The notes under the pieces were generated by a model that saw only the letters and a list, made by a program, of their open reading frames with translations, was not told the DNA's origin and searched no databases. A stretch of DNA of 64,000 nucleotides, taken from the NCBI GenBank assembly GCA_964584495.1, contig CAZPAH010000003.1:7148-71147 (forward strand), read 5' to 3'. Positions 1 to 64,000 of this stretch are shown here, one piece after another. Origin of the DNA: an uncultured bacterium. Lineage in GTDB: Bacteria > Krumholzibacteriota > Krumholzibacteriia > Krumholzibacteriales > Krumholzibacteriaceae. Both the position numbers and the translations under genes were made by a program. Position 1 is the first letter of the stretch. Every line of letters begins with the position of its first letter.

Positions 1-306
1 GCAGGGGGTCGTGTTAGGGCGTGAATAGGCTACATCGGGAGGGTGGAAGAGAAGGACCGCCCCGAGCACAGTCGCGAAGCTACGCATCCTAAGATCCATG
101 TGATCTGCCCGTCCGAGCTCCAGTTGGGAGGCAGTCTAACATAATGCTATCGAAGAAGAAATGGTTTTGTTGGCTGCTCCCGTTATAAATAAGGGGTTAT
201 TATATCCGGAGGGGGGTATTATTATAGCCGGGAAAGCCTGTCGCGGCGGAACGGATCATTACGAAGCTATGTGAAGCCACGGAAAAAAACGATCAAAGGA
301 GTATCT

Positions 307-1167
307 ATGCCCGAAAAAATACTTGTCATCGGTGCCACGGGCAAGGTCGGCGGAGAACTGGTGCGGTTGTTGGCTGAGAACGGGGAGGTTGCAAGCGCTG
401 CTACGCGGAGTCCATCCACGGCTTCCGCGAAACTCCCCCGATCTTCAGAAGTCGTCGAATTTGATTTCGATCGGCCGGAAACATTTGCTCCCGCACTTAA
501 GGGGGTCGCCAAAGTGTTTCTTATGGCCCGTCCGGGAGATAACAATGCCGACAAAGTCGCGATGCCGTTTATCGACATGGCGAAGAAAGAAGGCGTTCGA
601 CTGATCGTGGACCTCACGGCTATGGGGGTTGAACGGGACGATTCTTTTATGTTGCGAATACTGGAGAAGTACATCGAGGCCTCGGGGATACCTTGTGTAC
701 ACTTGCGACCGAACTGGTTTATGCAAAATTTCAATTCCGGGCCGATGCTGGCGGACATTCGCGCCACCGGGGGACTGCATCTTCCCGCCGCCGATGCGAA
801 GATCTCGTTCATCGACACACGGGATATCGCAGCGGTCGGCTTTGCCGTATTGACCGACCCATGCCACGCCGGCAAGGCCTACACGCTGACCGGTGGAGAA
901 GCTTTGGACCACTACGAAGTCGTTGACATACTGTCTCGTACGGCAGGGAAGACGATTTCCTATGTCCCGTTGAGCGAAGAGGTCGCATCTGCCGCCTTGA
1001 ACAAAGCCGGGGTAAAAGAGGATATCGTCGAACGCTGGACAAAATTCTATCGGATAGTGCGGCAAGGTCTCTGCGCGGCCGTTACCGGGGATGCCGAATC
1101 GGTTCTGGGCCGGCCCACGATAACCTTCAAGCAATATGCGAAAGATCATGCCGCAGCTTGGATGTAG
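307..1167 (+). CDS. NmrA-like / atypical SDR NAD(P)-binding oxidoreductase
   Basis: N-terminal Rossmann glycine motif ILVIGATGKVGGELV is typical of the NmrA/SDR-a family. AAGGAG Shine-Dalgarno at 296-301 precedes the ATG at 307, which is an internal Met of the 271..1167 ORF; the upstream 12 codons are probably not translated. Confidence 0.7.
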   Translation: MPEKILVIGATGKVGGELVRLLAENGEVASAATRSPSTASAKLPRSSEVVEFDFDRPETFAPALKGVAKVFLMARPGDNNADKVAMPFIDMAKKEGVRLIVDLTAMGVERDDSFMLRILEKYIEASGIPCVHLRPNWFMQNFNSGPMLADIRATGGLHLPAADAKISFIDTRDIAAVGFAVLTDPCHAGKAYTLTGGEALDHYEVVDILSRTAGKTISYVPLSEEVASAALNKAGVKEDIVERWTKFYRIVRQGLCAAVTGDAESVLGRPTITFKQYAKDHAAAWM

Positions 1168-1287
1168 GAATCGCAAACGGCCGAGGTATGGCCTTCAAGT
1201 GGAGAAAGCGGCATAGTATTCCCTGTAACTTTTTAAAGTTACCGTCGTAATAATTTTCAGACGGTATCTTAAGAGCTAGGGGGGATA

Positions 1288-3711
1288 ATGTTCGGCAATT
1301 TTTTCAAGGTTGCGATCAGGAATATACTGAAATACAGGATCTTCTCTTTCATAAACATCGCGGGACTCGCGATCGGGATAGCCTGCAGCCTGCTCATCTT
1401 CCTTTTCGTCCGATATGAATTGAGTTATGACAGGTTTCACGAGAAGGGAGATCGGATCTACAGGCTCGCCTCGAGGGCTTCGATAGGCAACACGAAGATC
1501 AACCAGACGGGCTCGTCGTCCGAGACCTTCAGGGTGTTCACCGCCGAGTTCCCCGAGATAGAGAGCGGCGTCAAGTTCCACAGGTTCGGAACCGTTCCGG
1601 TGCGTCTCGAAGGAAAGACCTTCTACGAAGGGAATTGCGTCGCGGTCGATTCGACATATTTCGATATATTCACTCAGCACATGATTTACGGCGATCAGCG
1701 ATCGGCGCTTGTCGAGCCGAACACTGTCGTTCTTACCGAAGATGCCGCGCGAAGGCTGTTCGGACGTGTAGATGTCATGGGAGAGATGCTGACAATAGGT
1801 TTATCCAGGTATTTTGGAGACGTCCTTTTGACGGTCACGGGGATTTGCGAAAATCTTCCGCCGAACTCCCATTTTCATCCCGGGGTGCTGATCTCATTGG
1901 CCAGCTTTCCATCTTACGTAGACCGGACGGGGTGGTCGTATAACAACTTCACTACATATCTCCTGCTGGCCGAAGGCGCAGAGGCGCCCGTCCTCCAGAA
2001 GAAGATCGCCGACTATCTGGAGAAGCTGTATATAGAGTCCATGGGTCTGGAGAGATACAACGCCTGGCGGGCGGGCGGTGATTTCTGGGAATACTACCTA
2101 CAGCCCCTCACCGGGATACATCTCGACTCCGATATAAACGGCGAGTTCGAGGCCAACGGAAACAGGAACTACGTCTACATGTTCATGGTGATAAGCGTCG
2201 TTATCCTAGTGATAGCCTGCTTCAACTTCATGAACCTCTCAACGGCGAGGTCGTCGCTGAGGGCGAGGGAGGTCAGTATCAGGAAAGTCGTCGGCTCTTC
2301 AAGGGGCGGGCTTATCGCTCAATTCCTGGCCGAATCGGTTTTTCTGAGCTTCATGGCATCCGCCATAGCCGTAGCGATCGTATACCTTCTTCTACCCGGA
2401 TACAGGAATCTGGTCGGCAGGGAGATCGTCTTCGATCCGTTCGCGTCTCCCTTAGTCATTCCCGCCCTGATCGGATTCGCCGTGGTTATAGGACTGCTTT
2501 CCGGTATCTATCCCGCCTTTGTTCTATCCTCGTTCAAACCGGCCACGGCGCTCAAGGGAAAGATCGGCAGGGACGGCCGTGAGCTATGGATCAGGAACGG
2601 TCTGATAGTCCTCCAGTTCTCGATAGCGATCTTTCTTATTATCGGAGTGATGATCGTTTACAGCCAGATGAGATACCTCCAGAACAAGGCCCTCGGGTTC
2701 GATAAGGAGCAGGTCCTCGTGATAGATAATCCCGGGGCCCTGGGAGGCGGCACCGGCACGTTCAAGGATATACTCAGGAGCCGGCCCGGCGTGGTGACGG
2801 TGTCGGGGGCGACGACCATTCCGGGAAGCAGCTTTGCGAACATCGGATTCAACGCGGAAGGGGTCGACGGGCACTTCACGTTGAACAGGTGCGTGTGCGA
2901 TCCGGACTACATGACGACGATGAAACTTAAGATGGCAGAGGGAAGGTTCTTCTCGCGAGAGTTCCCGAGCGACTCGACCGCGGCCGTTCTCAACATGGCG
3001 GCCCTCAAGCTGATCGGTTGGGAAGACCCGATAGGCATGACAATCAGCAACGGCGCTTCCGACGGGGGCACCTTCCACGTGATAGGAGTCGTCGAGGACT
3101 ACCACTACGAGTCGCTTCACCATGAGATACGCCCGATGGCGCTCTTCTTCTCCGGCGGTTATTATAATAGCGCGGAACGGTTCATTTCGGTGAGGTTCGA
3201 GACGACCGACGTCGCCGGAACGGTCCGAAGCGTGGAAAAGGCCTGGAACGAATTTGCTCCCGGGATCCCCTTCTCTTATTCGTTCCTCGACACACAGTAC
3301 GATAACCTATACCGTAACGAGCAGCAGATAGAGCAGCTTTTCACGATATTCTCCGCGCTGGCTATAATAATCGGCTGCCTCGGCCTCTTCGGGCTTTCCG
3401 CCTTCGTGGTCGACAGGAAGACTAAGGAGATAGGTATAAGAAAGGTGCTGGGCGCCTCGGTGGCCGGTATCGTCCGCCTGCTCAATACGAGTTTCCTCAA
3501 GGTCGTCCTTATCGCGAACATCTTCGCCTGGCCGGCCGCCTGGTTCGTTATGAACCGTTGGCTTGAGAACTTCGCCTACAGGATCGACCTGGGAATCGGG
3601 GCCTTCCTGCTGTCGGGCGCGCTGGCCCTCCTGATAGCGCTTATCACCGTCAGCTTCCAGGCGATGAAAGCCGCTTTGGCCGACCCGGTCTGCTCGCTTA
3701 AATACGAGTAG
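1288..3711 (+). CDS. ABC transporter permease, FtsX/MacB-like with tandem permease domains (~800 aa)
   Basis: N-terminal TM helix after FKVAIRNILKYR, long periplasmic MacB-like region, then C-terminal FtsX-type 4-TM block (LGASVAGIVRLL...). It is a paralogue of the 42665..45049 ORF, with similar N-termini MFGNFFKVAIRN / MFGNYVKIAFRN. No cognate ATPase or membrane fusion protein lies adjacent. Confidence 0.8.
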   Translation: MFGNFFKVAIRNILKYRIFSFINIAGLAIGIACSLLIFLFVRYELSYDRFHEKGDRIYRLASRASIGNTKINQTGSSSETFRVFTAEFPEIESGVKFHRFGTVPVRLEGKTFYEGNCVAVDSTYFDIFTQHMIYGDQRSALVEPNTVVLTEDAARRLFGRVDVMGEMLTIGLSRYFGDVLLTVTGICENLPPNSHFHPGVLISLASFPSYVDRTGWSYNNFTTYLLLAEGAEAPVLQKKIADYLEKLYIESMGLERYNAWRAGGDFWEYYLQPLTGIHLDSDINGEFEANGNRNYVYMFMVISVVILVIACFNFMNLSTARSSLRAREVSIRKVVGSSRGGLIAQFLAESVFLSFMASAIAVAIVYLLLPGYRNLVGREIVFDPFASPLVIPALIGFAVVIGLLSGIYPAFVLSSFKPATALKGKIGRDGRELWIRNGLIVLQFSIAIFLIIGVMIVYSQMRYLQNKALGFDKEQVLVIDNPGALGGGTGTFKDILRSRPGVVTVSGATTIPGSSFANIGFNAEGVDGHFTLNRCVCDPDYMTTMKLKMAEGRFFSREFPSDSTAAVLNMAALKLIGWEDPIGMTISNGASDGGTFHVIGVVEDYHYESLHHEIRPMALFFSGGYYNSAERFISVRFETTDVAGTVRSVEKAWNEFAPGIPFSYSFLDTQYDNLYRNEQQIEQLFTIFSALAIIIGCLGLFGLSAFVVDRKTKEIGIRKVLGASVAGIVRLLNTSFLKVVLIANIFAWPAAWFVMNRWLENFAYRIDLGIGAFLLSGALALLIALITVSFQAMKAALADPVCSLKYE

Positions 3712-3844
3712 GGATCCTTCCTAACGTATCTCGCCGCGCGCCCGGCCGAGTAATGATTTGAATTTCCCGTATCGATGTGATAAAATCATCCTCGAAATCA
3801 AGGGACAAAATTTAACACTCCAACAATTCACAGGAGGTAGCGCC

Positions 3845-6271
3845 GTGCAAAAGGGCCGTTTCTTCTTTATTATGCTGTTATTTGTCACTTTCTTTTTTGT
3901 AGTTCCAGCCCAGGCGATCTGGGTCGAAAACGGGAAGGCTGTCTGCACGGCGGTCGAGGGTCAGGGCGATCCGCTCGTAGTCGCCGACGGCAACGGCGGT
4001 TCGATCGTGATCTGGATGGACGACAGAACGTCCTCAATTACAGAGATATACGCTCAACGCGTCGACGAATACGGCCGCGACATGTGGGCATCCGACGGTG
4101 TGCGGGTCTATACGGGTTCTTCATCCGCAATGACGTTCTATGCAACCGGTGACGGAGCTTCCGGCGCAATGATCGCGGTTCTGAGTGTCGAAGATTCCCT
4201 GTACGTGCAGCATCTCTATGCCGACGGCACAACGTGGAGCTCGCCTCAAGGCGCTCTCGTCTGCAACTTTGTTATGCCGGTGTTCGACCCTGAATATGTA
4301 TCGATAACTCAAGGCGGCGGTGGGGCGATCATCACCTGGTTCGATCCCCGTTCGTTCCCCGATTTGAACATATACGCCCAGCGCGTGGACGCCGCAGGGA
4401 ATATCAAATGGGCGGTTAATGGAGTGCCGGTCACCTCGGCCGCGAGCTTCCAGTTGTCGCCCTGCTGCGCGCAGGATCAAAGCGGAGGCGCTATCATCGC
4501 GTGGGCCGACGATCGAAGTGGCAACAGGGATATCTATGCTCAGCGGATCGATTCAACCGGCACGGTCCTCTGGACGATCGACGGGGTACCGGTATGCACC
4601 GAGACAAGCACGCAGCAGAAACCGTGTATTATTTCGGACGGAGCCGGAGGCGTTATCATCTCTTGGGAAGATTCGAGGTTGTCTTCATATGGGGATATCT
4701 TCCTGCAGAAGCTCAATTCAAGCGGCGCCGCGCAGTGGACGGCCAACGGCGTGGTCGCTACGGCCGCACTCTACAGTCAGACAGAAGCCCGGCTCGTCTC
4801 CGACGGCGATGGAGGAGTGATCCTGACATGGCTTGACGTCAGGAATACGCTTTCTAACACCGATATCTATGCCCAGCGTTTGGATGCAGCCGGCAACGTC
4901 CTCTGGGAGACCGACGGTACGGCTATCTGTACGGCCGACAATGTACAGGGATACCCCGGAATCGCTGAAGACGGCGATGGGGGCGCGGTTATCGTCTGGA
5001 ACGACAATAGGTATTTGAACGAAGACATCTACGCCCAGCGGATCGGCCCCGACGGCATCGTCATGTGGGAGGAGAATGGCGATTCGGTCTGCACCGGATT
5101 TACCGGTCAACGTTACTCCCCCACGCTCGCATATGCCGGCCGTCGCGGAGTAGTCATCGCCTGGGGGGACGGCAGGAACGGAGAGACGGATATCAATATC
5201 TACGCGCAGGGGGTCGATCTTCAGGGAAAATGGGGGTATCCGTCACCTGTCATACATTCCGTCGAGGATGTTCCCGGAGACCAGGGGGGATACATCGACC
5301 TCTTCTGGTACGCCAGCCTCTGGGAAGATCCTATCTATGACGAGATAACACATTACACGTTGTGGAGGGCCGTCGAGCCGCAGCAGGCGCTGGCCGCCAT
5401 CGAGATGGGCGCCTTGCTGGTAGAGGATCGGGCCGATCCCGTCCCGCGCGGCGACAGCCGCCTGATACGTCGGGTTGTGACCGGGTCGGCGACATACTTC
5501 TGGGAACTGGTCGGCACGCAGCAGGCGTACTGTTTTGAGGCGTACTCGATGACCATCCCGACCCTTTTCGATTCGACAGCCGTTCATCATGCATATCATT
5601 ACTTCCAGGTTCTGGCCCACAGGTCGAACCATGATTACTACTATCTGTCCGGAGTAGACAGCGCCTATTCGGTCGACAACCTCGCCCCGGGTATGCCGGT
5701 CGGGCTTGCCGGCGAGCAGGCGTACGCACCCGAGGGCCTCCAGCTTACCTGGGAACAGAACGGGGAAGACGACCTGGCCGGGTATAACGTCTACCGCGGT
5801 ACGGACGGCGGATTCGTTCCCGGACCGCTCAGCAGGCTGGCAACGACTTCCGAGCCCTTCTTGTTCGACGATGAGTGGAGATGGGACGGCGTTTACTGGT
5901 ACAAGGTAGCCGCGATAGACGTGAACGGAAACGAGGGCGGCTTCGCAACGCTCAGCCCCGGCATGATTACCGGAGAAGACATCCCCTTGCCAGAGGCGAC
6001 CTTTCTCGCGCAGAACTTCCCCAACCCGTTCAACCCGATGACTACGATAGGGTTCGGGCTGAAAGAGAAGGGGCATGTCTCGCTTACCGTATACAACGCC
6101 GCCGGGCAGCTCGTGGCAACGCTCGTCGACGAAACGATGACGGCGGGGAGCCATGAAGCCGAGTGGAACGGCCGCGCCGACGCCGACCGCATCGCTGCAA
6201 GCGGGATTTACTTCTACAGGCTTGTCGCCGATGATTTCGTGCGCACGAGGAAGATGGTGCTGCTTCGCTGA
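3845..6271 (+). CDS. Secreted repeat (beta-propeller-like) protein with T9SS-type C-terminal sorting domain
   Basis: AGGAGG Shine-Dalgarno at 3833-3838 and an in-frame GTG at 3845 give a signal peptide MQKGRFFFIMLLFVTFFFVVPAQA. There are at least 8 copies of a ~50-aa repeat ending DIYAQR(V/I/L)D...G...W, consistent with propeller blades. The C-terminus (FLAQNFPNPFNPMTTIGF...VYNAAGQLVATLVDE...SGIYFYRLVADDF) matches the Por-secretion-tail / FlgD-Ig-like CTD. Confidence 0.6.
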   Translation: MQKGRFFFIMLLFVTFFFVVPAQAIWVENGKAVCTAVEGQGDPLVVADGNGGSIVIWMDDRTSSITEIYAQRVDEYGRDMWASDGVRVYTGSSSAMTFYATGDGASGAMIAVLSVEDSLYVQHLYADGTTWSSPQGALVCNFVMPVFDPEYVSITQGGGGAIITWFDPRSFPDLNIYAQRVDAAGNIKWAVNGVPVTSAASFQLSPCCAQDQSGGAIIAWADDRSGNRDIYAQRIDSTGTVLWTIDGVPVCTETSTQQKPCIISDGAGGVIISWEDSRLSSYGDIFLQKLNSSGAAQWTANGVVATAALYSQTEARLVSDGDGGVILTWLDVRNTLSNTDIYAQRLDAAGNVLWETDGTAICTADNVQGYPGIAEDGDGGAVIVWNDNRYLNEDIYAQRIGPDGIVMWEENGDSVCTGFTGQRYSPTLAYAGRRGVVIAWGDGRNGETDINIYAQGVDLQGKWGYPSPVIHSVEDVPGDQGGYIDLFWYASLWEDPIYDEITHYTLWRAVEPQQALAAIEMGALLVEDRADPVPRGDSRLIRRVVTGSATYFWELVGTQQAYCFEAYSMTIPTLFDSTAVHHAYHYFQVLAHRSNHDYYYLSGVDSAYSVDNLAPGMPVGLAGEQAYAPEGLQLTWEQNGEDDLAGYNVYRGTDGGFVPGPLSRLATTSEPFLFDDEWRWDGVYWYKVAAIDVNGNEGGFATLSPGMITGEDIPLPEATFLAQNFPNPFNPMTTIGFGLKEKGHVSLTVYNAAGQLVATLVDETMTAGSHEAEWNGRADADRIAASGIYFYRLVADDFVRTRKMVLLR

Positions 6272-6335
6272 TGGGGACCGGGCCGTGGCAGGCTGAAAGT
6301 TCGATGGGTATTGGCGTACTATATCAACCGGCCGG

Positions 6336-7592
6336 TCATTTCCCAGTTCTGACGGTGCTTCTCTCGGTGGAGAGGATGAGACCCCGGTCCGTGAACGCCG
6401 TGACCCATACCTCGTAATCGATCCCCGGCTCGAGCGATTTGAGGTCTCTCACCGGGATCGATTCTTCCGTCGCTCCGGTCCACAGGGTGTCTCGGTGGAT
6501 GCGGCTATTGGACGCCTCGCTGTAATTCACAACGTATCCCTTTATCGAATCGTTCTCGACCCTGAACTTCCATAGGATGTCGCCTCCGTCCCTGCACAGG
6601 GTCGCCCCGCCTTCCTCCTCCCACCGCAGGCATTCAAGGACCGGTTTCGGTCCCGACAAGGCCGCCCGCTCTTCTTCACCGGCCTTCGGCGGGGATTGAT
6701 CCTCGGAGAGCTTGACGAACGAGATTATCAGAACGATAAGAAGGGTTACGGCCGCGGCGAAGATTTTCATCCTGCCGTGCCCGGTCTTTTTGATCTTCAC
6801 CGCGGGGGCAGCCTCGAAGGAAGGCCATTCTCCGAAAGAGGATACAACGGCGGAGATATTGTCGGTGGAACCGTTCGTGTAGGCCCACTGGGTTATCACG
6901 TCCGCCGCCGTCTCCGGCGAATCGGATCGCGATATCAACGACAGGAGCGATCCCGAGATATCGCCGATCTTGTCCACGATAAGGCCGTCGGAGCAGAGCA
7001 TCAGGATATCGCCCTCCTTCAGGGTGAACCGGCCCCCCTGCGAAGGATAGATATCGGCTTCGTCCCCGCCGCCCGAGAGGGAGCGGGTCAGAGCGTTGCT
7101 GATCTTCTCGAGCATCGCCGCGTCGGTATCTTCGTGGAGAAAACTGTCGCGGTACTCCTGCACGAAGGAATGGTCTTTCGTGAGCTGCGTTATCTCCATG
7201 CCCGATATCAGGTATGTCCGGCTGTCGCCGATATTTCCCACTACATACTGGTCCCCGGTCCCCAGGACGATCGTGAGGGTCGTGCCCATCTTGCTCAGCT
7301 CGGGCTTATCCTTGGATTCCTCCTTGATTCGTTCCTGGGAAAGGCGCACGATGCCGCGTATCTCGTCCTGCAGCGCCTCGGGCCGGGGTGAAGAGGCGAA
7401 CGCCCTGAACCGCTCGCGGCAGATCTGGATGACAAGCCGGCTCGCCACCTCTCCGCCGCCCATTCCTCCCATGCCGTCGGCCACCGCCAGGATGAAGGCA
7501 TCGCCCTCCTGCTCGTGGCATATCCTGTCCTGGTTGTAATCTCTCCGACCCTGAAGCGATTTTCCGGCAAATTTCATTCGACCAGGTCCCAT
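6336..7592 (-). CDS. PP2C-family Ser/Thr phosphatase with a TM helix and extracytoplasmic C-terminal domain
   Basis: N-terminal LAVADGMGGMGGGEVAS plus later LCSDGL and GSTDNIS motifs identify the PP2C catalytic domain. A hydrophobic segment (IFAAAVTLLIVLIISFV) is followed by a ~130-aa C-terminal domain. The gene is divergent from the PAAR gene. Confidence 0.75.
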   Translation of the reverse strand: MGPGRMKFAGKSLQGRRDYNQDRICHEQEGDAFILAVADGMGGMGGGEVASRLVIQICRERFRAFASSPRPEALQDEIRGIVRLSQERIKEESKDKPELSKMGTTLTIVLGTGDQYVVGNIGDSRTYLISGMEITQLTKDHSFVQEYRDSFLHEDTDAAMLEKISNALTRSLSGGGDEADIYPSQGGRFTLKEGDILMLCSDGLIVDKIGDISGSLLSLISRSDSPETAADVITQWAYTNGSTDNISAVVSSFGEWPSFEAAPAVKIKKTGHGRMKIFAAAVTLLIVLIISFVKLSEDQSPPKAGEEERAALSGPKPVLECLRWEEEGGATLCRDGGDILWKFRVENDSIKGYVVNYSEASNSRIHRDTLWTGATEESIPVRDLKSLEPGIDYEVWVTAFTDRGLILSTERSTVRTGK

Positions 7593-7759
7593 CGCGTGGC
7601 CAACGCCCCAAAATTAAGCCGCAACGGCTGGAATTAACTCGTTAAGTTTGATTGTAGCGGACCGTCGCGGTAGATTCTAGAAGAGGGCCAAGCGCGTTAC
7701 AAGATAAATTTTCCATAGTTGAATCTCAGGTCTTTCCCGCGCCGGGGCTTTCATCCTGG

Positions 7760-7789
7760 TTGACTTATTCCGCCGGGGGACAGTATAAT
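7760..7789 (+). promoter_or_regulatory. Candidate sigma70-type promoter upstream of the PAAR gene (TTGACT-18 nt-TATAAT)
   Basis: TTGACT at 7760-7765 and TATAAT at 7784-7789 with 18-nt spacing, about 32 nt upstream of the ATG at 7822. This is a sequence match only; if the organism belongs to the FCB group its promoter consensus may differ. Confidence 0.25.
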
Positions 7790-7821
7790 CGAATCCCGGT
7801 GGGGATTTACCAGGAGCATAT

Positions 7822-8970
7822 ATGGGCAAACCAGCCGCACGAGCCACGGACACGGCCAATACATGTAACGACCCGACCGATATGCCGGTCGGCAAGGTCA
7901 TTGCGGTGGGCACTGTTTTTATAAACAAGCTGCCCGCCGCGAAGCAGGGGGACCAGGTCGTCGGGGTCGATACCCATATCATAATGATCCCGACGCCGGG
8001 CGGACCGGTTCCCACGCCCCTTCCCCACCCGTTCGCCGGGATGCTCGACAACGGTCTCTCATCCTCCGTCAAGATAATGGGCATGCCGGCGGCCACCGTG
8101 GACAGCATGGCGTCGAATATGCCCCCTCACATCCCTCAGGGAGGACCGTTCCAGAAGCCGCCCACCAACAAGGCGAAGATAATAATGGGGAGCGCCAATG
8201 TATTCATAGGCAACGGAGGCGGAGGCGGTGGGAGCGGAAAGGGCGGCGGGAAGAAGAAGGCGAAGGCCACCGCCCAGGCGGCCGACAGCGTCGAGTCGCA
8301 TACACTGAACGTCAAATTCGAGGACAAGGGGGGAAAGCCGGTCACCGGCGCGAAATATCTCGTCAAGGGGCCCGACGGCAAGGAGAGCGAGGGGTTCCTC
8401 GCCGGGCAGGTCGAGAGGCAGGGGGTCGCCGAGGGCTCTCACGAGATCAAGCTCAGCGCCGTCACGAAGGCATCCTGGTCGACCGATAGGGCGGAGGTCG
8501 GCGACAAGGTGAAGCTCCAGGTGGAAACGACCGGAGTCGAATCGGGCGAGAAGGCGGTGCTGAGGATATTCATCAAGGATTCCAATTTCGCCGATTACCT
8601 CTTCGAGACGATCGAGACCGAGGTCGGTTCCGACAAGATCGAGGAGGAATGGGAGCTCAAGGTCGACGAGAAGCTGACCGAGGCGCAGGATAAGAAGGAA
8701 GACAAGAATTACTCGAGTCCCAGCTACTACTTCGTCGTCGAGGTTGCGGGATTGAAGCAGCGCTCCGGTTCGCTGATATTCAAGGACTGGCTGGAGCTGG
8801 AGCTGGCCGACGACGAAGGCAAGCCGATCGCCAAGGCCGCATACAAGGTGTACCTGCCCGACGGATCGATAAGGAGCGGCAACCTGGACGACAACGGTTA
8901 CGCGAAGATCGAAAAGGTGCCGCCCGGAAACGTCAAGGTCGAGTACGACATCCGTTCGAGCGAAAAATAA
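7822..8970 (+). CDS. PAAR-repeat spike protein with Gly-rich linker and C-terminal tandem ~50-aa modules
   Basis: Three PAAR-type motifs fall in the first ~130 aa: PAARATD, LPAAKQGD and MPAATVDSM, with conserved GD/H spacing. A poly-Gly/Lys linker (GNGGGGGGSGKGGGKKKAKA) follows, then two copies of a module (xYxVxxPDGxxxxGxL...G...xVEY). The gene opens the co-directional T6SS block. Confidence 0.75.
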   Translation: MGKPAARATDTANTCNDPTDMPVGKVIAVGTVFINKLPAAKQGDQVVGVDTHIIMIPTPGGPVPTPLPHPFAGMLDNGLSSSVKIMGMPAATVDSMASNMPPHIPQGGPFQKPPTNKAKIIMGSANVFIGNGGGGGGSGKGGGKKKAKATAQAADSVESHTLNVKFEDKGGKPVTGAKYLVKGPDGKESEGFLAGQVERQGVAEGSHEIKLSAVTKASWSTDRAEVGDKVKLQVETTGVESGEKAVLRIFIKDSNFADYLFETIETEVGSDKIEEEWELKVDEKLTEAQDKKEDKNYSSPSYYFVVEVAGLKQRSGSLIFKDWLELELADDEGKPIAKAAYKVYLPDGSIRSGNLDDNGYAKIEKVPPGNVKVEYDIRSSEK

Positions 8971-8989
8971 TAGCCGATCGCAATAGGAT

Positions 8990-11900
8990 ATGAGTAAAAA
9001 CAAGGTATCGACCAACAGAAAGACCCGTTTTTCCTGGAGCAGGAGCAAGGTCGATATCATCAAGCTCGATCATTACTTCTTCAACAAGAACAGCGCCCTC
9101 TTCCTGCCGGTGAAGCTTCCCGATTCGGATAAGGCGGACAAGAGCGCCGCCGCGGCCATGGATATTCTCGGCATCAAGTCTCTCGCCGTCGCGTTCACGC
9201 ATTGCGAGGCGGACGGCCGCCTCCGGGTCGTTATCGCCGGTCACGCCGACTCCACAGACGACGGCGGCGTCGCCGACCGGTTCGCGCTCTCCGGGCTGAG
9301 GGCGAAATCGGTATACTACCTTCTCTCGGGGGACAGGAAGAACTGGGCGAAGACGGTTTACGAGAAGCACACGATCGAGGACTACCAGCTCGTTCTCAGG
9401 TATTTTCACCTCAACAAGGGGGTCTACTTCGGCAAGATCAAGGACCAGGTCAAGCCGTTGGACCCCGGCGAGGTGAATAACAGCTGGAATGACGCCACCG
9501 ACAAGGCGACCCGCGAATTGATCGTGGGGTTCAACAACTACGCGAAGGCGAGGAAGGTCGACTCCCTCAAGCTTTCCGTGATGATGAAAACGATCAAGGA
9601 TGATGACGCCAAGCGCTGGCCGGTTGAGCTATGGGAGGCGGTCTTCATCCTCTATGAAAACGCGATCGCCCGCACCCTGAACTTATTGAAGAAGAGCGAG
9701 CTCGAGAGCAAGCGGAAGGATATCCTGAAATTCTGCGACGACAAGAAACCGTTCGTCTCGTGCGGCGAATCTTTTCCCCTGAAGGATCTCGACGATCAGA
9801 AGAAATCGAACTACGATCCGAAGCCGGGCCGGGGCGCCGAGATAATCTTCTTCAACAAGAAATCCCTGCCGGGAAAGAAGATCTCCAAGAAGATGCGGAT
9901 CGTCTGCCCGGCCGACACAGGCAGCGTCCACCCGGCCAAGAAGTGCCCGATATTCTACAAGCACCATATGAAGTCGACGTACATCGATCACCGCAATCTC
10001 GACCTTGTGATCTATCATCTCAAGTTCGTCTACTACGACCGGGTGAAGAACGAGATCGCGCCGGTGCCGGCGGGGCTCGCTATCGAAGCGGGCCGCTGGG
10101 ACGACACCGCCAACGCGAAGGTCGCGATCGACTCGGCCACGGATTTCAACGACGGCGTCTACAGCGTCAAGGTGCCCGACGACGCGACGCGAAAGGATAT
10201 CGCCTTCTGGTTCAAGGCGGTAGATACGGTCGATCCCACGAAGAGGTGGTGGGTCTACACGGACAGCGCCGACGCCGATCCCAAGCTGGTTCTCAAGACG
10301 GATGCCGAGGTCAAGGCACTCGCCGCCGCCGAGAAAATCAAGTACTACGATCTTCCGCGTGAGTGGTCATCCATCAATTACTGGACCCGCTTCGAGAAAT
10401 ACACCGTGGGGGACGAATACAAGAAGATGATGAAAAAAAAGGGATTCAAGCCTTTCGGATCGAAGCAGCAGACCGCCGGGAAGCCCTTGATCTTCTCCCT
10501 GGACGATATCGTCCTGACCGACACCGCCGGACTCCAGAACGTGAGGGACAAGGACGGCACCGGGGCGGCGGTCGCTCTTTCGAAACATTCGAGGGTCACC
10601 CTCCTCTACCCCGACGCGGGCGATGATTTCAATATCAAGATACACAAGCCGATCGCCAAGGAGCCGTATTTCAGCGACGTAAAGGGCGGTTTCGAGGCTA
10701 ACCTTATTCATGACTACTGGGACGACAAGGATGAGAACCTTCACAGGCCGTGCCGGGTTGTAGTCTTCTGCAGCGAGTTCTACGACATATACAACAGGCG
10801 GACCGAATCGTATCCCACCTTCAGGTTCAACAAGGGGAATATTCTCGGCGCCAGGGCGGCCCGCAGGGACGACTCCCACTGCAGCGGGAAGAAATCGATC
10901 AACGGCTGGGATGCCGGCGACAAGGCGAGCGCCTACGCGGCGAAAGACGCGGGGAATTACAGGCTCCACTATCTCCATGACTGGGGCATCCATGACAACA
11001 AGCTGCACAGCGGGCTCATTATATACTGGAGCTGCCGTTATACGGTCGACGCGGGACAGGGCGGCAAAAAGATCGACAAGAAGAACTATATCGAGAAGGG
11101 GATGAAGAACGCGATGGACCGTATCGGCCTGAAGAAGTACCAGCTGGAGAAGCTGACCGGGACCGAGGATATAGTGATAAAGACATTTCCGCTCCTCGAG
11201 GCGAAGCAGGACTACAAGGTGGGATCGAACGAGATAAAGAGGGGCGGGGAGCATATATGCCTGGTAAGCCTGACCGACGACACCCATACGAGCGGGATGG
11301 GATACGATATGGCCAACTTCCGCTCGAGCGCCTACCAGGACGAGCCTGCAAGGGCCAGCGCCAACCCAGCGTTCAACAACACGCAGGATTACGATGGTCA
11401 TACCTACAACTCCCTCACAGGGGCCCACGAGATGGGCCACGCCCTCGGGCTCGACGACGAGTACATCCGCACCGCTTCCTCCGGGGTCGGGCTCGCCCAG
11501 TACGACCAGTACTATCCGGGGGTTCCCTACTCGGGCGACATGCTGACCCTGATGAACAAGAACCGCGGGACGAGGATGCATCATTTCTGGCTCTACGCGA
11601 ACTGGATCAACGACGCATCCGAGAACGGCCAGGTCCTGCACGATTTACTAAAGGGGACGAAGTTCAAGCTGGTCCTGAAGGGCGGGCCCGGCGACCTGTC
11701 GTTCGAGCTGACCCACGACGATTACCGCAATGTCTACAAGCCGGTCTACGAGGACGATGTAGATTACGGGGGCGGGACCCACGGCTACCTCATAGTGTAC
11801 AAGCTGGGGGACGGCGAGTTCGCCAATACACTTAAAGCGAACCAAAAATTCACCGGCATAATGGTCGTAAGGACAAACATCTGTGTCAAGTTCACCAACG

Positions 11901-12313
11901 ATACGTCGAACTGGACGGCTCAGGAAGCCTACGACTGGGTCCAGGCCCTCGACTCCGACCTGAAGCTGATGCTGGGAAACAAGTACTGGCTGAAGCGGGA
12001 CGATCCCGATCATCCTTTCAAGAAGGTTTATCTGTATTTCCTGCCACACTACTCGGTGGCGGACCCGGCCCCGGCCGGCACCCATTACAAGCTCGAGGTG
12101 AAGAGGAACGATAACAACGGGTTCAATCCCGACGGTGCCGATAAGTCGAAGATCGTAGTGGATGACGACGTGGAGAACAAGAAGATCATAAGGCACTTCT
12201 TCGGCAAGTTCGCCGGTCATGCGAATCTGACCAAGCCCGAGCTTGCGAAGATCAAGGATTGGATCGGTCACGCCGCCAGGGCGAACGTGGCATTTACGAT
12301 TGAGGACCTGTGA
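8990..12313 (+). CDS. Large putative T6SS effector with N-terminal OmpA-like domain and C-terminal zincin metallopeptidase motif
   Basis: Near the N-terminus, VVIAGHADSTDDGGVADRFALSGLRAKSVYYLL matches the OmpA_C-like core (GHTDxxG...LSxxRA). In the C-terminal third, TGAHEMGHALGLDDEY gives HExxHxxGxxD, the zincin pattern with Asp as third ligand seen in the snapalysin/metzincin-like group. It lies immediately downstream of the PAAR gene with a 19-bp gap. Confidence 0.6.
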   Translation: MSKNKVSTNRKTRFSWSRSKVDIIKLDHYFFNKNSALFLPVKLPDSDKADKSAAAAMDILGIKSLAVAFTHCEADGRLRVVIAGHADSTDDGGVADRFALSGLRAKSVYYLLSGDRKNWAKTVYEKHTIEDYQLVLRYFHLNKGVYFGKIKDQVKPLDPGEVNNSWNDATDKATRELIVGFNNYAKARKVDSLKLSVMMKTIKDDDAKRWPVELWEAVFILYENAIARTLNLLKKSELESKRKDILKFCDDKKPFVSCGESFPLKDLDDQKKSNYDPKPGRGAEIIFFNKKSLPGKKISKKMRIVCPADTGSVHPAKKCPIFYKHHMKSTYIDHRNLDLVIYHLKFVYYDRVKNEIAPVPAGLAIEAGRWDDTANAKVAIDSATDFNDGVYSVKVPDDATRKDIAFWFKAVDTVDPTKRWWVYTDSADADPKLVLKTDAEVKALAAAEKIKYYDLPREWSSINYWTRFEKYTVGDEYKKMMKKKGFKPFGSKQQTAGKPLIFSLDDIVLTDTAGLQNVRDKDGTGAAVALSKHSRVTLLYPDAGDDFNIKIHKPIAKEPYFSDVKGGFEANLIHDYWDDKDENLHRPCRVVVFCSEFYDIYNRRTESYPTFRFNKGNILGARAARRDDSHCSGKKSINGWDAGDKASAYAAKDAGNYRLHYLHDWGIHDNKLHSGLIIYWSCRYTVDAGQGGKKIDKKNYIEKGMKNAMDRIGLKKYQLEKLTGTEDIVIKTFPLLEAKQDYKVGSNEIKRGGEHICLVSLTDDTHTSGMGYDMANFRSSAYQDEPARASANPAFNNTQDYDGHTYNSLTGAHEMGHALGLDDEYIRTASSGVGLAQYDQYYPGVPYSGDMLTLMNKNRGTRMHHFWLYANWINDASENGQVLHDLLKGTKFKLVLKGGPGDLSFELTHDDYRNVYKPVYEDDVDYGGGTHGYLIVYKLGDGEFANTLKANQKFTGIMVVRTNICVKFTNDTSNWTAQEAYDWVQALDSDLKLMLGNKYWLKRDDPDHPFKKVYLYFLPHYSVADPAPAGTHYKLEVKRNDNNGFNPDGADKSKIVVDDDVENKKIIRHFFGKFAGHANLTKPELAKIKDWIGHAARANVAFTIEDL

Positions 12314-13518
12314 TGAGGGTGTCACCAAACAGGCCGCTGCTGCTGTGCATGATGCTGTTATCTTTGACCGCCGCCTGCCGCTCGCGGGCGGGGAACGAGC
12401 CGGGCGCTGCTCTTATCGCAGGTGAAGGAGAAATAGAAATGAATGAAGGCTACTCGACTGATTTCGCCGATTTCCGGCGGTCCTCTTTCCAGAACACTAC
12501 GGTCGATTGCGGGGGGGAGATCCTCTGGGCCTCGGACTACCGGGCCGGGGGGGCGCCGCCGCGGGCGCTCTACCTTTTCGGCGGAAAGCCGCTGGTTGTC
12601 TCGGGCGTCGGTTTCGACCTTTATTCCGGTGATGGGACCTTTCTCTGGCACCAGGACATGAACGAAGGGTCGCCGATCGGATTGACCGACAGGTTGATAT
12701 ATTTCCATGACGACAGGTTCCGTCTTTCCGCGGTGAACGCGGCCAACGAGCGCGCTATGGAGAACGGCTATTTCCCGGGCCCGATCAATCTCGACTATCC
12801 CCTTTCGCTTCTTTGGGCCGGCAAGCTCGACTACCTCTACGTCGTGCAGTTCACCGGGGGCGCCGAGGAGCTGCCGCCCAAGGTGATGGTGAAAAGGACC
12901 GTGTACGGCAAGCGGCTTGCCAAATGGACCTACGAGGTCGAGGGAAGACAGCTCCTGCCGCCCCTCTACCTGCCCGAGGTCGAGCAGGTCGTCGTTTTCG
13001 CGGATATGATCCATTTCGTCGACGCGGTCGACGGAAACGAGATATCGAAGAGAAAGTACCCGCTGGAGGGGGCCGTAAGCGCGAGCGCCGATCGCACAGG
13101 GACGGTCTATCTCTGCGGCAGATCGAAGGAGATCCTATCGCTGGCCGCTTTCGCCGCAAATGGAGATCCGCTCTGGATATGGGAGGATGAAGAGGGATTC
13201 GGCATGCCGTCGGTGCAGCCTCCCGCCATCGGAGAGGATAGCAGCATCTATATCCTCGCCGGGAACGATATAGTCGCGGTCAGGGACGGAGGAAAATCAT
13301 GGTCGTTCCGCGTCGAGGACGACCGGCCCTCCTGCTGCACCGCCTTCGCCGGCGGCAGGCTTCTGGCCGCCGCGGGCAGCCGGCTTATCGGGATCGACCT
13401 TGAAGGGAAAGAATTGTTCGACATCGAATTTGATGATACGATATTCGCGCCGCCGGTGGGCGCCGGCGACGGGACAGTCTTTCTTCTGACCGCCGGAAAG
13501 CTCTTGAGAGTGCGCTGA
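12310..13518 (+). CDS. Lipoprotein, beta-propeller (PQQ/BamB-like repeats); putative cognate immunity protein
   Basis: Its start overlaps the effector stop (ATGA at 12310-12313), indicating translational coupling. The signal peptide with lipobox LSLTAAC predicts periplasmic lipoprotein localisation. Repeated W/G-rich blade-like segments are present. Confidence 0.5.
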   Translation: MMRVSPNRPLLLCMMLLSLTAACRSRAGNEPGAALIAGEGEIEMNEGYSTDFADFRRSSFQNTTVDCGGEILWASDYRAGGAPPRALYLFGGKPLVVSGVGFDLYSGDGTFLWHQDMNEGSPIGLTDRLIYFHDDRFRLSAVNAANERAMENGYFPGPINLDYPLSLLWAGKLDYLYVVQFTGGAEELPPKVMVKRTVYGKRLAKWTYEVEGRQLLPPLYLPEVEQVVVFADMIHFVDAVDGNEISKRKYPLEGAVSASADRTGTVYLCGRSKEILSLAAFAANGDPLWIWEDEEGFGMPSVQPPAIGEDSSIYILAGNDIVAVRDGGKSWSFRVEDDRPSCCTAFAGGRLLAAAGSRLIGIDLEGKELFDIEFDDTIFAPPVGAGDGTVFLLTAGKLLRVR

Positions 13519-13561
13519 TCGCCGCGTAGGCGGCCCAAGAAAGGGGAGAAGGAAAAATCTC

Positions 13562-14008
13562 ATGAAAAAAGACGAGACGATGTTCGATATCAAGCTGCCC
13601 CAGGGCTGGGAGGATCAGACGGTGTATTTTTTCCGGGGGCCGTCGATAGACGACAGGGAGCACAAGGTCATGATGACGATCGACCGCCTCCCCCAGCAGG
13701 ACGAGATCTCGAGGTTCGCCGCCGTCAGGACGAGACCGATCGTCGAAAACCTCCAGGGAGTTGAAGTTCTCAAGGACGAGGAGACGACCCCGGCCGGGTG
13801 CTATCCCTCCTACGAGTTCGTCTACAGGTGGATCCCGGCCGACGGCATGAAGATCGTCAAGAAGCATATCTATGTTCTTCACGGCAGGTTCGGATACTGC
13901 TTCGAGGCGGAGTTCACGAAGAAATCGTACAAGATGCTGGGAGGGCAGCTTAAAAAGCTGGTGGAGAGCCTTCTGCCCGGGACATACGAGCCGGTGGACG
14001 ACCGTTAG
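13562..14008 (+). CDS. DUF1795 / Eag-like T6SS effector adaptor (chaperone) candidate
   Basis: The protein is 148 aa. Its N-terminal MFDIKLPQGWEDQTVYFFRGP matches the hallmark L-P-x-G-W-x-D-x-S/T-x-x-F of the DUF1795/DcrB-like EagR/EagT family. The size is typical for that family. Confidence 0.45.
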   Translation: MKKDETMFDIKLPQGWEDQTVYFFRGPSIDDREHKVMMTIDRLPQQDEISRFAAVRTRPIVENLQGVEVLKDEETTPAGCYPSYEFVYRWIPADGMKIVKKHIYVLHGRFGYCFEAEFTKKSYKMLGGQLKKLVESLLPGTYEPVDDR

Positions 14009-14030
14009 CAGAGCCGGCGGATGGTGCGAT

Positions 14031-14939
14031 ATGCCAGAATCGAAATTCAACAAGCAGACCGATTCAGAGGAGAAGGTCAAGCTCGACTCGGCGCTGATCT
14101 ACGCCGCGTGGAAGGACGGAGCGGCTTATACCGGCGCCCCGGCGGGGTTCGTCGTAGGAACGGTCTTCGTCGGCAACGGAGCCAAGATAGAGATAGCGGG
14201 AAAGAGCGAAGGGGGAAAATCGCTCGGGAAGATCAAGGATACGATAGACAGCAACCGTTATGCGGGCGAGTTCGAGATACCGGACGATACCGACCCGGGG
14301 GACGAGATCTATTTCACCGTGAAGATTTCGAAGAACGGGATAGACGAGGAGTCGAACCGCATACCGGTCTTCCAGGGGCCGTTGATCACCAACATGCAGT
14401 GGAGCGAGCAGGAGGCGAGGCGGGGGGACGTTCTCAAGCTGACCGCCGACGTGGAGAAGGTGGCCAACGGTACGGAGGTTCTCGTCACGATATACGAGTA
14501 CGACGAGGACGGGGCGCACGACAAGATCGCCGAGATACCGGCCGAGATAAAAGATTTCAAGCTCGAGGTGGAATGGGAGTACGAGTACCACGAGGACACA
14601 GACGAGATACCCACGACGGCGGAGATGGGAAGGTACGGGGGCTCCTACAATCCCCCCGAGTATTTCTTCACCGTGAAGTGCGGCGGGTTCGAGGCGGGGA
14701 AGGAACGGGAATCGGGGCTTTTGACCTTCAAGGACTATATAGATATCGTTCTTCGCGACGCGGCGGGCAATCCGGCCGCCGACGCGAGGTATATCGTTCA
14801 TCTTCCCGACGGATCGCAGAGGGAAGGGCAGCTCGACGCCGGCGGGCGAGCGCGGGAGGAAGGGATCGCGCCGGGGCATATCGAGGTCGAGTTTCCCGAT
14901 CTGCGACAGGTCGACCCGCTCAGCGGGGAGGAGGAGTAG
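14031..14939 (+). CDS. Hypothetical protein sharing a C-terminal ~80-aa module with the PAAR protein
   Basis: I chose the in-frame ATG at 14031 (MPESKFNK) inside ORF 13872..14939, because the upstream part overlaps the adaptor gene. The C-terminus EYFFTVKCGGFEAG...LLTFKDYIDIVLRDAAGNPAADARYIVHLPDGSQREGQLDAGG...HIEVEF aligns position-by-position with the PAAR C-terminus SYYFVVEVAGLKQRSGSLIFKDWLELELADDEGKPIAKAAYKVYLPDGSIRSGNLDDNG...VKVEY. Confidence 0.45.
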   Translation: MPESKFNKQTDSEEKVKLDSALIYAAWKDGAAYTGAPAGFVVGTVFVGNGAKIEIAGKSEGGKSLGKIKDTIDSNRYAGEFEIPDDTDPGDEIYFTVKISKNGIDEESNRIPVFQGPLITNMQWSEQEARRGDVLKLTADVEKVANGTEVLVTIYEYDEDGAHDKIAEIPAEIKDFKLEVEWEYEYHEDTDEIPTTAEMGRYGGSYNPPEYFFTVKCGGFEAGKERESGLLTFKDYIDIVLRDAAGNPAADARYIVHLPDGSQREGQLDAGGRAREEGIAPGHIEVEFPDLRQVDPLSGEEE

Positions 14940-14942
14940 ATC

Positions 14943-16595
14943 TTGCCGGGATTCGAGTACACTATAAGAAGAAGGGACACCCTCACGGCGATCGCCCGCC
15001 GCTACCGGGTGGAGGGCGGATGGCGGGCCATATGGAACGACGAGCATAACGAGGACCTGAGAAACCGCAGGCACAGCCCGAGAAGGCTCTTCGCCGGCGA
15101 CAGGGTCTACATTCCGGGGGCGAGCGGCAACAGGGGAGCGGCGCCCAGCGGGGGGACGGCGGTATTCACCGTTCCGCCCCCGTACCAGATACGCGCCGAA
15201 GACGGATTTTACCCTCCCCCCACCGAGATACCGAGGGGGGGGACGGTCAGGCTGCGCGCCGTTCATGACGATGGAGAGGAAGGCGACTGGGCCTGGGCCA
15301 CCACGAGCACGAAGATCACCCTCTCCGATGAGATGACGGACACCGTCACGGTAACGGCCGGCAACAACGCAAGCGCCGGGGAATCGGCGGAAGTCGTGCA
15401 GGTGATGTTCACCCCGGCCGCAGAAGAATCGTTGCCGCCGGTCGAAGCCGGGATTACCGTGGTAGGAGTCGCTTTCAGGCCTTCGGCGAGCCAGGGCTAC
15501 GGCTTCGACGGGATGGGCGCCAATGCGGGCGACCGGACGCCCCGCAGAAGCACGCCCCACATATCGGTGAAGAAGAATACCAGGACGAGGGTGAGGGTGG
15601 TTGTAACGGGCGGGGTCGATTCCGGGGTCCTTCACTTCACAACCGACGACAATACGACCGCCGAACCCGTGGTCGAGGGAGCGCCTTCGGCCTCCTTCAC
15701 CCTTTTCATAGACGGCAAAGAGAAGAACAAGGCCAATACTCTGATCCACGCACGGCTGGACAGCGATACGGGCCCGATTTGCGCCAGCCTGGCGGTGAAC
15801 GTCTACAGGGAGATGTCATATACGGCCAAGGTGGCCAAGGTGTGGGACAGCACCTCCGCCTCGACGGCCCTCTCTCGTCCGAACTTCAGCGTTAACACGA
15901 CCCAGACGGCCCTCAGGGGATATTACAAGCAGGCGGTGACGACGATCAGCCTTACCGATTACAGCAGCACCGGCGGTGTCGTCGACGTCCATTTCGATCC
16001 GGGGGGGGCGGGCGCGCTCGTTCTTGAAGCGGGGCGCACCTCGGCCGGCCAGCAGGCGGTCCAGGCCGCCCTGACCGGGACCGGCAAGAAGATCGTGATC
16101 GTGAAAAAGCTTTCCTGGCTCTTCAAGCTGGGCTCCGCCGCCGCGATCGGTGATAACAGGATAACGATGGCCTCGTTCATCAACGAGACGCTCATGGGGT
16201 ACATTACGGCCGGAACGTACCAATTCGGCGGGCCGGGCAATTACGAGAATATTACGGTCACCGCGACGAACCGGACCACGAAAGTGGTGACCCTTTCGGG
16301 CACCTTGACCAAGGCGCATCCGGCGACCGAAGGGATATGGTGGCCCCTCGGCGGATTGAGCGGCAATCCCGCATATGTCCAGGAAGGGACCGATACCGAG
16401 GCGAAGGTAAACGAGGTGATCGGCCACGAGTTCGGCCATGAGCTGATGAGGCTGCTCGATCTGGATCACCGGCAGAGCCTTATGTATTTCTCCAACTCGA
16501 GAACGGGCCAGGAGATAAGGTTCAAATCATTGCAGAGGCACTATCCGGACCCGGGGGGTAACGAGAGCCAGTGGGAGCTTATCAGCCGGACCTAG
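14943..16595 (+). CDS. LysM-domain protein with C-terminal HExxH zinc-peptidase-like motif (second putative effector or wall-acting protein)
   Basis: The N-terminus YTIRRRDTLTAIARRYRVEGGW...GDRVYIPG reads as a LysM fold. Near the C-terminus EVIGHEFGHELMRLLDLDH gives HExxH plus downstream D/H. The co-directional, coding-dense context favours this frame over the 561-aa antisense ORF. Confidence 0.55.
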   Translation: MPGFEYTIRRRDTLTAIARRYRVEGGWRAIWNDEHNEDLRNRRHSPRRLFAGDRVYIPGASGNRGAAPSGGTAVFTVPPPYQIRAEDGFYPPPTEIPRGGTVRLRAVHDDGEEGDWAWATTSTKITLSDEMTDTVTVTAGNNASAGESAEVVQVMFTPAAEESLPPVEAGITVVGVAFRPSASQGYGFDGMGANAGDRTPRRSTPHISVKKNTRTRVRVVVTGGVDSGVLHFTTDDNTTAEPVVEGAPSASFTLFIDGKEKNKANTLIHARLDSDTGPICASLAVNVYREMSYTAKVAKVWDSTSASTALSRPNFSVNTTQTALRGYYKQAVTTISLTDYSSTGGVVDVHFDPGGAGALVLEAGRTSAGQQAVQAALTGTGKKIVIVKKLSWLFKLGSAAAIGDNRITMASFINETLMGYITAGTYQFGGPGNYENITVTATNRTTKVVTLSGTLTKAHPATEGIWWPLGGLSGNPAYVQEGTDTEAKVNEVIGHEFGHELMRLLDLDHRQSLMYFSNSRTGQEIRFKSLQRHYPDPGGNESQWELISRT

Positions 16596-17617
16596 GCGCG
16601 CGTGGGCGTAAGGGCCGCGCGGGCACTAAAATAAATATCGCGGTTATAATATTGCTGACGGCCGTTTTTTCGGCGGTCGCCGCCGGCAGCTGCGGATGCC
16701 GGTCGGGGAAGGAGACTGACGAGTTGACGAAAATACAGGAACTGATCGAGAGTTTCAGATCGGGCGTCGAGTTCGACGGAGATGTCGAGCCCTATGTCAC
16801 GGGCGGCAAGCCGGATATGGAGGCGGTAGGCCGGTTCCGGACGGCGCTCGAAAGGGAGGATGAGCCGGTCCGGGAGCAGGTATGCCGTCTGCTCGGAGCG
16901 CTAGGCAAGAGGGTCGATCCCCTCTACGAGAAAGGGGGCGGAATGATCCGCGACAGGACGATTGTCGGCATCCTAGTGAACGACGGCCTGTCGAGGAAGG
17001 GCCCGGCGAGGGATATCTGCCTCGATCTTCTCCAGTATGCCGTGCCGGGGCATGTGCTGAAGGATTTCGGCAGGCAGATGGCCGACAATCTCAAGATGTA
17101 CCCAGACGCGACGCTGCTCCTGGTGATAGCCAAGGCGAAGGCCCCAGAGGCGAAGGATGCTGTCGATTCGCTTATGAAGATCCCAGGCTGGGCCGGGGAG
17201 ACGGAGACGAGGATCGCCGCGGCGGCCCTCGGGGACCGGGAGATAGAGCGATCGTTCATAGAACGTTTTCGCGCCGCTCAGGAACCGGCGGAAAAGGCCG
17301 AACTTGCGAAGCTGCTTGGCCTTATCGGGACGGAATCGGCCCTCAGGGAAGTGGCCGCCGCGATGCGGTCCGACATGATCATAGAGATGTCCGGGGTCTC
17401 CTCGCGATCGATCAGGATATATTTCATCGAGGCCCTCTCGTACAATTTTCCAGAGGAAACCTTTCTGTACGATAACGCGGTCAACAGCGACGAGGATTAC
17501 GCGAAGGTGGAAAAATTCTGCGAGGAGAGGTTCGGCGTGAAATGGAAAAAAGAGCGCCCCCCGTTCCTATGGATACAGGGGTATCCGACCGAGCCGCAAC
17601 CCGATATTACCCCTTGA
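16571..17617 (+). CDS. HEAT/ARM-like repeat lipoprotein (possible immunity or accessory protein)
   Basis: A basic n-region is followed by the hydrophobic INIAVIILLTAVFSAVAAGSCGC with a lipobox Cys. The remainder is predicted alpha-helical with repeats. It overlaps the upstream stop by 25 nt. Confidence 0.45.
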   Translation: MGAYQPDLGARGRKGRAGTKINIAVIILLTAVFSAVAAGSCGCRSGKETDELTKIQELIESFRSGVEFDGDVEPYVTGGKPDMEAVGRFRTALEREDEPVREQVCRLLGALGKRVDPLYEKGGGMIRDRTIVGILVNDGLSRKGPARDICLDLLQYAVPGHVLKDFGRQMADNLKMYPDATLLLVIAKAKAPEAKDAVDSLMKIPGWAGETETRIAAAALGDREIERSFIERFRAAQEPAEKAELAKLLGLIGTESALREVAAAMRSDMIIEMSGVSSRSIRIYFIEALSYNFPEETFLYDNAVNSDEDYAKVEKFCEERFGVKWKKERPPFLWIQGYPTEPQPDITP

Positions 17618-17730
17618 CTTATTGGGGAGGGGTAACTAAAGTCACCAATCATAGGGATATAATGAATAGTGCCGTAACCGATTGCAAAAGCGGCTAATCT
17701 TGGAGCCCAAAAAAGGAGAAATCCTCGGAC

Positions 17731-20250
17731 ATGGATATTACCAGCTATTCGCATGATTCCAGAACGGTTATCAAGAACGCCCAGGAGATAGCCTCTTCCT
17801 ACAGGCATGCCGAGATCGACGTGGAGCACCTGCTGATGGCGATCGTCCGCCACGAAGGGACCGAGGTGGAATCGATCCTTCACCAGATGGGTAAATCCCC
17901 GTCGTTCGTCGAGTCGATGGTCGATATCTACCTGAAGGATCAGCCCGCTAAGTCGACGGGAAGGGAGAAGGTGCCGATCTCACCGGCGGTCCAGACGGTG
18001 CTGAACAACGCCCTCGACGAGAAGGCGAAGCTCTACGATCCGCTGGTGGAGCCGGAGCATATCTTCATATCGATATTCGATCCCCGCTCGGCCCTCTCGG
18101 GCTACGTGAGGGACAAGGTAGAGATAACGAGGGAAGATATATACCGCGCCATAGCGGAGATGAAGGCGGTCGAGGAGATAGCCTCCACTCCCGGCGAGAA
18201 GGGCGAAAAGGCGGCGGCCGCGGGGGAATCACCGGAGAAGATCGCGAGGACGCTCAGGTACACCAACGACATGACCGATCAGGCGGCCGGCGGAAAATTC
18301 GATCCTATGATCGGACGCGAGGACGAGCTGCAGCAGACGATCCAGATTCTGCTTAGGCGGCGCAAGAACTCGCCAGTGCTTGTCGGCGGCGCAGGAGTCG
18401 GAAAATCGGCCATAGTGGAAGGGTTCGCCCAGGCCGTCATCGACAAGAGGGTGCCGAAGGTGCTCCAGGATGTCAAGGTGCTGGAAGTCGATATGGGCGC
18501 GATCATAGCCGGCGCCAAGTACAAGGGGGAGTTCGAGGAACGCTTCAAGGCGCTGATCGGCGATGTCGTCAAGGGGGCCGGCAAGGTCATCCTCTTTATC
18601 GACGAGATTCACACGATATGCGGAGCCGGTTCCGGCGGCGGGATGGACGCTGCGAACCTTCTCAAGCCGGCCCTCGCCCGCGGGCAGCTCAGACTGATAG
18701 GAGCCACTACGGAGGAAGAGTACACGAAGTACCTGGAAAAGGACAAGGCGCTCGTGCGCCGTTTTGAGAAGGTTAAGATCGAGCAGCCGGTTTTCGAGGA
18801 GGCCGTCACGATCGTCAGGGGCGTGGCGGACAGGTACGAGACGCATCACAAGGTCAAGTTCGACGAGGAGGCCAAGATCACCTCGGTGAAGCTGGCGCAG
18901 AGGTACCTCTCCGAGAGGAACCTTCCCGATATAGCCCTCGATATAATCGACGAGGCCGCGTCGGAATTTTCCGTCAAGCAGGAGCTTGCCGGCGAGAAGA
19001 TAAAGTCGCTCACCAAGCATTTCGAGGATATCGATAAATTGATCGGCGGAAAGGGCGAGGGGCTCGGCGAGACGTACGACGCTCTCACGAAGGACCTCGA
19101 CACGCTCCAGAAGTACTGGGGGCACAGGCTCGACAGGGAATACGAGCAGAGCCTCTCCTTCGACAAGATAAAGAAGGAGAATCTACCCGATATCATGGCG
19201 AAGAAGAAGGAGCTGTTCGAAGATTTGAAGGGTGTCGTGGAGAAGCTGGAGCCGGTCATATTCGACAGCGACATCGGCGCCGTGATCGCCCGGAGAACGG
19301 GGATCCCCGTGTCGAAGATGATGACGGCCGAGAAGGACCGGCTGATCAACATGGAGGAGTTCCTGGGCCGCAAGATCATCGGCCAGGAAAACGCGATCAA
19401 GGCGGTATGCAACGCCGTCAGGAAGTCGAGGGCCGGGCTTAAGCTGCCGTACCGCCCCGTGGGCTCGTTTCTGTTTCTCGGGCCGACGGGAACCGGCAAG
19501 ACCTATCTTCCGAAGCTCTTGGCCGACTTCCTCTTCGACGATAAGAACGCGATCGTCCGGATGGATATGTCGGAATTCATGGAGACTCATTCGGTCGCCA
19601 AGATGATCGGTGCGCCGCCGGGGTATGTCGGGTACGAGGCGGGGGGGCTTCTGACCGAGGCTGTTCGCAAGAAGCCTTTTTCGATAGTGCTGCTGGACGA
19701 GGTGGAGAAGGCGCATCCGGACGTATTCAATATTCTGCTTCAGCTCCTCGACGACGGCCGCTTGACCGACGGACAGGGACGCACCGTCGATTTCTCCAAC
19801 ACGATAGTGGTATTGACTTCGAACTATGCCGCTGATAAGATTCTCGAAGCAGATCGCGAGGGCAGGGAACCGGACATGGAAGAGATACGCTCGTTCCTGT
19901 TCGGGAAATTCAGGCCGGAGCTCCTGAACCGTCTCAACGAGATCATAGTTTTTCATCCATTTTCGCAGGAGCAGGTCGAGAAGATCGCCGCGCTCGAGTT
20001 CAAGAATCTCTGCGCCCTTCTGGAGGATCTCAACATCGAGGCGTCCCTCTCCGACGAGGCGACCAAGAAGCTCGCCAGGGAGGGGTACACGGTGGAGCTG
20101 GGTGCAAGGCCGATCCAGAGGATAATCGAGAAGCAGATTATCAACAAGCTGTCGGTGGAGATCATCACGGGCGAGGTAAAGCCGGGCGACGAGGTGAAGA
20201 TCGACATCAAGGACGATGATTACGTGTTTACCGTGGTAGAAAATAAATAG
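17731..20250 (+). CDS. clpV: T6SS AAA+ ATPase ClpV (TssH)
   Basis: Clp N-domain, then two AAA modules: Walker [10 protein letters not shown] in D1 and GPTGTGKT in D2, a sensor/arginine-finger region, and the ClpB-like [13 protein letters not shown] motif. Its position directly upstream of tssB, tssC and hcp supports the call. AAGGAG Shine-Dalgarno is present. Confidence 0.85.
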
Positions 20251-20277
20251 GATGAAGCGTTTAAAAAGGAGGAATTG

Positions 20278-20718
20278 ATGGCAAAGTTCATACTGGGAGC
20301 CACGGAACGGGTCAAGAAAGACGACTCGATTCCGGTCGAGCTTCTTCCATCGAACAAGTTGTTGTACGTGGCCAAGCTCAACAACGATGAGGACAGCGAA
20401 CCGGACCCGGTGCGTTGCAACAATCTGAAGGAGGTTTTCGATAAATTCCGTCCTTCATTCGAATGCGAGCTGGAATCGGCCGAAGGAGAGCCTATCAACG
20501 CGGATTTCCATATAAAGGCGATGAAGGACTTCACGCCGAAGGAGCTTATCGAGAACAACGATTACCTTTCGACGACCTACTACAGCAAGGAGATCCTTGC
20601 CGATCTCGACAAGCAGCTCAAGAAGAATAACGCACTAAAGAAGACTTTGAAGGACAAGGACAAGAAGGAAGCTCTTCTTAAGGCGGCGCAGTATTACATA
20701 GAACTTCTAACCGAATAG
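20278..20718 (+). CDS. tssB: T6SS contractile sheath small subunit TssB
   Basis: A ~147-aa acidic/lysine-rich protein lying between clpV and the large sheath gene, preceded by an AAGGAGG Shine-Dalgarno. Size and position match TssB. Sequence-level identity with known TssB was not verified by eye. Confidence 0.55.
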   Translation: MAKFILGATERVKKDDSIPVELLPSNKLLYVAKLNNDEDSEPDPVRCNNLKEVFDKFRPSFECELESAEGEPINADFHIKAMKDFTPKELIENNDYLSTTYYSKEILADLDKQLKKNNALKKTLKDKDKKEALLKAAQYYIELLTE

Positions 20719-20736
20719 AAGAGTGAGGTGATATAA

Positions 20737-22164
20737 ATGGGCGACGAAGAAAAGGAATTGCAGCCTCAGGCGCAGGAAGCGGCGAAGGAAAAGCAGGCCG
20801 CGGCGCCGGGCGAAAAGATCTCCGACGACGAGTTCGCCGAGATCTTGAGCGAATCGTTCGGGAAGTTCGACGATCTGGCCAAATTGCTTCCTTCATTCAA
20901 GACTGCCGACGGCGACCTCGTCCGGGGCGTCGAGTGGCTCGATCCCAAGAAAGACTTCCAGAGAAAGGAATTTCTCTCCAAGCCGAATTTCGCCAAGCAG
21001 AGAAAGCTTCTCGCGGAGAGGCTGAAGATATGGCGTGAGGCGCTGACCGGGGCGGACGATCCCGACCAGATCCGCAAGGGCCTGAACGAGAAGATGACCA
21101 AGCTCGAGGCTAATCTCGACAAGAACATGAAGCGCGTTCTGCGGGCGAGCCGCGATATGGAAACGGCCTACAGGGCGATAGACAAGTTCTTCGCCAACGC
21201 GCAGCTGGAGCCGGACGAGAAGGTCAACGCCTGGTTCGCCAACGTCAGCCCCGACCAGCTGATGGATCCCGACGACAAGGAAAAATTCGAGCAGCTCGCC
21301 AAGGCGGTCTCCGATCTTTATCGCGAATGGTCGATCAAGGACTGTTTCTCGATGGCCGTCGTGCCCGGCTGGGTGGGATCGGTGGAGAATATCGACACCC
21401 TCGCGCGCCAGCTCGGCCTGCCGAACAAGCTGCATATCATGACCGACCTGCCGAACTTCGAGAAGTTCGACGAGGTCATGGATATGCTGGAGGACCCCGC
21501 ATACGCGGGGCTGGCGGGGATCGACGACTTCAAGCAGTATATGTCGGTGTTCGCCAATTACGTACAGGCGAGGGAAGCCAACCAGTACGAGGACGAAGAC
21601 ATGTGGATTCCGCCCTCGGCGGTGGTGGCGGGAAAGCTGTACCAGGGGGACTCGACCACCGGCATGCAGCAGCCGTCGGCCGGCTTCAAGTACGGCAAGA
21701 TCGCCGAATCGAAGTACATCAAGTTCAGGGCCAACCAGCCCGATGCGAGCAAGATCAACGAAAAAGGCGTCAACACCATGGTCAACTTCGAGGGTTCCGT
21801 GGTGGCGATGGGGTCTTCCACGCTATCGACCAAGGAGACATTCAATATTTACTCCATCCGCAGGACCTACGATTACGTCTACAAGACGCTGCGCAACTAC
21901 CTCAACAAGCAGACCTTCTCTGTGATCGACCAGAAGTTCATTGACGCCCTCAGGCGGGATATAGACAAGTTCATGAAGGCTATATCTGGGGGCGACAATA
22001 TTCTGGAGGATTACAAGATAGAGATTTTCGCGGACGAGGAGATGCGCAAGAGACAGGAGGTTGATATCAAGGTCGCCCTTAATCCGAAATATCCCGCGCG
22101 GACGTTCAACATAGAGTTCGCCGCATGGAATGAGGATAACCAGATCAACGTGAAAGACAAGTAA
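20737..22164 (+). CDS. tssC: T6SS contractile sheath large subunit TssC
   Basis: A 475-aa protein immediately after tssB and before hcp, with the size and position typical of TssC (VipB). The call rests mainly on synteny. Confidence 0.55.
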   Translation: MGDEEKELQPQAQEAAKEKQAAAPGEKISDDEFAEILSESFGKFDDLAKLLPSFKTADGDLVRGVEWLDPKKDFQRKEFLSKPNFAKQRKLLAERLKIWREALTGADDPDQIRKGLNEKMTKLEANLDKNMKRVLRASRDMETAYRAIDKFFANAQLEPDEKVNAWFANVSPDQLMDPDDKEKFEQLAKAVSDLYREWSIKDCFSMAVVPGWVGSVENIDTLARQLGLPNKLHIMTDLPNFEKFDEVMDMLEDPAYAGLAGIDDFKQYMSVFANYVQAREANQYEDEDMWIPPSAVVAGKLYQGDSTTGMQQPSAGFKYGKIAESKYIKFRANQPDASKINEKGVNTMVNFEGSVVAMGSSTLSTKETFNIYSIRRTYDYVYKTLRNYLNKQTFSVIDQKFIDALRRDIDKFMKAISGGDNILEDYKIEIFADEEMRKRQEVDIKVALNPKYPARTFNIEFAAWNEDNQINVKDK

Positions 22165-22208
22165 GTACAAACCGCCTGTTCGCAGGCGCAGGAAAGGAGA
22201 ACGGGAAG

Positions 22209-22613
22209 ATGGCAAGAAGACCAATCCTTGAGATCGATGGTGTCGCGTACAAGAACGTGTATGAAGTTTCGTACAGGCTCTACACCGCCAAGGATGAGAC
22301 GGGCCGCCCCTCGGACCGCGCCCACGCCGGTGTAATCAAGATTAAGAGGGAATCGGACGAGACCTGCGATATAGCCAGGTGGGCGATGGATTCCTCCAAG
22401 CCGAACTGGAAAAACGGCAAGGTGATGTTCAAGAATCCCGATGACGCGACGATGAAGGAGCTTGCCTGGGAGAACGGGTTCATCACGGCGTACGCCGAGA
22501 GCGTTCCCCATATCAAGAACAATCCCGACGAGCAGATGTGGGAAGAGTTCGAGATCTCCTGCCAGAAGCTTACGATAAGCGACGCCGAGATCGACAACCT
22601 CTGGGAAGAGTAA
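22209..22613 (+). CDS. hcp: T6SS tube protein Hcp (TssD), short Bacteroidetes/T6SS-iii-like form
   Basis: 134 aa. The sequence GRPSDRAHAGVIKIKRESDE...GKVMFKN...AYAESV shows the beta-sandwich pattern of short Hcp/TssD. It is preceded by a strong Shine-Dalgarno (AGGAGAA) and followed by a small hairpin before vgrG. Confidence 0.6.
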   Translation: MARRPILEIDGVAYKNVYEVSYRLYTAKDETGRPSDRAHAGVIKIKRESDETCDIARWAMDSSKPNWKNGKVMFKNPDDATMKELAWENGFITAYAESVPHIKNNPDEQMWEEFEISCQKLTISDAEIDNLWEE

Positions 22614-22732
22614 ATCCTGGGCTTGGCAACCGTACCCGGTTGCGGGCCGCGTGAAAATAAACCGATGTCTCGTCAGGCCGCGATCCGGCAAGACCGGGTC
22701 CGGCCCGGCGGACGTCCGGTCGGGAGTGAAAA

Positions 22733-24520
22733 ATGGCCGTACTGGAAACTCCGGCCGAATGCCTGATTCGGGTCGATAACCAGGAAATCAAGTTCAATAT
22801 ATCGGGCATCCAGCTGGATCAGTTCATCGACACCCACCATCACCTTGTCCTCCGCATCCAGCAGGTAGGGAAGAAGGATGCGGGCAAGGATTTCGACGAT
22901 CCCGGCAAATACTCGGGATTTCTCGGGCAGAGCATCGCCCTTACGATCAATCCGACCGGGGGGGTGGTGGACCCTTCCCGCGCTCTGGAATTCATAGGCG
23001 TGATTACCGATGTGCAGCTCGAGAACAGCATCGATGGACTGAACACCGTGTTGATCCACGCCGCTTCGTCGACGATCAGCATGGATGGAGCGGCGAAGAA
23101 CGCCCACTATTACGACAAGAGCGCCAGCGATATCATAGGCGCGATCGTGGGCAACTACCCGATAACGGTTGGAAAGATCGAGTCTACGAAGGACAAGTTC
23201 AAGTTCGACACGCAGTACCGAGAAAGCGACTTCGATTACATCATGCGCCTCGCCCGGGGGGCCGGAATGTTCGCCTACTACACGGGGCGCGATTTCAACC
23301 TGACCCCCGCCAACAGCAGCAACACCGTCGACCTCGTGTGGCGCGAGAATCTAGGGGCGTTCAGGATGGGACTCGGCACGGCGCCTGTCGAGTTCAAGTC
23401 GGAAGTATACAATTACGAGCAGAAGAAGACCTATTCGCAGGACAGCCAGTCGATATCCCAGCAGGCGTCTCTCTCGGAGCAATCGAAGGTCTCGCCCCAG
23501 GCATCGAAGAAGATATTCAAGGAGTCGAGCTTCTCGTCCTCCCCCAAGACGGTCGAGGACGCCAAGGCGCTCGACAAGACGCTCGAAAACGAACGCCGCA
23601 GGGCGATGGGCTCCATGATCCGCTGCCGGGGGCAGTCGATAGTCCCGGCCGTGACGATCGGCTCCTGCATAAAAATCGAGGGGATGGACAAGCTCGACGG
23701 GCAGTACTGGGTCAAGAGCGTCCGCCATATATTCGATGACAGCGGGAAGTACCATAACACGTTCGTCTGCACGCCCCTCGACATAGCGTATCCCGGAAAG
23801 AGGGAGACGGGCAAGGACCTCGAGACGGGCGAGGAATCCATCAAGGCGACCGCCAGCATAGAGAACGTGGAGGAGGCGAAGAGGAAACCGGTTCTGGGGC
23901 TTCACGTGGCGAGGGTGGTCGATCTGAACGATCCGGAGAGCCTCGGGCGGATCAAGATCAGCTACCCGTGGCTCGATTCCCAGCAGACCGCCTGGGTGCG
24001 GCTAATGGTCCCCCACGCCGGCAAAGACCGCGGCTGGTACGCCCTCCCCGAGCTCGATGACGAGGTGCTGATCGGCTACGAGCACGGCAATACGGATCAC
24101 CCGGTCGTCCTGGGGTGCCTGTACAACAAGGAAAATTCCCCGATGCAGGAGGCCGTGTCGAGCGATAACGACATCAAGATGTTCATGACCCGCAGCGGCA
24201 ACAAGATCGTTTTCAACGACAAGGACGGCTCGGAGCAGATCCTGATATCCCAGAAGGAAGGCAAGAACCAGATCGTCCTTGATATATCGGGACCGTCGAT
24301 ATCGATCACGACGGAGGGCGATATCTCGATCAAGGGAAATAACCTCGCTGTCGAGGCGCAGGAGGGGATCACGATGAAGGCGTCCTCCGACGTGAAGATC
24401 GAAGGGGCCAATATAGAGATAAAGGCCCAGGGAAACATCACCTCGGAAGCGGCCGCCAACAACGATATCAAGGGCAACGCCCAGGTCAACGTAAAGGGCG
24501 GTATGGTAAACCTTAATTAA
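22733..24520 (+). CDS. vgrG: T6SS spike VgrG (TssI), gp27/gp5-like with C-terminal beta-helix
   Basis: A gp27-like N-terminal region, then the gp5/baseplate-V-like OB region (WVRLMVPHAGKDRGWYALPELDDEVLIGYEHGNTDHPVVLG). The C-terminus has repetitive ISIKGNNLAVEAQEGITMKASSDVKIEGANIEIKAQGNI beta-helix repeats. Confidence 0.8.
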   Translation: MAVLETPAECLIRVDNQEIKFNISGIQLDQFIDTHHHLVLRIQQVGKKDAGKDFDDPGKYSGFLGQSIALTINPTGGVVDPSRALEFIGVITDVQLENSIDGLNTVLIHAASSTISMDGAAKNAHYYDKSASDIIGAIVGNYPITVGKIESTKDKFKFDTQYRESDFDYIMRLARGAGMFAYYTGRDFNLTPANSSNTVDLVWRENLGAFRMGLGTAPVEFKSEVYNYEQKKTYSQDSQSISQQASLSEQSKVSPQASKKIFKESSFSSSPKTVEDAKALDKTLENERRRAMGSMIRCRGQSIVPAVTIGSCIKIEGMDKLDGQYWVKSVRHIFDDSGKYHNTFVCTPLDIAYPGKRETGKDLETGEESIKATASIENVEEAKRKPVLGLHVARVVDLNDPESLGRIKISYPWLDSQQTAWVRLMVPHAGKDRGWYALPELDDEVLIGYEHGNTDHPVVLGCLYNKENSPMQEAVSSDNDIKMFMTRSGNKIVFNDKDGSEQILISQKEGKNQIVLDISGPSISITTEGDISIKGNNLAVEAQEGITMKASSDVKIEGANIEIKAQGNITSEAAANNDIKGNAQVNVKGGMVNLN

Positions 24521-24528
24521 GGACGACG

Positions 24529-24903
24529 ATGGAGTACCTGTCGCTGCCGTTCACCCTCAAGAAGGGATACCTGAAAAAGTCCGATCTGCGAAGATCCCTT
24601 TCGGACTCCATTGGCCTGATTCTGAGCGCACGGAAGGGATCGATGCCCTTCGATCCCGATTACGGGTGCGACCTGTGGGACAAGGAGTATTCGGACCTTT
24701 TCATGGCGAACCGTTCCGAGGTGCAGGGGAGCGTCCGCAACGCGATCAACAAGTACGAAGCCAGGCTGTTCAATGTCTCGGTCTCGCTGATGAATATCGA
24801 TACCGGTCCCAACCACCCCTTGGGCATCGCCGTGAAGGTGATCGGCAATTATCGTGACGGGAAGGAAGAGAGAAGGTTTGAAGAAACATTCAGCATCGGG
24901 TGA
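24529..24903 (+). CDS. tssE: T6SS baseplate wedge protein TssE (gp25/GPW family)
   Basis: The 124-aa protein LSDSIGLILSARKGSMPFDPDYGCDLWDKEYSDL...RNAINKYEARL matches the GPW_gp25 lysozyme-like fold conserved in TssE. Confidence 0.75.
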   Translation: MEYLSLPFTLKKGYLKKSDLRRSLSDSIGLILSARKGSMPFDPDYGCDLWDKEYSDLFMANRSEVQGSVRNAINKYEARLFNVSVSLMNIDTGPNHPLGIAVKVIGNYRDGKEERRFEETFSIG

Positions 24904-24904
24904 G

Positions 24905-26572
24905 ATGAAAGGCGAGAAGCCGAAGACGGCGGACGAGATATTTCACGGCATGCACCGGGAGCTACGGGCCTGGAATCCCGACATCCCCGAATCGTCCGAC
25001 CGGATGGACCCGATCCTGCGCATAATACTCAAGCTCTATGCCGGCCAGCTGGAGGCGATCGACAGAAAGATAGTGAACACGTGGACGGTGGCGTCGAACG
25101 CGCTAATCAAGTCGCTCTGCCCCGAAAGCATGCGATGGCCCGTTCCCGCCTTCACGGTGATGCAGGCGGAGCCCTCCGACCCGGTCATCAAGGTCGATCC
25201 CCAGACGCAGTTTTTCTACAAGGAGGAGCGCGACGACGGGCAGACGTTCTTCTTCTCCTCCCTTCGCACGGAAAAGCTTTTGAAGGCGCGGCTGAGGAAT
25301 CTCTATTTCACGGCGGGCGATAACGTACACGATCTTTCGCCCCCGCCGCCCGACGGCATGCAGGTCTCCTCCAGGATTCAGCCGTCCACCTTCTCCGGCC
25401 GGAACGCTGCGGTCTACATGGCGGTGGAGCATGACGGCCCCGTCGATGATTTCGAGGACTGCATTATTTTTCTCCAGGGCAATGTCAATCTTCTCAAGCA
25501 GCTGCGGTGGTCGAGATGGCTGCCATGCATAGACGGCGATTTCTACGAGGCGGGAGGTTTCTGCCCCGGCGCCGCGGGAACCATCGATGATATCTTCTCG
25601 GTCGGCGGCGAGACGATGGACTGGGGCGGGCTGAGACGGAGCAGCGATCTTTTCAAGCCGCTCGAGCACAGCTTCATGGTGATACCGAAAGATTTCGTGA
25701 CCTCGTGGAGGGCGGGTGATCCCGACAAGAAGTTTTTAAGCGCGCTCGAACGGGCCGGGCACGCCGGGCCGGCGAAAGAAGAGAAGCTTTTCTGGATCAA
25801 GGTGCTGCTTCCCTCGGGCGGCGACCGTTCCGTCTTCCAGTCGTCGTTCAGGATGCATTTCGATTGCTTCATAGCCGTCAACAAGTACGAAAGGACCCTT
25901 TTCAAGCATACCGGGGGCAACCGGCTAGTCGAGATCGAGATCCCGGACGATCTGAAGAATATCCTGAAGATCATTTCCGTCGCCGATTCGAATGGCAGGG
26001 CCTATATTCCCCGCCACGAGGCCCTGAACGAGAAGGACGGCAAATTCTACAACCTTCTCGAGCAGAACGGCCGGCTGTGCCTGTGGTTCGATTTTTCATC
26101 GGAGATCGAGCTGCCGCCCGATTCGATCACGGTCAATTATTCCGTCACGGCGGGCAAGGACGCCAACGGCATCTCAGCGGGAAAGGTCAGCGAGCTGTAC
26201 GAAAGTCATCCCGGGATCGTTTCCCTGAAGAATATCATCCCGGTTTCCGGGGCCGTTCCGGCGAAGACGGAGGAGCAGATAATCACCGAGATATCGGCGC
26301 GTCTTCGCGGGCGGGACAGGGCCATGTCGTTCGACCAGATCGTCAACTGGACGAGGACATTCGACGAGCGGATAACGCAGGCCGAATGCGAGAAAGGCGT
26401 GATCGTCACGGATGGGGGCGTGAGGAAATGCGTGGTGGTCAAGGCGACGGTCCGCGAGAAGGATTTCCATTCGGCTGACGAGATAGAGCTTCTCAAGACG
26501 CGGCTCGGTTCGTTTCTGAAGGCGCGGACATCGATAAACAGTCAGTTCAAGCTGGAGATTGTAAAGACGTGA
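24905..26572 (+). CDS. tssF: T6SS baseplate protein TssF (gp6-like)
   Basis: A ~556-aa protein after tssE, with size and position as for TssF. I used the internal ATG at 24905, 1 nt after the tssE stop; the 24854 start would overlap tssE by 50 nt. Confidence 0.55.
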   Translation: MKGEKPKTADEIFHGMHRELRAWNPDIPESSDRMDPILRIILKLYAGQLEAIDRKIVNTWTVASNALIKSLCPESMRWPVPAFTVMQAEPSDPVIKVDPQTQFFYKEERDDGQTFFFSSLRTEKLLKARLRNLYFTAGDNVHDLSPPPPDGMQVSSRIQPSTFSGRNAAVYMAVEHDGPVDDFEDCIIFLQGNVNLLKQLRWSRWLPCIDGDFYEAGGFCPGAAGTIDDIFSVGGETMDWGGLRRSSDLFKPLEHSFMVIPKDFVTSWRAGDPDKKFLSALERAGHAGPAKEEKLFWIKVLLPSGGDRSVFQSSFRMHFDCFIAVNKYERTLFKHTGGNRLVEIEIPDDLKNILKIISVADSNGRAYIPRHEALNEKDGKFYNLLEQNGRLCLWFDFSSEIELPPDSITVNYSVTAGKDANGISAGKVSELYESHPGIVSLKNIIPVSGAVPAKTEEQIITEISARLRGRDRAMSFDQIVNWTRTFDERITQAECEKGVIVTDGGVRKCVVVKATVREKDFHSADEIELLKTRLGSFLKARTSINSQFKLEIVKT

Positions 26573-27498
26573 TGATCCGAAAAGACGACCTGATGCCCGA
26601 TTTCACGAGCCGCAGGAGCCGGTTCCACTACCTGACGGCGATCAACCTGCTGGAAAGCATGGGAGTCCCCCTCAAGAACATATATATGAAGGCGGTGGGC
26701 GTCTACGAGAACTACCGCGGAGAGATACACGGCCAGAGCCCGGAGCCGGGAACGCCGGTGACCGCCGATACGCAGATCAGCCTCGATATCGGATGGCACA
26801 GCGCGGTCGATTACATGCCGTACCAGTTCTTCTACGGTCTCCAGGGGATACGCGACTCCGGCCATGAGTGGGAGGATAACGCCCGGTCGCTCATGGCTCC
26901 ATTCGACGCGGCTATGATACGTTACGAGGCCGCCATGCGGTTTTACGCCCTCAAGTACGAATTCGGCATTATCGACGCCGCGCATCTTGTAAGGTTCATG
27001 GCGCTGTTCGAGTACGATCTGGAGGGCGAATCGTTCGATATAGACGAGATCATGCTGATGGCCGCGATCCTTCCCTCCCTCTACCAGTGGAGCGGAAATT
27101 CCGAGGTCGTCTCCGGGATCCTCGGCCGGCTGTTCGGGTACAGGGTGACGATCAACGAGAACGTGAGGTCCTCGACCCCTATTCCCGACCCGCTCCGTTA
27201 CAGGCTGGGGTCCAAGACCGGGCGGTTGGGCAGGGAGACGATTCTCGGCCGGTCTTTCCAGGAGTGCGATTCGACCTACGAAGTGGTCGTCGGCGGCGTT
27301 CCGCCGGCCGATGTGAGCCGTCTTCTTCCCGGCGGCGGGACGAGGCGCAGGATAGAGAGGATGTTGAGCTACTGCATGCCGGGCGATCTCGACTACCGGA
27401 TCAGGGTCGAGGTCGACCGTGAAAAGGCTCGGGGCGGGGCGGAAGGATACCTGGGATATTCGTCTTTCATCGGCGCCGCGGGCGGAGGTATCTCTTGA
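26569..27498 (+). CDS. tssG: T6SS baseplate protein TssG (gp7-like)
   Basis: A ~309-aa protein whose start overlaps the tssF stop (ATGA), in the canonical tssF-tssG order. Confidence 0.5.
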   Translation: MMIRKDDLMPDFTSRRSRFHYLTAINLLESMGVPLKNIYMKAVGVYENYRGEIHGQSPEPGTPVTADTQISLDIGWHSAVDYMPYQFFYGLQGIRDSGHEWEDNARSLMAPFDAAMIRYEAAMRFYALKYEFGIIDAAHLVRFMALFEYDLEGESFDIDEIMLMAAILPSLYQWSGNSEVVSGILGRLFGYRVTINENVRSSTPIPDPLRYRLGSKTGRLGRETILGRSFQECDSTYEVVVGGVPPADVSRLLPGGGTRRRIERMLSYCMPGDLDYRIRVEVDREKARGGAEGYLGYSSFIGAAGGGIS

Positions 27499-27547
27499 CA
27501 TCGATGAGCGATAGCCATAAAGTCCTATTAAATTTCGAGGTAAGACA

Positions 27548-28996
27548 ATGAGTGATTTCAAGTTAAATTCGATGAACTGGCAGGACGGCATGCTCCTGTC
27601 GATGAGCCACCTAAGGGACCAGGACCGCTACTTCGAAGAGCTTTCGAGGTGGTACGCCGCCGGGGCGAACGACAATTACGGACTGGTCAAGAAGACGGCC
27701 GAGCCTTCCCTGAAGCTGGACGCGACGCTCAGCGGAAGCTCCTTGAAGGTCGAGGTTAAGCGCTGCCAGGCGGTTCTGCCGAACGGCATGTTCGTCGAGT
27801 TCAACGAAGCGCTCAGCGGCGGCTTCGTCCTGAAGGCGCAGGCGGATATCAACGAGACGCACGTGCCGGTTTTCCTCGGGATCGATCCGCGCGAAAGAAA
27901 GCAGGTCGGCCAGAGCGATCCCTCGGAGGAAATCCCCCGGATCCCCTACGAGATACCGAATTATATCGTGACCCTCGTCGATCCGCCCAACCTTCCACAG
28001 GATCATTACCTTCAGATCGAGCTTCTGAACGTCAGCGGCTCGGAGGTTTCGCGGGCGCCCGATTATTTTCCTCCGGCGGTCAATATCAATTCGGACGACA
28101 GGCTGGCCGCGATAGCGGTGGACTACCGCAACCGAATGGAGAACCTTCTCAAGCTGTCCTCGCGCGCCCTCATGGCCGCCTCTTCGTCAAGCGGTCTCGA
28201 GGGGGCCTCGACGAAGCTTCAGAGCGCCTTCCGGGAGACGGCGTACTACCTGGTCTACCATATGGCGTCCCACCTCGACGATTTCATCGTCGGGCGCAAC
28301 TCCCCGCACCCGGGCATGATGATAGTCCAGTTCAAGAAGCTGTTCCGCGTGGTATCCTCGCTGCTCAACCTGCAGCCGGGGCTGAAGGACTACCTCAACG
28401 AAAAATTCTTCACGAAGGAAGGCAAGTCGGAGATTGGAGCTTTCCTCTCGTCCGTCGACGCGTTTCTTCTCTCCGAATACGATCACAGGGACATCGGGAC
28501 GCAGATAAAGATGATCGACAAGATCCTCGGGGTCCTGCGAGCCTTGATGGCGTTCCTGTCGAAGACGAGGCTGGACCAGCTCAGCGATCAGGCGGTCGCC
28601 ACAGACACTCTGACCTACCAGGGAAAGACGTACAAGAACCTCGATGTGGGCGGCAGCCGCCTCGAGGAGGTGGGGGAGCTGAGCTACCTGGTGATGGAGC
28701 TGGCCGAGCCGTGTCCCATGGCGGATGTCCTGGCGCTTATAAACAAGGAGCTTTTCTCCGAGGGCGAGTGGCGCAGCATGCAGGTCCGCCTCGGGCTCAA
28801 CGACGCCCGGGGGCTAGGTGAGACCGATCCGGTCGCCGTGGATACGACCAGCTACAACAATAAGGTGGTGCTTCACCCGCTAGATATGCTTCAATCCCCG
28901 TCGGTGAAGCAGGTGACCCTGATTATGAGGGGTATGCCCGACACGCAGAAGCTGGCCGGTCTCGGAAAGACCGATTTGATACTGTATACCGCATGA
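27548..28996 (+). CDS. tssK: T6SS baseplate protein TssK
   Basis: The N-terminus NSMNWQDGMLLSMSHLRDQDRYFEE matches the conserved TssK start (W-x-E/D-G-M-x-L...Q-H-x-Q-Q-x-D-R-Y). 482 aa. Confidence 0.65.
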   Translation: MSDFKLNSMNWQDGMLLSMSHLRDQDRYFEELSRWYAAGANDNYGLVKKTAEPSLKLDATLSGSSLKVEVKRCQAVLPNGMFVEFNEALSGGFVLKAQADINETHVPVFLGIDPRERKQVGQSDPSEEIPRIPYEIPNYIVTLVDPPNLPQDHYLQIELLNVSGSEVSRAPDYFPPAVNINSDDRLAAIAVDYRNRMENLLKLSSRALMAASSSSGLEGASTKLQSAFRETAYYLVYHMASHLDDFIVGRNSPHPGMMIVQFKKLFRVVSSLLNLQPGLKDYLNEKFFTKEGKSEIGAFLSSVDAFLLSEYDHRDIGTQIKMIDKILGVLRALMAFLSKTRLDQLSDQAVATDTLTYQGKTYKNLDVGGSRLEEVGELSYLVMELAEPCPMADVLALINKELFSEGEWRSMQVRLGLNDARGLGETDPVAVDTTSYNNKVVLHPLDMLQSPSVKQVTLIMRGMPDTQKLAGLGKTDLILYTA

Positions 28997-29012
28997 GGCA
29001 GGGTGAGAAGAT

Positions 29013-29942
29013 ATGGGTGAAAGTATAACTTCGTACATTGAGGATCTTTTCAAGTATATCGACGGCTACGAGAGCAACTACGCCTCCTTCGAGGCGGAGG
29101 CTTTCTTCCAGACGTACAACGGGATAGGAGCCGTTTTCCAGGCCCTTCGGCAGCAGCGCGAGAAGGCGGTCGAGGTCGACAGGGTCTTCCTGGAGAAGAT
29201 CAAGCTGGGACCGCTCAACAGCTCCGATTTCAGGCAGATAACGATCCAGGTGCTAATATCGTTTTTCGAATCGGTCGCCGACACCGACGGGCAGTCCAAC
29301 AAGGCCTACCTGTACTGCCGGGAATTCCGCAGCATAAAGAGGGACGTCACCTACTTCGAGACATACCTGATGCCCCTGCTGATGGGCGCAGGCAGCCTCA
29401 ACAACAACTTCAAGCTGAACAAATTCTTCCTGCAGGAGATAGGAAGGTTCATCAGCAATTTCAGCAGCGGGTGGAGCGGCGATCTGCCCTTCGAGGAATT
29501 CAAGGCGATGCCGGATCACAGGAAGCTGCTCGAGCTCTACCTGAGGCGTTCCAAGCTGGGCGAGAACCTATGCGCCGATCGCAACTCGCTCGAGTTTCAC
29601 ATGCGCAGCGTAGGCGTTTTCGAGAAGCTGAGGCAGTCCAATCCCCTCTTCGAGCGTTACCTGAAGGAGTGGAACTACCTGGACGAGGTGAGCCTGATCG
29701 ACAGGATCAAGGATGCGTTCGCCGTATTCTGGGGGAAATTGAAGGGACTTTTCTCTAGCTTCAAGTACCTCCGCCTCGCCATGACGCAGAGGTTTTCCGC
29801 CTACCTGTTCTACGGCCTATTGATAGTCATCTTCCTTCTCCTGGCGTTCATAGTGCCTTCCAGGTGGAACAGCTACACGAGGGATAAACAGGTTGAATTC
29901 GAAGCGCGGGTCGAGAAGACCCGGAGTGAGATAGGAAAGTAG
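29013..29942 (+). CDS. Tail-anchored membrane protein (cytoplasmic ~270-aa domain plus single C-terminal TM); TssL/DotU-like topology
   Basis: A single hydrophobic helix YLFYGLLIVIFLLLAFIVPSRW sits near the C-terminus, followed by a ~40-aa tail. It lies immediately after tssK and before the GTPase-TM gene. I see no recognisable sequence family, so the call rests on topology and position. Confidence 0.35.
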   Translation: MGESITSYIEDLFKYIDGYESNYASFEAEAFFQTYNGIGAVFQALRQQREKAVEVDRVFLEKIKLGPLNSSDFRQITIQVLISFFESVADTDGQSNKAYLYCREFRSIKRDVTYFETYLMPLLMGAGSLNNNFKLNKFFLQEIGRFISNFSSGWSGDLPFEEFKAMPDHRKLLELYLRRSKLGENLCADRNSLEFHMRSVGVFEKLRQSNPLFERYLKEWNYLDEVSLIDRIKDAFAVFWGKLKGLFSSFKYLRLAMTQRFSAYLFYGLLIVIFLLLAFIVPSRWNSYTRDKQVEFEARVEKTRSEIGK

Positions 29943-29959
29943 ACCGGCGGGAATAGACT

Positions 29960-32170
29960 ATGAAGCTGACAAAACTGTTGAAGTTCGCGAAGAAGGGCTC
30001 CAAGAGGGCGCAGAAGTCGAAGGGGGCCGCCGCCGCGGCGGCGGCGGCGTGGCCTCCCGGAATCAAGATCGGCGTCTTCGGCCACGAGAACACCGGCAAG
30101 ACGTCGTACTTCACCGTTCTCTATCACCAGAGCAAGATAGACAAGAAGATACAGATATCGGTCACCGACAACGACACGTCGAGCGAGTTTTTGGCCAACT
30201 ACATGGCGATATGGGGATTCGATTCGGGGACCTCGATGGGCACGATCGAGATGAAAACGATCGAGAAGAAGTTCCCCGAGCCGACGGAAAAGGACAAGGT
30301 CCTTCAGTTCACCTCGATCCTGGACGGCAAGAAGAAGGTGCCTGTCGTCACGTACGACTACAACGGCAAGGCCGTCTCGATCACCGAGCACACGGAGGAA
30401 GCTGAGAAGATCAGGAATTTCATGGCGGCAGCCGACGGGATACTATTCTTCTTCGATCCCAAGATACTGGGCGCCGACATGGAGGTCCAGGCCCGCACAT
30501 CGGCCTTTATCAGCATCCTCGAGGAGATCGCCCCGCTGAAATCGAGGCTCCCCGTTCCGGTCGGACTCGTCGTGACCAAGGCGGACACCCTGCCCGGCTA
30601 CAGCGGGGAGGACAGCACGATACTGATCAACCCCGAGGACGAGCAGTTCGTCGCCGAAAATTACGAGCAGTTCCTCGAAGCGGTCCTCAACAGCAGCAAT
30701 GTCACGGCGAACAGCTCGTGGGCCTCGTCGGTCAGGAAGATCCTCGTGAAGACGAGCGAGTTCCTGAGGGTCGTCGTGGGGAGGACGCTCGACTTCCAGA
30801 TCTTCTTCGTCTCGAACACCGGAAACGAGCCGGTCAAGATCGGCACCGACGTGGGGCGCTCGATATACCAGCCCCCCGACAAGATAAACCCATGCGGCGT
30901 CACGGAACCGTTCTACTGGATCCTCAACTCGGTGGTGAGGACCAGGAGCCTCAACATCATGAGGAAGATCACCAAGTACGTGGCCGCCGCCTCGATAGCG
31001 TGGATCGTGCTTTACTCGCTCCCCTTCGTCATTCATTTCAAGGGGCTGATTTCCAGGCCGTACAGGGTGGAGAACAGCGTCCTGAAATCGGTGGAAGGGA
31101 ACTATGTCAACATGTCCGAGGCGCAGCGGGCCGATATCATGAAGGCGTACAACCGGTACAGCAACAAGTGGCTCGTGAAGAAGATGTTTCCCGAGTACCA
31201 GCTCCTCGCCTCCCGCATGAAGGAGGTCTACAGGGATTTCAACATGGGCCCGGCCCTGGCGCGGCTGGACAGCGTTATAGTCTCGATAACCGACATAGTC
31301 TCGAATCCCGATCTGCAGCCGAAGTACAACCCGGCGAAGGACGAGATGATATACAACGATACGCACGTGAGGCTCAGGGAGGACCTCGAGGGATTTCATA
31401 TGGGCGACAAGACGGCCGTTCTCTACCTGAGATCGGACCGGGTTCTCAACTACTGGGACCTGTTCAACCAGTACTTGAAAAACCGGGAAGATACGGCGGT
31501 CCTGGAGAAGATAAGCAGCCAGGTCGCCTTCAACAGCACCAATGCGCAGAACTACGACGATAAGGAACGGCAGCTCGGGGACGCCCTGCTGAACAGCATC
31601 AACCTTCAGGTCTCCAAGCCGACACCCTCGGTCAAATCGGTCCGGTCCGGGCTTGCCGAGTACGACCAGATGAAGGAGCGCTTGAAGAGCGAGACGGACC
31701 CCGCGTTCGTGCTCGGCGAGGCGCCCGCCAGGCTGGAGGCGATAAAGGGCAAGCTGATGGCCGCCACCCACGAGAAACAGATAGCCTCCATAAACAACTT
31801 CCTCGCCGAAGTCAAGAAGTGGAACAAGCGGCAGCCGTTCACCTGCGTGCTCCAGACCGTTCCCGACATGGGCCATCTTCACATAGAGGTGACGGGCAGC
31901 GGCCAGAGCCCCACCTGGTCCAAGCAGACCCAGCTCCTTCAGGGGGACGAGATAAAGCTGAACTGGAAGATCGGGGACGATATCTATATCGCCTTCGACG
32001 AGCTGCGGCACCCGTGCAACTGGGGGAACAAGCCGAGCGACAGCATATTGCTGCAGAGCAAGTACGCGCTCTTCGATATGGAAGGCAGCGTCACCTTCCC
32101 GAATATAGGCAAGACGGTCGTCTTCAGCTTCAAGGGCGGATTGAAGGATAAGCTGCCCAAGCTGAGGTAG
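29960..32170 (+). CDS. Ras-like small GTPase domain fused to a TM helix and ~380-aa C-terminal (periplasmic?) domain; candidate TssM-analogue
   Basis: A poly-Ala linker precedes G1 GVFGHENTGKTS, G3 DYNG and G4 TKAD (an NKxD variant). One TM helix (ITKYVAAASIAWIVLYSLPFVIHF) lies around aa 335-358, followed by a long C-terminal domain. The gene is co-directional and tightly spaced after the T6SS core. Confidence 0.45.
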   Translation: MKLTKLLKFAKKGSKRAQKSKGAAAAAAAAWPPGIKIGVFGHENTGKTSYFTVLYHQSKIDKKIQISVTDNDTSSEFLANYMAIWGFDSGTSMGTIEMKTIEKKFPEPTEKDKVLQFTSILDGKKKVPVVTYDYNGKAVSITEHTEEAEKIRNFMAAADGILFFFDPKILGADMEVQARTSAFISILEEIAPLKSRLPVPVGLVVTKADTLPGYSGEDSTILINPEDEQFVAENYEQFLEAVLNSSNVTANSSWASSVRKILVKTSEFLRVVVGRTLDFQIFFVSNTGNEPVKIGTDVGRSIYQPPDKINPCGVTEPFYWILNSVVRTRSLNIMRKITKYVAAASIAWIVLYSLPFVIHFKGLISRPYRVENSVLKSVEGNYVNMSEAQRADIMKAYNRYSNKWLVKKMFPEYQLLASRMKEVYRDFNMGPALARLDSVIVSITDIVSNPDLQPKYNPAKDEMIYNDTHVRLREDLEGFHMGDKTAVLYLRSDRVLNYWDLFNQYLKNREDTAVLEKISSQVAFNSTNAQNYDDKERQLGDALLNSINLQVSKPTPSVKSVRSGLAEYDQMKERLKSETDPAFVLGEAPARLEAIKGKLMAATHEKQIASINNFLAEVKKWNKRQPFTCVLQTVPDMGHLHIEVTGSGQSPTWSKQTQLLQGDEIKLNWKIGDDIYIAFDELRHPCNWGNKPSDSILLQSKYALFDMEGSVTFPNIGKTVVFSFKGGLKDKLPKLR

Positions 32171-32199
32171 CGGTTTAATAGTCGACGAAAGGAAATACG

Positions 32200-32709
32200 A
32201 TGAGAAAGAGGAATCTGCTGGTCGTCGCCGTTCTGCTCGTGTCGCTCCTGCCGGCGGGAGCCTTCGCCGGCAAGGTTGTCCTGCCGGAGGAGACGGCGAT
32301 CAAGGTCAAATTCGATCCCGCGATAAAGATCAATTCCGGCAAGCTTCAGCCGGGGTTGACCCTGACGATCTTCCTCGCCCAGGACGTGAAGATCGGGGGG
32401 GCTACGATCATCGAGGCCGGGGCCGAGGGTACCGCGAAGGTGGAGGAGATAGTTCCCGCCTCCAGGCCGGGCGATCCCGGAAAGATCAAGATCTCGTTCG
32501 TCGATCTCGGCACGAAAGGAAAGTACCACGCCGCCGATAACGCGAGGATCAAGCTGGGCGGCTTCGTGGAGAACGAGGGGAAGGGCAGGAAGCTCCTCTC
32601 CTGGGTCTTTGTCCTCGGGCTCTTCATCAAGGGCTCGCAGGGCGAGATCGATAACATGCTCGAATATCCCGCCATCATAAAAGAGACGACGGTGCTTGAG
32701 ACGTCCTGA
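32200..32709 (+). CDS. Small secreted (periplasmic) protein, last gene of the + strand T6SS block
   Basis: Signal peptide MRKRNLLVVAVLLVSLLPAGAFA, with no lipobox Cys. It is 169 aa and predicted beta-rich. Confidence 0.4.
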   Translation: MRKRNLLVVAVLLVSLLPAGAFAGKVVLPEETAIKVKFDPAIKINSGKLQPGLTLTIFLAQDVKIGGATIIEAGAEGTAKVEEIVPASRPGDPGKIKISFVDLGTKGKYHAADNARIKLGGFVENEGKGRKLLSWVFVLGLFIKGSQGEIDNMLEYPAIIKETTVLETS

Positions 32710-32721
32710 CCCCTTAAGGGA

Positions 32722-34236
32722 TCAGTACTGACCGTAGATGCGCATTATCACTTCCAGGCTGAAGGCCGCGTCGTATATCTCGACCTCGTCTATCACGCCG
32801 TAGAGGTAAAAAGGCATCTCCGAGTTGTCCTTTCCCATGAGAAGGGGACCCGAAGTGATCGGGGCTGGCGCCGTTCCGGTGCCGACGTCCCAGACGCCCT
32901 CCACCTCGTCCGCCATGTAGTAATGGAACAGAACGGCCGACCCGGGATCGCCGAACCTGTACGAGAAGACGATATGCTGCCAGCCGGTCATCCGGTTGTC
33001 GGGGATATCGACCCTGTACTCGTTGTAGGGCGCCGTGCCGTACCTGAATACCACCGCCGTAACCCCGTCGCTCACCGAGACATCGTCGATCAGGAGCTGG
33101 TAGTTAATCGGTCCGTCGAGATCCCTCTTGTTGAGGAGGGAGTAGGTGGCGATTTCGGGAACCTCGCGGTTGATGTTGAACCAGAGCGATACCGTGAGCT
33201 CCTCTCCAAGGTCCAGGAGGTCGTCGTCGTCCACCTCGACGTAGTCACTGTTGCCGTCGAACCACCTGGCCCCACCAATGACGCCGTAATCATATATAGC
33301 AGTCCCGTGCGCCCTCCCGTGGAGGTGGTGCCCCGATATATCCTCTATCCAGTAGTAATCCTCGCTCCCCTGTCCCCAGCCCATCGGATAGTGGGCGACG
33401 ATCCGCTCGAAGGGATCGTACATCACCGCGACGCCCGTCTCGGTGTAGACGTTCTCGTAAGGGAGCTCTATCCCCTCGACATCGGTCATCTCCAGGAGGG
33501 TCGGGTAGAAGGCGAACGTCTCGGCGGGGATCTCGTATATAGAGGTCCTGTAATAGGCGGTGAAGAGCTCCGCGTACCCCGAGTCATCGACTATCCTTCC
33601 GCCCAGTATCCTGTGGCCTATCTGGAAATGGACCGATACGTCGGTGTCCCACCATTCCAACCACGAGAAATCGGCTATCGAGGGGCTTAGGATCACGCTG
33701 TCGGCGTGAAGGAGCCTTTGGGTGACCGCCGCGTGGTTGTCGAGAAGCCCGTCGATATAGTGCAGATCGGGGACGTTGTAGACGCTCACCTTCATGGCCA
33801 GGAGATCGCCCTGGGGCTTCTCCTGGTAGATCGGCGAGACCTTGATCATCGGGACCTGTGGCCGGAGCCGGATCGAAAGCTCCATCGTCGATCCGTCCGA
33901 TACGTCGGCGGTGGACTGTCCCGCGTAGATCAGCGTTCCTTCCTTGTCGAACGCCTCTATCCTGAAGGTGCGTCTCGGTCCCGCCGGCACGAGGACCGAC
34001 CCGGTGAGGACCCCGTTGTCGTAGGCGAGGTACTCCTCGATCGGTTCCTCTATCCCCGTTCCCGTGACGGTCAGAATGAAGGTGGCGGCCTGGCTGATGC
34101 CGGAATACCCCTCGATCGAGGTTCTTATCGTGAGGTCGATTCTCTCGTCCGCGATGGAAGTTATCTTCTCCGAGCAGGCGGGGAGAATCAGCATTAGGGC
34201 GAAAAGCAGAAAGACCGATCGACCGGATCTCATCAT
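32722..34236 (-). CDS. Lipoprotein with LamG/concanavalin-like jelly-roll domain
   Basis: Signal peptide with lipobox LILPAC. The C-terminal region (LWFNINREVPE...VVFRYG...GWQHIVFSY...DEVEIYDAAFS) carries the hallmarks of a LamG-type domain. Confidence 0.55.
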   Translation of the reverse strand: MMRSGRSVFLLFALMLILPACSEKITSIADERIDLTIRTSIEGYSGISQAATFILTVTGTGIEEPIEEYLAYDNGVLTGSVLVPAGPRRTFRIEAFDKEGTLIYAGQSTADVSDGSTMELSIRLRPQVPMIKVSPIYQEKPQGDLLAMKVSVYNVPDLHYIDGLLDNHAAVTQRLLHADSVILSPSIADFSWLEWWDTDVSVHFQIGHRILGGRIVDDSGYAELFTAYYRTSIYEIPAETFAFYPTLLEMTDVEGIELPYENVYTETGVAVMYDPFERIVAHYPMGWGQGSEDYYWIEDISGHHLHGRAHGTAIYDYGVIGGARWFDGNSDYVEVDDDDLLDLGEELTVSLWFNINREVPEIATYSLLNKRDLDGPINYQLLIDDVSVSDGVTAVVFRYGTAPYNEYRVDIPDNRMTGWQHIVFSYRFGDPGSAVLFHYYMADEVEGVWDVGTGTAPAPITSGPLLMGKDNSEMPFYLYGVIDEVEIYDAAFSLEVIMRIYGQY

Positions 34237-34249
34237 CGTTATTCTCCTT

Positions 34250-35371
34250 CTAGTAGGTTACCCCGAGTCCGCCGGAGACCTGAAGCCCCCCTATGTCGAC
34301 GGCATCCTCGCCGGTAGAGCCCGTATGATATATCATCCCGAGGTTCAGGCTCAGGCGATCGGAAATGCTTTTGCCGATATCGACCCCCAGGTTCAAGAGG
34401 GACGATTTGCCCAGCTCCTCCTCGCTGGAGAGTATCTGCCTCGTGCCGACGAGCGCGCCGATCCGCCATTCGGTGGATGTAGCGTAGCCGAGGCGGCAAA
34501 ATAGATCGTACTCGTCGCCATACTTCTTGAGCTGGCTTTCGATGGCGCCGTCGGCCTCGTTGTAGCGCTTGTTGCGGCCCCGCACTATCATCATGGCGCC
34601 GAACGTGGCGCTGTACCGGCGCACCGGGTAGGTGGCCGTAAGGCGGGCGGTCATCTGGGGCGCCTGCCTGTAGATATTATCGCCGTCGAGATCGTCGGTC
34701 CCGAAGATCGAGAATCCGATATCGCCCGTGTATACCGCTTCGCCCAGCACGGCGTTCGCCGTGGCGTTCAACGAGTAAGCGTTCCCCGGATCGTAGTCGC
34801 CGCTTCCCTCGTAAGGCTTGTACGAGCCGCTGTAATCGTAGACGGCCGAGACGCCGCACTTGAAACGTCCTATCTCGGCGGCAACTCCAGCCTGAAGGTT
34901 GAACCCGAACCCCTGGCCGTACCGCCTCAGGGGCAGCGAAAGGTAATCGCGCGAGAGAAACTCTATGATCTGCTCGTCTCCGCCCGTGTCGAGCTCCTTC
35001 TTTCCTGTCGGCATGTTGAGGCCTCCCGACAGGAGGAGCCTGTCCTCCTTGAAGGAATGCGAGAACTGAAGCCTCACGTCGCCGAGGCCCGAGAGATCGT
35101 TCTTGACGCCGTTCATCTCGAGGTCGTTGTAGCCGGTGATGAGAAAGTACCTCGCCTCGAAGTTTTCCTTGATCGGCATGAAGCCGGAGAGGACGATGGT
35201 CCTCTGCGACAGGGCGTCCTTGTCGCCGAACGGGTTATCGATCGACCAGTTGTTGTAGTAGAACTGGAGGTTGGCGGAGCCGGGCTGGCCGTAGACGATC
35301 TGGCCGCGCGCGGCGGGAGCGAGGGCGAGCAGGATGAACAGGACCGGGAATACGGTTTTTCTAATCTGCAT
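34250..35371 (-). CDS. Outer-membrane beta-barrel protein (porin-like)
   Basis: Signal peptide MQIRKTVFPVLFILLALAPAARG, alternating amphipathic beta-strand pattern rich in Y/G, and a C-terminal ...GLGVTY with terminal aromatic. Confidence 0.5.
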   Translation of the reverse strand: MQIRKTVFPVLFILLALAPAARGQIVYGQPGSANLQFYYNNWSIDNPFGDKDALSQRTIVLSGFMPIKENFEARYFLITGYNDLEMNGVKNDLSGLGDVRLQFSHSFKEDRLLLSGGLNMPTGKKELDTGGDEQIIEFLSRDYLSLPLRRYGQGFGFNLQAGVAAEIGRFKCGVSAVYDYSGSYKPYEGSGDYDPGNAYSLNATANAVLGEAVYTGDIGFSIFGTDDLDGDNIYRQAPQMTARLTATYPVRRYSATFGAMMIVRGRNKRYNEADGAIESQLKKYGDEYDLFCRLGYATSTEWRIGALVGTRQILSSEEELGKSSLLNLGVDIGKSISDRLSLNLGMIYHTGSTGEDAVDIGGLQVSGGLGVTY

Positions 35372-36731
35372 CTAGCTCCCCCTTGATCAGGATCGTTCCG
35401 TAGCCGGACCAGACAGGTCCTCCGCCGGGCGGAGCGAGCGCCCCGTTCCCGAAATACCAATAAAGCTCGTTATTCATTATGAAATTGCTGTTTATGAGGT
35501 TCGACGCCTGGACCTGGCCCATGCCGGCCTGCATCTCGTCGGCTTTCATGGAGCCCGATACCATCTTCTCGAACTCGCCCGTCGACGAGCCCTGTCCGCC
35601 CCCGGTCCCTCCCGAGTAGATCTGCGCCTGCTCCATCTTGCCGGCCATGCCGGAGGCCTGGTGGAAGCCCGGATCGTGCTTGCCCGCCTCTTTGAAGGAT
35701 TCGAGGGCTTCGCCGTACATGCCCTTTCTCTCGTAGCCCAATCCCTTCCCGTAGGCCATGAAGGCGAGGAACGATTCGGTCGGGACCTCCTCGATGGCGT
35801 CCCTCTCCTTCTTGCTGAGCTTGATCCCCAGCGTATCTATCAGGTCGAAGACGAAACTTTTCTGCACCTTGAAGAACCGGTCGAGCTCGCCTTCCTCGGG
35901 CGGCGCCCCCGTGATGACGTCGTCGACCGTGTTTACCAGCTTGCCGTCGAGCCTGAAGCTGTTATCGCCGGTGCCCGTCACCGATCCCAGGACGACGTTT
36001 CGGCTTCCCAGCAGCCGCCCCACGCGCGGCGCGAGGCTCGGGTCTGCGTACCTGCTCTCTCCGATCTTGAGCTCGTCGAGGATCACGTCTATCTTTAGCC
36101 TTTCGAGCACCCGCAGGCTCGACACCTTGGCCAGGTCTATCGCGGTGAATTCGGCGAGCCCGAGCGCGAGCGGCTCCAGCTCGGGGGGCAGCGTCGAGCC
36201 GTCGAAGCTGATCACCGCTATGCTGTTCTCGGGTATCGAGACGGTGGAAAGCGAGTCCTCTTTCCTTACCGCCTCGCGGGCTTCGGCCGTAAGCCTGTTG
36301 TCTATCAGGACCCCGAGGCGCCCCTCGATCAATTCCTTCGTCTTTCCACCGCCGCTCATCCTGACCGCCGCGCCGTAGACCCTGATCGCCTTGTCGATCT
36401 GGCCGGTCTGCTCGAATATCAATCCTAGGTAGTAGTTCGAATCGGCGTTGGGCTTAATCTTGTTCGAGGAGCTGAAAGCCTCCTCGGCCTTTTCCAGCGC
36501 CCCCTGCCTGTAGTAGGCGAGACCGAGCTGGTACCACGCCTCGTAGTTGCCGGGGTTCTCGCCGATCGATTCGTAGAGGGCTGACACCGCGGCGGGGTAG
36601 TCTCCCGCATCCGAAGCGGTTTTCCCTTTCATGTAGAGACTCTGCGAACAGCCTCCCGCAAGAAAGATCAAGATAAGAAATGCTGCCGGCACCGATCTTA
36701 TCATTGAATTCTCCTTATCGTTTTGTTTCAA
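35361..36731 (-). CDS. TPR-repeat lipoprotein with TolB-N-like (COG5616/CsgG-like) alpha/beta domain
   Basis: Lipobox LAGGC. TPR repeats (AWYQLGLAYYRQGALEKAEEAF...) are followed by IAVISFDGSTLPPELEPLALGLAEFTAIDLAKVSSLRVLERLKIDVILDELK, resembling the TolB amino-terminal-like domain. Confidence 0.5.
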   Translation of the reverse strand: MKQNDKENSMIRSVPAAFLILIFLAGGCSQSLYMKGKTASDAGDYPAAVSALYESIGENPGNYEAWYQLGLAYYRQGALEKAEEAFSSSNKIKPNADSNYYLGLIFEQTGQIDKAIRVYGAAVRMSGGGKTKELIEGRLGVLIDNRLTAEAREAVRKEDSLSTVSIPENSIAVISFDGSTLPPELEPLALGLAEFTAIDLAKVSSLRVLERLKIDVILDELKIGESRYADPSLAPRVGRLLGSRNVVLGSVTGTGDNSFRLDGKLVNTVDDVITGAPPEEGELDRFFKVQKSFVFDLIDTLGIKLSKKERDAIEEVPTESFLAFMAYGKGLGYERKGMYGEALESFKEAGKHDPGFHQASGMAGKMEQAQIYSGGTGGGQGSSTGEFEKMVSGSMKADEMQAGMGQVQASNLINSNFIMNNELYWYFGNGALAPPGGGPVWSGYGTILIKGELDAD

Positions 36732-37777
36732 CCTATGAGAGGCTTGTAGATCTCCATTTTCCTCTTGGCCTCGACGAACGAGTTGTCCTTATCGTAGGCC
36801 TGCTTGAAATAGTCGTAAGCCTGCTGGTATTTGTACTGATCCATGTATTTCAGCCCGAGTGCGTAGAGCTCGGCCGCGCCCATGTCGGTCGTCGCCGATT
36901 GGGAAATGGCGACGTCGGTCTCGTCCGTTATGAGGAGATTGAGCTTTCCCGCTATATCCAGGACCAGGGCCTTCTCCATCTCGATGAAATTCGGTTTCCC
37001 TTCCATGTCGGCCGAGGTTATGATCTCGGAAGTCTCGACCTTGACGACGCGCACGACCATCCGCGCGTTATCCTTGTCGAGCTGCGCTATGCTGCCGAAA
37101 ACCATGAGCTGCGCGCCGAGAAGCTTGCCGACCCTGACGGCGGCCGCCTGATCGAGCTTTCCCTCCTCGGAAAGCTTCAGCTCCCTGAGGAGGTAGTCCA
37201 GCTTGTCCCTTTCCACGACCTTCAGGTCCGAGAACTGGGAGAAATCGTACTCGAAGAAATCGGCCAGGGCCTTGCTGATATCGCCGAGCTCCTGCTTGTA
37301 CTTGCCTATCGAGAAGTTATCGAATTCCATTATCGCGATCGTCTGTATGCCCGGCTCGTCGTCGGACGGGCAGACGAGGACATTCTTCTGCCTGCAGAGT
37401 TCGTACCATTTGTCCCTCAGCTCGGTGGGCCATATCTCCCTGGGCAGCTGGATGAGGCAGTTGCCGATATTAGATATATCCGTGAGATAGCCGTAAGCTT
37501 CCCTTTTGTATTTCTGGCCCTTGGCATACGTGATGATGCTCTTCACCTCGAAAATGGCTATGCTGTCGGTGGCGCTGAGATCGTTTCTCTTGATGAGCTC
37601 GTCTGTGATCGCCAACCCCTTGTCGAATTCCAGCCCGGTGTAGTAGTCCACCGCCTGCGCGAGCTTTCCCGATATTTCCGTGCCCGTAGTGTCGGATGCC
37701 GATTGCACGGCGCTGAAAGATCCCAGCGCCAAGATGAACAATGCCGCGAAACAAAGAAAACGATATTCAAGCTTCAT
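36728..37777 (-). CDS. Secreted protein paralogous to the 35361..36731 gene (TolB-N-like domain plus TPR)
   Basis: Signal peptide. IAIMEFDNFSIGKYKQELGDISKALADFFEYDFSQFSDLKVVERDKLDYLLRELK parallels the domain in the downstream gene. Its start overlaps the neighbour's stop. Confidence 0.5.
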   Translation of the reverse strand: MKLEYRFLCFAALFILALGSFSAVQSASDTTGTEISGKLAQAVDYYTGLEFDKGLAITDELIKRNDLSATDSIAIFEVKSIITYAKGQKYKREAYGYLTDISNIGNCLIQLPREIWPTELRDKWYELCRQKNVLVCPSDDEPGIQTIAIMEFDNFSIGKYKQELGDISKALADFFEYDFSQFSDLKVVERDKLDYLLRELKLSEEGKLDQAAAVRVGKLLGAQLMVFGSIAQLDKDNARMVVRVVKVETSEIITSADMEGKPNFIEMEKALVLDIAGKLNLLITDETDVAISQSATTDMGAAELYALGLKYMDQYKYQQAYDYFKQAYDKDNSFVEAKRKMEIYKPLIG

Positions 37778-37830
37778 CGTGCCCTCCTTCTCGTTTTAAT
37801 CGATGAAAGCAGATACATTAACATTTTAGA

Positions 37831-39216
37831 CTAATTTTGGAAATTGTGCGATATTTTTGTTTGCCCGCCGCTTTCGATCAGAATCGTCTCGGAATATTCT
37901 ACCTCCCTGCCGTCGACCGTCAGGACGATCTTCACAACGTGCCGTCCCGGCGGAAGATCGAGCGTGTAGGGCGTTTCCTTCCCGCTGTCGGCGCCGTCGA
38001 TGAATATTCTCGCCCCGCGGGGCCTCGAGCCGACGAGGAGCTGCCCCGGCGAGGCAGGCTTGGGCTTCGTCTGCTCCTCCTTTACGGGAGCGGTGTCGCG
38101 GGCCGGCTGTCTCGCCGGCTGCTGCGTGGTGTTCCGCCTTGCGATCGTGACGTCCGGCTCCTTTTCCTTCGTATCCGGCGGTTGAGCCGTCGAGGCCGAA
38201 TTCCGTTCTGTACGGTCCGCCAATGTGTCGACCGCCGCCATGTGGTCCGGCCCGCCGCGGCGGGGGATCATCTTCCAGGCGACAAGCGCCGCCGCGATTA
38301 TAACGGCCGAGGCTATCGCGATCGCGGGGAGCCTCGATCCTTTTCGCGGCTTCTTACGGGGAGCCGATTTTTCGGCGGTCCCGATCTCCACCGTAGCCCC
38401 TTTGCATCTTTCGTATATGCTGCTTAGCTGCTCCCTCATCTCGGCGATCGAAGCGAAACGGTCCTCCGGTTTGCTCTCGATCGCTTTCATGACGGCGCTG
38501 TCGATTTGCTTGGTGATCTCCCCGTTCAGGGAGGAAGGGACCGCAGGCGCCTGGAACATCTTCAGGTCGCGCAGGATGAACTCGTTATCGCCCTTGAAGG
38601 GGAGCTCGCCGGTCAGCATCCTGAAGAGGATAGTGCCGACGGCGTAGATGTCGCATCTCGCGTAATCGAGCCCCTCGCCGCCGCCGAACTGCTCCGGGGC
38701 CATGTACTCGGGCGTCCCGGTCGCCGTGCCGACTATAGTGAGCTTCGGATCGGTCTTTCCCTTCGCGATCCCGAAATCGATTATCTTGAGCTTTCCGCCC
38801 TTCGTGAACATGATGTTGTTCGGTTTCATGTCCCGGTGGAATATCTCCTGCTGGTGGGCCGGCTCGAGCGCAGAGATGATGTCGAGGGCGGTCTTGAGGG
38901 CCTCGGGGATCGGCAGTTTCCCCTTCTCCTCCAGTATCTTCTCGAGGGAGGGGCCGTCTATGTACTCCATCGCGATCACGAACTCGTCACCGTGATTGAA
39001 GAAGTGCCTGATCTTGCAGATGTTGGGATTTCTGTCGAGAAGGGCCAGCTTGTCGGCTTCCTGCTTGAAGCGTTCCGCCAGGCGCGGATCGGAGAGCACT
39101 TTCAGGACGACCTTGAGGTTCGGCACGTCCTTGTGGACGGCGAGGTAGACCTTCGCCATGCCGCCCGAGCCGATATGCTCCAGGATCTTGTAATCTCCGA
39201 GATATTGATCAACCAT
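37831..39216 (-). CDS. Hanks-type Ser/Thr protein kinase with TM helix and C-terminal PEGA domain
   Basis: Kinase subdomains GSGGMAKVY, VLKVL, HRDMKPNNIMF, DFGIAKG and GTPEYMAPE are present. A TM helix (LPAIAIASAVIIAAALVAW) is followed by a C-terminus LLVGSRPRGARIFIDG...TPYTLDLPPGRHVVKI that fits PEGA. I took the start at the internal Met (MVDQYLGDYKIL) at 39216; the ORF extends to 39306. Confidence 0.7.
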   Translation of the reverse strand: MVDQYLGDYKILEHIGSGGMAKVYLAVHKDVPNLKVVLKVLSDPRLAERFKQEADKLALLDRNPNICKIRHFFNHGDEFVIAMEYIDGPSLEKILEEKGKLPIPEALKTALDIISALEPAHQQEIFHRDMKPNNIMFTKGGKLKIIDFGIAKGKTDPKLTIVGTATGTPEYMAPEQFGGGEGLDYARCDIYAVGTILFRMLTGELPFKGDNEFILRDLKMFQAPAVPSSLNGEITKQIDSAVMKAIESKPEDRFASIAEMREQLSSIYERCKGATVEIGTAEKSAPRKKPRKGSRLPAIAIASAVIIAAALVAWKMIPRRGGPDHMAAVDTLADRTERNSASTAQPPDTKEKEPDVTIARRNTTQQPARQPARDTAPVKEEQTKPKPASPGQLLVGSRPRGARIFIDGADSGKETPYTLDLPPGRHVVKIVLTVDGREVEYSETILIESGGQTKISHNFQN

Positions 39217-39436
39217 TGAGCGGTTCCCGTTATGGAAACTGAAGTTCCCCGCAAACGCGGACCCTCCCCGAGCCCGTACGGCGGCGGGCGAGGGGTACAA
39301 CTGCATGCGGGATCTTTTTATCCCGTCGAAATCTACCGCAGAGGCGCGGCCAAGTCAATCCTGAATCTTCCGGCACGCAGGGCCGCCCGGCCTCTGAACG
39401 GCCTCGGTCCTTCCAGGGTCGAAGGTTGGATGATCC

Positions 39437-40780
39437 TCAGAACCGCATAGTGAAGACGGTCTCGACGCCCGGCTTCGACCGGACGGTCAGGTCGCCCCTG
39501 TGAAGCCTCATGATCTGCCTCGAGAGGCTCAGTCCTATGCCCGAGCCGTCCTTCTTCGTGCTGTAGAAGGGGATGAAGACCTTCTCGGCCGCCTCCTCGA
39601 CGATACCCGGTCCGTTATCGGCTATCCTTATCACCAGGCGGCTTCTCTCGTCGATGGCCGCCTCGATCCTGATCGATCCGTCAGGCTTCGATTCGAGCGC
39701 CTGGATCGAGTTGAGGACGAGGTTTATCAGCACCTGCTCGATCAGCCTGGGATCGGCCGTCATCTCGAGGTTCGAGGGCTCTATCGAGGTGGAGATGGAT
39801 ATATCGGTCTCCTGCGACTGCGCCGAGACGAGCTTGATGATCCTCTCGAAGAGCTCCGAGACGGGGAAGGTGCTGTATTCCGGCTTCGGTATATGGGTAA
39901 GGTCGCGGTAGGTGTCGACGAACTGGAGGAGGTTGTGGCTCCGCTTCTGTATCGTCTGGAGGGCGCTCCTGATGTCGCCCGCATCGACCGAGGCGGTCTT
40001 GCCGGCGGTTACGCCGGGAAGGAGCAGCTCCTCGACGCTCGAGGCGAGGGAGGCTATCGGCGTCAGGGAGTTCTTTATCTCGTGCGTCAGCACCCTTATC
40101 AGGTTCTGCCAGGCGTCCATCTCCTTCTCGTTCAGCTCGCTGCTTATGTTCTGGATCGAAACGAGGGTCAGCACCCTGCTCCTCTGCCTCAGCTCGGTGG
40201 TGTAGATCGAAAGCTGCATCATCTCGCTGTTGACGGAAACCGTCACGAGGTCGCGCTGCCCGGGAACCGCTCCCCTCAGCCTCTCTAGGAGAACGGGGCT
40301 GATCGCGCCCAGCCCCGAGATATTCTTCAGGGATGGAATGTTGAACAGCCTCTTGACCGCGTTGTTCAGGAGGGCGACCTCTCCGTCGGCGGTGAAGGCT
40401 ATCATCCCTATGCCGACGTGCTGCACGACCGTCTGGAGGTAACGGAAATTCTCCTCCTTCTCGAGGCTTATCTCCCTGAACCGGTTGACGACGGAGGTGA
40501 ATGCCTCGTTGAGCTCGTCGAACGAGATCCCCTTTATTCCGCTGGTGAAGCTCTGGGAGAAATCGGAGTACTCGATCGATTCGAGAAACCTGGTAAGGTT
40601 CCTGTTCGTCTTTTCGCTGAACCTGACGAGGGAGACGATCTGGAAGAGGGCGGCCAGCCCGAAGAATATCGATGTCGCCGGCATCGAGGAGGATATCAGG
40701 AGATAGAGGAAAATGAATATAGTCGCGCTGAGGAGCAGCACGCGGACTGTCATCGCTATGCGGAATCTTCTAAAGGCCAT
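39437..40780 (-). CDS. Sensor histidine kinase (two N-terminal TM helices, PAS-like, HisKA, HATPase_c)
   Basis: The H-box THEIKNSLTPI, N box and G boxes (IRIADNGPGI, GSGIGLSL) are present. Its start overlaps the sigma-54 regulator stop. Confidence 0.75.
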   Translation of the reverse strand: MAFRRFRIAMTVRVLLLSATIFIFLYLLISSSMPATSIFFGLAALFQIVSLVRFSEKTNRNLTRFLESIEYSDFSQSFTSGIKGISFDELNEAFTSVVNRFREISLEKEENFRYLQTVVQHVGIGMIAFTADGEVALLNNAVKRLFNIPSLKNISGLGAISPVLLERLRGAVPGQRDLVTVSVNSEMMQLSIYTTELRQRSRVLTLVSIQNISSELNEKEMDAWQNLIRVLTHEIKNSLTPIASLASSVEELLLPGVTAGKTASVDAGDIRSALQTIQKRSHNLLQFVDTYRDLTHIPKPEYSTFPVSELFERIIKLVSAQSQETDISISTSIEPSNLEMTADPRLIEQVLINLVLNSIQALESKPDGSIRIEAAIDERSRLVIRIADNGPGIVEEAAEKVFIPFYSTKKDGSGIGLSLSRQIMRLHRGDLTVRSKPGVETVFTMRF

Positions 40781-42152
40781 ATCGTTCCAGCCTGCGGTAC
40801 AGGGCCGCGCGGCTCAGTCCGAGGCTCCGCGCCGCGAGCGATATATTGCCGTTGAACCTCGAGAGGGCCTTGCGTATCACGGTTTTTTCCATCTCCTCGA
40901 GGTTGAAGCTGTCGGCGTCGGCGCCGCCCTCGCTTTTCGGGGTATGGAAGGGGAAATCGTCCGGTTGGAGGGTCTGCGAGGAGGTCATTATCACGGCCCG
41001 CTCGACCGAGTGCTGGAGCTCCCTCACGTTTCCCGGCCAGTGGTACCTCTTGAGCTTGTTCAGCGCGGCGGCGCTGATCCGCGAGATCTCCTTCCTGTAC
41101 TTCTTCCTGTAGATGCCGAGGAAATACTCGGTGAGAAGGGGAAGATCCTCGATCCGCTCCCTGAGGGGGGGAAGGGGGATCTCCACCGTGTTTATCCTGT
41201 AGAGAAGGTCCTGCCTGAACAGGCCCGATTCGACCATCGAGGGAAGGGAGATGTTGGTCGCGCAGATAAGCCGTATATCGACCGTCTTCGCCCTGTTCGA
41301 TCCGACCCTCGTCACCTGCCGGCTCTGGAGCGCCGAGAGGATCTTCGCCTGAAGGTCGAGTGGGAGGTTGCCGATCTCGTCGAGAAAAAGGGTCCCGCCC
41401 GAGGCGATCTCGAAACGCCCGGGACGGTTCTCCTTCGCGTCGGTGAAGGCCCCCTTCACGTGGCCGAACAGCTCGCTCTCGAAAAGCGTTCCGCTGAGCG
41501 CCCCCATGTCGACCCTCACGAAAGGCTCGGCGGCCCGCGGGGAGCCGCGGTGCACGGCCCTCGCCACGATCTCCTTGCCGGTGCCGTTCTCTCCCGTTAT
41601 AAGAACATTGGCGTCGGTGACGGCGACCTTGTCGATGATGGCGAATACCCTGCGGATCGACTCCGACTCCCCTATGAAATCGTGAAAAGGGAGGTCCATG
41701 TCGCGGTTGAGCTGTTTCTGGCGCTCCCTGAGCCCTTCGGTCTCCTTCTTCGATCGGCTGAGGGCCATCGCCGCCGATACGGTTGCGAGAAGCTTCTCGT
41801 TCTTCCAGGGCTTCACGATGAAATCGGAGGCCCCTTCCTTGATCGACCTAACGGCGGTCTCGTAGTCGGCGAAAGCGGTTATGAGAATCACGCTCGCAGA
41901 TGGTGATATGGAGAGTATGCGGTTGAGCCAGAAAAACCCTTCCTGGCCGCTCGTGACATCCTCGGTGAAGTTCATATCGAGGAGTATCACGTCGAAGGAC
42001 TCGTTCTTTAGCAGGTCGGGGAGAGCCTCGGGCCTCGTCTCGGTTTGAACGAGGGCGAAATGCTGCTTGAGAAAGAGGCGGGCGGCGAAGAGAACATCCT
42101 CGTCGTCGTCTACTATCAGTATCTTGCCGTACTTTACTGCCATCATATTCAT
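40770..42152 (-). CDS. Sigma-54-dependent response regulator (NtrC family enhancer-binding protein)
   Basis: The receiver domain (ILIVDDDEDV...D...LLDMNF) is followed by an AAA+ sigma54 activator core with Walker A GENGTGKE, a GAFTDA variant of GAFTGA, ESELFGH and an arginine finger. A C-terminal Fis-type HTH (LAARSLGLSRAALYRRL) closes the protein. Confidence 0.8.
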   Translation of the reverse strand: MNMMAVKYGKILIVDDDEDVLFAARLFLKQHFALVQTETRPEALPDLLKNESFDVILLDMNFTEDVTSGQEGFFWLNRILSISPSASVILITAFADYETAVRSIKEGASDFIVKPWKNEKLLATVSAAMALSRSKKETEGLRERQKQLNRDMDLPFHDFIGESESIRRVFAIIDKVAVTDANVLITGENGTGKEIVARAVHRGSPRAAEPFVRVDMGALSGTLFESELFGHVKGAFTDAKENRPGRFEIASGGTLFLDEIGNLPLDLQAKILSALQSRQVTRVGSNRAKTVDIRLICATNISLPSMVESGLFRQDLLYRINTVEIPLPPLRERIEDLPLLTEYFLGIYRKKYRKEISRISAAALNKLKRYHWPGNVRELQHSVERAVIMTSSQTLQPDDFPFHTPKSEGGADADSFNLEEMEKTVIRKALSRFNGNISLAARSLGLSRAALYRRLERYGL

Positions 42153-42373
42153 CTACGAAACAAACGGTAATTAGTTACGGGATCGCAAGGAAAAACTGTC
42201 CGATTGCGGACGGCGGGTGTGTCGCCGGCGGACAGGGAGAAAGATGGATAAATATTTACCGCCTTGTAATAAAAGAAGATAACCTTATGGCACGGATAAT
42301 GAATATGAAATTACCGTTATCGTTGGACGGTGCCCGAGCGACCGGTCGAAGTTGGAGCGCTCGGAGCCCCATC

Positions 42374-42410
42374 AGGGGAGCGTACATATCTCGGGGCGTA
42401 CGCTCCCCTG
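42374..42410. promoter_or_regulatory. Perfect 13-bp inverted repeat with 12-nt spacer (CAGGGGAGCGTAC-N12-GTACGCTCCCCTG); candidate UAS/operator or hairpin
   Basis: Read directly from the sequence. It lies in the 512-bp AT-richer divergent intergenic region between the sigma-54 activator gene and the FtsX exporter operon, about 200 bp upstream of a -24/-12-like element. Confidence 0.3.
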
Positions 42411-42607
42411 TAATTTATCTTCATATCGACTGCCGCAGGTCGTTTCCCAGGGGTCATGGAGATCCTTCATCATCGACTGATATAGCAATACTCACGATCA
42501 CGTAACATTCATGCTGTCCGTTTTCGAACACTCCTTGTCCTGCAAGCGGACACATAATAGGGGGGGTGTACGCCGCTAACATATAATAATACAAGGTATT
42601 AGTGATA

Positions 42608-42624
42608 TGGCACGGGGATTGATC
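42608..42624 (+). promoter_or_regulatory. Candidate sigma-54 (-24/-12) promoter for the FtsX/HlyD/ABC operon
   Basis: TGGCAC-GGGGA-TTGAT at 42608-42624, about 40 nt upstream of the ATG at 42665. The -24 GG element is perfect, but the -12 element is TTGA instead of TTGC, so the match is imperfect. Confidence 0.2.
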
Positions 42625-42664
42625 TATAAATAAGCCGAAGCGTTGTCAAAATCTCCCGCGGAGG

Positions 42665-45049
42665 GTGGAAATGTTCGGAAATTACGTGAAGATCGCCTTT
42701 AGAAATATGATGAAGCATAAAGGTCATGCTTTTATCAATGTCGCCGGCCTGGCGATGGGGATGACGGGGTGCATCCTTATCATGCTCTGGGTGGGTGACG
42801 AGCTCAGCTATGACGGGTTTCACGAGAATGCGCGGTCAATCTACCGGGTAAACAGCTTCGGAACGAAATATTTCATCGACGGCTTCGACGGCACCCCGTT
42901 CCCCATGGCGCCTTCGGCGCGCGAGGGGGTGCCGGGCGTTTTGAACGCAACGAGGCTGATGGAGATCCCGAGGGGTTTCTTCAGGCACGGGGACAACGTT
43001 TTCTACGAGAGCGGGGGGCTCCTGGTCGACAACGGCTTTCTCGATATCCTCTCCTTCCCGCTGCTTATGGGGAGCAAGGAGACGGCATTCTCGAATCCCC
43101 GGAGTATCCTGATAAGCGAATCGATGGCGGCCAGGTATTTCGGTGAGGAAAATCCGATCGGCGGGACGATCGAGACGGAGTGGTTCGAGGGGATCGTCTC
43201 GGGGGTGCTGCGCGATGTGCCGCGGAATTCCACCATCAGGTTCGATTTTCTCGCCTCCTTCGACGTCCTGAAGGAGCTGGGTTTCCCCGAGCCGGGCTGG
43301 GGGGCGTTCAACTATTCAACGCTTCTCCTGCTCGAAGATAGTGCCGACGCGGGCCATGTAGGGGAGATGATCACCACGATCGCGAAGGTCAACCACTGCC
43401 CCCAGGTGGCCGACGGATGCCGGTTCCAGCTGAGCCCGCTCGGCGGGTACCACCTCGACGGGCTCGCGACGAAACAGCGGGTCTACACGGAGGCGGGGAG
43501 CATGACCCTCGTCTATTCATTCTCGGCGATCGCCGTTTTCGTTCTTCTCGTCGCCTGCATGAATTTCATGAACCTCTCGACGGCGCGTTCGATGAACAGG
43601 GCCAAGGAGATAGGCTTGAGAAAGGTCACCGGCGCCCGCAGGATCAATATCATCCGTCAGTTCCTGGGCGAATCGATCGCCTTCTCCTTCCTCGCTCTCG
43701 TGACGGCCCTGGCCCTGGTGGAGCTTCTGCTTCCATATTTCAACGAGCTCTGCGGCAAGAGCATCGTTTTGAACTTGTACGATGGAAGGATCTTCCCACT
43801 GCTTATAGGGATCGCCCTAGTAACGGGGCTTCTCGCGGTGAGCTATCCGGCCCTTCATCTTTCCTCCTTCCGGCCTATCGACGCGATAAGAGGGTTCTCC
43901 GGAAAGGGCGCAAGGGGGGCGGGATTTCGCAGGGTCCTCGTCGTGATGCAGTTTTCGATCACGATCCTGCTTATTATCACGACCCTGGTGATATACAAGC
44001 AGCTCGATTTCATAAAGAAGAAGAAGCTGGGATTCGATAAGGAAAACGTGGTTTTCGTGCCGTTGAAGGGAGGGATCGCCGGCAGCTACGATGCGGTCAA
44101 GGAGAGCCTGCTGGCCTCCCCCGGGATAGTGTCCGTCTCCGCCCAGAACGTTCTGAACGCTCAGATGTGCTTTCGAAGCACCGACTACGATTGGGAGGGC
44201 AGGCCGGCGGAGGTGACGCAGGATATGCTGATCTCGTACGTCGATTTCGATTTCTTCGAAACGATGGGCCTGGAGATCAAGGAGGGGAGGGCCTTCTCTC
44301 CGGAATTCTCATCGGAAGAATTATCGTATATCGTAAACGAGGAGGCGGTGAGGGCGATGAAGCTCGATTCGCCGGTCGGCAAGCGGTTCAGCTACAACGG
44401 CAGGGAGGGAACTATCGTGGGAGTGACTAAAGACGCCCACTTCCGTTCGCTTCACGCGAAGATCGAGCCGCAAGTCTTCTGTCTTATGACCGATATGACG
44501 GGGGCGAGCTCCTGGGGGGTCGTGCTGATCAGGATCGACGGAGGGAACGTTCCGGCGGCGCTGTCGAGCGTGCGCGGCGTTTGGGAACGGTTCTACCCGG
44601 CCGCCCCCTTCGAGTACCATTTCCTCGACGATACGTACAGGGGCCTTTACTCGACCGAAGAGAAAACGGAAAAGATAATAGACAGCTTCACGGCGTTCGC
44701 CCTGCTGATCTCCTGCCTTGGGCTGTTAGGGCTGGCCGCGTTCATATCCCAGAAACGGACCAAGGAGATAGGGATCAGGAAGGTGCTTGGAGCCTCCGTC
44801 GCCGGCATAGTGATGCTTCTGTCGAAGGATTTCGTCAAATGCGTGCTCGTAGCGAACCTTATCGCCTGGCCCGCCGGGTATTTTGTGGCCGACAGGATGT
44901 TGAGGGCCTACGCGTACAGGGTGGACCTCGGACCCGAGATCTTCATCGCAGCCGGCGCGGCAGCCCTGGCGGTCGCCCTTCTGACGGTAGGCTACCAGGC
45001 CGTGGTCGCGGCCCTGGGCAATCCGTCGGAAACGCTCAGGTACGAGTAG
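42665..45049 (+). CDS. ABC transporter permease, FtsX/MacB-like (~800 aa)
   Basis: Same architecture as the 1288..3711 gene and paralogous to it. It is followed by HlyD-family and two ABC ATPase genes. Confidence 0.8.
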   Translation: MEMFGNYVKIAFRNMMKHKGHAFINVAGLAMGMTGCILIMLWVGDELSYDGFHENARSIYRVNSFGTKYFIDGFDGTPFPMAPSAREGVPGVLNATRLMEIPRGFFRHGDNVFYESGGLLVDNGFLDILSFPLLMGSKETAFSNPRSILISESMAARYFGEENPIGGTIETEWFEGIVSGVLRDVPRNSTIRFDFLASFDVLKELGFPEPGWGAFNYSTLLLLEDSADAGHVGEMITTIAKVNHCPQVADGCRFQLSPLGGYHLDGLATKQRVYTEAGSMTLVYSFSAIAVFVLLVACMNFMNLSTARSMNRAKEIGLRKVTGARRINIIRQFLGESIAFSFLALVTALALVELLLPYFNELCGKSIVLNLYDGRIFPLLIGIALVTGLLAVSYPALHLSSFRPIDAIRGFSGKGARGAGFRRVLVVMQFSITILLIITTLVIYKQLDFIKKKKLGFDKENVVFVPLKGGIAGSYDAVKESLLASPGIVSVSAQNVLNAQMCFRSTDYDWEGRPAEVTQDMLISYVDFDFFETMGLEIKEGRAFSPEFSSEELSYIVNEEAVRAMKLDSPVGKRFSYNGREGTIVGVTKDAHFRSLHAKIEPQVFCLMTDMTGASSWGVVLIRIDGGNVPAALSSVRGVWERFYPAAPFEYHFLDDTYRGLYSTEEKTEKIIDSFTAFALLISCLGLLGLAAFISQKRTKEIGIRKVLGASVAGIVMLLSKDFVKCVLVANLIAWPAGYFVADRMLRAYAYRVDLGPEIFIAAGAAALAVALLTVGYQAVVAALGNPSETLRYE

Positions 45050-45080
45050 CGGGATCATATCGAACAATAGGAGAATCGTT

Positions 45081-46334
45081 TTGGATCGTAAGATCGAGAA
45101 AAAGAGATGGACGCCTAAAAAGATCGCCTACATAGCCGGGGGCGCCGTGCTCGTGGTATTCGTCGGCTACAACCTGATTTTCGGAAACCTTAACTCCAAG
45201 CTGAACGTAAAATCAGAGAGGATAACGATCTCCCGGGTGGAGAAAGGTCAGTTCCAGGAGTTCATCCCGGTGACCGGCACGATCATACCTATAGGCACGT
45301 ATTTCCTAGATGCGGTCGAGGGCGGCAGGGTCGAGACGGTCTATCTCGAAGCGGGCAGCTTCGTGAAGAAGGGTGACAGGATCCTGAAGCTGGTCAACAC
45401 GAACCTTCTTCTCGATATAATGTACAGGGAGGCGGAACTGTTCCAGCAGAGCAACAATCTCCGAAACACGAAGCTCGACATGGCCCGTAACGGCCTCGAG
45501 ATGAGAAGGCAGCTTCTCGAGCTCGGCCGCGAGATCAAGAAGCAGAAGAGGATAAGCGAGAGCAACGAGGTTCTGGCCGGAAAGAACCTGATCTCCTCGC
45601 GCGAGTACGAGGAGTCGAAAGACGAGCTCGATTATCTCTACGACAAGTTGAAGCTGACGATGGAGATGCACAAGCAGGATTCCATATTCAGGGACAGCCA
45701 GGTCGAGCAGCTCGAGGTGTCGCTGGAAAGGATGAACGACAACCTCGAAATCGTGAAGCAGAACCTGGAGAACCTCGTGATCAAGGCTCCCGTCTCGGGA
45801 CAGCTTACATCGCTGAAAGCTGAAATAGGCGAGTCGAAATCGCGGGGGGAAAGGCTCGGACAGATAGATGTTCTCGACGGATTCAAGGTGAGGGTATCGA
45901 TCGACGAGCATTACATATCCCGCATCAGCGAGGGCCAGACAGGAACCTTCAATCTTGCCGACGAGACATTCGGCCTTACTATAACGAGGGTCTATCCGGA
46001 GGTCCTCAACGGGCGTTTCGAGGTCGATATGAATTTCAACGGCAAGGAACCGGAGGGGATACGCAGGGGGCAGACCCTGCGTATCAGGCTGGAGCTTGGA
46101 GACCTTTCCGAGGCGCTCCTGCTGGCGACCGGCGGCTTCTATCAGAAGACCGGCGGCAGGTGGGCCTACGTGGTAGACGATTCGGGCAGGAACGCCTTCA
46201 AGAGGCAGATCCGGCTGGGAAGGGAGAATTCCCTCTTCTACGAGGTGCTCGGCGGCCTCGAGCCGGGAGACAGGGTCATCACGTCGTCGTACGACAATTT
46301 CGGCGACGTGGATCAATTGATACTGAAGCAGTAG
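45081..46334 (+). CDS. HlyD-family membrane fusion protein (periplasmic adaptor subunit)
   Basis: An N-terminal TM anchor (IAYIAGGAVLVVFVGYNLIF) is followed by a long coiled-coil region and beta-barrel/lipoyl-like segments (VKKGDRILKL, VSGQLTSL). Confidence 0.75.
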   Translation: MDRKIEKKRWTPKKIAYIAGGAVLVVFVGYNLIFGNLNSKLNVKSERITISRVEKGQFQEFIPVTGTIIPIGTYFLDAVEGGRVETVYLEAGSFVKKGDRILKLVNTNLLLDIMYREAELFQQSNNLRNTKLDMARNGLEMRRQLLELGREIKKQKRISESNEVLAGKNLISSREYEESKDELDYLYDKLKLTMEMHKQDSIFRDSQVEQLEVSLERMNDNLEIVKQNLENLVIKAPVSGQLTSLKAEIGESKSRGERLGQIDVLDGFKVRVSIDEHYISRISEGQTGTFNLADETFGLTITRVYPEVLNGRFEVDMNFNGKEPEGIRRGQTLRIRLELGDLSEALLLATGGFYQKTGGRWAYVVDDSGRNAFKRQIRLGRENSLFYEVLGGLEPGDRVITSSYDNFGDVDQLILKQ

Positions 46335-46382
46335 GATCCAGGGGGAATCAGGAGATTTCATCAATGCGGAGGAACAAGGAGA

Positions 46383-47069
46383 ATGATTAAGACAGAGAAC
46401 CTCATGAAGCTTTTCAGGACGGAGGAAGTCGAGACGACGGCCCTCAACGACGTGACGATCGATATAGCGGAGGGAGAATTCGTTTCGATCATGGGCCCCT
46501 CAGGGTGCGGAAAGTCGACCCTTCTGAACATACTCGGTCTTCTCGATAATCCCACCGGTGGAAAATATCATCTTCTCGGGGAGGAGGTCTCGTCCTACTC
46601 GGAGAGGCAGCGCTCCAACCTCCGGAAGAACAATATCGGTTTCGTCTTCCAGAGCTTCAACCTGATAGACGAGCTTACGATTCACGAGAACGTGGAGCTT
46701 CCACTTCTATACCAGGGGGTCCCGTCGTCCGAGCGGAAGGAGCGAGTCCTGGAGGCGCTGGAGCGCTTCAACCTGATGCCGAGAAAAAACCATTTTCCCC
46801 AGCAGCTTTCTGGAGGCCAGCAGCAGAGGGTCGCCGTGGCGAGGGCCGTCATATCGAGGCCGAAGCTGATCCTCGCCGACGAGCCCACCGGGAACCTAGA
46901 CTCGGAGCACGGCGAGGAAGTGATGAACACCCTCACGCAGCTGAACGAGGAAGGGACGACGATTGTGATGGTAACCCACTCGCCGACCTACGCCGAGTAC
47001 GGCCAGCGCACGATACACCTCTTCGACGGAAGCGTCGTTACCGATGTAAAGGGAATGCCTCGTGTCTAG
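46383..47069 (+). CDS. ABC transporter ATP-binding protein (MacB/LolD-type NBD)
   Basis: Walker [11 protein letters not shown]-loop, signature [14 protein letters not shown], Walker [13 protein letters not shown] and H-loop. Confidence 0.85.
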
Positions 47070-47181
47070 AAACGGGCCGATGAAAGCTGTATAATGATAA
47101 TCGGATCGTGCGCGGCCGCGGTTTCGATGCGGAGGCCGATCCGGCACTGCCGGGCAGAGGGCTGAATTCGATTGGAGCCGG

Positions 47182-47856
47182 ATGATGATCAAGTTGAGGA
47201 ATATCACGAAATTCTATTCTTCAGGCGTCGTGAAGACTTTCGTTCTGCGCAAGATCGATCTCGATATCGAGGAGGGGGATTTTATCACCCTGATGGGCCC
47301 GTCGGGGGCGGGAAAGACGACCCTGCTCAATATAGTGGGGATGCTGGACGCCCCTTCCGAGGGGGAGTACTATTTCTACGACGAGCAGGTCCACAGGCTG
47401 AACGAGAAGAAACGGTCGGCCCTATACAGGGAGTATTTCGGTTACGTTTTTCAGAGCTTTCACCTGATAGACGAGCTCACCGTCTACGAAAACCTGGAGA
47501 CCCCGCTGCTGTACAAGAAGATCAAGGGAGCAGAGCGCAAGGGGATGGTATGCGATATCCTCGACCGGTTCCAGATCGTAGCCAAGAAAGACCTCTTCCC
47601 GGGCCAGCTCTCGGGGGGCCAGCAGCAGCTGGTCGGCGTCGCCAGGGCGATTATATCGAAGCCGAAGCTCCTTCTAGCCGACGAGCCGACAGGAAATCTC
47701 CATTCCGAGCAGGGGGAGGAGATCATGGAGCTGTTCAAGAAGCTCAACGGCGAGGGGACCACGATCATACAGGCGACCCATTCGAAGAAGAACGCCTCGT
47801 ACGGCGACAGGATCGTGAACCTTCTCGACGGATGGATCGCTCCCGACGAGGAATAA
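47182..47856 (+). CDS. ABC transporter ATP-binding protein (second NBD gene)
   Basis: Walker A GPSGAGKTT, signature LSGGQQQLVGVARA, Walker [12 protein letters not shown] and H-loop ATHS. Confidence 0.85.
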   Translation: MMIKLRNITKFYSSGVVKTFVLRKIDLDIEEGDFITLMGPSGAGKTTLLNIVGMLDAPSEGEYYFYDEQVHRLNEKKRSALYREYFGYVFQSFHLIDELTVYENLETPLLYKKIKGAERKGMVCDILDRFQIVAKKDLFPGQLSGGQQQLVGVARAIISKPKLLLADEPTGNLHSEQGEEIMELFKKLNGEGTTIIQATHSKKNASYGDRIVNLLDGWIAPDEE

Positions 47857-47901
47857 TTAAGCCCGCCTAGAGGCTGCCTTCCAATTCGTACGATTTTCCC
47901 G

Positions 47902-47935
47902 TTGACAATTATTGGCGATTTGGCAATATTGCCAA
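47902..47935 (+). promoter_or_regulatory. Candidate promoter (TTGACA-17-AATATT) overlapping a perfect 16-bp palindrome TTGGCAATATTGCCAA upstream of the arsR-family gene
   Basis: TTGACA at 47902-47907. The palindrome at 47920-47935 overlaps the -10 region, and an extra direct TTGGC half-site lies at 47912-47916. It is about 125 bp upstream of the ArsR-family ORF, which is the typical autoregulatory operator arrangement for ArsR/SmtB repressors. Confidence 0.3.
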
Positions 47936-48059
47936 GTATGCTGGCGTGGGGATGCAGTTATACAGCGGTGCAGTAGTGCAGTGGAGCGGTGATGAAGGGT
48001 TGCCGCGATGAAGTGATATCGTCTCGGCGGGAGAACAGGGCATTTGGAGGTGAGAGTCG

Positions 48060-48455
48060 ATGGATAATAAAACATACAGGCATTTCGAGGCGAGGGCCGC
48101 GATGATGAAGGCGCTGGCCCATCCGACGAGGCTGTTCATCGTGGACGAGCTTTCGAAAGGGGAGAGATGCGTCCGCAATCTCACCTCGATGATAGGGGAC
48201 GACACTTCGACCGTCTCTAAGCATCTTTCCGTCCTGAAGAACGCGGGGATAGTCGGGACGCGCCGCGAGGGAGCATGGATCTACTATTCGCTGAAGGCCC
48301 CCTGCGTCCTGAATTTTTTCACGTGCATAGAAAACGTAATCGAATCGTCGATTGAGGAAAAGGGTTCAAGTGTCCGGGGGAAGGTCTCGATAGCCACGGG
48401 GAGCACTTCTACCGCCCGTGCAAAGGGCTCGACCGCCCCGGGAAAGCGCAGGTAG
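48060..48455 (+). CDS. ArsR/SmtB-family transcriptional regulator
   Basis: ALAHPTRLFIVDELSKGERCVRNLTSMIGDDTSTVSKHLSVLKNAGIV is the ArsR-type wHTH, with a Cys in the alpha3 region. Confidence 0.75.
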   Translation: MDNKTYRHFEARAAMMKALAHPTRLFIVDELSKGERCVRNLTSMIGDDTSTVSKHLSVLKNAGIVGTRREGAWIYYSLKAPCVLNFFTCIENVIESSIEEKGSSVRGKVSIATGSTSTARAKGSTAPGKRR

Positions 48456-48457
48456 GG

Positions 48458-49780
48458 ATGCCCACGAAAAAGGACTACAGGGCGATCGCAGTCGTCACGG
48501 CGGTTTTTCTCGCCTCCTTCTATATCCCGGTCGAGGCGCTTCGGCCGGCCGGAAGGCTCGCGAACGCCGCCTGGGAATCTCTCTACATGCTGCGGGCGTA
48601 CGCGAGGGAGCATGTCATCCTGTGCCTCGTGCCCGCCTTTTTCATCGCCGGGGCCGTATCGATATTCGTCGGCAAGGAATCTATCATGAGATACCTAGGC
48701 CCCGGGGCGAACAAGATCGTCGCCTACGGCGTAGCCTCGGTATCCGGCTCGATACTGGCCGTCTGCTCCTGCACGATCCTTCCCCTCTTCGCCGGCATAT
48801 ACAGGATGGGAGCGGGGCTCGGTCCCGCATCGGCATTTCTCTATTCGGGGCCCGCGATAAACGTCCTGGCGATAGTGCTGACCACGAGGGTTCTAGGCAT
48901 CGAGCTCGGCGCGGCGAGGGCGCTCGGCGCAATCGTCTTCAGCGTCGTGATCGGGCTTCTCATGCATCTGATATTCAGGAAAGAGGAGATGGCAAAGAAG
49001 GCGGCGCTCCCACAGGTCCCGATCGACGAGGGGGGCCGCTCCCTGCTGAAGAACGGCCTCTACTTCGCCTCGATGACGGCGATACTCGTCTTCGCCAACT
49101 GGGGCAGGCCGGCCGGAGAGAGCGGCCTGTGGTATTTCATATTCAAATCGAAATGGATTGTCACGGCCTTCGCGGCGGCAGCCTTCGCGCTGATGCTCAC
49201 TGCATGGTTCGGCGTGAAACGGCTGCATATATTCCTTGCTGCGCTCCCGCCGGTCGTTCTCGCCGCGGCCTTTCCCGGGACCCCGGTCCTCGCTTTCGCC
49301 TCGGGAGTGGTGTCGATCTCGATCCTCCTTGTGAGAACGGGGGGCGAGGCGGGCGAGTGGTTCGATTCCTCGTGGGGATTCGCCAGGCAGATTCTGCCGC
49401 TTCTCTTCGCCGGGGTGATAATCGCCGGGGCGCTTCTGGGCCGCCCGGAGCACGAAGGGCTTATCCCCTCGTCCTGGATCAGCGGCGCCGTGGGAGGAAA
49501 CTCCCTTTGGGCCAACCTGTTCGCATCGGTGGCGGGGGCCTTCATGTATTTCGCCACCCTTACCGAGGTTCCCATACTGCAGGGGCTTATCGGCGCGGGG
49601 ATGGGGAAGGGTCCGGCCCTGGCCCTGCTCCTGGCGGGCCCGGCGCTCAGCCTGCCGAACATGCTCGTGATTAGGAGCGTCATCGGGACTAAAAAGACGG
49701 TCGTCTACGTCGCCCTCGTTATAGCGATGGCGACGGTCAGCGGATTGATATACGGATTTTTCTTCGGAGTGGAGGTTTGA
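48458..49780 (+). CDS. Polytopic permease (COG0701/DUF318-type predicted permease commonly paired with ArsR and thioredoxin-like genes)
   Basis: There are at least 10 predicted TM helices. It lies 3 nt after arsR and is followed by a small CxxC thioredoxin-fold gene, which is the characteristic three-gene arrangement. Confidence 0.6.
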   Translation: MPTKKDYRAIAVVTAVFLASFYIPVEALRPAGRLANAAWESLYMLRAYAREHVILCLVPAFFIAGAVSIFVGKESIMRYLGPGANKIVAYGVASVSGSILAVCSCTILPLFAGIYRMGAGLGPASAFLYSGPAINVLAIVLTTRVLGIELGAARALGAIVFSVVIGLLMHLIFRKEEMAKKAALPQVPIDEGGRSLLKNGLYFASMTAILVFANWGRPAGESGLWYFIFKSKWIVTAFAAAAFALMLTAWFGVKRLHIFLAALPPVVLAAAFPGTPVLAFASGVVSISILLVRTGGEAGEWFDSSWGFARQILPLLFAGVIIAGALLGRPEHEGLIPSSWISGAVGGNSLWANLFASVAGAFMYFATLTEVPILQGLIGAGMGKGPALALLLAGPALSLPNMLVIRSVIGTKKTVVYVALVIAMATVSGLIYGFFFGVEV

Positions 49781-49781
49781 G

Positions 49782-50018
49782 ATGAAGGAGATCAAGGTGC
49801 TGGGCACCGGTTGTCCGAAATGCGGGAAGCTCAAGAAAAATGTCGAGGAGGCCCTTGCGGGCCTGGAGATCGAGTACAGCCTGGAAAAGGTCGAGGATAT
49901 CCAGGAGATCGTCTCCTTCGGCGTTATGATGACCCCCGCGCTCGTCGTCGACGGCGAGGTGAAGTTTTCGGGGAAGGTCCCCGGCATCGAAGAGCTGAGA
50001 TCGATACTGACCTCCTGA
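49782..50018 (+). CDS. Small thioredoxin-fold redox-active disulfide protein (CPKC motif)
   Basis: 78 aa. MKEIKVLGTGCPKCGKL...MMTPALVVDGEV matches 'redox-active disulfide protein 2'-type small thioredoxin-like proteins. Confidence 0.7.
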   Translation: MKEIKVLGTGCPKCGKLKKNVEEALAGLEIEYSLEKVEDIQEIVSFGVMMTPALVVDGEVKFSGKVPGIEELRSILTS

Positions 50019-50030
50019 CAAAGCAGGAAA

Positions 50031-50091
50031 GGCGCCTGCTCCCCGGGCCGACTCTCATGGCGGGGGAGGTGGAATGTCGTTCCCAGCGAGG
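50031..50091 (+). repeat. Copy A of a 61-nt conserved intergenic element (about 90% identical to 51435..51495)
   Basis: GGCGCCTGCTCCCCGGGCCGACTCTCATGGCGGGGGAGGTGGAATGTCGTTCCCAGCGAGG contains the inverted repeat CTCCCCG...CGGGGGAG. It lies about 55 nt upstream of the 50149 ORF. Confidence 0.5.
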
Positions 50092-50148
50092 CGCGGGACG
50101 GTTCCTTACAGGCGGTCTTAAATGCCGTTTCCCGGGAAAGGATGACAT

Positions 50149-50655
50149 ATGAATAACAGAATGATAATCACGCTGGTTCTCGGCCTCTTCGTCGCCTCAG
50201 CCGTCATGGTGCTGATATTCGACATGCGCGATGAAGGGAAAACGGGGAGCGGGACGGCGTTCGAATCCGGAGATGACGAGACGGCCGTTCTGTCGGGCGG
50301 CCCCGGCGGACCTGCCGACAGGGTAATAGCCTATTATTTCTACGGGAACAAGAGATGCGCTACCTGCAGAAATATTGAAGCCTATACGAGGGAGGCGCTA
50401 CAGGAGAGTTTTGCCGGTGAACTGGAGTCCGGAGAGCTCGAGATGCAGTTCGTCAACGTCGATCTGCCGTCGAACGAGCATTTCATAGAGGATTTCGATC
50501 TTCTCACCAAATCGGTGGTGCTCGTAAGGATCTCCGGAGGCAGGCGGGTCGAATGGAAAAACCTCGATAGGATATGGGATCTGGCGGGCACGAAGAAAGA
50601 GTTCATCGAATATATAGGCGGCGAAACGGAAAGATTTCTGGGAAGAGGCGTATGA
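50149..50655 (+). CDS. Membrane-anchored CxxC protein (thioredoxin-like?)
   Basis: An N-terminal TM helix (IITLVLGLFVASAVMVLIF) is followed by YYFYGNKRCATCRN, a CxxC motif. It is adjacent to a CcdA-like gene. The family was not recognised. Confidence 0.4.
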   Translation: MNNRMIITLVLGLFVASAVMVLIFDMRDEGKTGSGTAFESGDDETAVLSGGPGGPADRVIAYYFYGNKRCATCRNIEAYTREALQESFAGELESGELEMQFVNVDLPSNEHFIEDFDLLTKSVVLVRISGGRRVEWKNLDRIWDLAGTKKEFIEYIGGETERFLGRGV

Positions 50656-50728
50656 GAATGATCCCCGGCGGCGCGAATGGGACTGTATTTGAGGATCTGC
50701 GGGTGAAGGTTAGTCCGGGAGGGGGGGC

Positions 50729-51418
50729 ATGAGCGGATTCTTCTCGGGAGCTGCGCTGGCCCTGTGGCTCGGCGTACTTACCTCTATCAGCCCATGTCCG
50801 CTCGCGACCAATATCGCGGCGGTATCGTTCGTCGGCAGGCATGTTGGAAGTCCCCGCCGGGTGCTGGCGGCGGGATTGATTTATACGGCCGGACGCACGC
50901 TTGTCTACCTGGTGCTGGCCGGCCTTCTCGTGACGAGCCTGCTGGAGGCGCCCTACGTATCGCATCTGCTGCAGAAAGATATGAACAGGATTCTCGGTCC
51001 GGTCCTGGTGGTGGCCGGGATGTTCCTGCTCGACCTGATCCGTATAGCTCCCTTGGGCGGTGGGCGGAAAGGAAAATTGCAGGAGCGGGTCGAAAGGTCG
51101 GGGTTCTGGGGAGCGGCCCTGCTGGGAATCGTGTTCGCTCTATCGTTCTGTCCCGTATCGGCGGCCCTCTTCTTCGGGTCGCTGGTTCCACTGGCCGTAA
51201 GATCGGAATCGGCGGTTCTCTATCCGCTTCTCTACGGAGTGGGAACGGCGCTTCCGGTCGTTCTTTTCGCCGGTCTGATCTCGGCGGGGGCGCGGCATGT
51301 GGGGCTCGTGTTCGACAGGATCAAGCTCGTGGAGATCTGGGCCAGGAGGGCGACCGGCATCTTTCTCGCGGGTCTCGGCATCTACTTCTCGCTCAAGTAC
51401 ATATTCCAGGTTATATAA
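50729..51418 (+). CDS. CcdA/DsbD-like thiol-disulfide transporter (cytochrome c biogenesis transmembrane protein family)
   Basis: Six predicted TM helices carry the two signature cysteines in TM1 (SISPCPLATN) and TM4 (LSFCPVSAALF). Confidence 0.6.
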   Translation: MSGFFSGAALALWLGVLTSISPCPLATNIAAVSFVGRHVGSPRRVLAAGLIYTAGRTLVYLVLAGLLVTSLLEAPYVSHLLQKDMNRILGPVLVVAGMFLLDLIRIAPLGGGRKGKLQERVERSGFWGAALLGIVFALSFCPVSAALFFGSLVPLAVRSESAVLYPLLYGVGTALPVVLFAGLISAGARHVGLVFDRIKLVEIWARRATGIFLAGLGIYFSLKYIFQVI

Positions 51419-51434
51419 TCAGGCGTTGATCGAA

Positions 51435-51495
51435 GGTGCCTGCTCCCCGGGCCGACTCTCACGGCGGGGGAGGCGGAACGTCGTTCCACGCGAGG
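51435..51495 (+). repeat. Copy B of the 61-nt conserved intergenic element
   Basis: GGTGCCTGCTCCCCGGGCCGACTCTCACGGCGGGGGAGGCGGAACGTCGTTCCACGCGAGG differs from copy A by six positions, mostly C/T transitions. It lies in the leader about 270 nt upstream of the large Ig-repeat protein. Confidence 0.5.
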
Positions 51496-51765
51496 TTAGG
51501 GGGACGGCTGAAAAATTTTCCCGGTCACGGGAAAAAGGGTACCTAAAAAAGGTGGCCGCCGGGAACCTTCCCCCGCCGCATGCGCCCTCCCCTATCATCC
51601 CAAAAGACTATTGATTTTCAGCTTATAGGCCCGGTCTCCGGGCCTTATCCGCATGGTTCCCCCGTGGCATATGACTTGCCGTCCGCACTGTTGAAAGTAC
51701 CGCGTCGACTCCGGATTGTTGTGCGCGTCGGGCGGCCGGGCCGGAAGATTCATATTTTCGAAGAG

Positions 51766-54700
51766 GTGGATATCGTGTTTCAGGCAAATCGATACAAACA
51801 TTACGTGCTACTTTTCCTGGCGGCATTAATAGGCACGGCCCTGCTCGCGCCGGCCGGAGCCTTCTCCCAGGTCGCCTGCCCCTACAGGCAGGTGCAGGTT
51901 CTTCTTCCGGGCGAGAGCGCAGCCCCCGGAACCGATTCGGGAAAGACGGGTACACCATTGACTCAGGTGGCCGGGATACCGTTCGAGATAAAGGTCCGTG
52001 TCTGCGACGGGTCGTGGAACACGGTGACCTCGGTCGATCATGCATTCAGGATAACCTCGACCGACGAGACGGCCTCCCTGCCGCCGGCATCGCCGCTGAT
52101 ATTCGGAGAGCTTACTCTCGATGTGACGCTCAACGCGGCGGGGCTCTTCACCTTCACAGCGACCGACCTGAGCGATCACGAGCACATCTCGGGAACATCC
52201 TCGCAGGTGACGGTGGTCTATGGTGTCGGCGAGCTGGACCGCTTCGAATTCTCATACATAGATGCGGATCAGAGGGCCGGGCAACCGGTGCAGGTCACAA
52301 TTGAGGCGGTCGACGGGAACGGCAGCCTGGTAGGCACCTTCTCGGGCACAGCCGGCCTGACGCAGAGCACATCGTTCGGCGCCGGGAGGATCTTGCCGCA
52401 GGAAATCGGTTTCGAGGGCGGATCGTGGACGGGGTATGTGACCCTCTACAGGGCCGACGAGACCGAAGGTGAATGCTACGGCGGAAACGTGACGATCTCG
52501 GCGGCCCTCGAGGGCGGCGGACCGGCCGGGGAAAGCAACTGCTTCACCGTACACCCGGGCGATTTCGCGAGGCTGCAGGTAATCGTTCCCGGACAGGAAC
52601 CGGCGCCCGGCACGATAGCCGGCATCACGGGTTCGCCCGCGGTCCAGTCGACCGGTATGAGCTTTGCCGCGCAGGTCTACGGAACCGACGAGTTCTGGAA
52701 CCGTGTCGACGGCGCGGACGAAATCTCACTGACATCGAACGATCAGGCCGCAGCCATTTCAGGACCTGCCGCGATGACGGATGGGCAGGCGTCGTTCGAT
52801 ATCGCCTTCGCCACTGCGGGTATCAAGACACTGACCGCACTGGATGTGACCGACGGCGGGATAGAGGGGATGACGAGCGAGCCGATACAGGTCATCTCGA
52901 GCGAACCGGTATTTGTAATCGAGCCCCTTCCATCGCCGCTGACGGCGGGGGAGCCGGTGACCGTTACGATAAGGGTCACAGACTCTAGGGGCAATCCCAT
53001 AGAGAACTACAACGGCCACGCCCTTCTCGTGGCGGAAACGGGCCCGGCGACGATCACGCCCGAATCGATCAGATTTGACGGAGGGTCGTGGAGTGGGGAT
53101 ATGACATTCTTCTGCGCGGGCGGCGAGATCTCATTCTCGTGCGTCGACTTCGCGGCTCCCCCGAACTACGGCACCAGCATTCCGGTGACGGTTCTTCCAG
53201 GTGACTACGCCGGGCTACAGGTCCTGCTGCCGGGCGAGATCCCCCTCGGGGGAACCGTTTCGGGCAAAGAGGGCTCTCCGGCCGATCAAGAGGCGGGAAG
53301 ACCGTTCCAGGTTACGGTAAGGGCGGTCGATAGCTGGTGGAACATGGTGCCCGAGGCCGATACGGGAATTTCGCTCGTATCGACAGACGCCTACGCTCTG
53401 ATCCCCGCCGGGACGGTTCTCGGCGGCGGGCAGCTCACCGTTCCCGTGACCCTCTTCAGGGCGGGAAGGCACAGCTTCGAGGCGAAGGAAGAGGGCTCCG
53501 AGGACGGGGAGGGAAGCGTATCGGGCCTCTTAGACGTGGTTCCGGGACCGTACGCAAGGGTTATAATGCTGGCGCCCGGCGAGGAGCTTATTCCCGGCTC
53601 CGAAGAGGGAAAGGTGGGAACTCCGCTCGATCAGACGGTCGGCTACTCTTTCAGGCTGATAGTGCAGGCGACCGACTGGTGGTGGAACCCGGTGACGGGG
53701 GTAAGCGACGGGATAAGGCTCACATCGACCGATCCGCTGGCCGAGATTCCCGAGATCGCATTCCTGGCCGACGGCCGCGCGGAGTTCGACGTGAGGCTCT
53801 CCACCGGCGGGTACCAGCTTCTTACAGCCGAGAATACCGACAATACATCGATCGGCAACACGGTGTCGCAGGTAAGGGCGATAAACAGCGGATTTCATAT
53901 CGAAGCTGCGGTTCACCCGGAAAAGGTCATAGCGGGGGAGACGTTCTACGTGACGGTAAAGGTGACGAACAACGCCGGTGCCGTCATGCAGGAGGTCAAC
54001 TCCTTCGCGAATATAGAGGTCCGGAACGCGGTGAAGGGGGAAGCGGGAGAAGGCACGCTGCTCAATACACGCTTCCAATTCCTTCAGGGCGAGCGGACGT
54101 TGAGCCAGACATACACGAAGGCCGAATCGATCGTGCTGCTCATATCGGACGAGGGAGGTAACGATCCCGGCCTGACGAACGCGATCACGATAGAGCCGGG
54201 GCCGCCCTCGGCTATCGAGGCGGTGAGCGATCCGCCGTGGGTGGGCGGAAGGAAGACGGCCACGATCAGCGCGAGCGTCATAGACGGTTTCGGAAACGGC
54301 GTGCCGGGCCAGCCGGTCGTCTTCGAGCTCGAGAGCGGGCTTGGAACCATCACGCCGATCGAGGAGGTCACGGACCGGCTAGGGGTGGCAAGGGCCCTCT
54401 TCCGGGCGGCCTACGACCCGGAGACAGGAACAGTGAGGGTCTATTCGAACTCGTTCACGACGATCCTCGAGATCGAGACGGCGCTTGTCGATCCCTCCCT
54501 TCCCGGAGGAACCGTGACAAATTACCCGAATCCGTTCCATCCGAACGAGAACGCCACGACAATCGCCTACAAGCTCTCCGACGACGCGATCGTCTCGATG
54601 AGGATATTCACGCTCGACGGCAGGCTCGTCCTGAGGAAGAAGTACGGCGCGGGGAGCGACGGCGGCTCGGCCGGCCTTAACGAGATCCTCTGGGACGGCC

Positions 54701-54813
54701 GCAACGGAAACGGCGAAGTCGTCGCCAGCGGCGGGTATATCGTCCTGATAGAGGCGGAGCGCTCCGGAGAAACCATACATTCGATGCGCCGCAGGATCGG
54801 CGTTGTGAGATAA
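51766..54813 (+). CDS. Large secreted protein with tandem Ig-like (Big-type) domains and T9SS-type C-terminal sorting domain
   Basis: A GTG start is preferred at 51766/51775, after a GAGGTG Shine-Dalgarno, giving the signal peptide YVLLFLAALIGTALLAPAGAFSQ; the ORF extends upstream to 51580. About 10 segments of ~90 aa repeat with VxxG...F.V.A.D..N motifs. The C-terminus NYPNPFHPNENATTIAYKL...MRIFTLDGRLV...GGYIVLIEA matches the Por secretion tail / FlgD-Ig-like CTD. Confidence 0.6.
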   Translation: MDIVFQANRYKHYVLLFLAALIGTALLAPAGAFSQVACPYRQVQVLLPGESAAPGTDSGKTGTPLTQVAGIPFEIKVRVCDGSWNTVTSVDHAFRITSTDETASLPPASPLIFGELTLDVTLNAAGLFTFTATDLSDHEHISGTSSQVTVVYGVGELDRFEFSYIDADQRAGQPVQVTIEAVDGNGSLVGTFSGTAGLTQSTSFGAGRILPQEIGFEGGSWTGYVTLYRADETEGECYGGNVTISAALEGGGPAGESNCFTVHPGDFARLQVIVPGQEPAPGTIAGITGSPAVQSTGMSFAAQVYGTDEFWNRVDGADEISLTSNDQAAAISGPAAMTDGQASFDIAFATAGIKTLTALDVTDGGIEGMTSEPIQVISSEPVFVIEPLPSPLTAGEPVTVTIRVTDSRGNPIENYNGHALLVAETGPATITPESIRFDGGSWSGDMTFFCAGGEISFSCVDFAAPPNYGTSIPVTVLPGDYAGLQVLLPGEIPLGGTVSGKEGSPADQEAGRPFQVTVRAVDSWWNMVPEADTGISLVSTDAYALIPAGTVLGGGQLTVPVTLFRAGRHSFEAKEEGSEDGEGSVSGLLDVVPGPYARVIMLAPGEELIPGSEEGKVGTPLDQTVGYSFRLIVQATDWWWNPVTGVSDGIRLTSTDPLAEIPEIAFLADGRAEFDVRLSTGGYQLLTAENTDNTSIGNTVSQVRAINSGFHIEAAVHPEKVIAGETFYVTVKVTNNAGAVMQEVNSFANIEVRNAVKGEAGEGTLLNTRFQFLQGERTLSQTYTKAESIVLLISDEGGNDPGLTNAITIEPGPPSAIEAVSDPPWVGGRKTATISASVIDGFGNGVPGQPVVFELESGLGTITPIEEVTDRLGVARALFRAAYDPETGTVRVYSNSFTTILEIETALVDPSLPGGTVTNYPNPFHPNENATTIAYKLSDDAIVSMRIFTLDGRLVLRKKYGAGSDGGSAGLNEILWDGRNGNGEVVASGGYIVLIEAERSGETIHSMRRRIGVVR

Positions 54814-54895
54814 ACGCCTGCGGCCGGAAAGGACCGCGGGAAAAACTGCGGGAAGGACCGGCGCGGCGGGAATCGATAGAACGGAGGATTCGATA

Positions 54896-56179
54896 ATGGA
54901 TCGTGCGAAGATGAAAAATTCAACGGGGATCATGAAGGTTCTCGCCGCATGCGCGGCGATCGTCATGCTCGCCGGAGGCGGCGCCCTGGGATCCGACGAG
55001 AACGGCGGAGCGGCGGGAGGATGGCTCTCCGCCTACAGGAGCGCAAGGAGCCTAGGTTTCGGCGGGGCGTTCGTCGCGGTGGCCGACGATCCGATGGGGA
55101 TGGTCTGGAACCCGGCCGGGATGACGCAGCTCTTTCAGAGCGAAGTATCGCTCGAGACGTCGCGGCTGTTCGAGGGGACCTCTGTGAACTGCTTCAGCTT
55201 CGCGGTTCCCGGGAGCCGCTACCCGACACTCGGATTCACCGTGCTGTCGCTGAGGTCGGGGGACTTCGAGCGGACGAACGAGTTCAACGAGACGATGGGA
55301 ACGTTTCACGAGGGGGACCAGGCGTTTCTTCTGTCGGCCTCACACGACCTCTTTCCCTTCCTCGCGGTCGGCGCCAACCTCAAGATCGTCCGGCAGTCGA
55401 TCGAGGATTTCAACGACACGGGGGCCGGCCTCGATCTGGGCATGCTTGTGAGCGTAACGGACGACCTCAGGATCGGGGCATCGTTCGCGAACTTCGGCGG
55501 GCCGCACATAAAGCTCCGCGAGAGCAGCGAGGATTACCCGGTGCAGTTCAGGGGCGGGTTCGCCCTCCGCGTCCTCTCGGGGCGGGCGACGGTTACGGCC
55601 CAGATAGACCATCTGGCCGGCGGCGAGACGATCCTTCAGGGAGGAACGGAATACTGGATCCATCCGACGATGGCCCTTCGCGTCGGGTTCAGCGCCTACT
55701 CTCCGGCGGGCGGCTTCAGCTGGAGCCTCCCCCGCGACCTGAGGCTCGATTACGGAATGTCCAGCCACGAGCTCGGACTGACCCACCGGTTCAGCATCTC
55801 GTACAGCTTCGGCGGATTCTTCGCCAGATCGAAGGCGGAGCCGGCGGTCTTCTCGCCGTTCGGGATAAACCCTGTGACGAAATTCAACCTCAGCACGAGG
55901 ACGAGAAAAGATGTCGAATCGTGGAAGCTGGAGATCACGGACAAGTTCTCGAGGAGCATCCGCTCCTTCGGAGGCAGGGGAACGCCTCCGTCGCACCTGA
56001 TGTGGGACGGCAAGTCGGCGGCGGGGGTCGCCCAGCCGGACGGCATATATACATTCACGCTGTACGTCGAGGATGTCGACGGACGGAAGATAAAGGGACG
56101 GCGCGGCACTGTCGAGATCGATACGAGTATCCCCGAGATCTCGGTGCCGGTAGTCATTGACAAGATTTCAAAGGAATAG
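54896..56179 (+). CDS. FadL/PorV-like outer-membrane beta-barrel with C-terminal Ig-like extension
   Basis: After the signal peptide, LGFGGAFVAVADDPMGMVWNPAGM resembles the FadL/PorV N-terminal hatch motif (G..GRAYSGE.AIADDAS....NPA). The last ~110 aa (WKLEITDKF...GIYTFTLYVEDVDGRKIKGRRGTVEID) look like an FlgD-Ig-like domain. Confidence 0.45.
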   Translation: MDRAKMKNSTGIMKVLAACAAIVMLAGGGALGSDENGGAAGGWLSAYRSARSLGFGGAFVAVADDPMGMVWNPAGMTQLFQSEVSLETSRLFEGTSVNCFSFAVPGSRYPTLGFTVLSLRSGDFERTNEFNETMGTFHEGDQAFLLSASHDLFPFLAVGANLKIVRQSIEDFNDTGAGLDLGMLVSVTDDLRIGASFANFGGPHIKLRESSEDYPVQFRGGFALRVLSGRATVTAQIDHLAGGETILQGGTEYWIHPTMALRVGFSAYSPAGGFSWSLPRDLRLDYGMSSHELGLTHRFSISYSFGGFFARSKAEPAVFSPFGINPVTKFNLSTRTRKDVESWKLEITDKFSRSIRSFGGRGTPPSHLMWDGKSAAGVAQPDGIYTFTLYVEDVDGRKIKGRRGTVEIDTSIPEISVPVVIDKISKE

Positions 56180-56183
56180 AGAT

Positions 56184-59100
56184 ATGTTTCAGCAGAAGAT
56201 CGACAGGCTGACCGTTATAACCGCCATCACGATCGCATGCCTCGTCCTGATGGTGGCGAACGCGTTCTCAAGTGTTCCGCCGCCGGGGCCGGGCGGGGAT
56301 ATCGTCTGCTATGCGGCCGTCGCTTCCCCGGGGACCGGGGGCGGCTCCTCTCCGGCGCGCCGGGCGCTCGATGCGGTCTCGACGCGAAGCGCGGAAGATG
56401 AACTTTCCCTCCGGTGGATCGAGTTCGAGAACGCACTGCCCCTTCCTTTCAGCGCGAGGAGGATCGCGATCGAACGGCTCGCCGAGCGGACGGGCGGAGA
56501 CGATACGGGGAAGCTGCCCAAGGACCTACGCGGGCCTGCACTGTTTCTGGCGGGAGAGATACGCTATCTCCTGGGCGATTACGCCTCGGCCTCTTCGCTT
56601 TTGAGCCGATCCGCCGGCAGGATGAAGGACGGACCTATCGAGGACGACGCGGAGTTCGCCGCGATCTCCGCGATCGAGGCGGCCGGGCGTGACGGCGAGG
56701 CTGCCGATGCGTGGAGGAAATGGCTCAAAAAATATCCCGCGAGCCCCCTTGCGCCCAGGGCCAGGTTATCCCTCGCCTGGAACCGTATAAGGGGAGGATC
56801 CTTCGACGAGGCCGCCGGCGAGGCAGCCTCGATCGAAAGCTGCTTCCCGTGGATGAGAAGCGATTTCCGCTTCATCCTCACCGTGGCCGCGGTCGATTAC
56901 TTCGGGGGAAGATACGCGGACGCATCCCGACGCCTGGAAGGAGCGGGAGACGGCGCTCCGGCCCAGTTCCTCAGGGCCCTATGCCTTTCGGCGCGGGGTA
57001 AGGATTTCGAGGCGGCGGTGCTCTTCCAGAAGCTGGTCGACGACCATCCCGAATCGCTGCTGCGCGGATATGCCCTTCTAGCCAAGGGCAATATCTTCTC
57101 TGACGGAGGCGATTACGGGAAGGCGGCCGCGGAGTTCGCGCTGATATCGAAGCGCTCCGGCCGAAGCGATATTCGCGGCGAGGCCGAGCTTCTCGAGGCC
57201 GCCTGCGTATTCCTCTCGGGCGACGAGGTAACGGGGACCGGGCTCGCAGAGGATGTCGCCGCCCGGTACGCCGGATCCAAGCTGGCCGCGAGGAGCCGTT
57301 TCATGCTCGGTGAGATGAGATGGAGGCAGGGCCGCTACGAGGATGCCGTCGTGCAGTATAACAAGGTTCTGTCGGATTATTTCGAGGACGACCTGGCCGG
57401 AAGGGCTCTCTACCGCACGGCGAGATGCTTCGACGCGCTGGGAAGGTTCGCCGAGGCGAACAGCACCTACCAGGCCGTCGCAAAAGGATACCCGTATTTG
57501 CCCGAAGCCCCCGCCGCGATCTATCTCGCCGGGGTCGGGCTTATGGAGCAGGGAAAATTCGCCGCCGCCGCACCCTGGTTCCAGCTCGTCCTGGACCGCT
57601 ATTCGGGCGAGGGCGGCGGTGAGACATATACGTTCGAGTCACCGGAGCACCAGGACCTCGTCGAGAAGTCGCTGTGCCTCCTGGAACACTCATACCACCA
57701 GGCAGGAGACATGGGCAGGCTCTCGGGAGCACCCCATCTGGTGCTCCAGAAAATGCCGCCGAGCGGTTCCGTCTGGAGGGCGTACGCCCTCCTTCTCGAT
57801 GCGGACGCCCTGGCGGCGACGGGGCGTCTCATAGAATCCCAGGAGACGCTGGCGAAGCTGTTCGCCGAGTTTCCCGACCACCCGGTCGGCGTGAAGGCGA
57901 ACAGGCTTCTCGCATGGACATACGCCCGCCAGGGCAGGCAGGACCTTGCGATCGAGACGGAGGAGCGGATGCTGGCCCGTTACGAGGCGCAGGAGGACCT
58001 GGAGAATATGAGCGAGGCCCTGCTGACTCAGGCGCACGCGCTGTTCAACAGGAAGATGTACGAGGAGGCGGCGCTGAAATACGGCGAATTCCTGCGCGGT
58101 TTCCCCGGCCACGGCAAGGGGCTAACGGCGCTATACCAGGCGGGGCTCTGCTACCAGCGGCTCGGCAGGGAGGGTGACGCGGTCGACAGGTGGGAAGAGG
58201 TCACGGCGGCCGCTCCGGCCGGCCCCGTATCGGCCAAGGCGTGGCTTCGGGCCGGTGATCTCTATTTCAACACGGGGCACTACGATGACGCGAGGCGCTG
58301 CTACACGGGATTTCTCGACAATTTCGACGACGAGGGAAGCACCGCCGAAGGGCTCGTCCGGCTTGCCCGGTGCGACTATAACGAGGAGCTCGACGCCGAG
58401 GCGCTCGACCGATTCAAGGAGGTCGCACGACGGTTTCCCGGAACGAGGGCGGGGCGCGAGGCCGAGACGGCTATAGCGCAGATCCTCTTCCGCATGGGGA
58501 GCTCCGATCCCGAGGGCGGGTACCTCACCGAGCTCGCCGAGAGCTACCCCGACGATCCCCTCGCCCCCGACGCGAGGTTCGCGATCGCGATGAAAATCTA
58601 CGAGGAGGGCCGCTTCGAGGAGGCCGCCTCCGAATTCAAGAAGGTCTACACCGGCTACCCCGCCTCATCGTCGGCCGACAGGGCATTCTTCCTTATGGCC
58701 GATTCGTATTCGAGGGCCGGGATGAAGGATAGCGAGCGCGGGGCCTGGGAAGATTTCCTCGAGTATTTCCCCGCGAGCGAGCTGTATCCCGGCGCCCTTT
58801 TCAGGATAGCCTCGATACGTTTCGATGACGGCGAGTATATCCGCGCGGCGTCCGATTTCGCCGCGGTGCTCGAGAGGGAAACGGACGAAGAGACCAGGTC
58901 GGCTTCGATATTCAACCTGGCGATGAGCTACAGGATACTGGGGCGAAACGGCGAGGCCGGAGAGGTGCTGGAGGGCTGCAGAAGGGGCGGCGCGGCGGGC
59001 GGCAGGGAGGCCGAAATAGCCGGGCTGCTGGGGGAGATACGGGCGGAGGAGGGGAATCATGCCGCCGCGGCAAGGGAGTTCGAGACCGCGATCGCGGCCG

Positions 59101-59393
59101 ATTCGAAGGGAGCTAAAACAGCCGAGCTGAACTACAGGCTGGGAGAATGCAGGGAGAAGCTGGGAGATATCGAGGGGGCCATCGCCGCCTACGGCGCGTC
59201 GATGAAGGCGGCCGACCTGAGCGATCCGTTCAGGCTGTCCGCCGTCGCCCGAAAGGCGGCCCTCCACGAGCAGAAGGGAAATCTCAGGGGCGCGCTGACC
59301 GCATACAGGGATCTTATAGAGAATGCGGATGACCCGGAGCTCGCGCTGGCGGCGCGGGAAAGGGCGGCTCAGCTGGAAGAGGTCCTCAAGTAG
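56184..59393 (+). CDS. Large TPR-repeat protein (secreted or membrane-anchored)
   Basis: An N-terminal hydrophobic segment (LTVITAITIACLVLMVANAFSS) is followed by more than 20 TPR-like helical repeats (e.g. AEANSTYQAVAKGYPYLPEAPAAIYLAGVGLMEQGKF). The start at the internal ATG 56184 avoids overlap with the upstream gene. Confidence 0.6.
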   Translation: MFQQKIDRLTVITAITIACLVLMVANAFSSVPPPGPGGDIVCYAAVASPGTGGGSSPARRALDAVSTRSAEDELSLRWIEFENALPLPFSARRIAIERLAERTGGDDTGKLPKDLRGPALFLAGEIRYLLGDYASASSLLSRSAGRMKDGPIEDDAEFAAISAIEAAGRDGEAADAWRKWLKKYPASPLAPRARLSLAWNRIRGGSFDEAAGEAASIESCFPWMRSDFRFILTVAAVDYFGGRYADASRRLEGAGDGAPAQFLRALCLSARGKDFEAAVLFQKLVDDHPESLLRGYALLAKGNIFSDGGDYGKAAAEFALISKRSGRSDIRGEAELLEAACVFLSGDEVTGTGLAEDVAARYAGSKLAARSRFMLGEMRWRQGRYEDAVVQYNKVLSDYFEDDLAGRALYRTARCFDALGRFAEANSTYQAVAKGYPYLPEAPAAIYLAGVGLMEQGKFAAAAPWFQLVLDRYSGEGGGETYTFESPEHQDLVEKSLCLLEHSYHQAGDMGRLSGAPHLVLQKMPPSGSVWRAYALLLDADALAATGRLIESQETLAKLFAEFPDHPVGVKANRLLAWTYARQGRQDLAIETEERMLARYEAQEDLENMSEALLTQAHALFNRKMYEEAALKYGEFLRGFPGHGKGLTALYQAGLCYQRLGREGDAVDRWEEVTAAAPAGPVSAKAWLRAGDLYFNTGHYDDARRCYTGFLDNFDDEGSTAEGLVRLARCDYNEELDAEALDRFKEVARRFPGTRAGREAETAIAQILFRMGSSDPEGGYLTELAESYPDDPLAPDARFAIAMKIYEEGRFEEAASEFKKVYTGYPASSSADRAFFLMADSYSRAGMKDSERGAWEDFLEYFPASELYPGALFRIASIRFDDGEYIRAASDFAAVLERETDEETRSASIFNLAMSYRILGRNGEAGEVLEGCRRGGAAGGREAEIAGLLGEIRAEEGNHAAAAREFETAIAADSKGAKTAELNYRLGECREKLGDIEGAIAAYGASMKAADLSDPFRLSAVARKAALHEQKGNLRGALTAYRDLIENADDPELALAARERAAQLEEVLK

Positions 59394-59445
59394 GGATCCG
59401 ACCGGGAAGCGCCCGAACGGGAATATCACGGAAAAGGAGAAGTGG

Positions 59446-60075
59446 ATGTTTACGGAATTCAACTGGCAGGAAACGGTGATCGACAGTCCGATCTTCCTCG
59501 TCCTGATGGCCTGCAGCATAATCACGCTGGCCGTCGTCATCGAGAGGGCATACTACTACTTCAAGCGCGGGGGAGACTCCGATTCGGCCCTCGCCTTCTC
59601 GTTGAAGAAGATCCGCAGCGGCGATCTCAAAGGGGCCTTCAGCAGGTGCGAGTCGATGAGCCACCCGATGGGACCGGTCGCCGTGCAGGTATTCGAGGCA
59701 AGCGAGCCGGACGGAGACCCCGTCGAGGAGAGGATGCAGATAAGCCTCAGCGAGCAGAAGATGCTTCTCGAGAAGAACCTCGGCGTCCTGGGCACGATGG
59801 CGGCGATAGCCCCGCTTATCGGGCTGCTGGGAACGATCTGGGGGATAATGAGGGCGTTCCAGGATATGGCGAGCACCGGCTCCGCCGCCCCCTCGGTCGT
59901 TGCGGCGGGGGTGGCCGAGGCGCTGCTGACCACGGCGGCCGGCATCGTGATCGCCGTGCCCGCGATACTGTTCTACAACCATTTCACAAGACGCATGAAC
60001 ACGATGCTGACGATGGCCGAGAATTGCGCGCGCAGCCTCAGGGTGGCCCTCGTCGAGACGGCCACGGTGAATTGA
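59446..60075 (+). CDS. exbB: MotA/TolQ/ExbB-family proton channel
   Basis: AAGGAG Shine-Dalgarno then ATG at 59446. Three TM helices and the conserved LGLLGTIWGIMRAF...AEALLTTAAGIVIAVPA core are present. Confidence 0.75.
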   Translation: MFTEFNWQETVIDSPIFLVLMACSIITLAVVIERAYYYFKRGGDSDSALAFSLKKIRSGDLKGAFSRCESMSHPMGPVAVQVFEASEPDGDPVEERMQISLSEQKMLLEKNLGVLGTMAAIAPLIGLLGTIWGIMRAFQDMASTGSAAPSVVAAGVAEALLTTAAGIVIAVPAILFYNHFTRRMNTMLTMAENCARSLRVALVETATVN

Positions 60076-60108
60076 ACGGCCGGGTAATTTCGAAGCGAGG
60101 AGTCCGAT

Positions 60109-60519
60109 TTGTTCCTTGAGAAGAATAAGAAATCAGGCGATGTGCTGCACGATGCCAACATGACGCCGCTCATTGACGTGTCGCTGGTCCTGGTCGTCAT
60201 GCTGCTCCTTCTTACGCCGCTCGCCTTCGAGTCGAGCATAGCTCTCAGGAAGAGCGCCGGCGCGAGGGATCTTCCCGCCGCAAAGGAGAGAGCGCAGGCG
60301 ATCGAGCTGAATATAGTATCCGAGGACAGCGTGAAGGTCGGCGCCGTGACGGTCGGCCGCAAAGCCCTCGGAACATTCCTTCCCTCGATGATGGAGGAAG
60401 AGGGGTGCAGGCAGGTGTCGATTAATTGCAACGGCGATGTCTCGCACGGAGCCTTCGTGAACGTTGTAGATCAGGCGAAGCTGAGCGGGGCCGCAGGCAT
60501 CGCCGTGGTTGGGAGGTAA
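60109..60519 (+). CDS. exbD: ExbD/TolR-family biopolymer transport protein
   Basis: NMTPLIDVSLVLVVMLLLL is the signature ExbD N-terminal TM. 136 aa. Confidence 0.75.
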   Translation: MFLEKNKKSGDVLHDANMTPLIDVSLVLVVMLLLLTPLAFESSIALRKSAGARDLPAAKERAQAIELNIVSEDSVKVGAVTVGRKALGTFLPSMMEEEGCRQVSINCNGDVSHGAFVNVVDQAKLSGAAGIAVVGR

Positions 60520-60958
60520 GATGAGGGAACCTCTGGTGAACGGACGGTCACAGATCACGGGGATAAACGTGACGCCGATAATAGATGTCGCCCTCGTGCT
60601 GGTGATAATTCTGCTAATAACCGCTCCGGTGCTTTCGATTTCGGATCTCGGCGTGAATCTTCCGAGCGCCAGCACTCGCGGCGCCGAGGACGAGGACAGG
60701 CTCAGCGTCACCCTCGCCTCCACGGGGGAGCTTTCGATCGAGCAGACGATTGTGGACAGGGACGATCTCGTGGAAGCGATCCGCGAGAGGCTCGAGACGG
60801 GCGGTGCGAAGACGCTGGTCGTTATCAGGGCCGACGAGAAGGTGCCTTACCGGGATGTGAGGTCCCTGCTCGGGATGGCCCGGGAAGCGGGGGCCCTGCG
60901 CCTCGCGATAGCCACTGTTCAGGCAGGGAAGGGAAGCGAATGGACGCATACGTTTTAA
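60509..60958 (+). CDS. exbD: ExbD/TolR-family protein (second copy)
   Basis: INVTPIIDVALVLVIILLITAPV. 149 aa. It overlaps the upstream stop. Confidence 0.75.
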   Translation: MGGKMREPLVNGRSQITGINVTPIIDVALVLVIILLITAPVLSISDLGVNLPSASTRGAEDEDRLSVTLASTGELSIEQTIVDRDDLVEAIRERLETGGAKTLVVIRADEKVPYRDVRSLLGMAREAGALRLAIATVQAGKGSEWTHTF

Positions 60959-61836
60959 GCGCCGAGCTGGCGACGATCCGGTCGAGGACGAGGCGTATCT
61001 TCGCTTTCAGCACGGCGGTGCACCTCGTTGTGGGAGCGCTGGTCTACATAGGCCGCACCCTGGCGCCGGCCGAGCCGCCGCCGCTGGATTTCACCGAGAT
61101 AACATGGATCGAGCCCGCCGAGGAGCAAATCGCCCTTCTCGAGGAAAGGGGAGCGGCCCCTTCCGAGATCGAGAAGGAGAAGCTCGAGAAGGCGAAGCCC
61201 GCCGTTCCCGATGCGGGAATCGCGGTCGAGGTCATGAAGGAACGCCTACGGACGATGCAGGGGGGCATCCCGGCGCGAAGGACGCTCGCCTCGGCGATCG
61301 TTCCACCTGGGGCTTTGATAAAGCCGGCGAGGATGTCGGCCGCCATAGTGGAGAGGATAACGGGTTCCCCGGCGAGGCTGACCCGCGGTGACGATGCGCC
61401 CGCCGCTCCGGCGAAGCTTGAAAGGATGCAGAGAGGGGATGCGAGGCTGGCCGCTGCCGTTCCGGCGAAGAGGGACGATGAGGGAGGGAAGAAGGATCTG
61501 ACCGCCAAGGTCGATCTTCCCGGCGTCTCCCTGGCCGGCCCGGTGGCCGACAGGGATCTGCTCTCCTACGTCTCCCCGGAATATCCCGAGTGGGCGAAGA
61601 GGGACGGCGTGGAGGTCTCGGTGATGCTGCACTTCAACGTGCTGCCCGACGGGACTGTGAAGGAAGGGATTATCGTGGAGCGGAGCTCCGGGTTCAACGA
61701 ATTCGACGATAACGCGGTTCACGCTCTTCTCGCCTGGAGGTTCGAGCCGATAGGCGGGGGAAGAACGTCGGACCAGTGGGGAAAGATAGTGTTCAACTAC
61801 AGGCTTGGAAAAATGATGACAGGAGCAGGATCATGA
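60940..61836 (+). CDS. TonB/TolA-like energy transducer with TonB C-terminal domain
   Basis: An N-terminal TM helix (IFAFSTAVHLVVGALVYIG) is followed by a Pro/Ala/Glu/Lys-rich spacer. The C-terminus (YPEWAKRDGVEGSVMLHFNVLPDGTV...ERSSGFNEFDDNAVHALLAWRFEP) is TonB_C-like. Confidence 0.55.
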   Translation: MDAYVLSAELATIRSRTRRIFAFSTAVHLVVGALVYIGRTLAPAEPPPLDFTEITWIEPAEEQIALLEERGAAPSEIEKEKLEKAKPAVPDAGIAVEVMKERLRTMQGGIPARRTLASAIVPPGALIKPARMSAAIVERITGSPARLTRGDDAPAAPAKLERMQRGDARLAAAVPAKRDDEGGKKDLTAKVDLPGVSLAGPVADRDLLSYVSPEYPEWAKRDGVEVSVMLHFNVLPDGTVKEGIIVERSSGFNEFDDNAVHALLAWRFEPIGGGRTSDQWGKIVFNYRLGKMMTGAGS

Positions 61837-62795
61837 AGAGGAGTTCAATCTCGCTGGCCGGACTGATATTGTTTGCCATGCTCGCCGCAGCGGCGGGCTT
61901 CACGCGGGCATCGGCGTCGCCGGTGCCCGCGATACCCGACAGCAGCCTTGCGGCGGTGCCGGCGGGCGGCGGGATATCTCTAAAGGGGGACGAGGACGGC
62001 ACCGTTCTAAGGTCTCTCACGGTCGAAGGGGAAGACCGGATAAGCATTGAGTTCGCAAGGCCCGTCCTGGATCTCGCCCTCGATGCCAGGAACGTTCCCG
62101 GGCTCGACTGGAAAAACACCTGGGAAAAGGAAGATCTGTTCTCGATCCTCGTAGGCATGTCCGGCTTCGAAAGGCCCGAAGTTCCCCTGCACCCCTGGCT
62201 CGGAATCTTCGCCTTCGGCGAGGTCGCCAGGTTCAGTCCGGAGGTTTCGGGAGCGGAGCACTGGAAACTGACGATCGTCGATTCGCGGGGAAAGGTCGCC
62301 GTCCAGTACGAGGGCGCCGGCAGGTGCCCCAAGGAGATCTCGTGGGACGGCCTCGACTCCCGCGGAAAGCCCGCGACGCCGGGGCTCACGTACTCGTTCG
62401 TAATGGTCACGGCCGACAGGGCCGGCAACATGAGGAGCTACTTCGGCGACGGATTCGTCCTTCCGCCCTTCCGCCTTCAAGGCGAGAACGGCGTCACGCT
62501 GGTCTTCTCGGGCAACGAGCTTCTGACATCCGCTCCGGCCGCCGGCGCCGCGGGGGCGGCGCAGCCGATCATGATAGAGGCGGCATCCTGGCTGAACCAG
62601 GTGGAGATCCCCGGGCACCGCGTGCTGATAGAGGCGTCGGCCCGGACATCGGATCAGGCGACAGCCCTTGCCCAGCGCGTTGCGCGCACCCTGAAGGGGA
62701 TGCTCCTTGGAGATCCGGACAGAGTCGGCTACACGGCCGAGGAGAACCCCCTCGCCCCGGACGGAGGGACCGTTCTCATAAGGACATCTCTGTAG
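61833..62795 (+). CDS. Secreted protein with C-terminal OmpA/Pal-like domain
   Basis: Signal peptide MKRSSISLAGLILFAMLAAAAGFTRASA. The C-terminus (QVEIPGHRVLIEASARTSDQATALAQRVARTLKGMLLGDPDRVGYTAEE) resembles an OmpA_C-like peptidoglycan-associated domain. It is positioned after tonB, as Pal is in Tol systems. Confidence 0.5.
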   Translation: MKRSSISLAGLILFAMLAAAAGFTRASASPVPAIPDSSLAAVPAGGGISLKGDEDGTVLRSLTVEGEDRISIEFARPVLDLALDARNVPGLDWKNTWEKEDLFSILVGMSGFERPEVPLHPWLGIFAFGEVARFSPEVSGAEHWKLTIVDSRGKVAVQYEGAGRCPKEISWDGLDSRGKPATPGLTYSFVMVTADRAGNMRSYFGDGFVLPPFRLQGENGVTLVFSGNELLTSAPAAGAAGAAQPIMIEAASWLNQVEIPGHRVLIEASARTSDQATALAQRVARTLKGMLLGDPDRVGYTAEENPLAPDGGTVLIRTSL

Positions 62796-62926
62796 GGCAT
62801 GGGACCCTTCTCCATGGCCGGTCCGCCGGCTTTCCATCTTCAAGGAAATCACACAGGCGAGGTGCGCTCCATCCCGGTCCTTTGAACAAAGCGGCATATC
62901 TGCTACTATCGGGCGGGGGTGTTATT

Positions 62927-64000
62927 ATGCTGCCTGCCGAATGTTATCCGGCCGGGCGCGGCGAGTGGGAGAAGACGGCCCGCGTAATAGCCCATCTCGA
63001 CATGGACGCCTTCTACGCTTCCGTCGAGATCCTCGATTTTCCGGACCTGAGGGACAGGCCGGTCATCGTGGGGGGAAGCTCGAAGCGGGGGGTCGTCTCG
63101 GCTGCGAGCTACAGGGCGAGGGATTTCGGGATTCACTCGGCGATGCCCGTGTTCATGGCGAAGAGGCTTTGTCCCGATCTCGTCGTGCAGCCCGTCCGCA
63201 TGAAGAGGTACTCGCAGGTTTCGCGCGCGGTCATGGATATCCTCCAGGGGTATTCGCCGCTCGTGGAGCAGATATCGATCGACGAGGCGTACGTGGATCT
63301 CACCGGGACCGGCAAGCTGTTCGGGACTCCCGAGGAGACGGCCGTCTCCATCAAGAGGGATATCCTGGAGAAGACATCGCTCACCTCCTCGATAGGCCTT
63401 TCCACCTGCAAGCTCGTATCCAAGATCGCCTCGGATATCAACAAGCCGGACGGGATAACGATAGTGCCCTCGTCGAGGGTCGGCGTCTTTCTCGAGAAGC
63501 TGCCCGTCGGTAAGATCCCCGGTGTAGGCGGTAAGAGCGAGGATGAGCTCGAGAAGCTCGGGATAAGAAGGCTCGGGGAGGTGAGAAAATTTTCGCCCGC
63601 CTACCTCGAGGAAAGGTTCGGGAAATTCGGCCGACGTCTCCTCGCGATCGCCGCCGGCGGGGACGATTCGCCCGTGACCCCGTGGTCCGCACCGAAATCG
63701 ATAAGCAACGAGCTGACATTCCCTGAGGATACCGACGATATCGATCTAATGCAGAAGCACCTGCTAGCCCTCAGCGAGATGGTCGGGCACAGGCTGAGAA
63801 AACACGGCATGAAGGGAAAGACCGTCACGCTGAAGCTCAAAAACTCCGATCACCGCCTGATAACGAGGAGTGTCACGCTGGACAAGCCTACCCACCAGGG
63901 GGGGAGGATCTACAAGGAGGCGAAGAAGCTGCTCGTCAGGTCTGCCGTCGCGGGCAAGAAGAGGCTGATCGGCGTCGGCGTGTCGAATCTCGAGCCGGCC
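62927..64000 (+). CDS. dinB: DNA polymerase IV (Y-family, DinB), 5' partial; runs off the window end
   Basis: IAHLDMDAFYASVEILDFPDLRDRPVIVGG...SYRARDFGIHSAMP...ISIDEAYVDLTG...SIGLSTCKLVSKIASD...GVGGKSEDEL are the canonical DinB palm/finger motifs. It is in a different frame from the tracked 62941..63513 ORF, which I reject. Confidence 0.8.
   Translation, partial: MLPAECYPAGRGEWEKTARVIAHLDMDAFYASVEILDFPDLRDRPVIVGGSSKRGVVSAASYRARDFGIHSAMPVFMAKRLCPDLVVQPVRMKRYSQVSRAVMDILQGYSPLVEQISIDEAYVDLTGTGKLFGTPEETAVSIKRDILEKTSLTSSIGLSTCKLVSKIASDINKPDGITIVPSSRVGVFLEKLPVGKIPGVGGKSEDELEKLGIRRLGEVRKFSPAYLEERFGKFGRRLLAIAAGGDDSPVTPWSAPKSISNELTFPEDTDDIDLMQKHLLALSEMVGHRLRKHGMKGKTVTLKLKNSDHRLITRSVTLDKPTHQGGRIYKEAKKLLVRSAVAGKKRLIGVGVSNLEPA

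Follow-up and report, generated by a model that had tools for sequence, protein, structure and literature searches.

A conserved PAAR-less relative of the spike-tip extension as candidate second cargo carrier in a T6SS of uncultivated bacteria

Introduction

The carrier principle is already known in the T6SS from transthyretin-like (TTR) extensions, from the MIX, FIX and RIX loading domains and from the BtpeA-BtaeB-BtapC complex of B. fragilis, the last reportedly described by Li et al. 2025 in Cell Host Microbe 33:1901 (PDB 9jg8 and 9jdh). C-terminal TTR extensions of PAAR and VgrG proteins recruit cargo effectors, as in the PAAR classes of Shneider et al. 2013, EAEC VgrG1-Tle1 and P. aeruginosa VgrG2a/2b (PMC7376260). 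MIX, FIX and RIX are N-terminal T6SS loading domains of polymorphic effectors, and RIX proteins are themselves secreted and act as adaptors or tethers for cargo that a separate gene encodes (PMC10435454). In B. fragilis, the BtpeA-BtaeB-BtapC cargo complex reportedly sits on the VgrG spike (summarised in PMC13402684). Here we describe a T6SS locus of an uncultured bacterium in a stretch of 64,000 nucleotides (GCA_964584495.1, CAZPAH010000003.1:7148-71147), hereafter the window, and compare it across about 80 genomes, the organisms all being uncultivated MAGs.

Organization of the locus

The features of the locus are given below by position in the window, with the domain boundaries of the PAAR-B-A-B protein set by hhalign.

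7822-8970, + strand: PAAR-B-A-B spike-tip protein, 382 aa, with Pfam PAAR_motif, of a ~380-aa orthologue family
7822-8217, + strand: PAAR domain of this protein, residues 1-132
8218-8295, + strand: its Gly-rich disordered linker, residues 133-158
8296-8457, + strand: its B1, residues 159-212
8458-8781, + strand: its A, residues 213-320
8782-8955, + strand: its B2, residues 321-378
8990-12313, + strand: slot-1 cargo, 1107-aa HExxH protein (AHEMGHALGLDDEY), putative metallopeptidase effector
12310-13518, + strand: slot-1 partner, 402-aa protein with beta-propeller repeats, predicted to be a lipoprotein (PQQ_2, lipobox)
13562-14008, + strand: Eag-like (DUF1795/DcrB family) chaperone/adaptor homologue, 148 aa (DcrB, EagT6 profile match)
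14031-14939, + strand: N-A-B protein, 302 aa, candidate PAAR-less carrier
14031-14087, + strand: unstructured conserved N-tail of N-A-B, residues 1-19
14088-14378, + strand: N domain of N-A-B, residues 20-116
14379-14732, + strand: A of N-A-B, residues 117-234
14733-14906, + strand: B of N-A-B, residues 235-292
14943-16595, + strand: candidate slot-2 cargo, 550-aa protein with N-terminal LysM-like domain and HExxH (IGHEFGHELM)
16571-17617, + strand: slot-2 partner, 348-aa HEAT-repeat protein (HEAT_2) with signal peptide or lipobox
17731-28996, + strand: T6SS core genes (Pfam and NCBIfam matches), as follows
17731-20250, + strand: ClpV
20275-20718, + strand: TssB
20737-22164, + strand: TssC
22209-22613, + strand: Hcp
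22733-24520, + strand: VgrG
24529-24903, + strand: TssE, corresponding to the GPW_gp25 gene at the equivalent position in locus L001
24854-26572, + strand: TssF-like
26569-27498, + strand: TssG
27548-28996, + strand: TssK

The spike-tip protein begins with an AARxxD-type motif and matches PAAR_motif (PF05488) at E=3.4e-10 and 40.4 bits, above the cut-off of 27; its AF2 model has a pLDDT of 79.6, falling below 50 at residues 133-158. It alone qualifies as a PAAR-repeat protein, Pfam finding no PAAR match in the ORF at 14031-14939. That 302-aa protein matched no Pfam or NCBIfam family, and its start (MPESKF...) matches the N-termini seen in 25 orthologues. The gene directly upstream of it is DUF1795/Eag-like, as the preliminary description of this DNA had proposed. 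Its product matches Pfam DcrB (PF08786) at E=2.1e-5 and 25.1 bits, just below the 27.2-bit cut-off, while the family profile (A4, 33 orthologues) retrieved from the whole PDB only EagT6/PA0094 (E=0.0013), with which the protein shares its length and N-terminal motif.

Each of the two flanking slots encodes a large protein and a smaller partner. The 1107-aa slot-1 protein, a putative effector loaded by the PAAR-B-A-B protein, lacks a transmembrane segment and matched nothing in Pfam, NCBIfam or the PDB; its family, which occurs in 26 of 47 slot-1 loci, is only 22-35% identical and keeps HExxH in 23 of the 26. The 402-aa partner matches PQQ_2 below threshold (E=7e-6), its N-terminus (...LLSLTAAC) carries a lipobox, and its family accompanies that of the 1107-aa protein (cluster 1, 23 loci); it is a putative periplasmic immunity protein. 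Effector-immunity pairs are not usually as widespread as this one, found in 26 of 47 loci.

In slot 2, the 550-aa protein, which matches LysM partially (E=0.0013), is a putative cell-wall-directed effector loaded by N-A-B. Its family is present in only 9 of 53 slot-2 loci, HExxH being kept in all nine, and its N-terminal 70 aa are common to otherwise unrelated slot-2 proteins. The 348-aa partner (HEAT_2, E=1e-4) has a hydrophobic segment at residues 17-44 followed by AAGSC, and its family is found together with the 550-aa family (cluster 7). We regard it as a putative periplasmic immunity protein whose true start probably lies downstream of 16571.

The shared A-B module

A module of ~80 aa had been noticed by eye at the C-termini of the PAAR protein and of the ORF at 14031-14939. 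The likeness proved real: in a Smith-Waterman alignment 35 of 78 residues are identical, and the score of 169 stands against 23.6 +/- 4.3 in 2000 shuffles (z=34). It also survives composition adjustment, whole-protein BLASTP aligning residues 118-379 of the PAAR protein with residues 38-293 of the ORF over 276 columns at 31% identity (E=4e-31). Comparison of the two family profiles returned a probability of 100% and E=5.4e-41 over 170 columns, equating ORF residues 118-295 with residues 213-382 of the PAAR protein. Because the BLASTP and profile-profile alignments extend that far, the shared unit is ~170-180 aa long and has two domains, of which the initial reading had seen the last 80 residues. 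They are A, a macroglobulin/Ig-like sandwich, and after it B, a short transthyretin-clan domain; the architectures are PAAR-B-A-B and N-A-B, the latter with an N domain of its own. The additional upstream copy of ~50 aa reported for the PAAR protein was also recovered, B1 (157-212) matching B2 (321-378) at E=1.4e-11 and the B domain of the ORF at E=4.4e-10 at profile level, with a second BLASTP HSP at E=4e-5; the lone 36-aa B1 fragment did not align significantly with the protein's own C-terminus (z=1.6). As judged from sequence, the ORF encodes a paralogue of the spike-tip protein's C-terminal extension that lacks PAAR.

Such a paralogue could be a remnant of tandem duplication of the PAAR gene, either a PAAR-less copy in decay or a beta-sandwich protein of generic type, and would then be functionally unconnected with the spike. 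The two genes do share a strand, at a distance of 5 kb, and fold searches yield generic macroglobulin and Ig domains, A superposing structurally on macroglobulin (MG) domains. The B sub-module, moreover, belongs to the ubiquitous CarboxypepD_reg/prealbumin clan, with 4192 library representatives at E<=1e-3, many consisting of repeated B units only. The B domains of the window proteins match CarboxypepD_reg (PF13620) and SpaA (PF17802) below threshold (E=0.0025-0.007; 17-18 bits against cut-offs of 23-32) and span only about two thirds of the model; orthologues have precomputed matches to both families, and relatives pass transthyretin-clan models (P0361, E=1e-15 at residues 780-829; P0241, E=5e-28). 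The concern that the module might be a ubiquitous beta-sandwich touches B alone, specificity lying only in the A-B combination. Injection-machine proteins (Phage_GPD hub-like, Dit-like and RHS) are specifically where the A-B pair turns up again, the similarity of A-B between the two families far exceeds fold-level noise (E=5e-41), and the N domain is not PAAR-derived (no alignment to the PAAR domain; hhalign E=0.09). The duplication explanation is largely refuted by the conservation of the family described below, and we hold it to be very improbable.

Conservation and variable slots

N-A-B represents an unannotated family of ~300 aa in T6SS clusters, found in at least 156 species-level genomes of Krumholzibacteriota, Zixibacteria, Ignavibacteria, Latescibacterota and GN15. 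Since its members are intact, constant in length and 50-72% identical across phyla, the family is under strong purifying selection. The gene is among the most conserved of the locus and not a variable accessory gene. Mean pairwise identity is 0.49-0.60 for the N-A-B domains, 0.57 for the PAAR domain, 0.43 for VgrG and 0.41 for the Eag-like protein, and the N-tail, the N domain and the A-B linker (WEYEYHEDTDEIP...YNPPEYFF) are near-invariant.

Gene order is constant in about 50 loci: PAAR-BAB, slot 1, Eag-like, N-A-B, slot 2 and ClpV-TssB-TssC-Hcp-VgrG, with the Eag-like gene directly 5' of the N-A-B gene in nearly all. The slots vary in size (0.1-5.7 kb for slot 1, 0.2-5.6 kb for slot 2) and jointly hold ~59 unrelated protein clusters, four of which are found in either slot. 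They usually contain a large protein and a smaller one, sometimes with a lipobox, and in some loci a slot is empty (L049, L046, L056). Slot-2 proteins include Amidase_2 with PG_binding_1, Zn phospholipase C, PAD, Metallophos and LysM domains; most slot proteins carry no recognisable toxin domain, and the cargo proteins showed no loading motif common to their N-termini.

The high conservation of N-A-B is what one would expect if the spike or baseplate contained it as an obligatory structural part, for instance as a collar or as a second tip subunit that partners the extension of the PAAR protein, with the variable genes merely inserted at a permissive site and cargo loading not its primary role. 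Its conservation is core-like, above that of VgrG, the Eag-like protein and usual adaptors, and a single copy stands at a fixed position in nearly every cluster, including very divergent T6SS (L074 and L077, TssC 26-27% identical). The near-invariant segments would be expected of contacts with a conserved partner, and in B. fragilis T6SS function is reportedly lost when the analogous effector genes are deleted (PMC13402684). What stands against this explanation comes from fusions, orphan modules and co-variation.

Toxin fusions, orphan modules and co-variation with cargo

N-A-B is fused to an AHH nuclease in L063 (Pfam E=5.9e-13) and to 876 further residues in L050, and P0032 has an acidic linker and a C-terminal domain after N-A-B. 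In a library of 1.84 billion proteins, many representatives show full N-A-B at residues 1-295 followed by 300-1000 more residues, with PG_binding_1, OmpA, metallo-beta-lactamase (Lactamase_B) and Amidohydro_2 domains among the extensions. PAAR-B-A-B is likewise fused to Tlde1 in L043 (E=8.3e-10), to HExxH domains in P0228 and P0235, and to PG_binding_1 in P0221. Because cargo is fused to either carrier in other genomes, both carriers would be expected to exit the cell with the spike. Effector-like orphan modules headed by N-A-B lie far from T6SS genes: in L070 the N-A-B gene precedes those for a 440-aa protein and a 331-aa lipoprotein, and L071 has two N-A-B modules.

After regression on the N-terminal domain, the B domain of N-A-B was ~0.1 more identical between loci with the same slot-2 cargo family (positive in 8 of 10 families; matched-band means 0.554 against 0.481), whereas A did not differ (0.604 against 0.601). 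Co-variation with slot-1 cargo in the PAAR protein involves A and B2 (five of five families) but not B1. The locus pairs are phylogenetically non-independent, with one cargo family supplying 36 of the 59 same-cargo pairs, and the co-variation could reflect joint recombination of the carrier gene's 3' end with the cargo cassette instead of binding.

Frequent fusion to toxins and enzymes would be unexpected for a purely structural part, orphan genes with downstream pairs of their own and co-variation of B with cargo also speak against it, and we consider that explanation unlikely, if worth keeping in view; a carrier required for assembly would reconcile both roles.

N-A-B might also be a secreted passenger with its own activity on target cells, such as surface or peptidoglycan binding, the downstream effectors being independent and loaded in some other way, for instance through VgrG or the Eag-like protein. 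Domains of the macroglobulin/Ig-like and transthyretin-clan types typically serve in binding, many N-A-B family members end in long acidic tails, and by a crude mirror-tree measure the Eag-like sequence tracks the PAAR domain most closely (partial r=0.70) and N-A-B less so (0.23-0.47). The 302-aa form, however, has no enzymatic or toxin motif and no dedicated immunity gene adjoins it apart from the partners of the larger slot proteins, while the pairing of N-A-B with changing toxins, fused C-terminally or encoded downstream, is the hallmark of a delivery module. We judge the passenger role improbable.

Proposed role of N-A-B

The family joins a conserved module with many unrelated toxin-type domains and small partner genes, the operational definition of a polymorphic T6SS effector carrier. 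We think it reasonably probable that N-A-B is a PAAR-less, spike-associated carrier or adaptor giving a second cargo port, A-B being the cargo-handling unit of the spike tip. The genomic evidence suggests that PAAR-B-A-B and N-A-B are both carriers that may load different toxins onto the spike, and the variable slots, fusions, orphan modules and co-variation lend partial support to the docking, cargo-recruitment or co-secretion role raised in the preliminary description, which of the readings fits the comparative genomics best. In such a mechanism, the A-B unit would handle cargo at the spike tip of this T6SS lineage. PAAR-B-A-B would cap VgrG and carry the effector encoded directly downstream (the 1107-aa HExxH protein, with its lipoprotein immunity partner), and N-A-B would ride the same spike complex with a second downstream-encoded effector (the 550-aa LysM/HExxH protein, with its HEAT lipoprotein partner). 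N-A-B would attach by means of its own N-tail, N domain and A domain, which are conserved, and the adjacent Eag-like protein may assist.

Comparison with known systems

Known Eag clients carry N-terminal transmembrane helices. As with the Eag chaperones of prePAAR effectors (EagT6/PA0094, EagR), a 148-aa Eag-like protein is encoded here in a T6SS cluster near the PAAR gene. Unlike known clients, the PAAR protein, N-A-B and the 1107-aa and 550-aa cargo proteins of the window have no N-terminal transmembrane segment, all four being free of hydrophobic segments (KD19 >= 1.6).

A likeness to the TTR extensions is that a small beta-sandwich, here B of probable transthyretin-clan type, closes a spike component, with the gene of the cognate effector directly downstream. 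The extension here is instead a di-domain (macroglobulin-like A plus B), present as B-A-B on the PAAR protein, and A-B also occurs on a free-standing, PAAR-less, highly conserved protein. TTR extensions are those of Proteobacteria, whereas the present system is T6SS-iii-like and belongs to uncultivated FCB phyla. Any likeness to BtaeB is at fold level only: its N-terminal domain (PDB 9jdh/9jg8) gave no sequence signal and BtaeB lay outside the Foldseek top 50.

The 302-aa protein matched no MIX, FIX or RIX motif or model in Pfam or NCBIfam, and N-A-B is unrelated to these domains in sequence and fold. It differs from them in being ~290 aa long with three beta-sandwich domains, in its paralogy to the PAAR tip extension and in its fixed position within the main T6SS cluster. 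The likeness is in genomic logic only, a conserved N-terminal module being followed by diverse C-terminal toxins or by separate downstream cargo, and like MIX, FIX and RIX, N-A-B can be used as a marker to find new effectors.

Gene content of the type VI secretion cluster

The window carries a type VI secretion system (T6SS) cluster at 7.8-29 kb on the + strand, the genes of which are listed below. The nearest relatives of the window are Krumholzibacteriota MAGs, and its TssC and Hcp match the Pfam models PF17541 and PF17642, which derive from Bacteroidetes-type systems.

Genes of the T6SS cluster (slot 1, genes between the PAAR protein and the Eag-like protein; slot 2, genes between N-A-B and ClpV)
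7822-8970, +, PAAR protein, PAAR-B-A-B, 382 aa (PAAR_motif, 40.4 bits)
8990-12313, +, 1107-aa protein with an HExxH motif, slot 1
12310-13518, +, 402-aa lipoprotein with propeller repeats, slot 1
13562-14008, +, 148-aa DcrB/DUF1795-like (Eag-like) protein
14031-14939, +, PAAR-less ORF, N-A-B, 302 aa
14943-16595, +, 550-aa LysM/HExxH protein, slot 2
16571-17617, +, 348-aa HEAT protein with a signal peptide, slot 2
17731-28996, +, ClpV, TssB, TssC, Hcp, VgrG, TssE, TssF-like, TssG and TssK

As no homologue of TssJ/L/M or TssN-R was recognised anywhere, the three genes 3' of TssK (29013-32709, +), which match no T6SS family, are candidates for a membrane complex of a new type. The 309-aa product has a C-terminal transmembrane (TM) segment, the 736-aa product a central one as well as a weak Double-GTPase-2 match, and the 169-aa product an N-terminal one. 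The genes from PAAR to ClpV were also considered as a lineage-specific membrane complex like TssN-R, a reading that was rejected because in many loci both slots differ in content or are empty, and because TM segments are missing from the proteins.

An 837-aa protein with a C-terminal type IX secretion system (T9SS) sorting domain (Por_Secre_tail/FlgD_ig/CHU_C) is encoded at 3758-6271 (+), which agrees with an FCB-group origin and indicates that the organism has a T9SS as well. Directly upstream of the PAAR gene is a gene for a PP2C phosphatase with an fn3 domain (6336-7592, -), and the far end of the cluster holds one for a Ser/Thr kinase with a PEGA domain (37831-39306, -), a pair that recalls how PpkA/PppA control T6SS through threonine phosphorylation. 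Four loci of other genomes (L003, L007, L008 and L078) also have a PP2C homologue inside the fetched stretch. Two adjacent genes with CsgG-like domains, one with a TPR fusion, adjoin the kinase gene (35361-37777, -).

A module shared by the spike protein and a PAAR-less paralogue

The preliminary description had noted by eye a C-terminal module of about 80 aa common to the PAAR protein and the ORF. The two segments do align (35/78 identities, z=34 against shuffles), but the real unit is twice as long: aligned family profiles match ORF residues 118-295 to PAAR protein residues 213-382 over 170 columns (E=5.4e-41), and the full-length proteins align by BLASTP over 276 columns (E=4e-31). When the alignments were cut by domain, a macroglobulin/Ig-like sandwich (A; ORF 117-234, PAAR protein 213-320) matched with E=6.6e-26 and a short transthyretin-clan domain (B; ORF 235-292, PAAR protein B2 321-378) with E=9e-32. 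The additional upstream copy of the small sub-module described in the PAAR protein is real, as B1 (157-212) matches both the ORF B domain (E=4e-10) and B2 (E=1.4e-11). These domain-cut alignments give the architectures PAAR-linker-B-A-B and N-A-B. An internal A-A-B repeat in the ORF, as first read by eye, was unsupported, the first domain (N, 20-116) giving E=0.14 and 0.001 against A in hhalign; we therefore name the ORF N-A-B. The gene upstream of it was correctly taken for Eag-like, since a profile of 33 orthologues matches EagT6/PA0094 alone in the PDB (E=0.0013).

In AF2 models both proteins are all-beta. The ORF was modelled at a pLDDT of 85.4 and a pTM of 0.73, with N and A both Ig/MG-like, and the PAAR protein at a pLDDT of 79.6 with a disordered Gly-rich linker (133-158). 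The B domain matches the CarboxypepD_reg and prealbumin-like Pfam models, members of the transthyretin clan, weakly in the window proteins and clearly in their relatives. Sequence searches of the PDB with the ORF, the PAAR protein and the two cargo proteins returned no useful match, and the sole match of profile A1, a Bap repeat (E=0.003), came through the B domain. The entries of Bacteroides fragilis BtaeB (PDB 9jdh/9jg8) gave no sequence-level signal and fell outside the Foldseek top 50. Taken alone, the small B sub-module has a generic fold; specificity lies in the A-B unit and the N-A-B family, both of them unannotated.

Distribution and gene order

The ORF has 875 relatives, of which the best 120 are about 300 aa long, 55-72% identical, almost all unnamed and devoid of Pfam domains. 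A genome scan placed N-A-B relatives in at least 156 species-level genomes of Krumholzibacteriota, Zixibacteria, Ignavibacteria, Latescibacterota and GN15. One PAAR-B-A-B orthologue (P0217) is labelled by NCBI as a Methanosarcinaceae archaeon MAG, most likely a binning error because all remaining sources are bacterial FCB-group MAGs. Through tblastn of the window proteins against 80 fetched loci, a recurring order was determined: PAAR-BAB, slot 1, Eag-like, N-A-B, slot 2 and ClpV-TssB-TssC-Hcp-VgrG. Mean pairwise identity was 0.49-0.60 for the N-A-B domains, 0.57 for the PAAR domain, 0.43 for VgrG, 0.41 for the Eag-like protein and 0.75 for TssC.

A very divergent T6SS (L074:8225-19234 and L077:8704-18969; identity to the window 26-27% for TssC, 38% for ClpV and 22% for VgrG) keeps both carrier genes, side by side in divergent orientation, along with two Hcp genes. 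ClpV is a single 839-aa gene in the window (17731-20250) and in Krumholzibacteriota-like loci. In most other loci (L001:12724-15281, most Zixibacteria/Ignavibacteria) it is two adjacent genes, for an N-terminal half of ~487 aa with the first AAA domain and another of ~365 aa with the second, which tblastn recovers as query 1-468 and about 475-839 in different frames.

Two polymorphic slots

Over the loci slot 1 ranges from 0.1 to 5.7 kb and slot 2 from 0.2 to 5.6 kb, and their proteins cluster into about 59 unrelated groups, four of which can occupy either slot. A slot usually holds a large protein (about 280-1370 aa) followed by a smaller one (about 190-470 aa), a minority of the latter having a lipobox-like N-terminus; slot 1 is empty in L049 and slot 2 in L046 and L056. 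The slot-1 pair of the window (1107-aa HExxH protein and propeller lipoprotein) recurs in 26/47 loci, at only 22-35% identity, and the slot-2 pair (550 aa and 348 aa) in 9/53. Most slot-2 proteins have no Pfam match; the matches found include Amidase_2 with PG_binding_1, Zn phospholipase C, protein-arginine deiminase, Metallophos, LysM and pentapeptide repeats. In the window the smaller second gene of both slots has a lipoprotein-type signal peptide, and these lipoproteins fit putative periplasmic immunity proteins for putative cell-envelope-directed effectors.

No common N-terminal loading motif was found among the cargo proteins beyond a LysM-like domain in a few slot-2 families. This domain of ~70 aa, 30-45% identical between families, is common to otherwise unrelated proteins (window 14943-15170; L014:1785-3224; L026:10971-11852; L041:9186-11603); some carry it N-terminally and others at about residue 95-175.

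Fusions and other contexts of the carriers

N-A-B is fused to an AHH nuclease in L063 (Pfam E=5.9e-13), bears an 876-aa extension in L050, and is followed by an acidic linker and a C-terminal domain in the relative P0032. PAAR-B-A-B is fused to Tlde1 in L043 (E=8.3e-10), to HExxH domains in P0228 and P0235, to PG_binding_1 in P0221 and to an additional A-B unit in P0223; the C-terminal domains of P0032 and P0228 hit no Pfam family, their AHH-like and HExxH motifs being seen by eye only. The A-B pair also occurs C-terminally on a Phage_GPD hub-like protein, a Dit-like phage-tail protein and an RHS protein. The toxin fusions of N-A-B and PAAR-B-A-B suggest that both carriers travel with predicted toxins. 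A HMMER search with N-A-B against 1.84 billion protein representatives returned 4192 proteins at E<=1e-3, and 241 of E<=1e-30; in many of them N-A-B occupies residues 1-295 and 300-1000 more residues lie behind it. Ten extended proteins were scanned with Pfam: five carry PG_binding_1, OmpA, metallo-beta-lactamase or Amidohydro_2 and the other five no Pfam domain. An N-terminal module of ~290 aa that is paralogous to the PAAR tip extension and heads polymorphic toxins offers a practical handle for effector discovery, the 241 representatives forming a pool in which many have long uncharacterised C-terminal regions.

In the 1511-aa RHS-repeat protein P0379 the A-B unit (1333-1508) lies at the extreme C-terminus, past the RHS core domain, which is the usual place of the toxin domain. 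P0310 was unsupported by BLASTP as a VgrG fusion, and P0376 aligns weakly with VgrG, within the gp27-like part (E=0.001). Long arrays are possible: P0241 (2313 aa) and P0250 (921 aa) contain 7-9 stretches matching the N-A-B profile and many CarboxypepD_reg-type repeats, the B unit being multiplied and, in P0241, the A-B unit also. Long, highly acidic low-complexity tails (30-120 residues, rich in D, E, S, T and Q) end many members of the N-A-B and PAAR-B-A-B families (P0003, P0017, P0047, P0099, P0108; L024, L081, L068, L057) and link to a fused toxin in some; the window copy ends short (...SGEEE). N-A-B genes with their own downstream pairs were found far from T6SS genes in L070 and L071, an arrangement like that of the known auxiliary effector modules of VgrG and PAAR genes.

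Co-variation of carriers with cargo

In an exploratory comparison, domain identity was regressed on the identity of the same protein's N-terminal domain, the locus pairs not being independent. Between loci that have their slot-2 cargo family in common, the B domain of N-A-B was more similar by about 0.1, its residual being positive in 8/10 families, one of which dominates the same-cargo pairs; within a matched identity band the means were 0.554 for the same cargo versus 0.481. The A domain of N-A-B had no such difference (0.604 versus 0.601). For the PAAR protein, co-variation with slot-1 cargo was seen in A and B2 (5/5 families) and not in B1. Transfer of the 3' end of a carrier together with its cargo cassette would be expected to leave an equal signal. 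A crude mirror-tree of 30 loci, controlled for TssC, gave the top partial correlation to the Eag-like protein with the PAAR domain (0.70), followed by two correlations of the N-A-B A domain, 0.47 to the Eag-like protein and 0.45 to the PAAR domain.

A model of the spike tip and its significance

Cargo recruitment, which the preliminary description named among the possible roles of the module, is the reading that comparative genomics supports best, and the data fit a spike tip on which A-B handles the cargo. The slot-1 effector would be loaded by PAAR-B-A-B. The slot-2 effector would be loaded by the PAAR-less N-A-B, which would join the same spike complex by means of three conserved parts: N-tail, N domain and A-B linker. 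A stabilising or bridging role in the complex is possible for the Eag-like protein; usual Eag clients have N-terminal TM helices, and a helix of this type is absent here. The high conservation of N-A-B suggests that it may also be required for assembly.

A more far-reaching proposal, which we hold to be possible though rather unlikely, is that an obligatory dual-port spike tip, made of the three parts PAAR-B-A-B, Eag-like protein and N-A-B, defines an undescribed T6SS lineage. This lineage would be spread across the uncultivated FCB phyla Krumholzibacteriota, Zixibacteria, Ignavibacteria and Latescibacterota. The duplicated A-B unit would let the PAAR-less paralogue dock next to the PAAR extension, either by heterotypic A-B/A-B pairing or over a bridge formed by the Eag-like protein. 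If so, each firing would always deliver two different effectors and none would occur without both carriers, and N-A-B would serve generally as a marker with which hundreds of new toxin families could be mined from these phyla.

Knowledge of T6SS is drawn almost wholly from Proteobacteria and a few Bacteroides strains. The phyla carrying these clusters are abundant in sediment and soil, and to our knowledge have no cultured T6SS model. Our literature search found no paper describing their T6SS or the N-A-B family, and within that literature the A-B unit and the family are undescribed. The principle of binding modules on spike parts, N-terminal loading domains and secreted adaptors is already established, and is here extended with nothing new added to it. 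Parallels are the TTR extensions of VgrG and PAAR (PMC7376260) and the RIX-type loading domains that also function as secreted adaptors (PMC10435454). Analogous B. fragilis effectors are reported as necessary for T6SS assembly (PMC13402684). A further parallel is the BtpeA-BtaeB-BtapC co-secretion complex of B. fragilis, which has lately raised the question of how one spike carries two cargos; the two-slot layout is a natural system for that question. We treat the likeness of N-A-B to BtaeB as a fold-level analogy, and a dual-port tip, if true, would be an evolutionarily independent counterpart of that complex.

Follow-up and report, generated by a model that had tools for sequence, protein, structure and literature searches.

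Metallopeptidase effectors of the T6SS that act in the periplasm have been described together with periplasmic or lipoprotein immunity proteins, namely the C-terminal domain of VgrG2b with PA0261 and Tpe1 with Tpi1 (PMC6899460). The known clients of Eag chaperones carry prePAAR motifs and N-terminal transmembrane (TM) helices (PMC12881460). A phage-derived metzincin of Listeria lies beside a TIMP-like lipoprotein proposed to be its inhibitor, and cell-wall integrity was affected (PMC8235301).

In the 64,000-nucleotide stretch of DNA analysed here (the window), a gene for a 550-aa protein with an N-terminal LysM domain and a gene for a lipoprotein lie directly upstream of T6SS core genes. The 550-aa protein is predicted to serve the adjacent T6SS as an antibacterial cargo effector, and the neighbouring lipoprotein to be its immunity protein; we put the probability of this reading at roughly 0.75. 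The preliminary description had suggested the same effector/immunity pair, and the suggestion was strengthened by strict pairing with HEAT genes, by the occurrence of the same module behind other N-termini and by turnover of the genomic slot. The kind of system is known; the metzincin family and its HEAT partner appear undescribed. Literature searches on Krumholzibacteria with a T6SS and on T6SS with LysM and metzincin found nothing, a weak sign of novelty given incomplete coverage, and a search on T6SS with metzincin, also of incomplete coverage, found nothing relevant to T6SS effectors.

Architecture of the candidate effector

The candidate effector gene and its predicted domains were placed as follows.

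14943..16595, + strand: candidate effector gene, 550 aa, TTG start; LysM, two Ig-like domains and a metzincin-like domain
14943..15122, + strand: LysM domain, residues 1-60 (Pfam PF01476; AF2 topology)
15180..15812, + strand: two bacterial Ig-like beta-sandwich domains, residues ~80-290
15813..16592, + strand: metzincin-like zinc peptidase domain, residues ~291-550
16110..16346, + strand: beta-barrel inserted in the catalytic domain, residues ~390-468 (approximate boundaries)
16425..16484, + strand: predicted zinc site and Met-turn, H495-E496-x-x-H499 ... D506 ... M514 (conservation)

The TTG start was directly preceded by GGAGGAGGAG, a ribosome-binding-like run. Full-length homologues of the 550-aa protein were 54-67% identical to it, and a Kyte-Doolittle scan of the protein gave no signal peptide, TM segment or other hydrophobic segment. 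With the full-length protein as query, the LysM family PF01476 scored 19.1 bits, under the Pfam gathering score of 20.9; residues 1-60 by themselves scored 26.9 bits (E 4.8e-6). The AF2 model of this region had the beta-alpha-alpha-beta topology of LysM (strand 3-7, helices 14-20 and 26-31 with a further one at 34-42, strand 54-58) at pLDDT 72-84, and two homologues had precomputed PF01476 matches. The N-terminal LysM claimed earlier, along with the hmmscan proposed to check it, was therefore borne out by the score of residues 1-60 alone and by the modelled topology. In the close homologues P0018 and L008 the LysM was exchanged or lost. The inserted beta-barrel resembled small domains of phage tail proteins; phage-like matches were limited to this decoration domain, and no tube or gp53 fold was matched.

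The stretch HEFGHELMRLLDLDH, residues 495-509, carries HEFGH and is followed by 41 further residues, so that the HExxH, which had been described as ending the protein, lies near the C-terminus and not at it. The motif itself held throughout the family. Among 124 family representatives, picked without regard to the motif, 123 contained HExxH and 119 matched HExxH-x(5-9)-[DH]-x(6-20)-M; the remaining five comprised four with HExxH at other spacing and one with HExxxH. Judged by this conservation, the HExxH of the candidate effector is no chance occurrence. Residues H495, E496, H499, D506, M514, Q543 and W544 were invariant in 50 divergent sequences chosen by length. In 115 sequences, position 506 was Asp in 113 and His, the other third ligand used by metzincins, in two, and position 514 was Met in 113. 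The family consensus, HExGHx[L]L x L x D, places its Asp at +7, counted from the second His, and lacks Gly at +3, and the canonical metzincin motif HExxHxxGxxH/D (third ligand at +6 after Gly) is not matched by the effector family; one relative, P0143, had the canonical form HEVMHNLGFGH.

The Met eight residues past D506 aligned with the adamalysin Met-turn in a profile alignment, a correspondence at the level of sequence. The family profile matched 71 PDB chains at E <= 10, and the 60 listed were all adamalysins or MMPs, that is, eukaryotic metzincins. No Pfam model matched the catalytic domain. AF2 modelling from 18 sequences gave pLDDT <50 at residues 291-391 and 469-550, which was attributed to the shallow alignment and not to absence of a fold. 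The C-terminal domain is a metzincin-like zinc peptidase domain with a metzincin fold and a predicted zinc site; lack of a predicted zincin fold, which the preliminary description had named as a refutation, was not borne out.

Residues ~80-550 form a module that was also found behind Tae4, OmpA, PG_binding_1, transglutaminase and CarboxypepD_reg N-termini, and many family members, of 476-500 aa, have no more than a short N-terminus before the module. The presence of two different wall-binding folds in one island had been called unusual; such fusions recur across the family, and the two folds together are therefore a family habit and no oddity of this island. In public data the family comprised 956 representative clusters (about 950 at 50% identity), for which no Pfam or NCBIfam model was found. 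Distant relatives were obtained by exhaustive HMMER search only, a word-indexed search with a 50-sequence alignment having returned the close family alone. Sec signal peptides occurred in distant members, which may be ordinary secreted proteases.

The HEAT-like lipoprotein and its pairing with the metzincin gene

The second gene of the pair was assigned as follows.

16571..17617, + strand: predicted immunity gene, HEAT-like repeat lipoprotein, 348 aa, GTG start (signal peptide, lipobox, HEAT profile, adjacency)

A single N-terminal hydrophobic segment is followed in this protein by the conserved sequence G-C-x-S-G-K-E, compatible with a lipobox, and the homologue at locus L010 has a textbook LTGC; the two features uphold its initial designation as a lipoprotein. 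The designation as a HEAT protein was likewise retained, since a profile of four homologues matched alphaRep/HEAT-repeat PDB chains at E 1.2e-5, though Pfam HEAT_2 scored 22.9 bits, under its cut-off of 27.7. With a signal peptide and lipobox in the partner and no export signal in the candidate effector, the two sequences show the division of compartments expected for an immunity protein. The reported 25-nt overlap of the two genes requires the GTG at 16571 as start, the sole canonical start codon in frame ahead of the signal-peptide core. Given that start the overlap is present, but it is no conserved feature, because in homologous pairs the second gene begins 4-137 nt past the first or overlaps it by 4 nt.

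Loci containing the metzincin gene were gathered with a 13-sequence alignment. A HEAT homologue flanked the metzincin gene in L001-L014, L095 and L096/97; these loci reduce to 13 distinct genomic places from at least six nominal lineages, with adjacency in 13/13. The two genes occurred in either order. At L009 the HEAT gene was upstream of the metzincin gene and no T6SS gene was found within 10 kb. The island at L010 contained VgrG, PAAR, metzincin and HEAT lipoprotein genes, and that at L011 contained PAAR, a PG_binding_1 protein, an Amidase_2 protein and further genes, followed by metzincin and HEAT. Module-only members (L009, L011 and L013) were still paired with HEAT. The pair was kept, at 36-67% identity, in every Krumholzibacteria-, Zixibacteria- and Ignavibacteria-labelled locus found via the metzincin itself, a route that carries an ascertainment bias.

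T6SS surroundings and turnover of the cargo slot

The neighbouring T6SS genes of the window were the following.

7822..8970, + strand: PAAR spike-tip protein with C-terminal beta-sandwich extension (Pfam PAAR_motif, E 3.4e-10)
13562..14008, + strand: Eag-type (DUF1795/DcrB) chaperone, 148 aa (Pfam DcrB, EagT6 profile match, synteny)
14031..14939, + strand: p300, a conserved ~300-aa protein and putative loading adaptor (tblastn likeness to the PAAR extension, synteny)
17731..24520, + strand: T6SS core ClpV, TssB, TssC, Hcp and VgrG, directly downstream of the pair

Pfam DcrB matched 11 of 11 homologues of the 148-aa protein (best E 1.3e-12) and scored 25.1 bits on the window copy, the cut-off being 27.2. 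The profile of this family matched EagT6 (6xrf, 1tu1) at about E 6e-5 (6xrf, E 5.8e-5), and synteny showed the gene to be conserved upstream of the cargo slot. The C-terminal two-thirds of p300 resembled the C-terminal extension of the PAAR protein: residues ~119-290 of p300 were 30-38% identical to residues ~214-375 of PAAR382 by tblastn. It also stood upstream of every cargo variant and is a putative loading adaptor. A 'Rosetta stone' link, by which p300 would be homologous to the CarboxypepD_reg N-termini of P0018/P0021, was dropped after no significant similarity was seen. The PAAR protein begins with an ordinary PAAR motif, gave weak prealbumin-like matches at residues 330-374 and is likely the delivery vehicle of the candidate effector.

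Pfam matches in the core were VipA, TssC PF17541, TssD PF17642, Phage_GPD and Phage_base_V; ClpV was assigned from its ORF sequence and from the Clp_N and AAA families recorded for homologues, not from a scan of its own. Homologues of TssJLM or TssNOPQR were not recognised within the window. A 1107-aa protein encoded upstream gave weak OmpA (E 0.036) and reprolysin-like (E 0.074) matches. No TM segment was found in this protein, the candidate effector, p300 or the PAAR protein.

Searching for loci by ClpV partially corrected the bias of the metzincin-based collection and returned few long contigs; most metagenome matches to ClpV, at about 40% identity, were apparently housekeeping ClpB relatives and were excluded unmapped. 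In T6SS loci with ClpV at 63-83% identity, the slot between p300 and ClpV was filled by unrelated genes (L017, L028, L053, L059 and L070) or the whole Eag-p300-metzincin-HEAT cassette was missing from this position (L015 and L018). The lipoprotein of the alternative cargo in L017 was unrelated to the HEAT protein, and none of the alternative cargo proteins matched a Pfam family. The cassette thus varies among related T6SS loci and does not behave as a conserved structural component.

Proposed mode of action and alternative explanations

Having no export signal, the effector would stay in the cytoplasm of the producer, where it may be loaded on the VgrG/PAAR spike, probably aided by the Eag-like chaperone and the ~300-aa protein. 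Sheath contraction would carry it into the periplasm of a neighbour, and the LysM would dock it on the target sacculus. The metzincin domain, with zinc proposed to be bound by H495, H499 and D506, E496 as catalytic base and M514 in the Met-turn, would then damage the envelope by cleaving peptide bonds, either of the wall itself or of envelope proteins associated with it. Sister cells would be guarded by the periplasmic HEAT-repeat lipoprotein, most likely through binding and blocking of the protease, by analogy with T6SS immunity proteins. The only ground for peptidoglycan-directed action is the fusion of the module to domains that bind or degrade the wall (LysM, OmpA, PG_binding_1 and Tae4); to our knowledge the classical peptidoglycan peptidases are not metzincins, which makes a wall substrate uncertain. 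As for loading, Eag chaperones bind TM domains of effectors and the candidate effector has none, so that the route is guesswork.

Metzincins typically are protein endopeptidases, and a T6SS effector of this type might attack proteins instead of the wall (envelope lipoproteins, division proteins, or eukaryotic or extracellular targets), with the LysM serving for retention or loading only. We regard this as a serious possibility, though on balance a doubtful one. The Sec signal peptides of distant family members, perhaps ordinary secreted proteases, agree with it, as does the C-terminal metallopeptidase of VgrG2b, a periplasmic toxin without peptidoglycan hydrolase activity (PMC6899460). However, the module recurs in fusions with the Tae4 amidase and with wall-binding domains of three unrelated folds, it stands among wall-targeting genes at L011 (e.g., Amidase_2 and PG_binding_1), and the predicted periplasmic location of the immunity protein speaks against a purely eukaryotic target. 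This explanation departs from that of a wall-directed effector in the substrate only.

Self-directed wall remodelling, in which the protein, in the manner of TagX or MltE, would make way for T6SS assembly through the peptidoglycan of the producer itself and the HEAT lipoprotein would be an envelope partner or regulator, is improbable. A wall-binding domain joined to a hydrolase beside core T6SS genes would suit such a role, and with TssJLM/TssNOPQR not recognised in the window an unusual envelope solution is conceivable. Yet a protein with neither signal peptide nor membrane anchor could not be exported by Sec into the periplasm of its producer, close relatives do without the cassette or have exchanged it, metzincin/HEAT pairs are also found well away from T6SS cores, and the same module is fused to Tae4, a known T6SS toxin domain.

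Very improbable is a carrier or self-processing role of the C-terminal module, by which variable payloads at the N-terminus would be loaded or released, with the HEAT protein as chaperone and not as immunity protein. The variable N-terminus and constant C-terminus, the reverse of classical polymorphic toxins, would fit, and one N-terminus (Tae4) is itself a toxin domain; but members with hardly any N-terminus to carry keep their HEAT partner, the N-terminal partners are mostly binding domains and not toxins, and the export signal of the HEAT protein places it in another compartment than the cytoplasmic effector.

Hardly credible is the alternative raised in the preliminary description, a structural LysM protein in the baseplate or tube initiator of the T6SS (like P2 gpX, T4 gp53 or Afp7/Pvc7) with the HEAT lipoprotein in an envelope-spanning complex: contractile-tail LysM proteins do have the LysM at the extreme N-terminus and no export signal, as here, the gene lies directly upstream of ClpV-TssBC-Hcp-VgrG with synteny in nine loci retrieved, and the insert is like small phage tail domains, but the reading is unsupported because the cassette is absent or replaced at 63-83% ClpV identity and the pair occurs in orphan vgrG/PAAR islands and in one place with no T6SS nearby (L009), while the LysM is swapped or lost in close homologues, the conserved core is a predicted peptidase with intact active-site residues, and the phage-like matches are confined to the inserted domain.

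If the protein is indeed a T6SS effector, a large metzincin family would join the T6SS toxin catalogue and its partners would form a new family of HEAT-repeat lipoprotein inhibitors, and the strict pairing of protease and inhibitor would be a ready system to study metzincin inhibition. The locus also offers a first view of the cargo organisation of T6SS-iii-like machines outside Bacteroidota, and the conserved Eag-like chaperone and adaptor before an exchangeable slot could be used to mine effectors in uncultured phyla. A more speculative idea, against which we would set the odds, is that of an undescribed loading route: the Eag-type chaperone and the PAAR-extension-like ~300-aa adaptor might form a fixed 'dock' before the swappable slot, loading large effectors that have no TM, PAAR or Rhs onto a Bacteroidota-like (T6SS-iii-type) spike in Krumholzibacteria and neighbouring phyla. 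As part of the same idea, the metzincin family with its HEAT-lipoprotein inhibitor would represent widespread uncharacterised envelope-targeting proteases, whose substrate is perhaps a new T6SS target.

Comparison with known systems

The contractile-machine proteins P2 gpX, T4 gp53 and Afp7/Pvc7 share with the candidate effector an N-terminal LysM, the lack of an export signal and a gene beside contractile-machine genes. They differ in that the candidate effector is exchangeable instead of conserved with the machine, has an intact predicted peptidase and has an exported HEAT protein as its partner at every place examined, even away from a T6SS. To the EagT6-Tse6 and EagR-Rhs systems the locus is linked by the EagT6-related DUF1795 gene, which lies two genes upstream of the candidate effector gene and is conserved with the cargo slot. 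TM segments are lacking in the candidate effector, in p300 and in the PAAR protein, and the prePAAR/TM signature of Eag clients is absent.

The adamalysin/ADAM-type and other metzincins (atrolysin C, ADAM8/17, archaemetzincin, ulilysin and fragilysin) were only 8-14% identical to the catalytic domain. Its third ligand is predicted to be an Asp, at +7 counted from the second His, in contrast to the His/Asp at +6 after Gly of these enzymes; the ~80-residue beta-barrel insert, the absence of any Pfam match and the cytoplasmic, signal-peptide-free encoding within T6SS loci also set it apart. The Listeria pair, compared here by its description, likewise has a metzincin gene adjoining that of a putative inhibitor lipoprotein; it is Sec-secreted and Gram-positive with a TIMP-like inhibitor, whereas the present pair is predicted T6SS cargo with a HEAT-like partner (PMC8235301).

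Closest in kind are the Tpe-Tpi pairs (VgrG2b/PA0261 of P. aeruginosa and Tpe1/Tpi1 of A. baylyi). VgrG2b was not recognised among the 60 PDB chains listed of the 71 matched by the family profile (E <= 10), its presence in that library being unconfirmed. The 550-aa protein is a free cargo protein and not a VgrG fusion, and adds a LysM, two Ig-like domains and an inserted beta-barrel. No relationship between the two kinds of immunity protein emerged, short of a direct comparison with PA0261. Common to both, as described there (PMC6899460) and as predicted here, are an HExxH zinc peptidase toxin, the periplasm as target and a toxin-adjacent gene for an immunity protein that is exposed to the periplasm and is, in some species, a lipoprotein.

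Gene Order and Secretion System Type

The plus-strand cluster occupied roughly positions 7.8-32.7 kb of the window and contained the following genes:

7822-8970, +, PAAR protein
8990-12313, +, 1107-aa protein with HEMGH
12310-13518, +, beta-propeller lipoprotein
13562-14008, +, DcrB/DUF1795 protein, 148 aa
14031-14939, +, p300, a conserved protein of ~300 aa
14943-16595, +, LysM-metzincin protein, 550 aa
16571-17617, +, HEAT lipoprotein, 348 aa
17731 onward, +, ClpV, TssB, TssC, Hcp, VgrG, gap, probable TssF, TssG, TssK, and three membrane proteins

The open reading frames of the 550-aa protein and the HEAT lipoprotein lay where the preliminary description had placed them. The gap after VgrG occupied the place of TssE in homologous loci, and the probable TssF was called by position and length, without a Pfam match. 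TssC and Hcp matched PF17541 and PF17642, respectively, models made from Bacteroidota systems; because of these matches the machine looks T6SS-iii-like. No TssJLM or TssNOPQR families were detected in the window.

The three genes after TssK (29013-32709) encoded, in order, proteins of 309 aa (C-terminal TM segment), 736 aa (one TM segment; DO-GTPase2 match), and 169 aa (signal peptide). Those for the 309- and 736-aa proteins accompanied the T6SS core in other loci, and these genes are candidates to encode a so far unrecognised membrane complex. ClpV matched as two adjoining pieces (N- and C-terminal halves) in related loci L002/L007, L008, L028, L053, L058, L059, L070, and L092, and in L002 the halves had separate gene calls; a truly split gene or frameshifts recurring in the assemblies could account for this. 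Just upstream of the PAAR gene, the minus strand (6336-7592) encoded a PP2C phosphatase that carries an FN3 domain and a single TM segment. A Ser/Thr kinase adjoined the PP2C of L003, which suggests a threonine-phosphorylation switch for the window T6SS.

Domain Anatomy and Active Site of the 550-aa Protein

The proposed LysM domain was borne out: residues 1-60 scanned alone scored 26.9 bits against the Pfam cut-off of 20.9 (19.1 bits, slightly under the cut-off, in the full-length scan), and AF2 predicted a LysM topology for them. The HExxH region had been described as ending in HEFGHELMRLLDLDH; this motif was present but spans residues 495-509 of 550 and so is not terminal. The closest homologues came from MAGs labelled Krumholzibacteria. 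A first AF2 run (18 close homologues) was confident for the LysM (1-60) and a small beta domain (about 390-468) and failed for the HExxH region, a domain covered by no Pfam or NCBIfam model. A second run, on 115 sequences from the HMMER search described below, modelled residues 285-550 at pLDDT 97.4 and pTM 0.92. The preliminary description had considered that a zincin fold might be lacking; the modelled fold was metzincin-like. Metzincins listed with this model were ADAM8 (11.2), ADAM17 (10.8), archaemetzincin (10.8), ulilysin (10.1), and fragilysin and CpaA (9.7). A PDB-sequence profile search gave weak matches (best E 0.011), only adamalysins and MMPs among those listed (60 of 71 chains), with an alignment spanning HExxH, Asp, and Met.

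The family is large: when 1.84 billion representatives were searched exhaustively with HMMER, 956 matched at E <= 1e-3, 112 of them at E <= 1e-30. Residues H495, E496, H499, D506, M514, Q543, and W544 were unchanged in 50 divergent sequences chosen by length. Among 115 sequences picked for the presence of HExxH, 113 had D and 2 had H at position 506, and 113 had M at position 514. Because this set was pre-selected on the motif, an independent check was made on 124 representatives selected via a C-terminal M...R...QW signature: 119 carried the strict HExxH-spacer-[DH]-spacer-M pattern, while the remaining five kept HExxH (four) or had HExxxH (one). One off-pattern protein, P0143, contained the canonical metzincin motif HEVMHNLGFGH. 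The family consensus departs from canonical HExxHxxGxxH/D spacing because its Asp sits at +7. Structurally, the 550-aa protein is predicted to be a divergent metzincin that contains a beta-barrel insert and whose third ligand is spaced non-canonically.

Upstream, the HEMGH protein of 1107 aa and the beta-propeller lipoprotein (8990-13518) were found together in several related loci. In hhalign the former aligned weakly (probability 50%, E 1.6e-4) with the metzincin module over its beta-barrel insert and HExxH portion, and it had weak Pfam matches to OmpA (E 0.036) and a reprolysin-like family (E 0.074).

The HEAT Lipoprotein and Its Pairing With the Metzincin

The lipoprotein assignment agreed with one N-terminal hydrophobic segment and a conserved G-C-x-S-G-K-E lipobox region. 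Its HEAT character, under the Pfam threshold for the window copy, was supported by a four-sequence profile that matched HEAT-derived alphaRep chains in the PDB at E 1.2e-5. The reported 25-nt gene overlap results from a GTG at 16571; no other canonical start lies in frame before the signal-peptide core. The overlap stands given this GTG but is not conserved, since homologous genes lie 4-137 nt apart or overlap by 4 nt.

A HEAT lipoprotein homologue adjoined the metzincin relative in every locus holding one (17 locus ids, L001-L014, L095, and L096/97, from 13 distinct genomic places). The MAGs were labelled by their depositors as Krumholzibacteria, Zixibacteria, Ignavibacteriales, Planctomycetales, Terriglobia, and Pseudomonadota. 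L009 carried its HEAT gene upstream of the metzincin and had no T6SS genes within 10 kb. The order in L010 was VgrG, PAAR, metzincin (CarboxypepD_reg N-terminus), and HEAT lipoprotein, and in L011 it was PAAR, PG_binding_1 protein, 1019-aa Amidase_2 protein, two small genes, metzincin, and HEAT. A Tae4-metzincin fusion (P0026) had a HEAT homologue next in line (41% identity, E 2e-62).

Residues of about 80-550 formed a C-terminal module preceded in different members by LysM, OmpA, PG_binding_1, Tae4 (an amidase toxin domain known from T6SSs), transglutaminase, CarboxypepD_reg, or a short leader alone. Some distant members had Sec signal peptides. Small stand-alone PG_binding_1 proteins (205-232 aa) lay beside metzincin-module genes in two distant loci (L011 1250-1948; L096 7365-7982), where wall binding may come from a separate protein rather than a fused domain. 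The N-terminal stretch of the L011 copy was LysM-like by eye; Pfam reported no LysM there.

Turnover of the p300-ClpV Slot

Scanning metagenome contigs with ClpV retrieved same-type T6SS loci (ClpV 63-83% identical) that retained the Eag-like gene and p300 and varied between p300 and ClpV.

Contents of the p300-ClpV slot in related loci
L017 (1381-3231): 391-aa protein and unrelated 218-aa lipoprotein
L028 (7374-9770), L053 (7365-9761): 798-aa protein with TM-like segment
L070 (525-2663): 712-aa protein
L059 (134-1144): 336-aa protein with HEIAH
L092: HEAT gene immediately before ClpV, as in the window; contig stops inside the HEAT gene

No Pfam family was found for the alternative slot proteins of L017, L028, L053, L070, and L059, which are candidate new effectors. 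The two loci whose ClpV was the most identical, L015 and L018, lacked the cassette at this position and had a divergently oriented PAAR gene adjoining ClpV, followed in L015 by a homologue of the 1107-aa protein.

The LysM domain had also allowed a structural reading, a baseplate protein of the gpX/gp53 type. This was rejected: the cassette is swapped or absent in relatives this close in ClpV, and the pair also occurs with no T6SS gene within 10 kb (L009). Judged from sequence comparison, slot turnover, pairing, and modularity are the behaviour of exchangeable cargo with an immunity gene, not of a baseplate part. Together with the fold prediction, this comparative genomics supported the proposed identity of the pair as a putative T6SS effector and immunity lipoprotein.

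Proposed Delivery, Target, and Protection

The 550-aa protein had no signal peptide and no TM segment. Since it exceeds the capacity of the Hcp lumen, spike-associated delivery is likely. Its 148-aa neighbour (13562-14008), with Pfam DcrB matches in 11 of 11 homologues and a profile matching EagT6 at about E 6e-5, is a predicted Eag-type chaperone. The PAAR protein's C-terminal extension matched the C-terminal two-thirds of p300 at 30-38% identity, and in tblastn the linker of a PAAR-Tlde1 effector (L002 5065-6753) matched p300 at about 35% identity; the common element may be a spike-docking or adaptor domain. As both genes are conserved ahead of the slot, their products would load whichever cargo occupies it. 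Known Eag clients, as described in PMC12881460, carry TM helices and a prePAAR motif. Neither was found in the proteins neighbouring the Eag-type gene in the window, so loading here would be atypical; a more novel possibility is that an Eag protein and an adaptor serve as a general dock for cargo lacking TM segments.

We infer the following biochemical steps of effector action and protection. Anchored to the sacculus by LysM, the delivered enzyme would use its metzincin domain to cleave peptide bonds of the wall or of proteins associated with it. The repeated fusion of the module to three unrelated wall-binding folds and to Tae4 supports a target in the envelope or wall. The metzincin fold is commoner in protein endopeptidases, and the wall itself is only slightly ahead of protein as the substrate. 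The exported HEAT lipoprotein, in the right compartment, would protect sister cells by binding and blocking the enzyme.

Comparison With Known Systems

T6SS metallopeptidase-immunity parallels are the VgrG2b C-terminal domain with PA0261 and Tpe1 with Tpi1 (PMC6899460). The likeness to the Tpe-Tpi class is functional, that of a T6SS metallopeptidase presumed here to act in the periplasm, and blocking by the HEAT lipoprotein would parallel PA0261 and Tpi1 (PMC6899460). In the PDB profile search, no sequence kinship to Tpe-Tpi was recognised among the matches listed, and no paper describing the family was found in the literature searched, whose coverage is incomplete. The LysM-metzincin/HEAT pair is an apparently new family in a known kind of system; that kind of system would not surprise a T6SS specialist, and the case would be useful for effector mining in uncultured phyla.

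Follow-up and report, generated by a model that had tools for sequence, protein, structure and literature searches.

A 63-nt non-coding repeat bracketing the arsFG genes of an uncultured bacterium may be a young, lineage-private miniature element

The spacers on either side of a two-gene pair in a 64,000-nucleotide stretch of DNA from an uncultured bacterium (hereafter, the window) contain near-identical copies of a short sequence, which raises the question of what kind of element this is and how it came to be present twice. The original prediction had described a 61-nt element with copies about 90% identical, and several interpretations had been offered for it. The repeat search confirmed that the two-copy repeat is real and non-random. 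The unit measured 63 nt, reaching 2 nt further to the left than predicted, and its copies were located on the same strand with a spacing of 1404 nt (Table 1). Between copy 1 and copy 2, 57 of the 63 bases matched (90%; 0.905). The differences comprised a T in copy 1 and a C in copy 2 at unit positions 5, 30, 42 and 47, all four transitions thus pointing one way, and CA in copy 1 versus AC in copy 2 at positions 56-57. When each half of the unit was searched in the window with up to 3 mismatches, only the two copies were recovered, and 100 shuffles produced no chance matches to the halves. Using nhmmer and a covariance model (filters off), both copies scored 64-66 and 95-97 bits, and a third copy was not found in the 64 kb (next best match, E = 0.12-1.9). 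Both copies were intergenic, non-coding and sharp-ended, and their G+C content (70-73%) was above the mean of the other spacers (56%). A coding element was ruled out, as the open frames across the two copies were not alike and therefore encoded no shared peptide.

The bracketed gene pair closes an operon of the arsenic-resistance type with the order arsR, ArsP-type permease, arsE-like thioredoxin, arsF and arsG. The pair previously labelled "CxxC/CcdA" was indeed flanked by the two copies, and its members were reassigned to the arsF and arsG families. Copy 1 begins 10 nt past the stop codon of the thioredoxin gene, which is full length against its family profile (positions 1-75 of 75), and its last base lies 57 nt upstream of the arsF start codon (ATG, 50149). 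Copy 2 likewise directly follows a full-length gene, beginning 14 nt past the arsG stop codon, and ends 279 nt before the GTG at 51775; the distances to the neighbouring genes had been given correctly. The candidate operon promoter overlaps a perfect 16-nt palindrome (TTGGCAATATTGCCAA, 47920-47935), which is likely the ArsR operator. We infer that a single polycistronic transcript, starting from an ArsR-controlled promoter near 47902-47930, carries both copies in the sense orientation. The operator-like palindrome and the promoter were unrelated to the 63-nt element, and the possibility that the element itself is an ArsR operator was rejected on this basis. Copy 2 had been placed in the leader of the Ig/T9SS gene. 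This assignment is not obvious, since an exact match to a sigma-54-type -24/-12 promoter was located downstream of the copy (51665-51679), and copy 2 is therefore more aptly regarded as 3'-flanking sequence of arsG. A gene for a sigma-54 activator was also present in the window.

Table 1. Coordinates of the repeat copies, their internal motifs and the surrounding ars genes within the window
Feature	Coordinates	Strand	Remarks
Candidate operon promoter, TTGACA-17-AATATT	47902..47935	+	overlaps 16-nt palindrome
ArsR/SmtB-family regulator gene	48060..48455	+	
ArsP_1-type permease gene	48458..49780	+	
MTH895/ArsE-family thioredoxin-like gene	49782..50018	+	stop 50016-50018
Copy 1 of the 63-nt element	50029..50091	+	thioredoxin gene-arsF spacer
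Hairpin core, copy 1	50039..50068	+	CTCCCC(G)...(C)GGGGGAG; inner GCCG/TGGC helix, one G-U
Palindrome GGAATGTCGTTCC, copy 1	50071..50083	+	imperfect as DNA; G-U as + strand RNA
GGGACGG, 3 nt after copy 1	50095..50101	+	can pair with GUCGUUCC of the element
ArsF-family gene	50149..50655	+	earlier "membrane CxxC protein"
ArsG-family transporter gene, DsbD_2 fold	50729..51418	+	earlier "CcdA"; stop 51416-51418
Copy 2 of the 63-nt element	51433..51495	+	3' of arsG; palindromes perfect Watson-Crick
Hairpin core, copy 2	51443..51472	+	inner helix GCCG/CGGC
Palindrome GGAACGTCGTTCC, copy 2	51475..51487	+	perfect 5-3-5
GGGACGG, 5 nt after copy 2	51501..51507	+	8-bp helix with GUCGUUCC in predicted fold

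Each copy contains the inverted repeat CTCCCCG...CGGGGGAG, as had been predicted, with a stem of 6-7 pairs and one bulged G in place of the claimed 7-8 bp; the loop can form an inner GCCG/YGGC helix. The thioredoxin and arsG stop codons lie 21-25 nt ahead of the stems. The palindrome GGAAYGTCGTTCC was found in both copies 3' of the hairpin, and a CGTC sequence (TGTC in copy 1) was located 7 nt 3' of the main hairpin. The predicted energies of the 37-nt stretches around the hairpins were about -17 kcal/mol for copy 1 and about -21 kcal/mol for copy 2 (51440-51476, -20.6 kcal/mol, z = -1.6). Fold z-scores ranged from +1.5 to -1.6 against dinucleotide shuffles, a stability no better than chance. 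The terminator scan of the + strand did not call the element as an intrinsic terminator, its hairpins being followed by GGYGGAAYG and no U-tract. On the - strand, the scan called only a short hairpin (50044-50026), which overlapped the 5' end of copy 1 and had no counterpart at copy 2. The further loose similarity reported downstream of both copies turned out to be marginal: an end-free global alignment of the flanks gave p about 0.01, whereas a local alignment gave p = 0.10. The flanks share GGGACGG at a nearly equal offset (p = 0.004, post hoc), and the instance after copy 1 looks native to its site, as the aligned place in the closest relative reads GGGATGA.

The comparison with related ars loci indicated when the element arose. 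In the closest relative (L001), whose ArsF is 86% identical at the amino acid and 84.6% at the nucleotide level, the thioredoxin-arsF spacer measured 61 nt and was homologous to window positions 50103-50146 (0 of 2000 shuffles scored as high). This homologous arsF leader did not contain the 63-nt element. The HMM and covariance model searches also failed to detect it at six further ars loci (L016-L021), which encode more distant ArsF or ArsG homologues (46-58% identity for those fetched with ArsF) and mostly have short spacers. Thus, by parsimony, the element appears to be derived in the lineage of the window. Between the window and L001, identity was 0.67-0.71 for third codon positions and 0.73 for the leader; the copies, at 0.905, are more alike than such neutral sites are between the lineages, which suggests that the copying was recent and, if the element evolves neutrally, younger than the lineage split. 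In the search for close relatives that reach across the spacer downstream of arsG, ArsG itself matched nothing at more than 68% identity, the top non-self match (L019) being an internally duplicated, distant arsG. A chimeric query composed of the ArsG C-terminus and the N-terminus of the Ig protein retrieved no close fragments. Other small junction insertions were present at the same ars locus, which makes spacer expansion look like a local habit of this lineage; the 77-nt insertion between arsF and arsG showed no relation to the element (p = 0.35-0.94).

No related sequence was revealed by exact-core scans, which covered 185,579 species genomes as well as metagenomes from JGI and viral contigs, or by BLAST searches of plasmids and phages. 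The stem-arm pattern matched 10 times in species genomes, within genes of Micromonospora, Plantactinospora or Anaeromyxobacter; these matches represented a conserved coding segment (LLPGP..EAGE) and were unrelated. Four near-identical matches to a 19-mer core in metagenome contigs were likewise unrelated, their flanks having no similarity to the element. Two viral scans with the element patterns gave 0 matches, and no match was obtained when the element was compared to plasmids and phages by BLAST.

The best explanation, to which we give about an even chance of being right, is that the element is not a conserved sensor or leader but a non-coding repeat of ~63 nt that is young, private to this lineage and copied into or between the spacers of the ars operon. 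Among the options of the original prediction, which was partly supported as a whole, the miniature repeat fitted best, given the sharp ends, the non-coding character and the absence from the orthologous spacer of L001. Such a unit might have spread in the manner of REPs, as a miniature repeat that carries a hairpin but has no terminal inverted repeats and makes no target duplication, or one spacer might have served as the template for a local duplication into the other. End-to-end complementarity of the copies was no better than that of shuffles (p = 0.24 and 0.35), no duplicated word was common to the flanks at the junctions, and a Pfam scan of about 40 ORFs of the window did not identify a transposase, RAYT or integrase. 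The placement of the copies is somewhat surprising under random dispersal, as the two bracket one gene pair and none was present in about 18 other spacers; the chance of such bracketing under random dispersal was about 0.2 by position and about 0.1 when orientation was included. Since the copies lie 10-14 nt past two stop codons in one putative transcript, a GC-rich RNA hairpin would follow two cistrons. The hairpin may act generically, in the manner of REP sequences, as a barrier to 3'-to-5' mRNA decay, or alternatively as a weak pause or termination point, and the arsR-permease-thioredoxin and arsFG segments might then accumulate to different levels. The proposed effect on the mRNA would imply no ligand or specific sensing; it is countered by the fact that the hairpin was no more stable than shuffled sequence and lacked a U-tract.

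The two copies might instead be the neutral remnant of one segmental duplication that comprised the element and the arsF leader, possibly with arsFG, and was followed by deletion, with no function or mobility involved. The copies are adjacent and directly oriented with exactly one gene pair between them, and the arsF/arsG junction of the locus also carries a duplication-type insertion. The end-free flank alignment and the shared GGGACGG, which looks native at the first site, point in the same direction, whereas the local flank alignment did not reach significance. The divergence was uneven, amounting to 10% in the core and roughly 45% in the putative duplicated leader, which is not predicted by a single neutral event. 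Moreover, the origin of the element would still have to be accounted for, since the relatives do not have it. We consider this explanation unlikely, if the most serious of the rivals to a copied miniature repeat.

A further alternative is selection on the RNA. The element could be a cis-acting RNA of the ars transcript that purifying selection maintains at both positions, acting in RNA processing or stability, in the control of translation, or as a motif bound by a protein. The 63-nt core is 90% identical and its flanks are at most weakly similar; conservation of the element so far above that of the downstream flanks could reflect selection on it. The copies share the orientation of the operon and the placement after stop codons, and the two substitutions in the stems can be accommodated on the + strand as G-U pairs, whereas the - strand would have A-C. 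Although their loops differ by an indel, each of the copies can also form a second helix, GUCGUUCC/GGGACGG(C/U). The earlier argument that a G-U versus G-C change indicates structural constraint carries little weight, because both changes are plain C/T transitions, a C-to-T change opposite G gives G-U automatically, and copy 1 has the T at all four transitions; two of two stem changes being compatible has p about 0.25 under neutrality. No base pair was altered on both sides between the copies (two sequences, with very little power to detect covariation), and the fold energies remained within shuffle expectation. The search of the whole window against Rfam 15 at gathering thresholds gave 0 matches, and at E values up to 10 nothing within 49500-52000 overlapped either copy. 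The riboswitch-like leader proposed originally thus received no positive support: no family was matched, the folds were ordinary, and the element was absent from the homologous arsF leader of L001 and from the six other ars loci. Taken together, a selected cis-acting RNA seems quite improbable. A more specific form would be an undescribed, narrowly distributed structured RNA, maintained by selection at two intercistronic or 3' positions of the ars operon and setting the expression of arsFG. Selection would then hold the unit at 90% identity while the co-duplicated leader decays, and the relative expression of arsFG might be set via, e.g., an RNA-binding protein or a site at which the transcript is processed or protected. 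To this form we assign a very low probability.

A DNA-level binding site for a protein, either a repressor of the ArsR family or a sigma-54 enhancer-binding protein that would use the element as its upstream activating sequence, is one of the least probable readings. Copy 2 has the perfect 13-nt palindrome GGAACGTCGTTCC in addition to a larger dyad and is located 170-230 nt upstream of the exact sigma-54-type match, in a window encoding a sigma-54 activator. However, a 5-3-5 palindrome is expected by chance in about 5% of 63-nt sequences, the palindromes of copy 1 are degraded at the DNA level by the T-for-C changes, and reading of the sequence downstream of copy 1 identified no convincing sigma-54 promoter. 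The likely ArsR operator at the operon promoter, TTGGCAATATTGCCAA, is unrelated to the element, and the element is missing from the relatives. The notion that the copies delimit an inserted or excisable arsFG module, as att- or attC-like boundaries of recombination or of a cassette, is suggested by direct repeats that enclose two genes and each follow an ORF, but it is extremely implausible, as the thioredoxin-arsF-arsG order is ancestral and occurs without the element in L001, L017, L018 and L020, the unit ends have no RYYYAAC/GTTRRRY core sites, and the ORFs scanned include no integrase. A tRNA or tmRNA fragment serving as an att site was ruled out, as ARAGORN found none in the window. A bacterial SECIS element was also ruled out: copy 1 follows a UGA codon, but the thioredoxin gene is full length, and copy 2 follows UAA.

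If the copied miniature repeat is the correct explanation, the element would add to the miniature intergenic repeats that are specific to a lineage, would be of interest only locally, and would show that spacers have recently expanded in an uncultured bacterium bearing T9SS and T6SS. It would possibly uncouple, in their expression, genes whose counterparts in relatives are closely packed or coupled in translation. The finding would gain weight if copies were dispersed over the genome as a family that has neither terminal inverted repeats nor a RAYT, because how REP-like repeats lacking a tag spread is, to our knowledge, not yet clear. The same would hold if the element turned out to be an RNA signal under selection in ars-type operons.

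When compared to known systems, the copies resemble integron attC sites in being similar imperfect-palindrome repeats located after ORFs in direct orientation, but they have no core sites, no integrase is encoded nearby, and the genes that they flank follow a conserved operon order. With the riboswitches and leaders of Rfam 15 the element shares its location in an untranslated region (5' or intercistronic) and the potential to form hairpins; it differs from them in matching no family, in the lack of conservation alongside the downstream gene among relatives and in the absence of covariation. As in MITEs (Correia/NEMIS, ERIC, RUP), the sequence is small, non-coding, located in spacers and present or absent between close relatives; unlike MITEs, it lacks terminal inverted repeats (p = 0.24-0.35) and target-site duplication and is shorter than most. 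The expected effect of REP sequences is that of a generic mRNA hairpin. The GTAG- and CGTC-tagged REP families have units of 20-40 bp, the CGTC families having 8-9 bp stems that start with A-T pairs and loops of 4-5 nt, and TGTC is listed as a variant of the CGTC tag (Di Nocera et al. 2013, PMC3733652). The unit described here is longer (63 nt), its stem and loop geometry does not fit the CGTC families, only two copies were found in the 64-kb window, whereas REPs typically exceed 100 per genome, and no RAYT-type transposase (IS200/IS605-type) was detected among the ~40 ORFs scanned. In line with REP sequences, it is a short extragenic unit rich in G+C whose imperfect palindrome can fold into a stem-loop; it lies inside an operon, just past stop codons and in the orientation of transcription, and has neither terminal inverted repeats nor target duplication.

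The repeat search of the window revealed a 63-nt element present in two copies on the same strand, 90% identical and offset by 1404 nt: copy 1 in the spacer between the thioredoxin-like gene and arsF, and copy 2 after arsG. The family holding them (D5) was the sole non-coding repeat family listed for the window. When either half of the unit was searched with up to three mismatches allowed, matches were obtained at these two copies only, and none of 100 dinucleotide-preserving shuffles matched the half-unit queries. A profile HMM of both copies (64–66 bits) and a covariance model with filtering disabled (95–97 bits) likewise recovered only the pair; neither model found a third copy in the 64-kb window, the next-best matches (E ≥ 0.12) lying within coding sequence. 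The two-copy repeat of the original prediction was thus confirmed, as were its hairpin and GGAAYGTCGTTCC palindrome. The six differences between the copies comprise four transitions (unit positions 5, 30, 42 and 47; copy 1 always has T where copy 2 has C) and a CA/AC swap (positions 56–57). The G+C content of the element is 70–73%, versus a mean of 56% for the other spacers of the window. Its ends are sharp: no relation is seen between the upstream flanks (p = 0.22), and the loose similarity previously noticed downstream is weak at best (local alignment p = 0.10; end-free global p ~0.01).

Features of the ars-type operon and of other parts of the window
Feature	Position	Strand	Remark
62-nt stretch, four diverged copies	4523–5079		period ~165 nt; inside 837-aa ORF 3758–6271
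Type VI secretion cluster	7822–24520		PAAR, ClpV-like AAA+, TssB/VipA, TssC, Hcp/TssD, VgrG
Sigma-54 activator gene	40770–42152	-
One-mismatch sigma-54-type site	42608–42622	+	43 nt ahead of MacB-type gene at 42665
Sigma-70-like promoter TTGACA-17-AATATT	47902–47930		overlaps 16-nt palindrome
Perfect 16-nt palindrome TTGGCAATATTGCCAA	47920–47935		overlaps sigma-70-like promoter
ArsR/SmtB regulator gene	48060–48455	+	tightly packed with next two genes
ArsP_1-type permease gene	48458–49780	+
MTH895/ArsE-family thioredoxin-like gene	49782–50018	+
Copy 1	50029–50091		starts 10 nt past thioredoxin stop codon
ArsF-family gene	50149–50655		NF040494, 107 bits (cutoff 60)
77-nt insertion at arsF/arsG junction	50641–50734		insert ~50650–50726
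ArsG-family transporter gene	50729–51418		NF040495, 274 bits (cutoff 200)
Copy 2	51433–51495		starts 14 nt past arsG stop codon
Hairpin AAAAATTTTCCCGGTCACGGGAAAAA	51511–51540		terminator-like on minus strand only
Hairpin AGGCCCGGTCTCCGGGCCT	51629–51647		just ahead of TGGCATATGACTTGC
Sigma-54-type -24/-12 exact match TGGCATATGACTTGC	51665–51679	+	96 nt before GTG 51775

The copies do flank a gene pair, and the pair originally labelled CxxC/CcdA belongs to the ArsF and ArsG families. The unit is non-coding, since the ORFs traversing the two copies use different frames and, compared with their family profiles, neither the thioredoxin nor ArsG is truncated. Copy 2 had been regarded as a leader of the large Ig/T9SS-type gene; it is better viewed as the 3' flank of arsG, because TGGCATATGACTTGC intervenes between it and the probable start of that gene. 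The 356-nt spacer downstream of arsG also contains two hairpins, AAAAATTTTCCCGGTCACGGGAAAAA and AGGCCCGGTCTCCGGGCCT, the latter of which gave a weak, spurious HgcE match in Rfam. Several large proteins of the organism bear T9SS-type C-terminal domains (FlgD_ig-like), and the 62-nt stretches are coding domain repeats in a secreted protein.

The element is clearly not a widespread motif. An exact pattern of both stem arms, searched against 185,579 species genomes, matched only an unrelated conserved coding segment, and a 19-nt core gave only unrelated matches in JGI metagenomes, with flanks unlike the element; these pattern scans demand exact cores, which diverged relatives would escape. Two viral-contig scans and BLAST against plasmids and phages returned no match. 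The window proteins are singletons in a 15-billion-protein collection, and just one close relative emerged, a 958-bp JGI contig (L001; ArsF identity 86% in protein, 84.6% in DNA). Its thioredoxin-arsF spacer measures 61 nt versus 130 nt in the window and aligns to the arsF-proximal part (50103–50146; none of 2000 shuffles scored as high). L001 lacks the element, and on its right side the gap stops where the repeat does. Six loci with more distant ArsF/ArsG homologues (46–58% identical where fetched by ArsF) contained no similar sequence by nhmmer or covariance model; where the thioredoxin gene and arsF are adjacent, the spacers between them are 12, 46 and 80 nt. Because L001 and the distant loci lack it, the element was, by parsimony, probably gained in the window's lineage. 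The copies are 90.5% identical, versus 67–71% (third codon positions) and 73% (leader) between the window and L001, so that, given neutral evolution of the element, the lineage split would be several times older than the copying.

The arsF/arsG junction differs from the closest relative by an insertion that is unrelated to the element and has a duplicated junction motif at its borders (GGGAAGAGGCGTATGAG / GGGAGGGGGGGCATGAG). Translational coupling of the two genes, itself likely, appears to have been broken in the window's lineage, since a 73-nt spacer replaces the overlap or abutment (-8 to +1 nt) of all seven relatives. One distant locus (L019, 1081–1370; JGI 3300035659 contig) has a 315-aa arsG homologue with an internal duplication of ~86 aa that raised its ArsG-search bit score; the duplication is genuine and in tandem, or else an artefact of assembly.

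Most likely, the element is a miniature repeat or duplication that arose recently and in this lineage alone, and any effect it has would be generic. Under a first rival reading, the copies would be the remnant of a neutral segmental duplication. Two co-oriented copies in 2 of ~20 spacers, with a single spacer between those two, have an estimated probability of ~0.1 under random dispersal; copying within the locus is thus no less likely than the copies belonging to a dispersed family. GGGACGG, found 3 nt past copy 1 and 5 nt past copy 2 (p = 0.004, post hoc), points the same way, though the detail itself is unexplained; it seems native at site 1, as L001 reads GGGATGA there. Copy 1 and its adjoining flank may have served as the template for copy 2; alternatively, the element may prefer such a target, or the motif may persist through pairing with GUCGUUCC in the element, a predicted 8-bp helix possible in both copies.

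The second rival, a selected cis-acting RNA, draws only on the core being conserved while the flanks decayed. The riboswitch-like reading was not supported: Rfam 15 gave no match in the window at gathering thresholds and none overlapping either copy at E up to 10. For the 63-nt units, 76–78-nt extended versions, hairpin cores and whole spacers, minimum free energies fell within the dinucleotide-shuffle range (z +1.5 to -1.6, either strand, RNA or DNA), and RNAalifold found no base pair altered on both sides. The palindromes are intact Watson-Crick in copy 2, and copy 1 has the four T-for-C changes; of the six differences, two lie within plus-strand helices and give G-U in copy 1. One such pair was formerly read as a signal of structural constraint, but the argument carries little weight because C-to-T opposite G always yields G-U; by our calculation, two of two compatible changes have p ~0.25 under neutrality. 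A DNA-binding site fares less well: the likely ArsR operator, predicted at TTGGCAATATTGCCAA in the operon promoter, does not resemble the element. Cassette boundaries are the weakest reading. No terminal inverted repeats (p = 0.24–0.35) or target-site duplications were found at the copies, and no transposase, RAYT or integrase among ~40 window ORFs scanned, which encode the type VI secretion cluster, MacB-type ABC transporters, kinases and TPR proteins.

The analysis demonstrated the repeat itself, where it sits, that relatives lack it and that it is young; its effect on RNA is proposed by analogy. Both copies are predicted to lie on the sense strand of a single ArsR-controlled polycistronic unit, where each would place a GC-rich hairpin in the transcript, starting 21–25 nt after a stop codon; folding of the surrounding 37-nt stretches gives ~-17 and -21 kcal/mol. 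Hairpins of REP elements hinder 3'-to-5' decay by exonucleases or lead to pausing. Should these hairpins act likewise, the arsR-permease-thioredoxin and arsFG segments could accumulate to differing extents.

The miniature-repeat option is favoured, and judged from two copies in 64 kb the element most resembles REP-like hairpin repeats in its architecture, being extragenic and imperfectly palindromic, free of inverted termini and duplication, and located after in-operon stop codons. Specific REP definitions fail: the unit is 63 nt versus 20–40 bp, and although a CGTC/TGTC string lies 3' of the hairpin, its geometry departs from that of the CGTC-tagged families, with 8–9 bp stems starting with A-T and 4–5 nt loops (PMC3733652). 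Among short intergenic repeats, a broad class, the element is a new yet ordinary instance.
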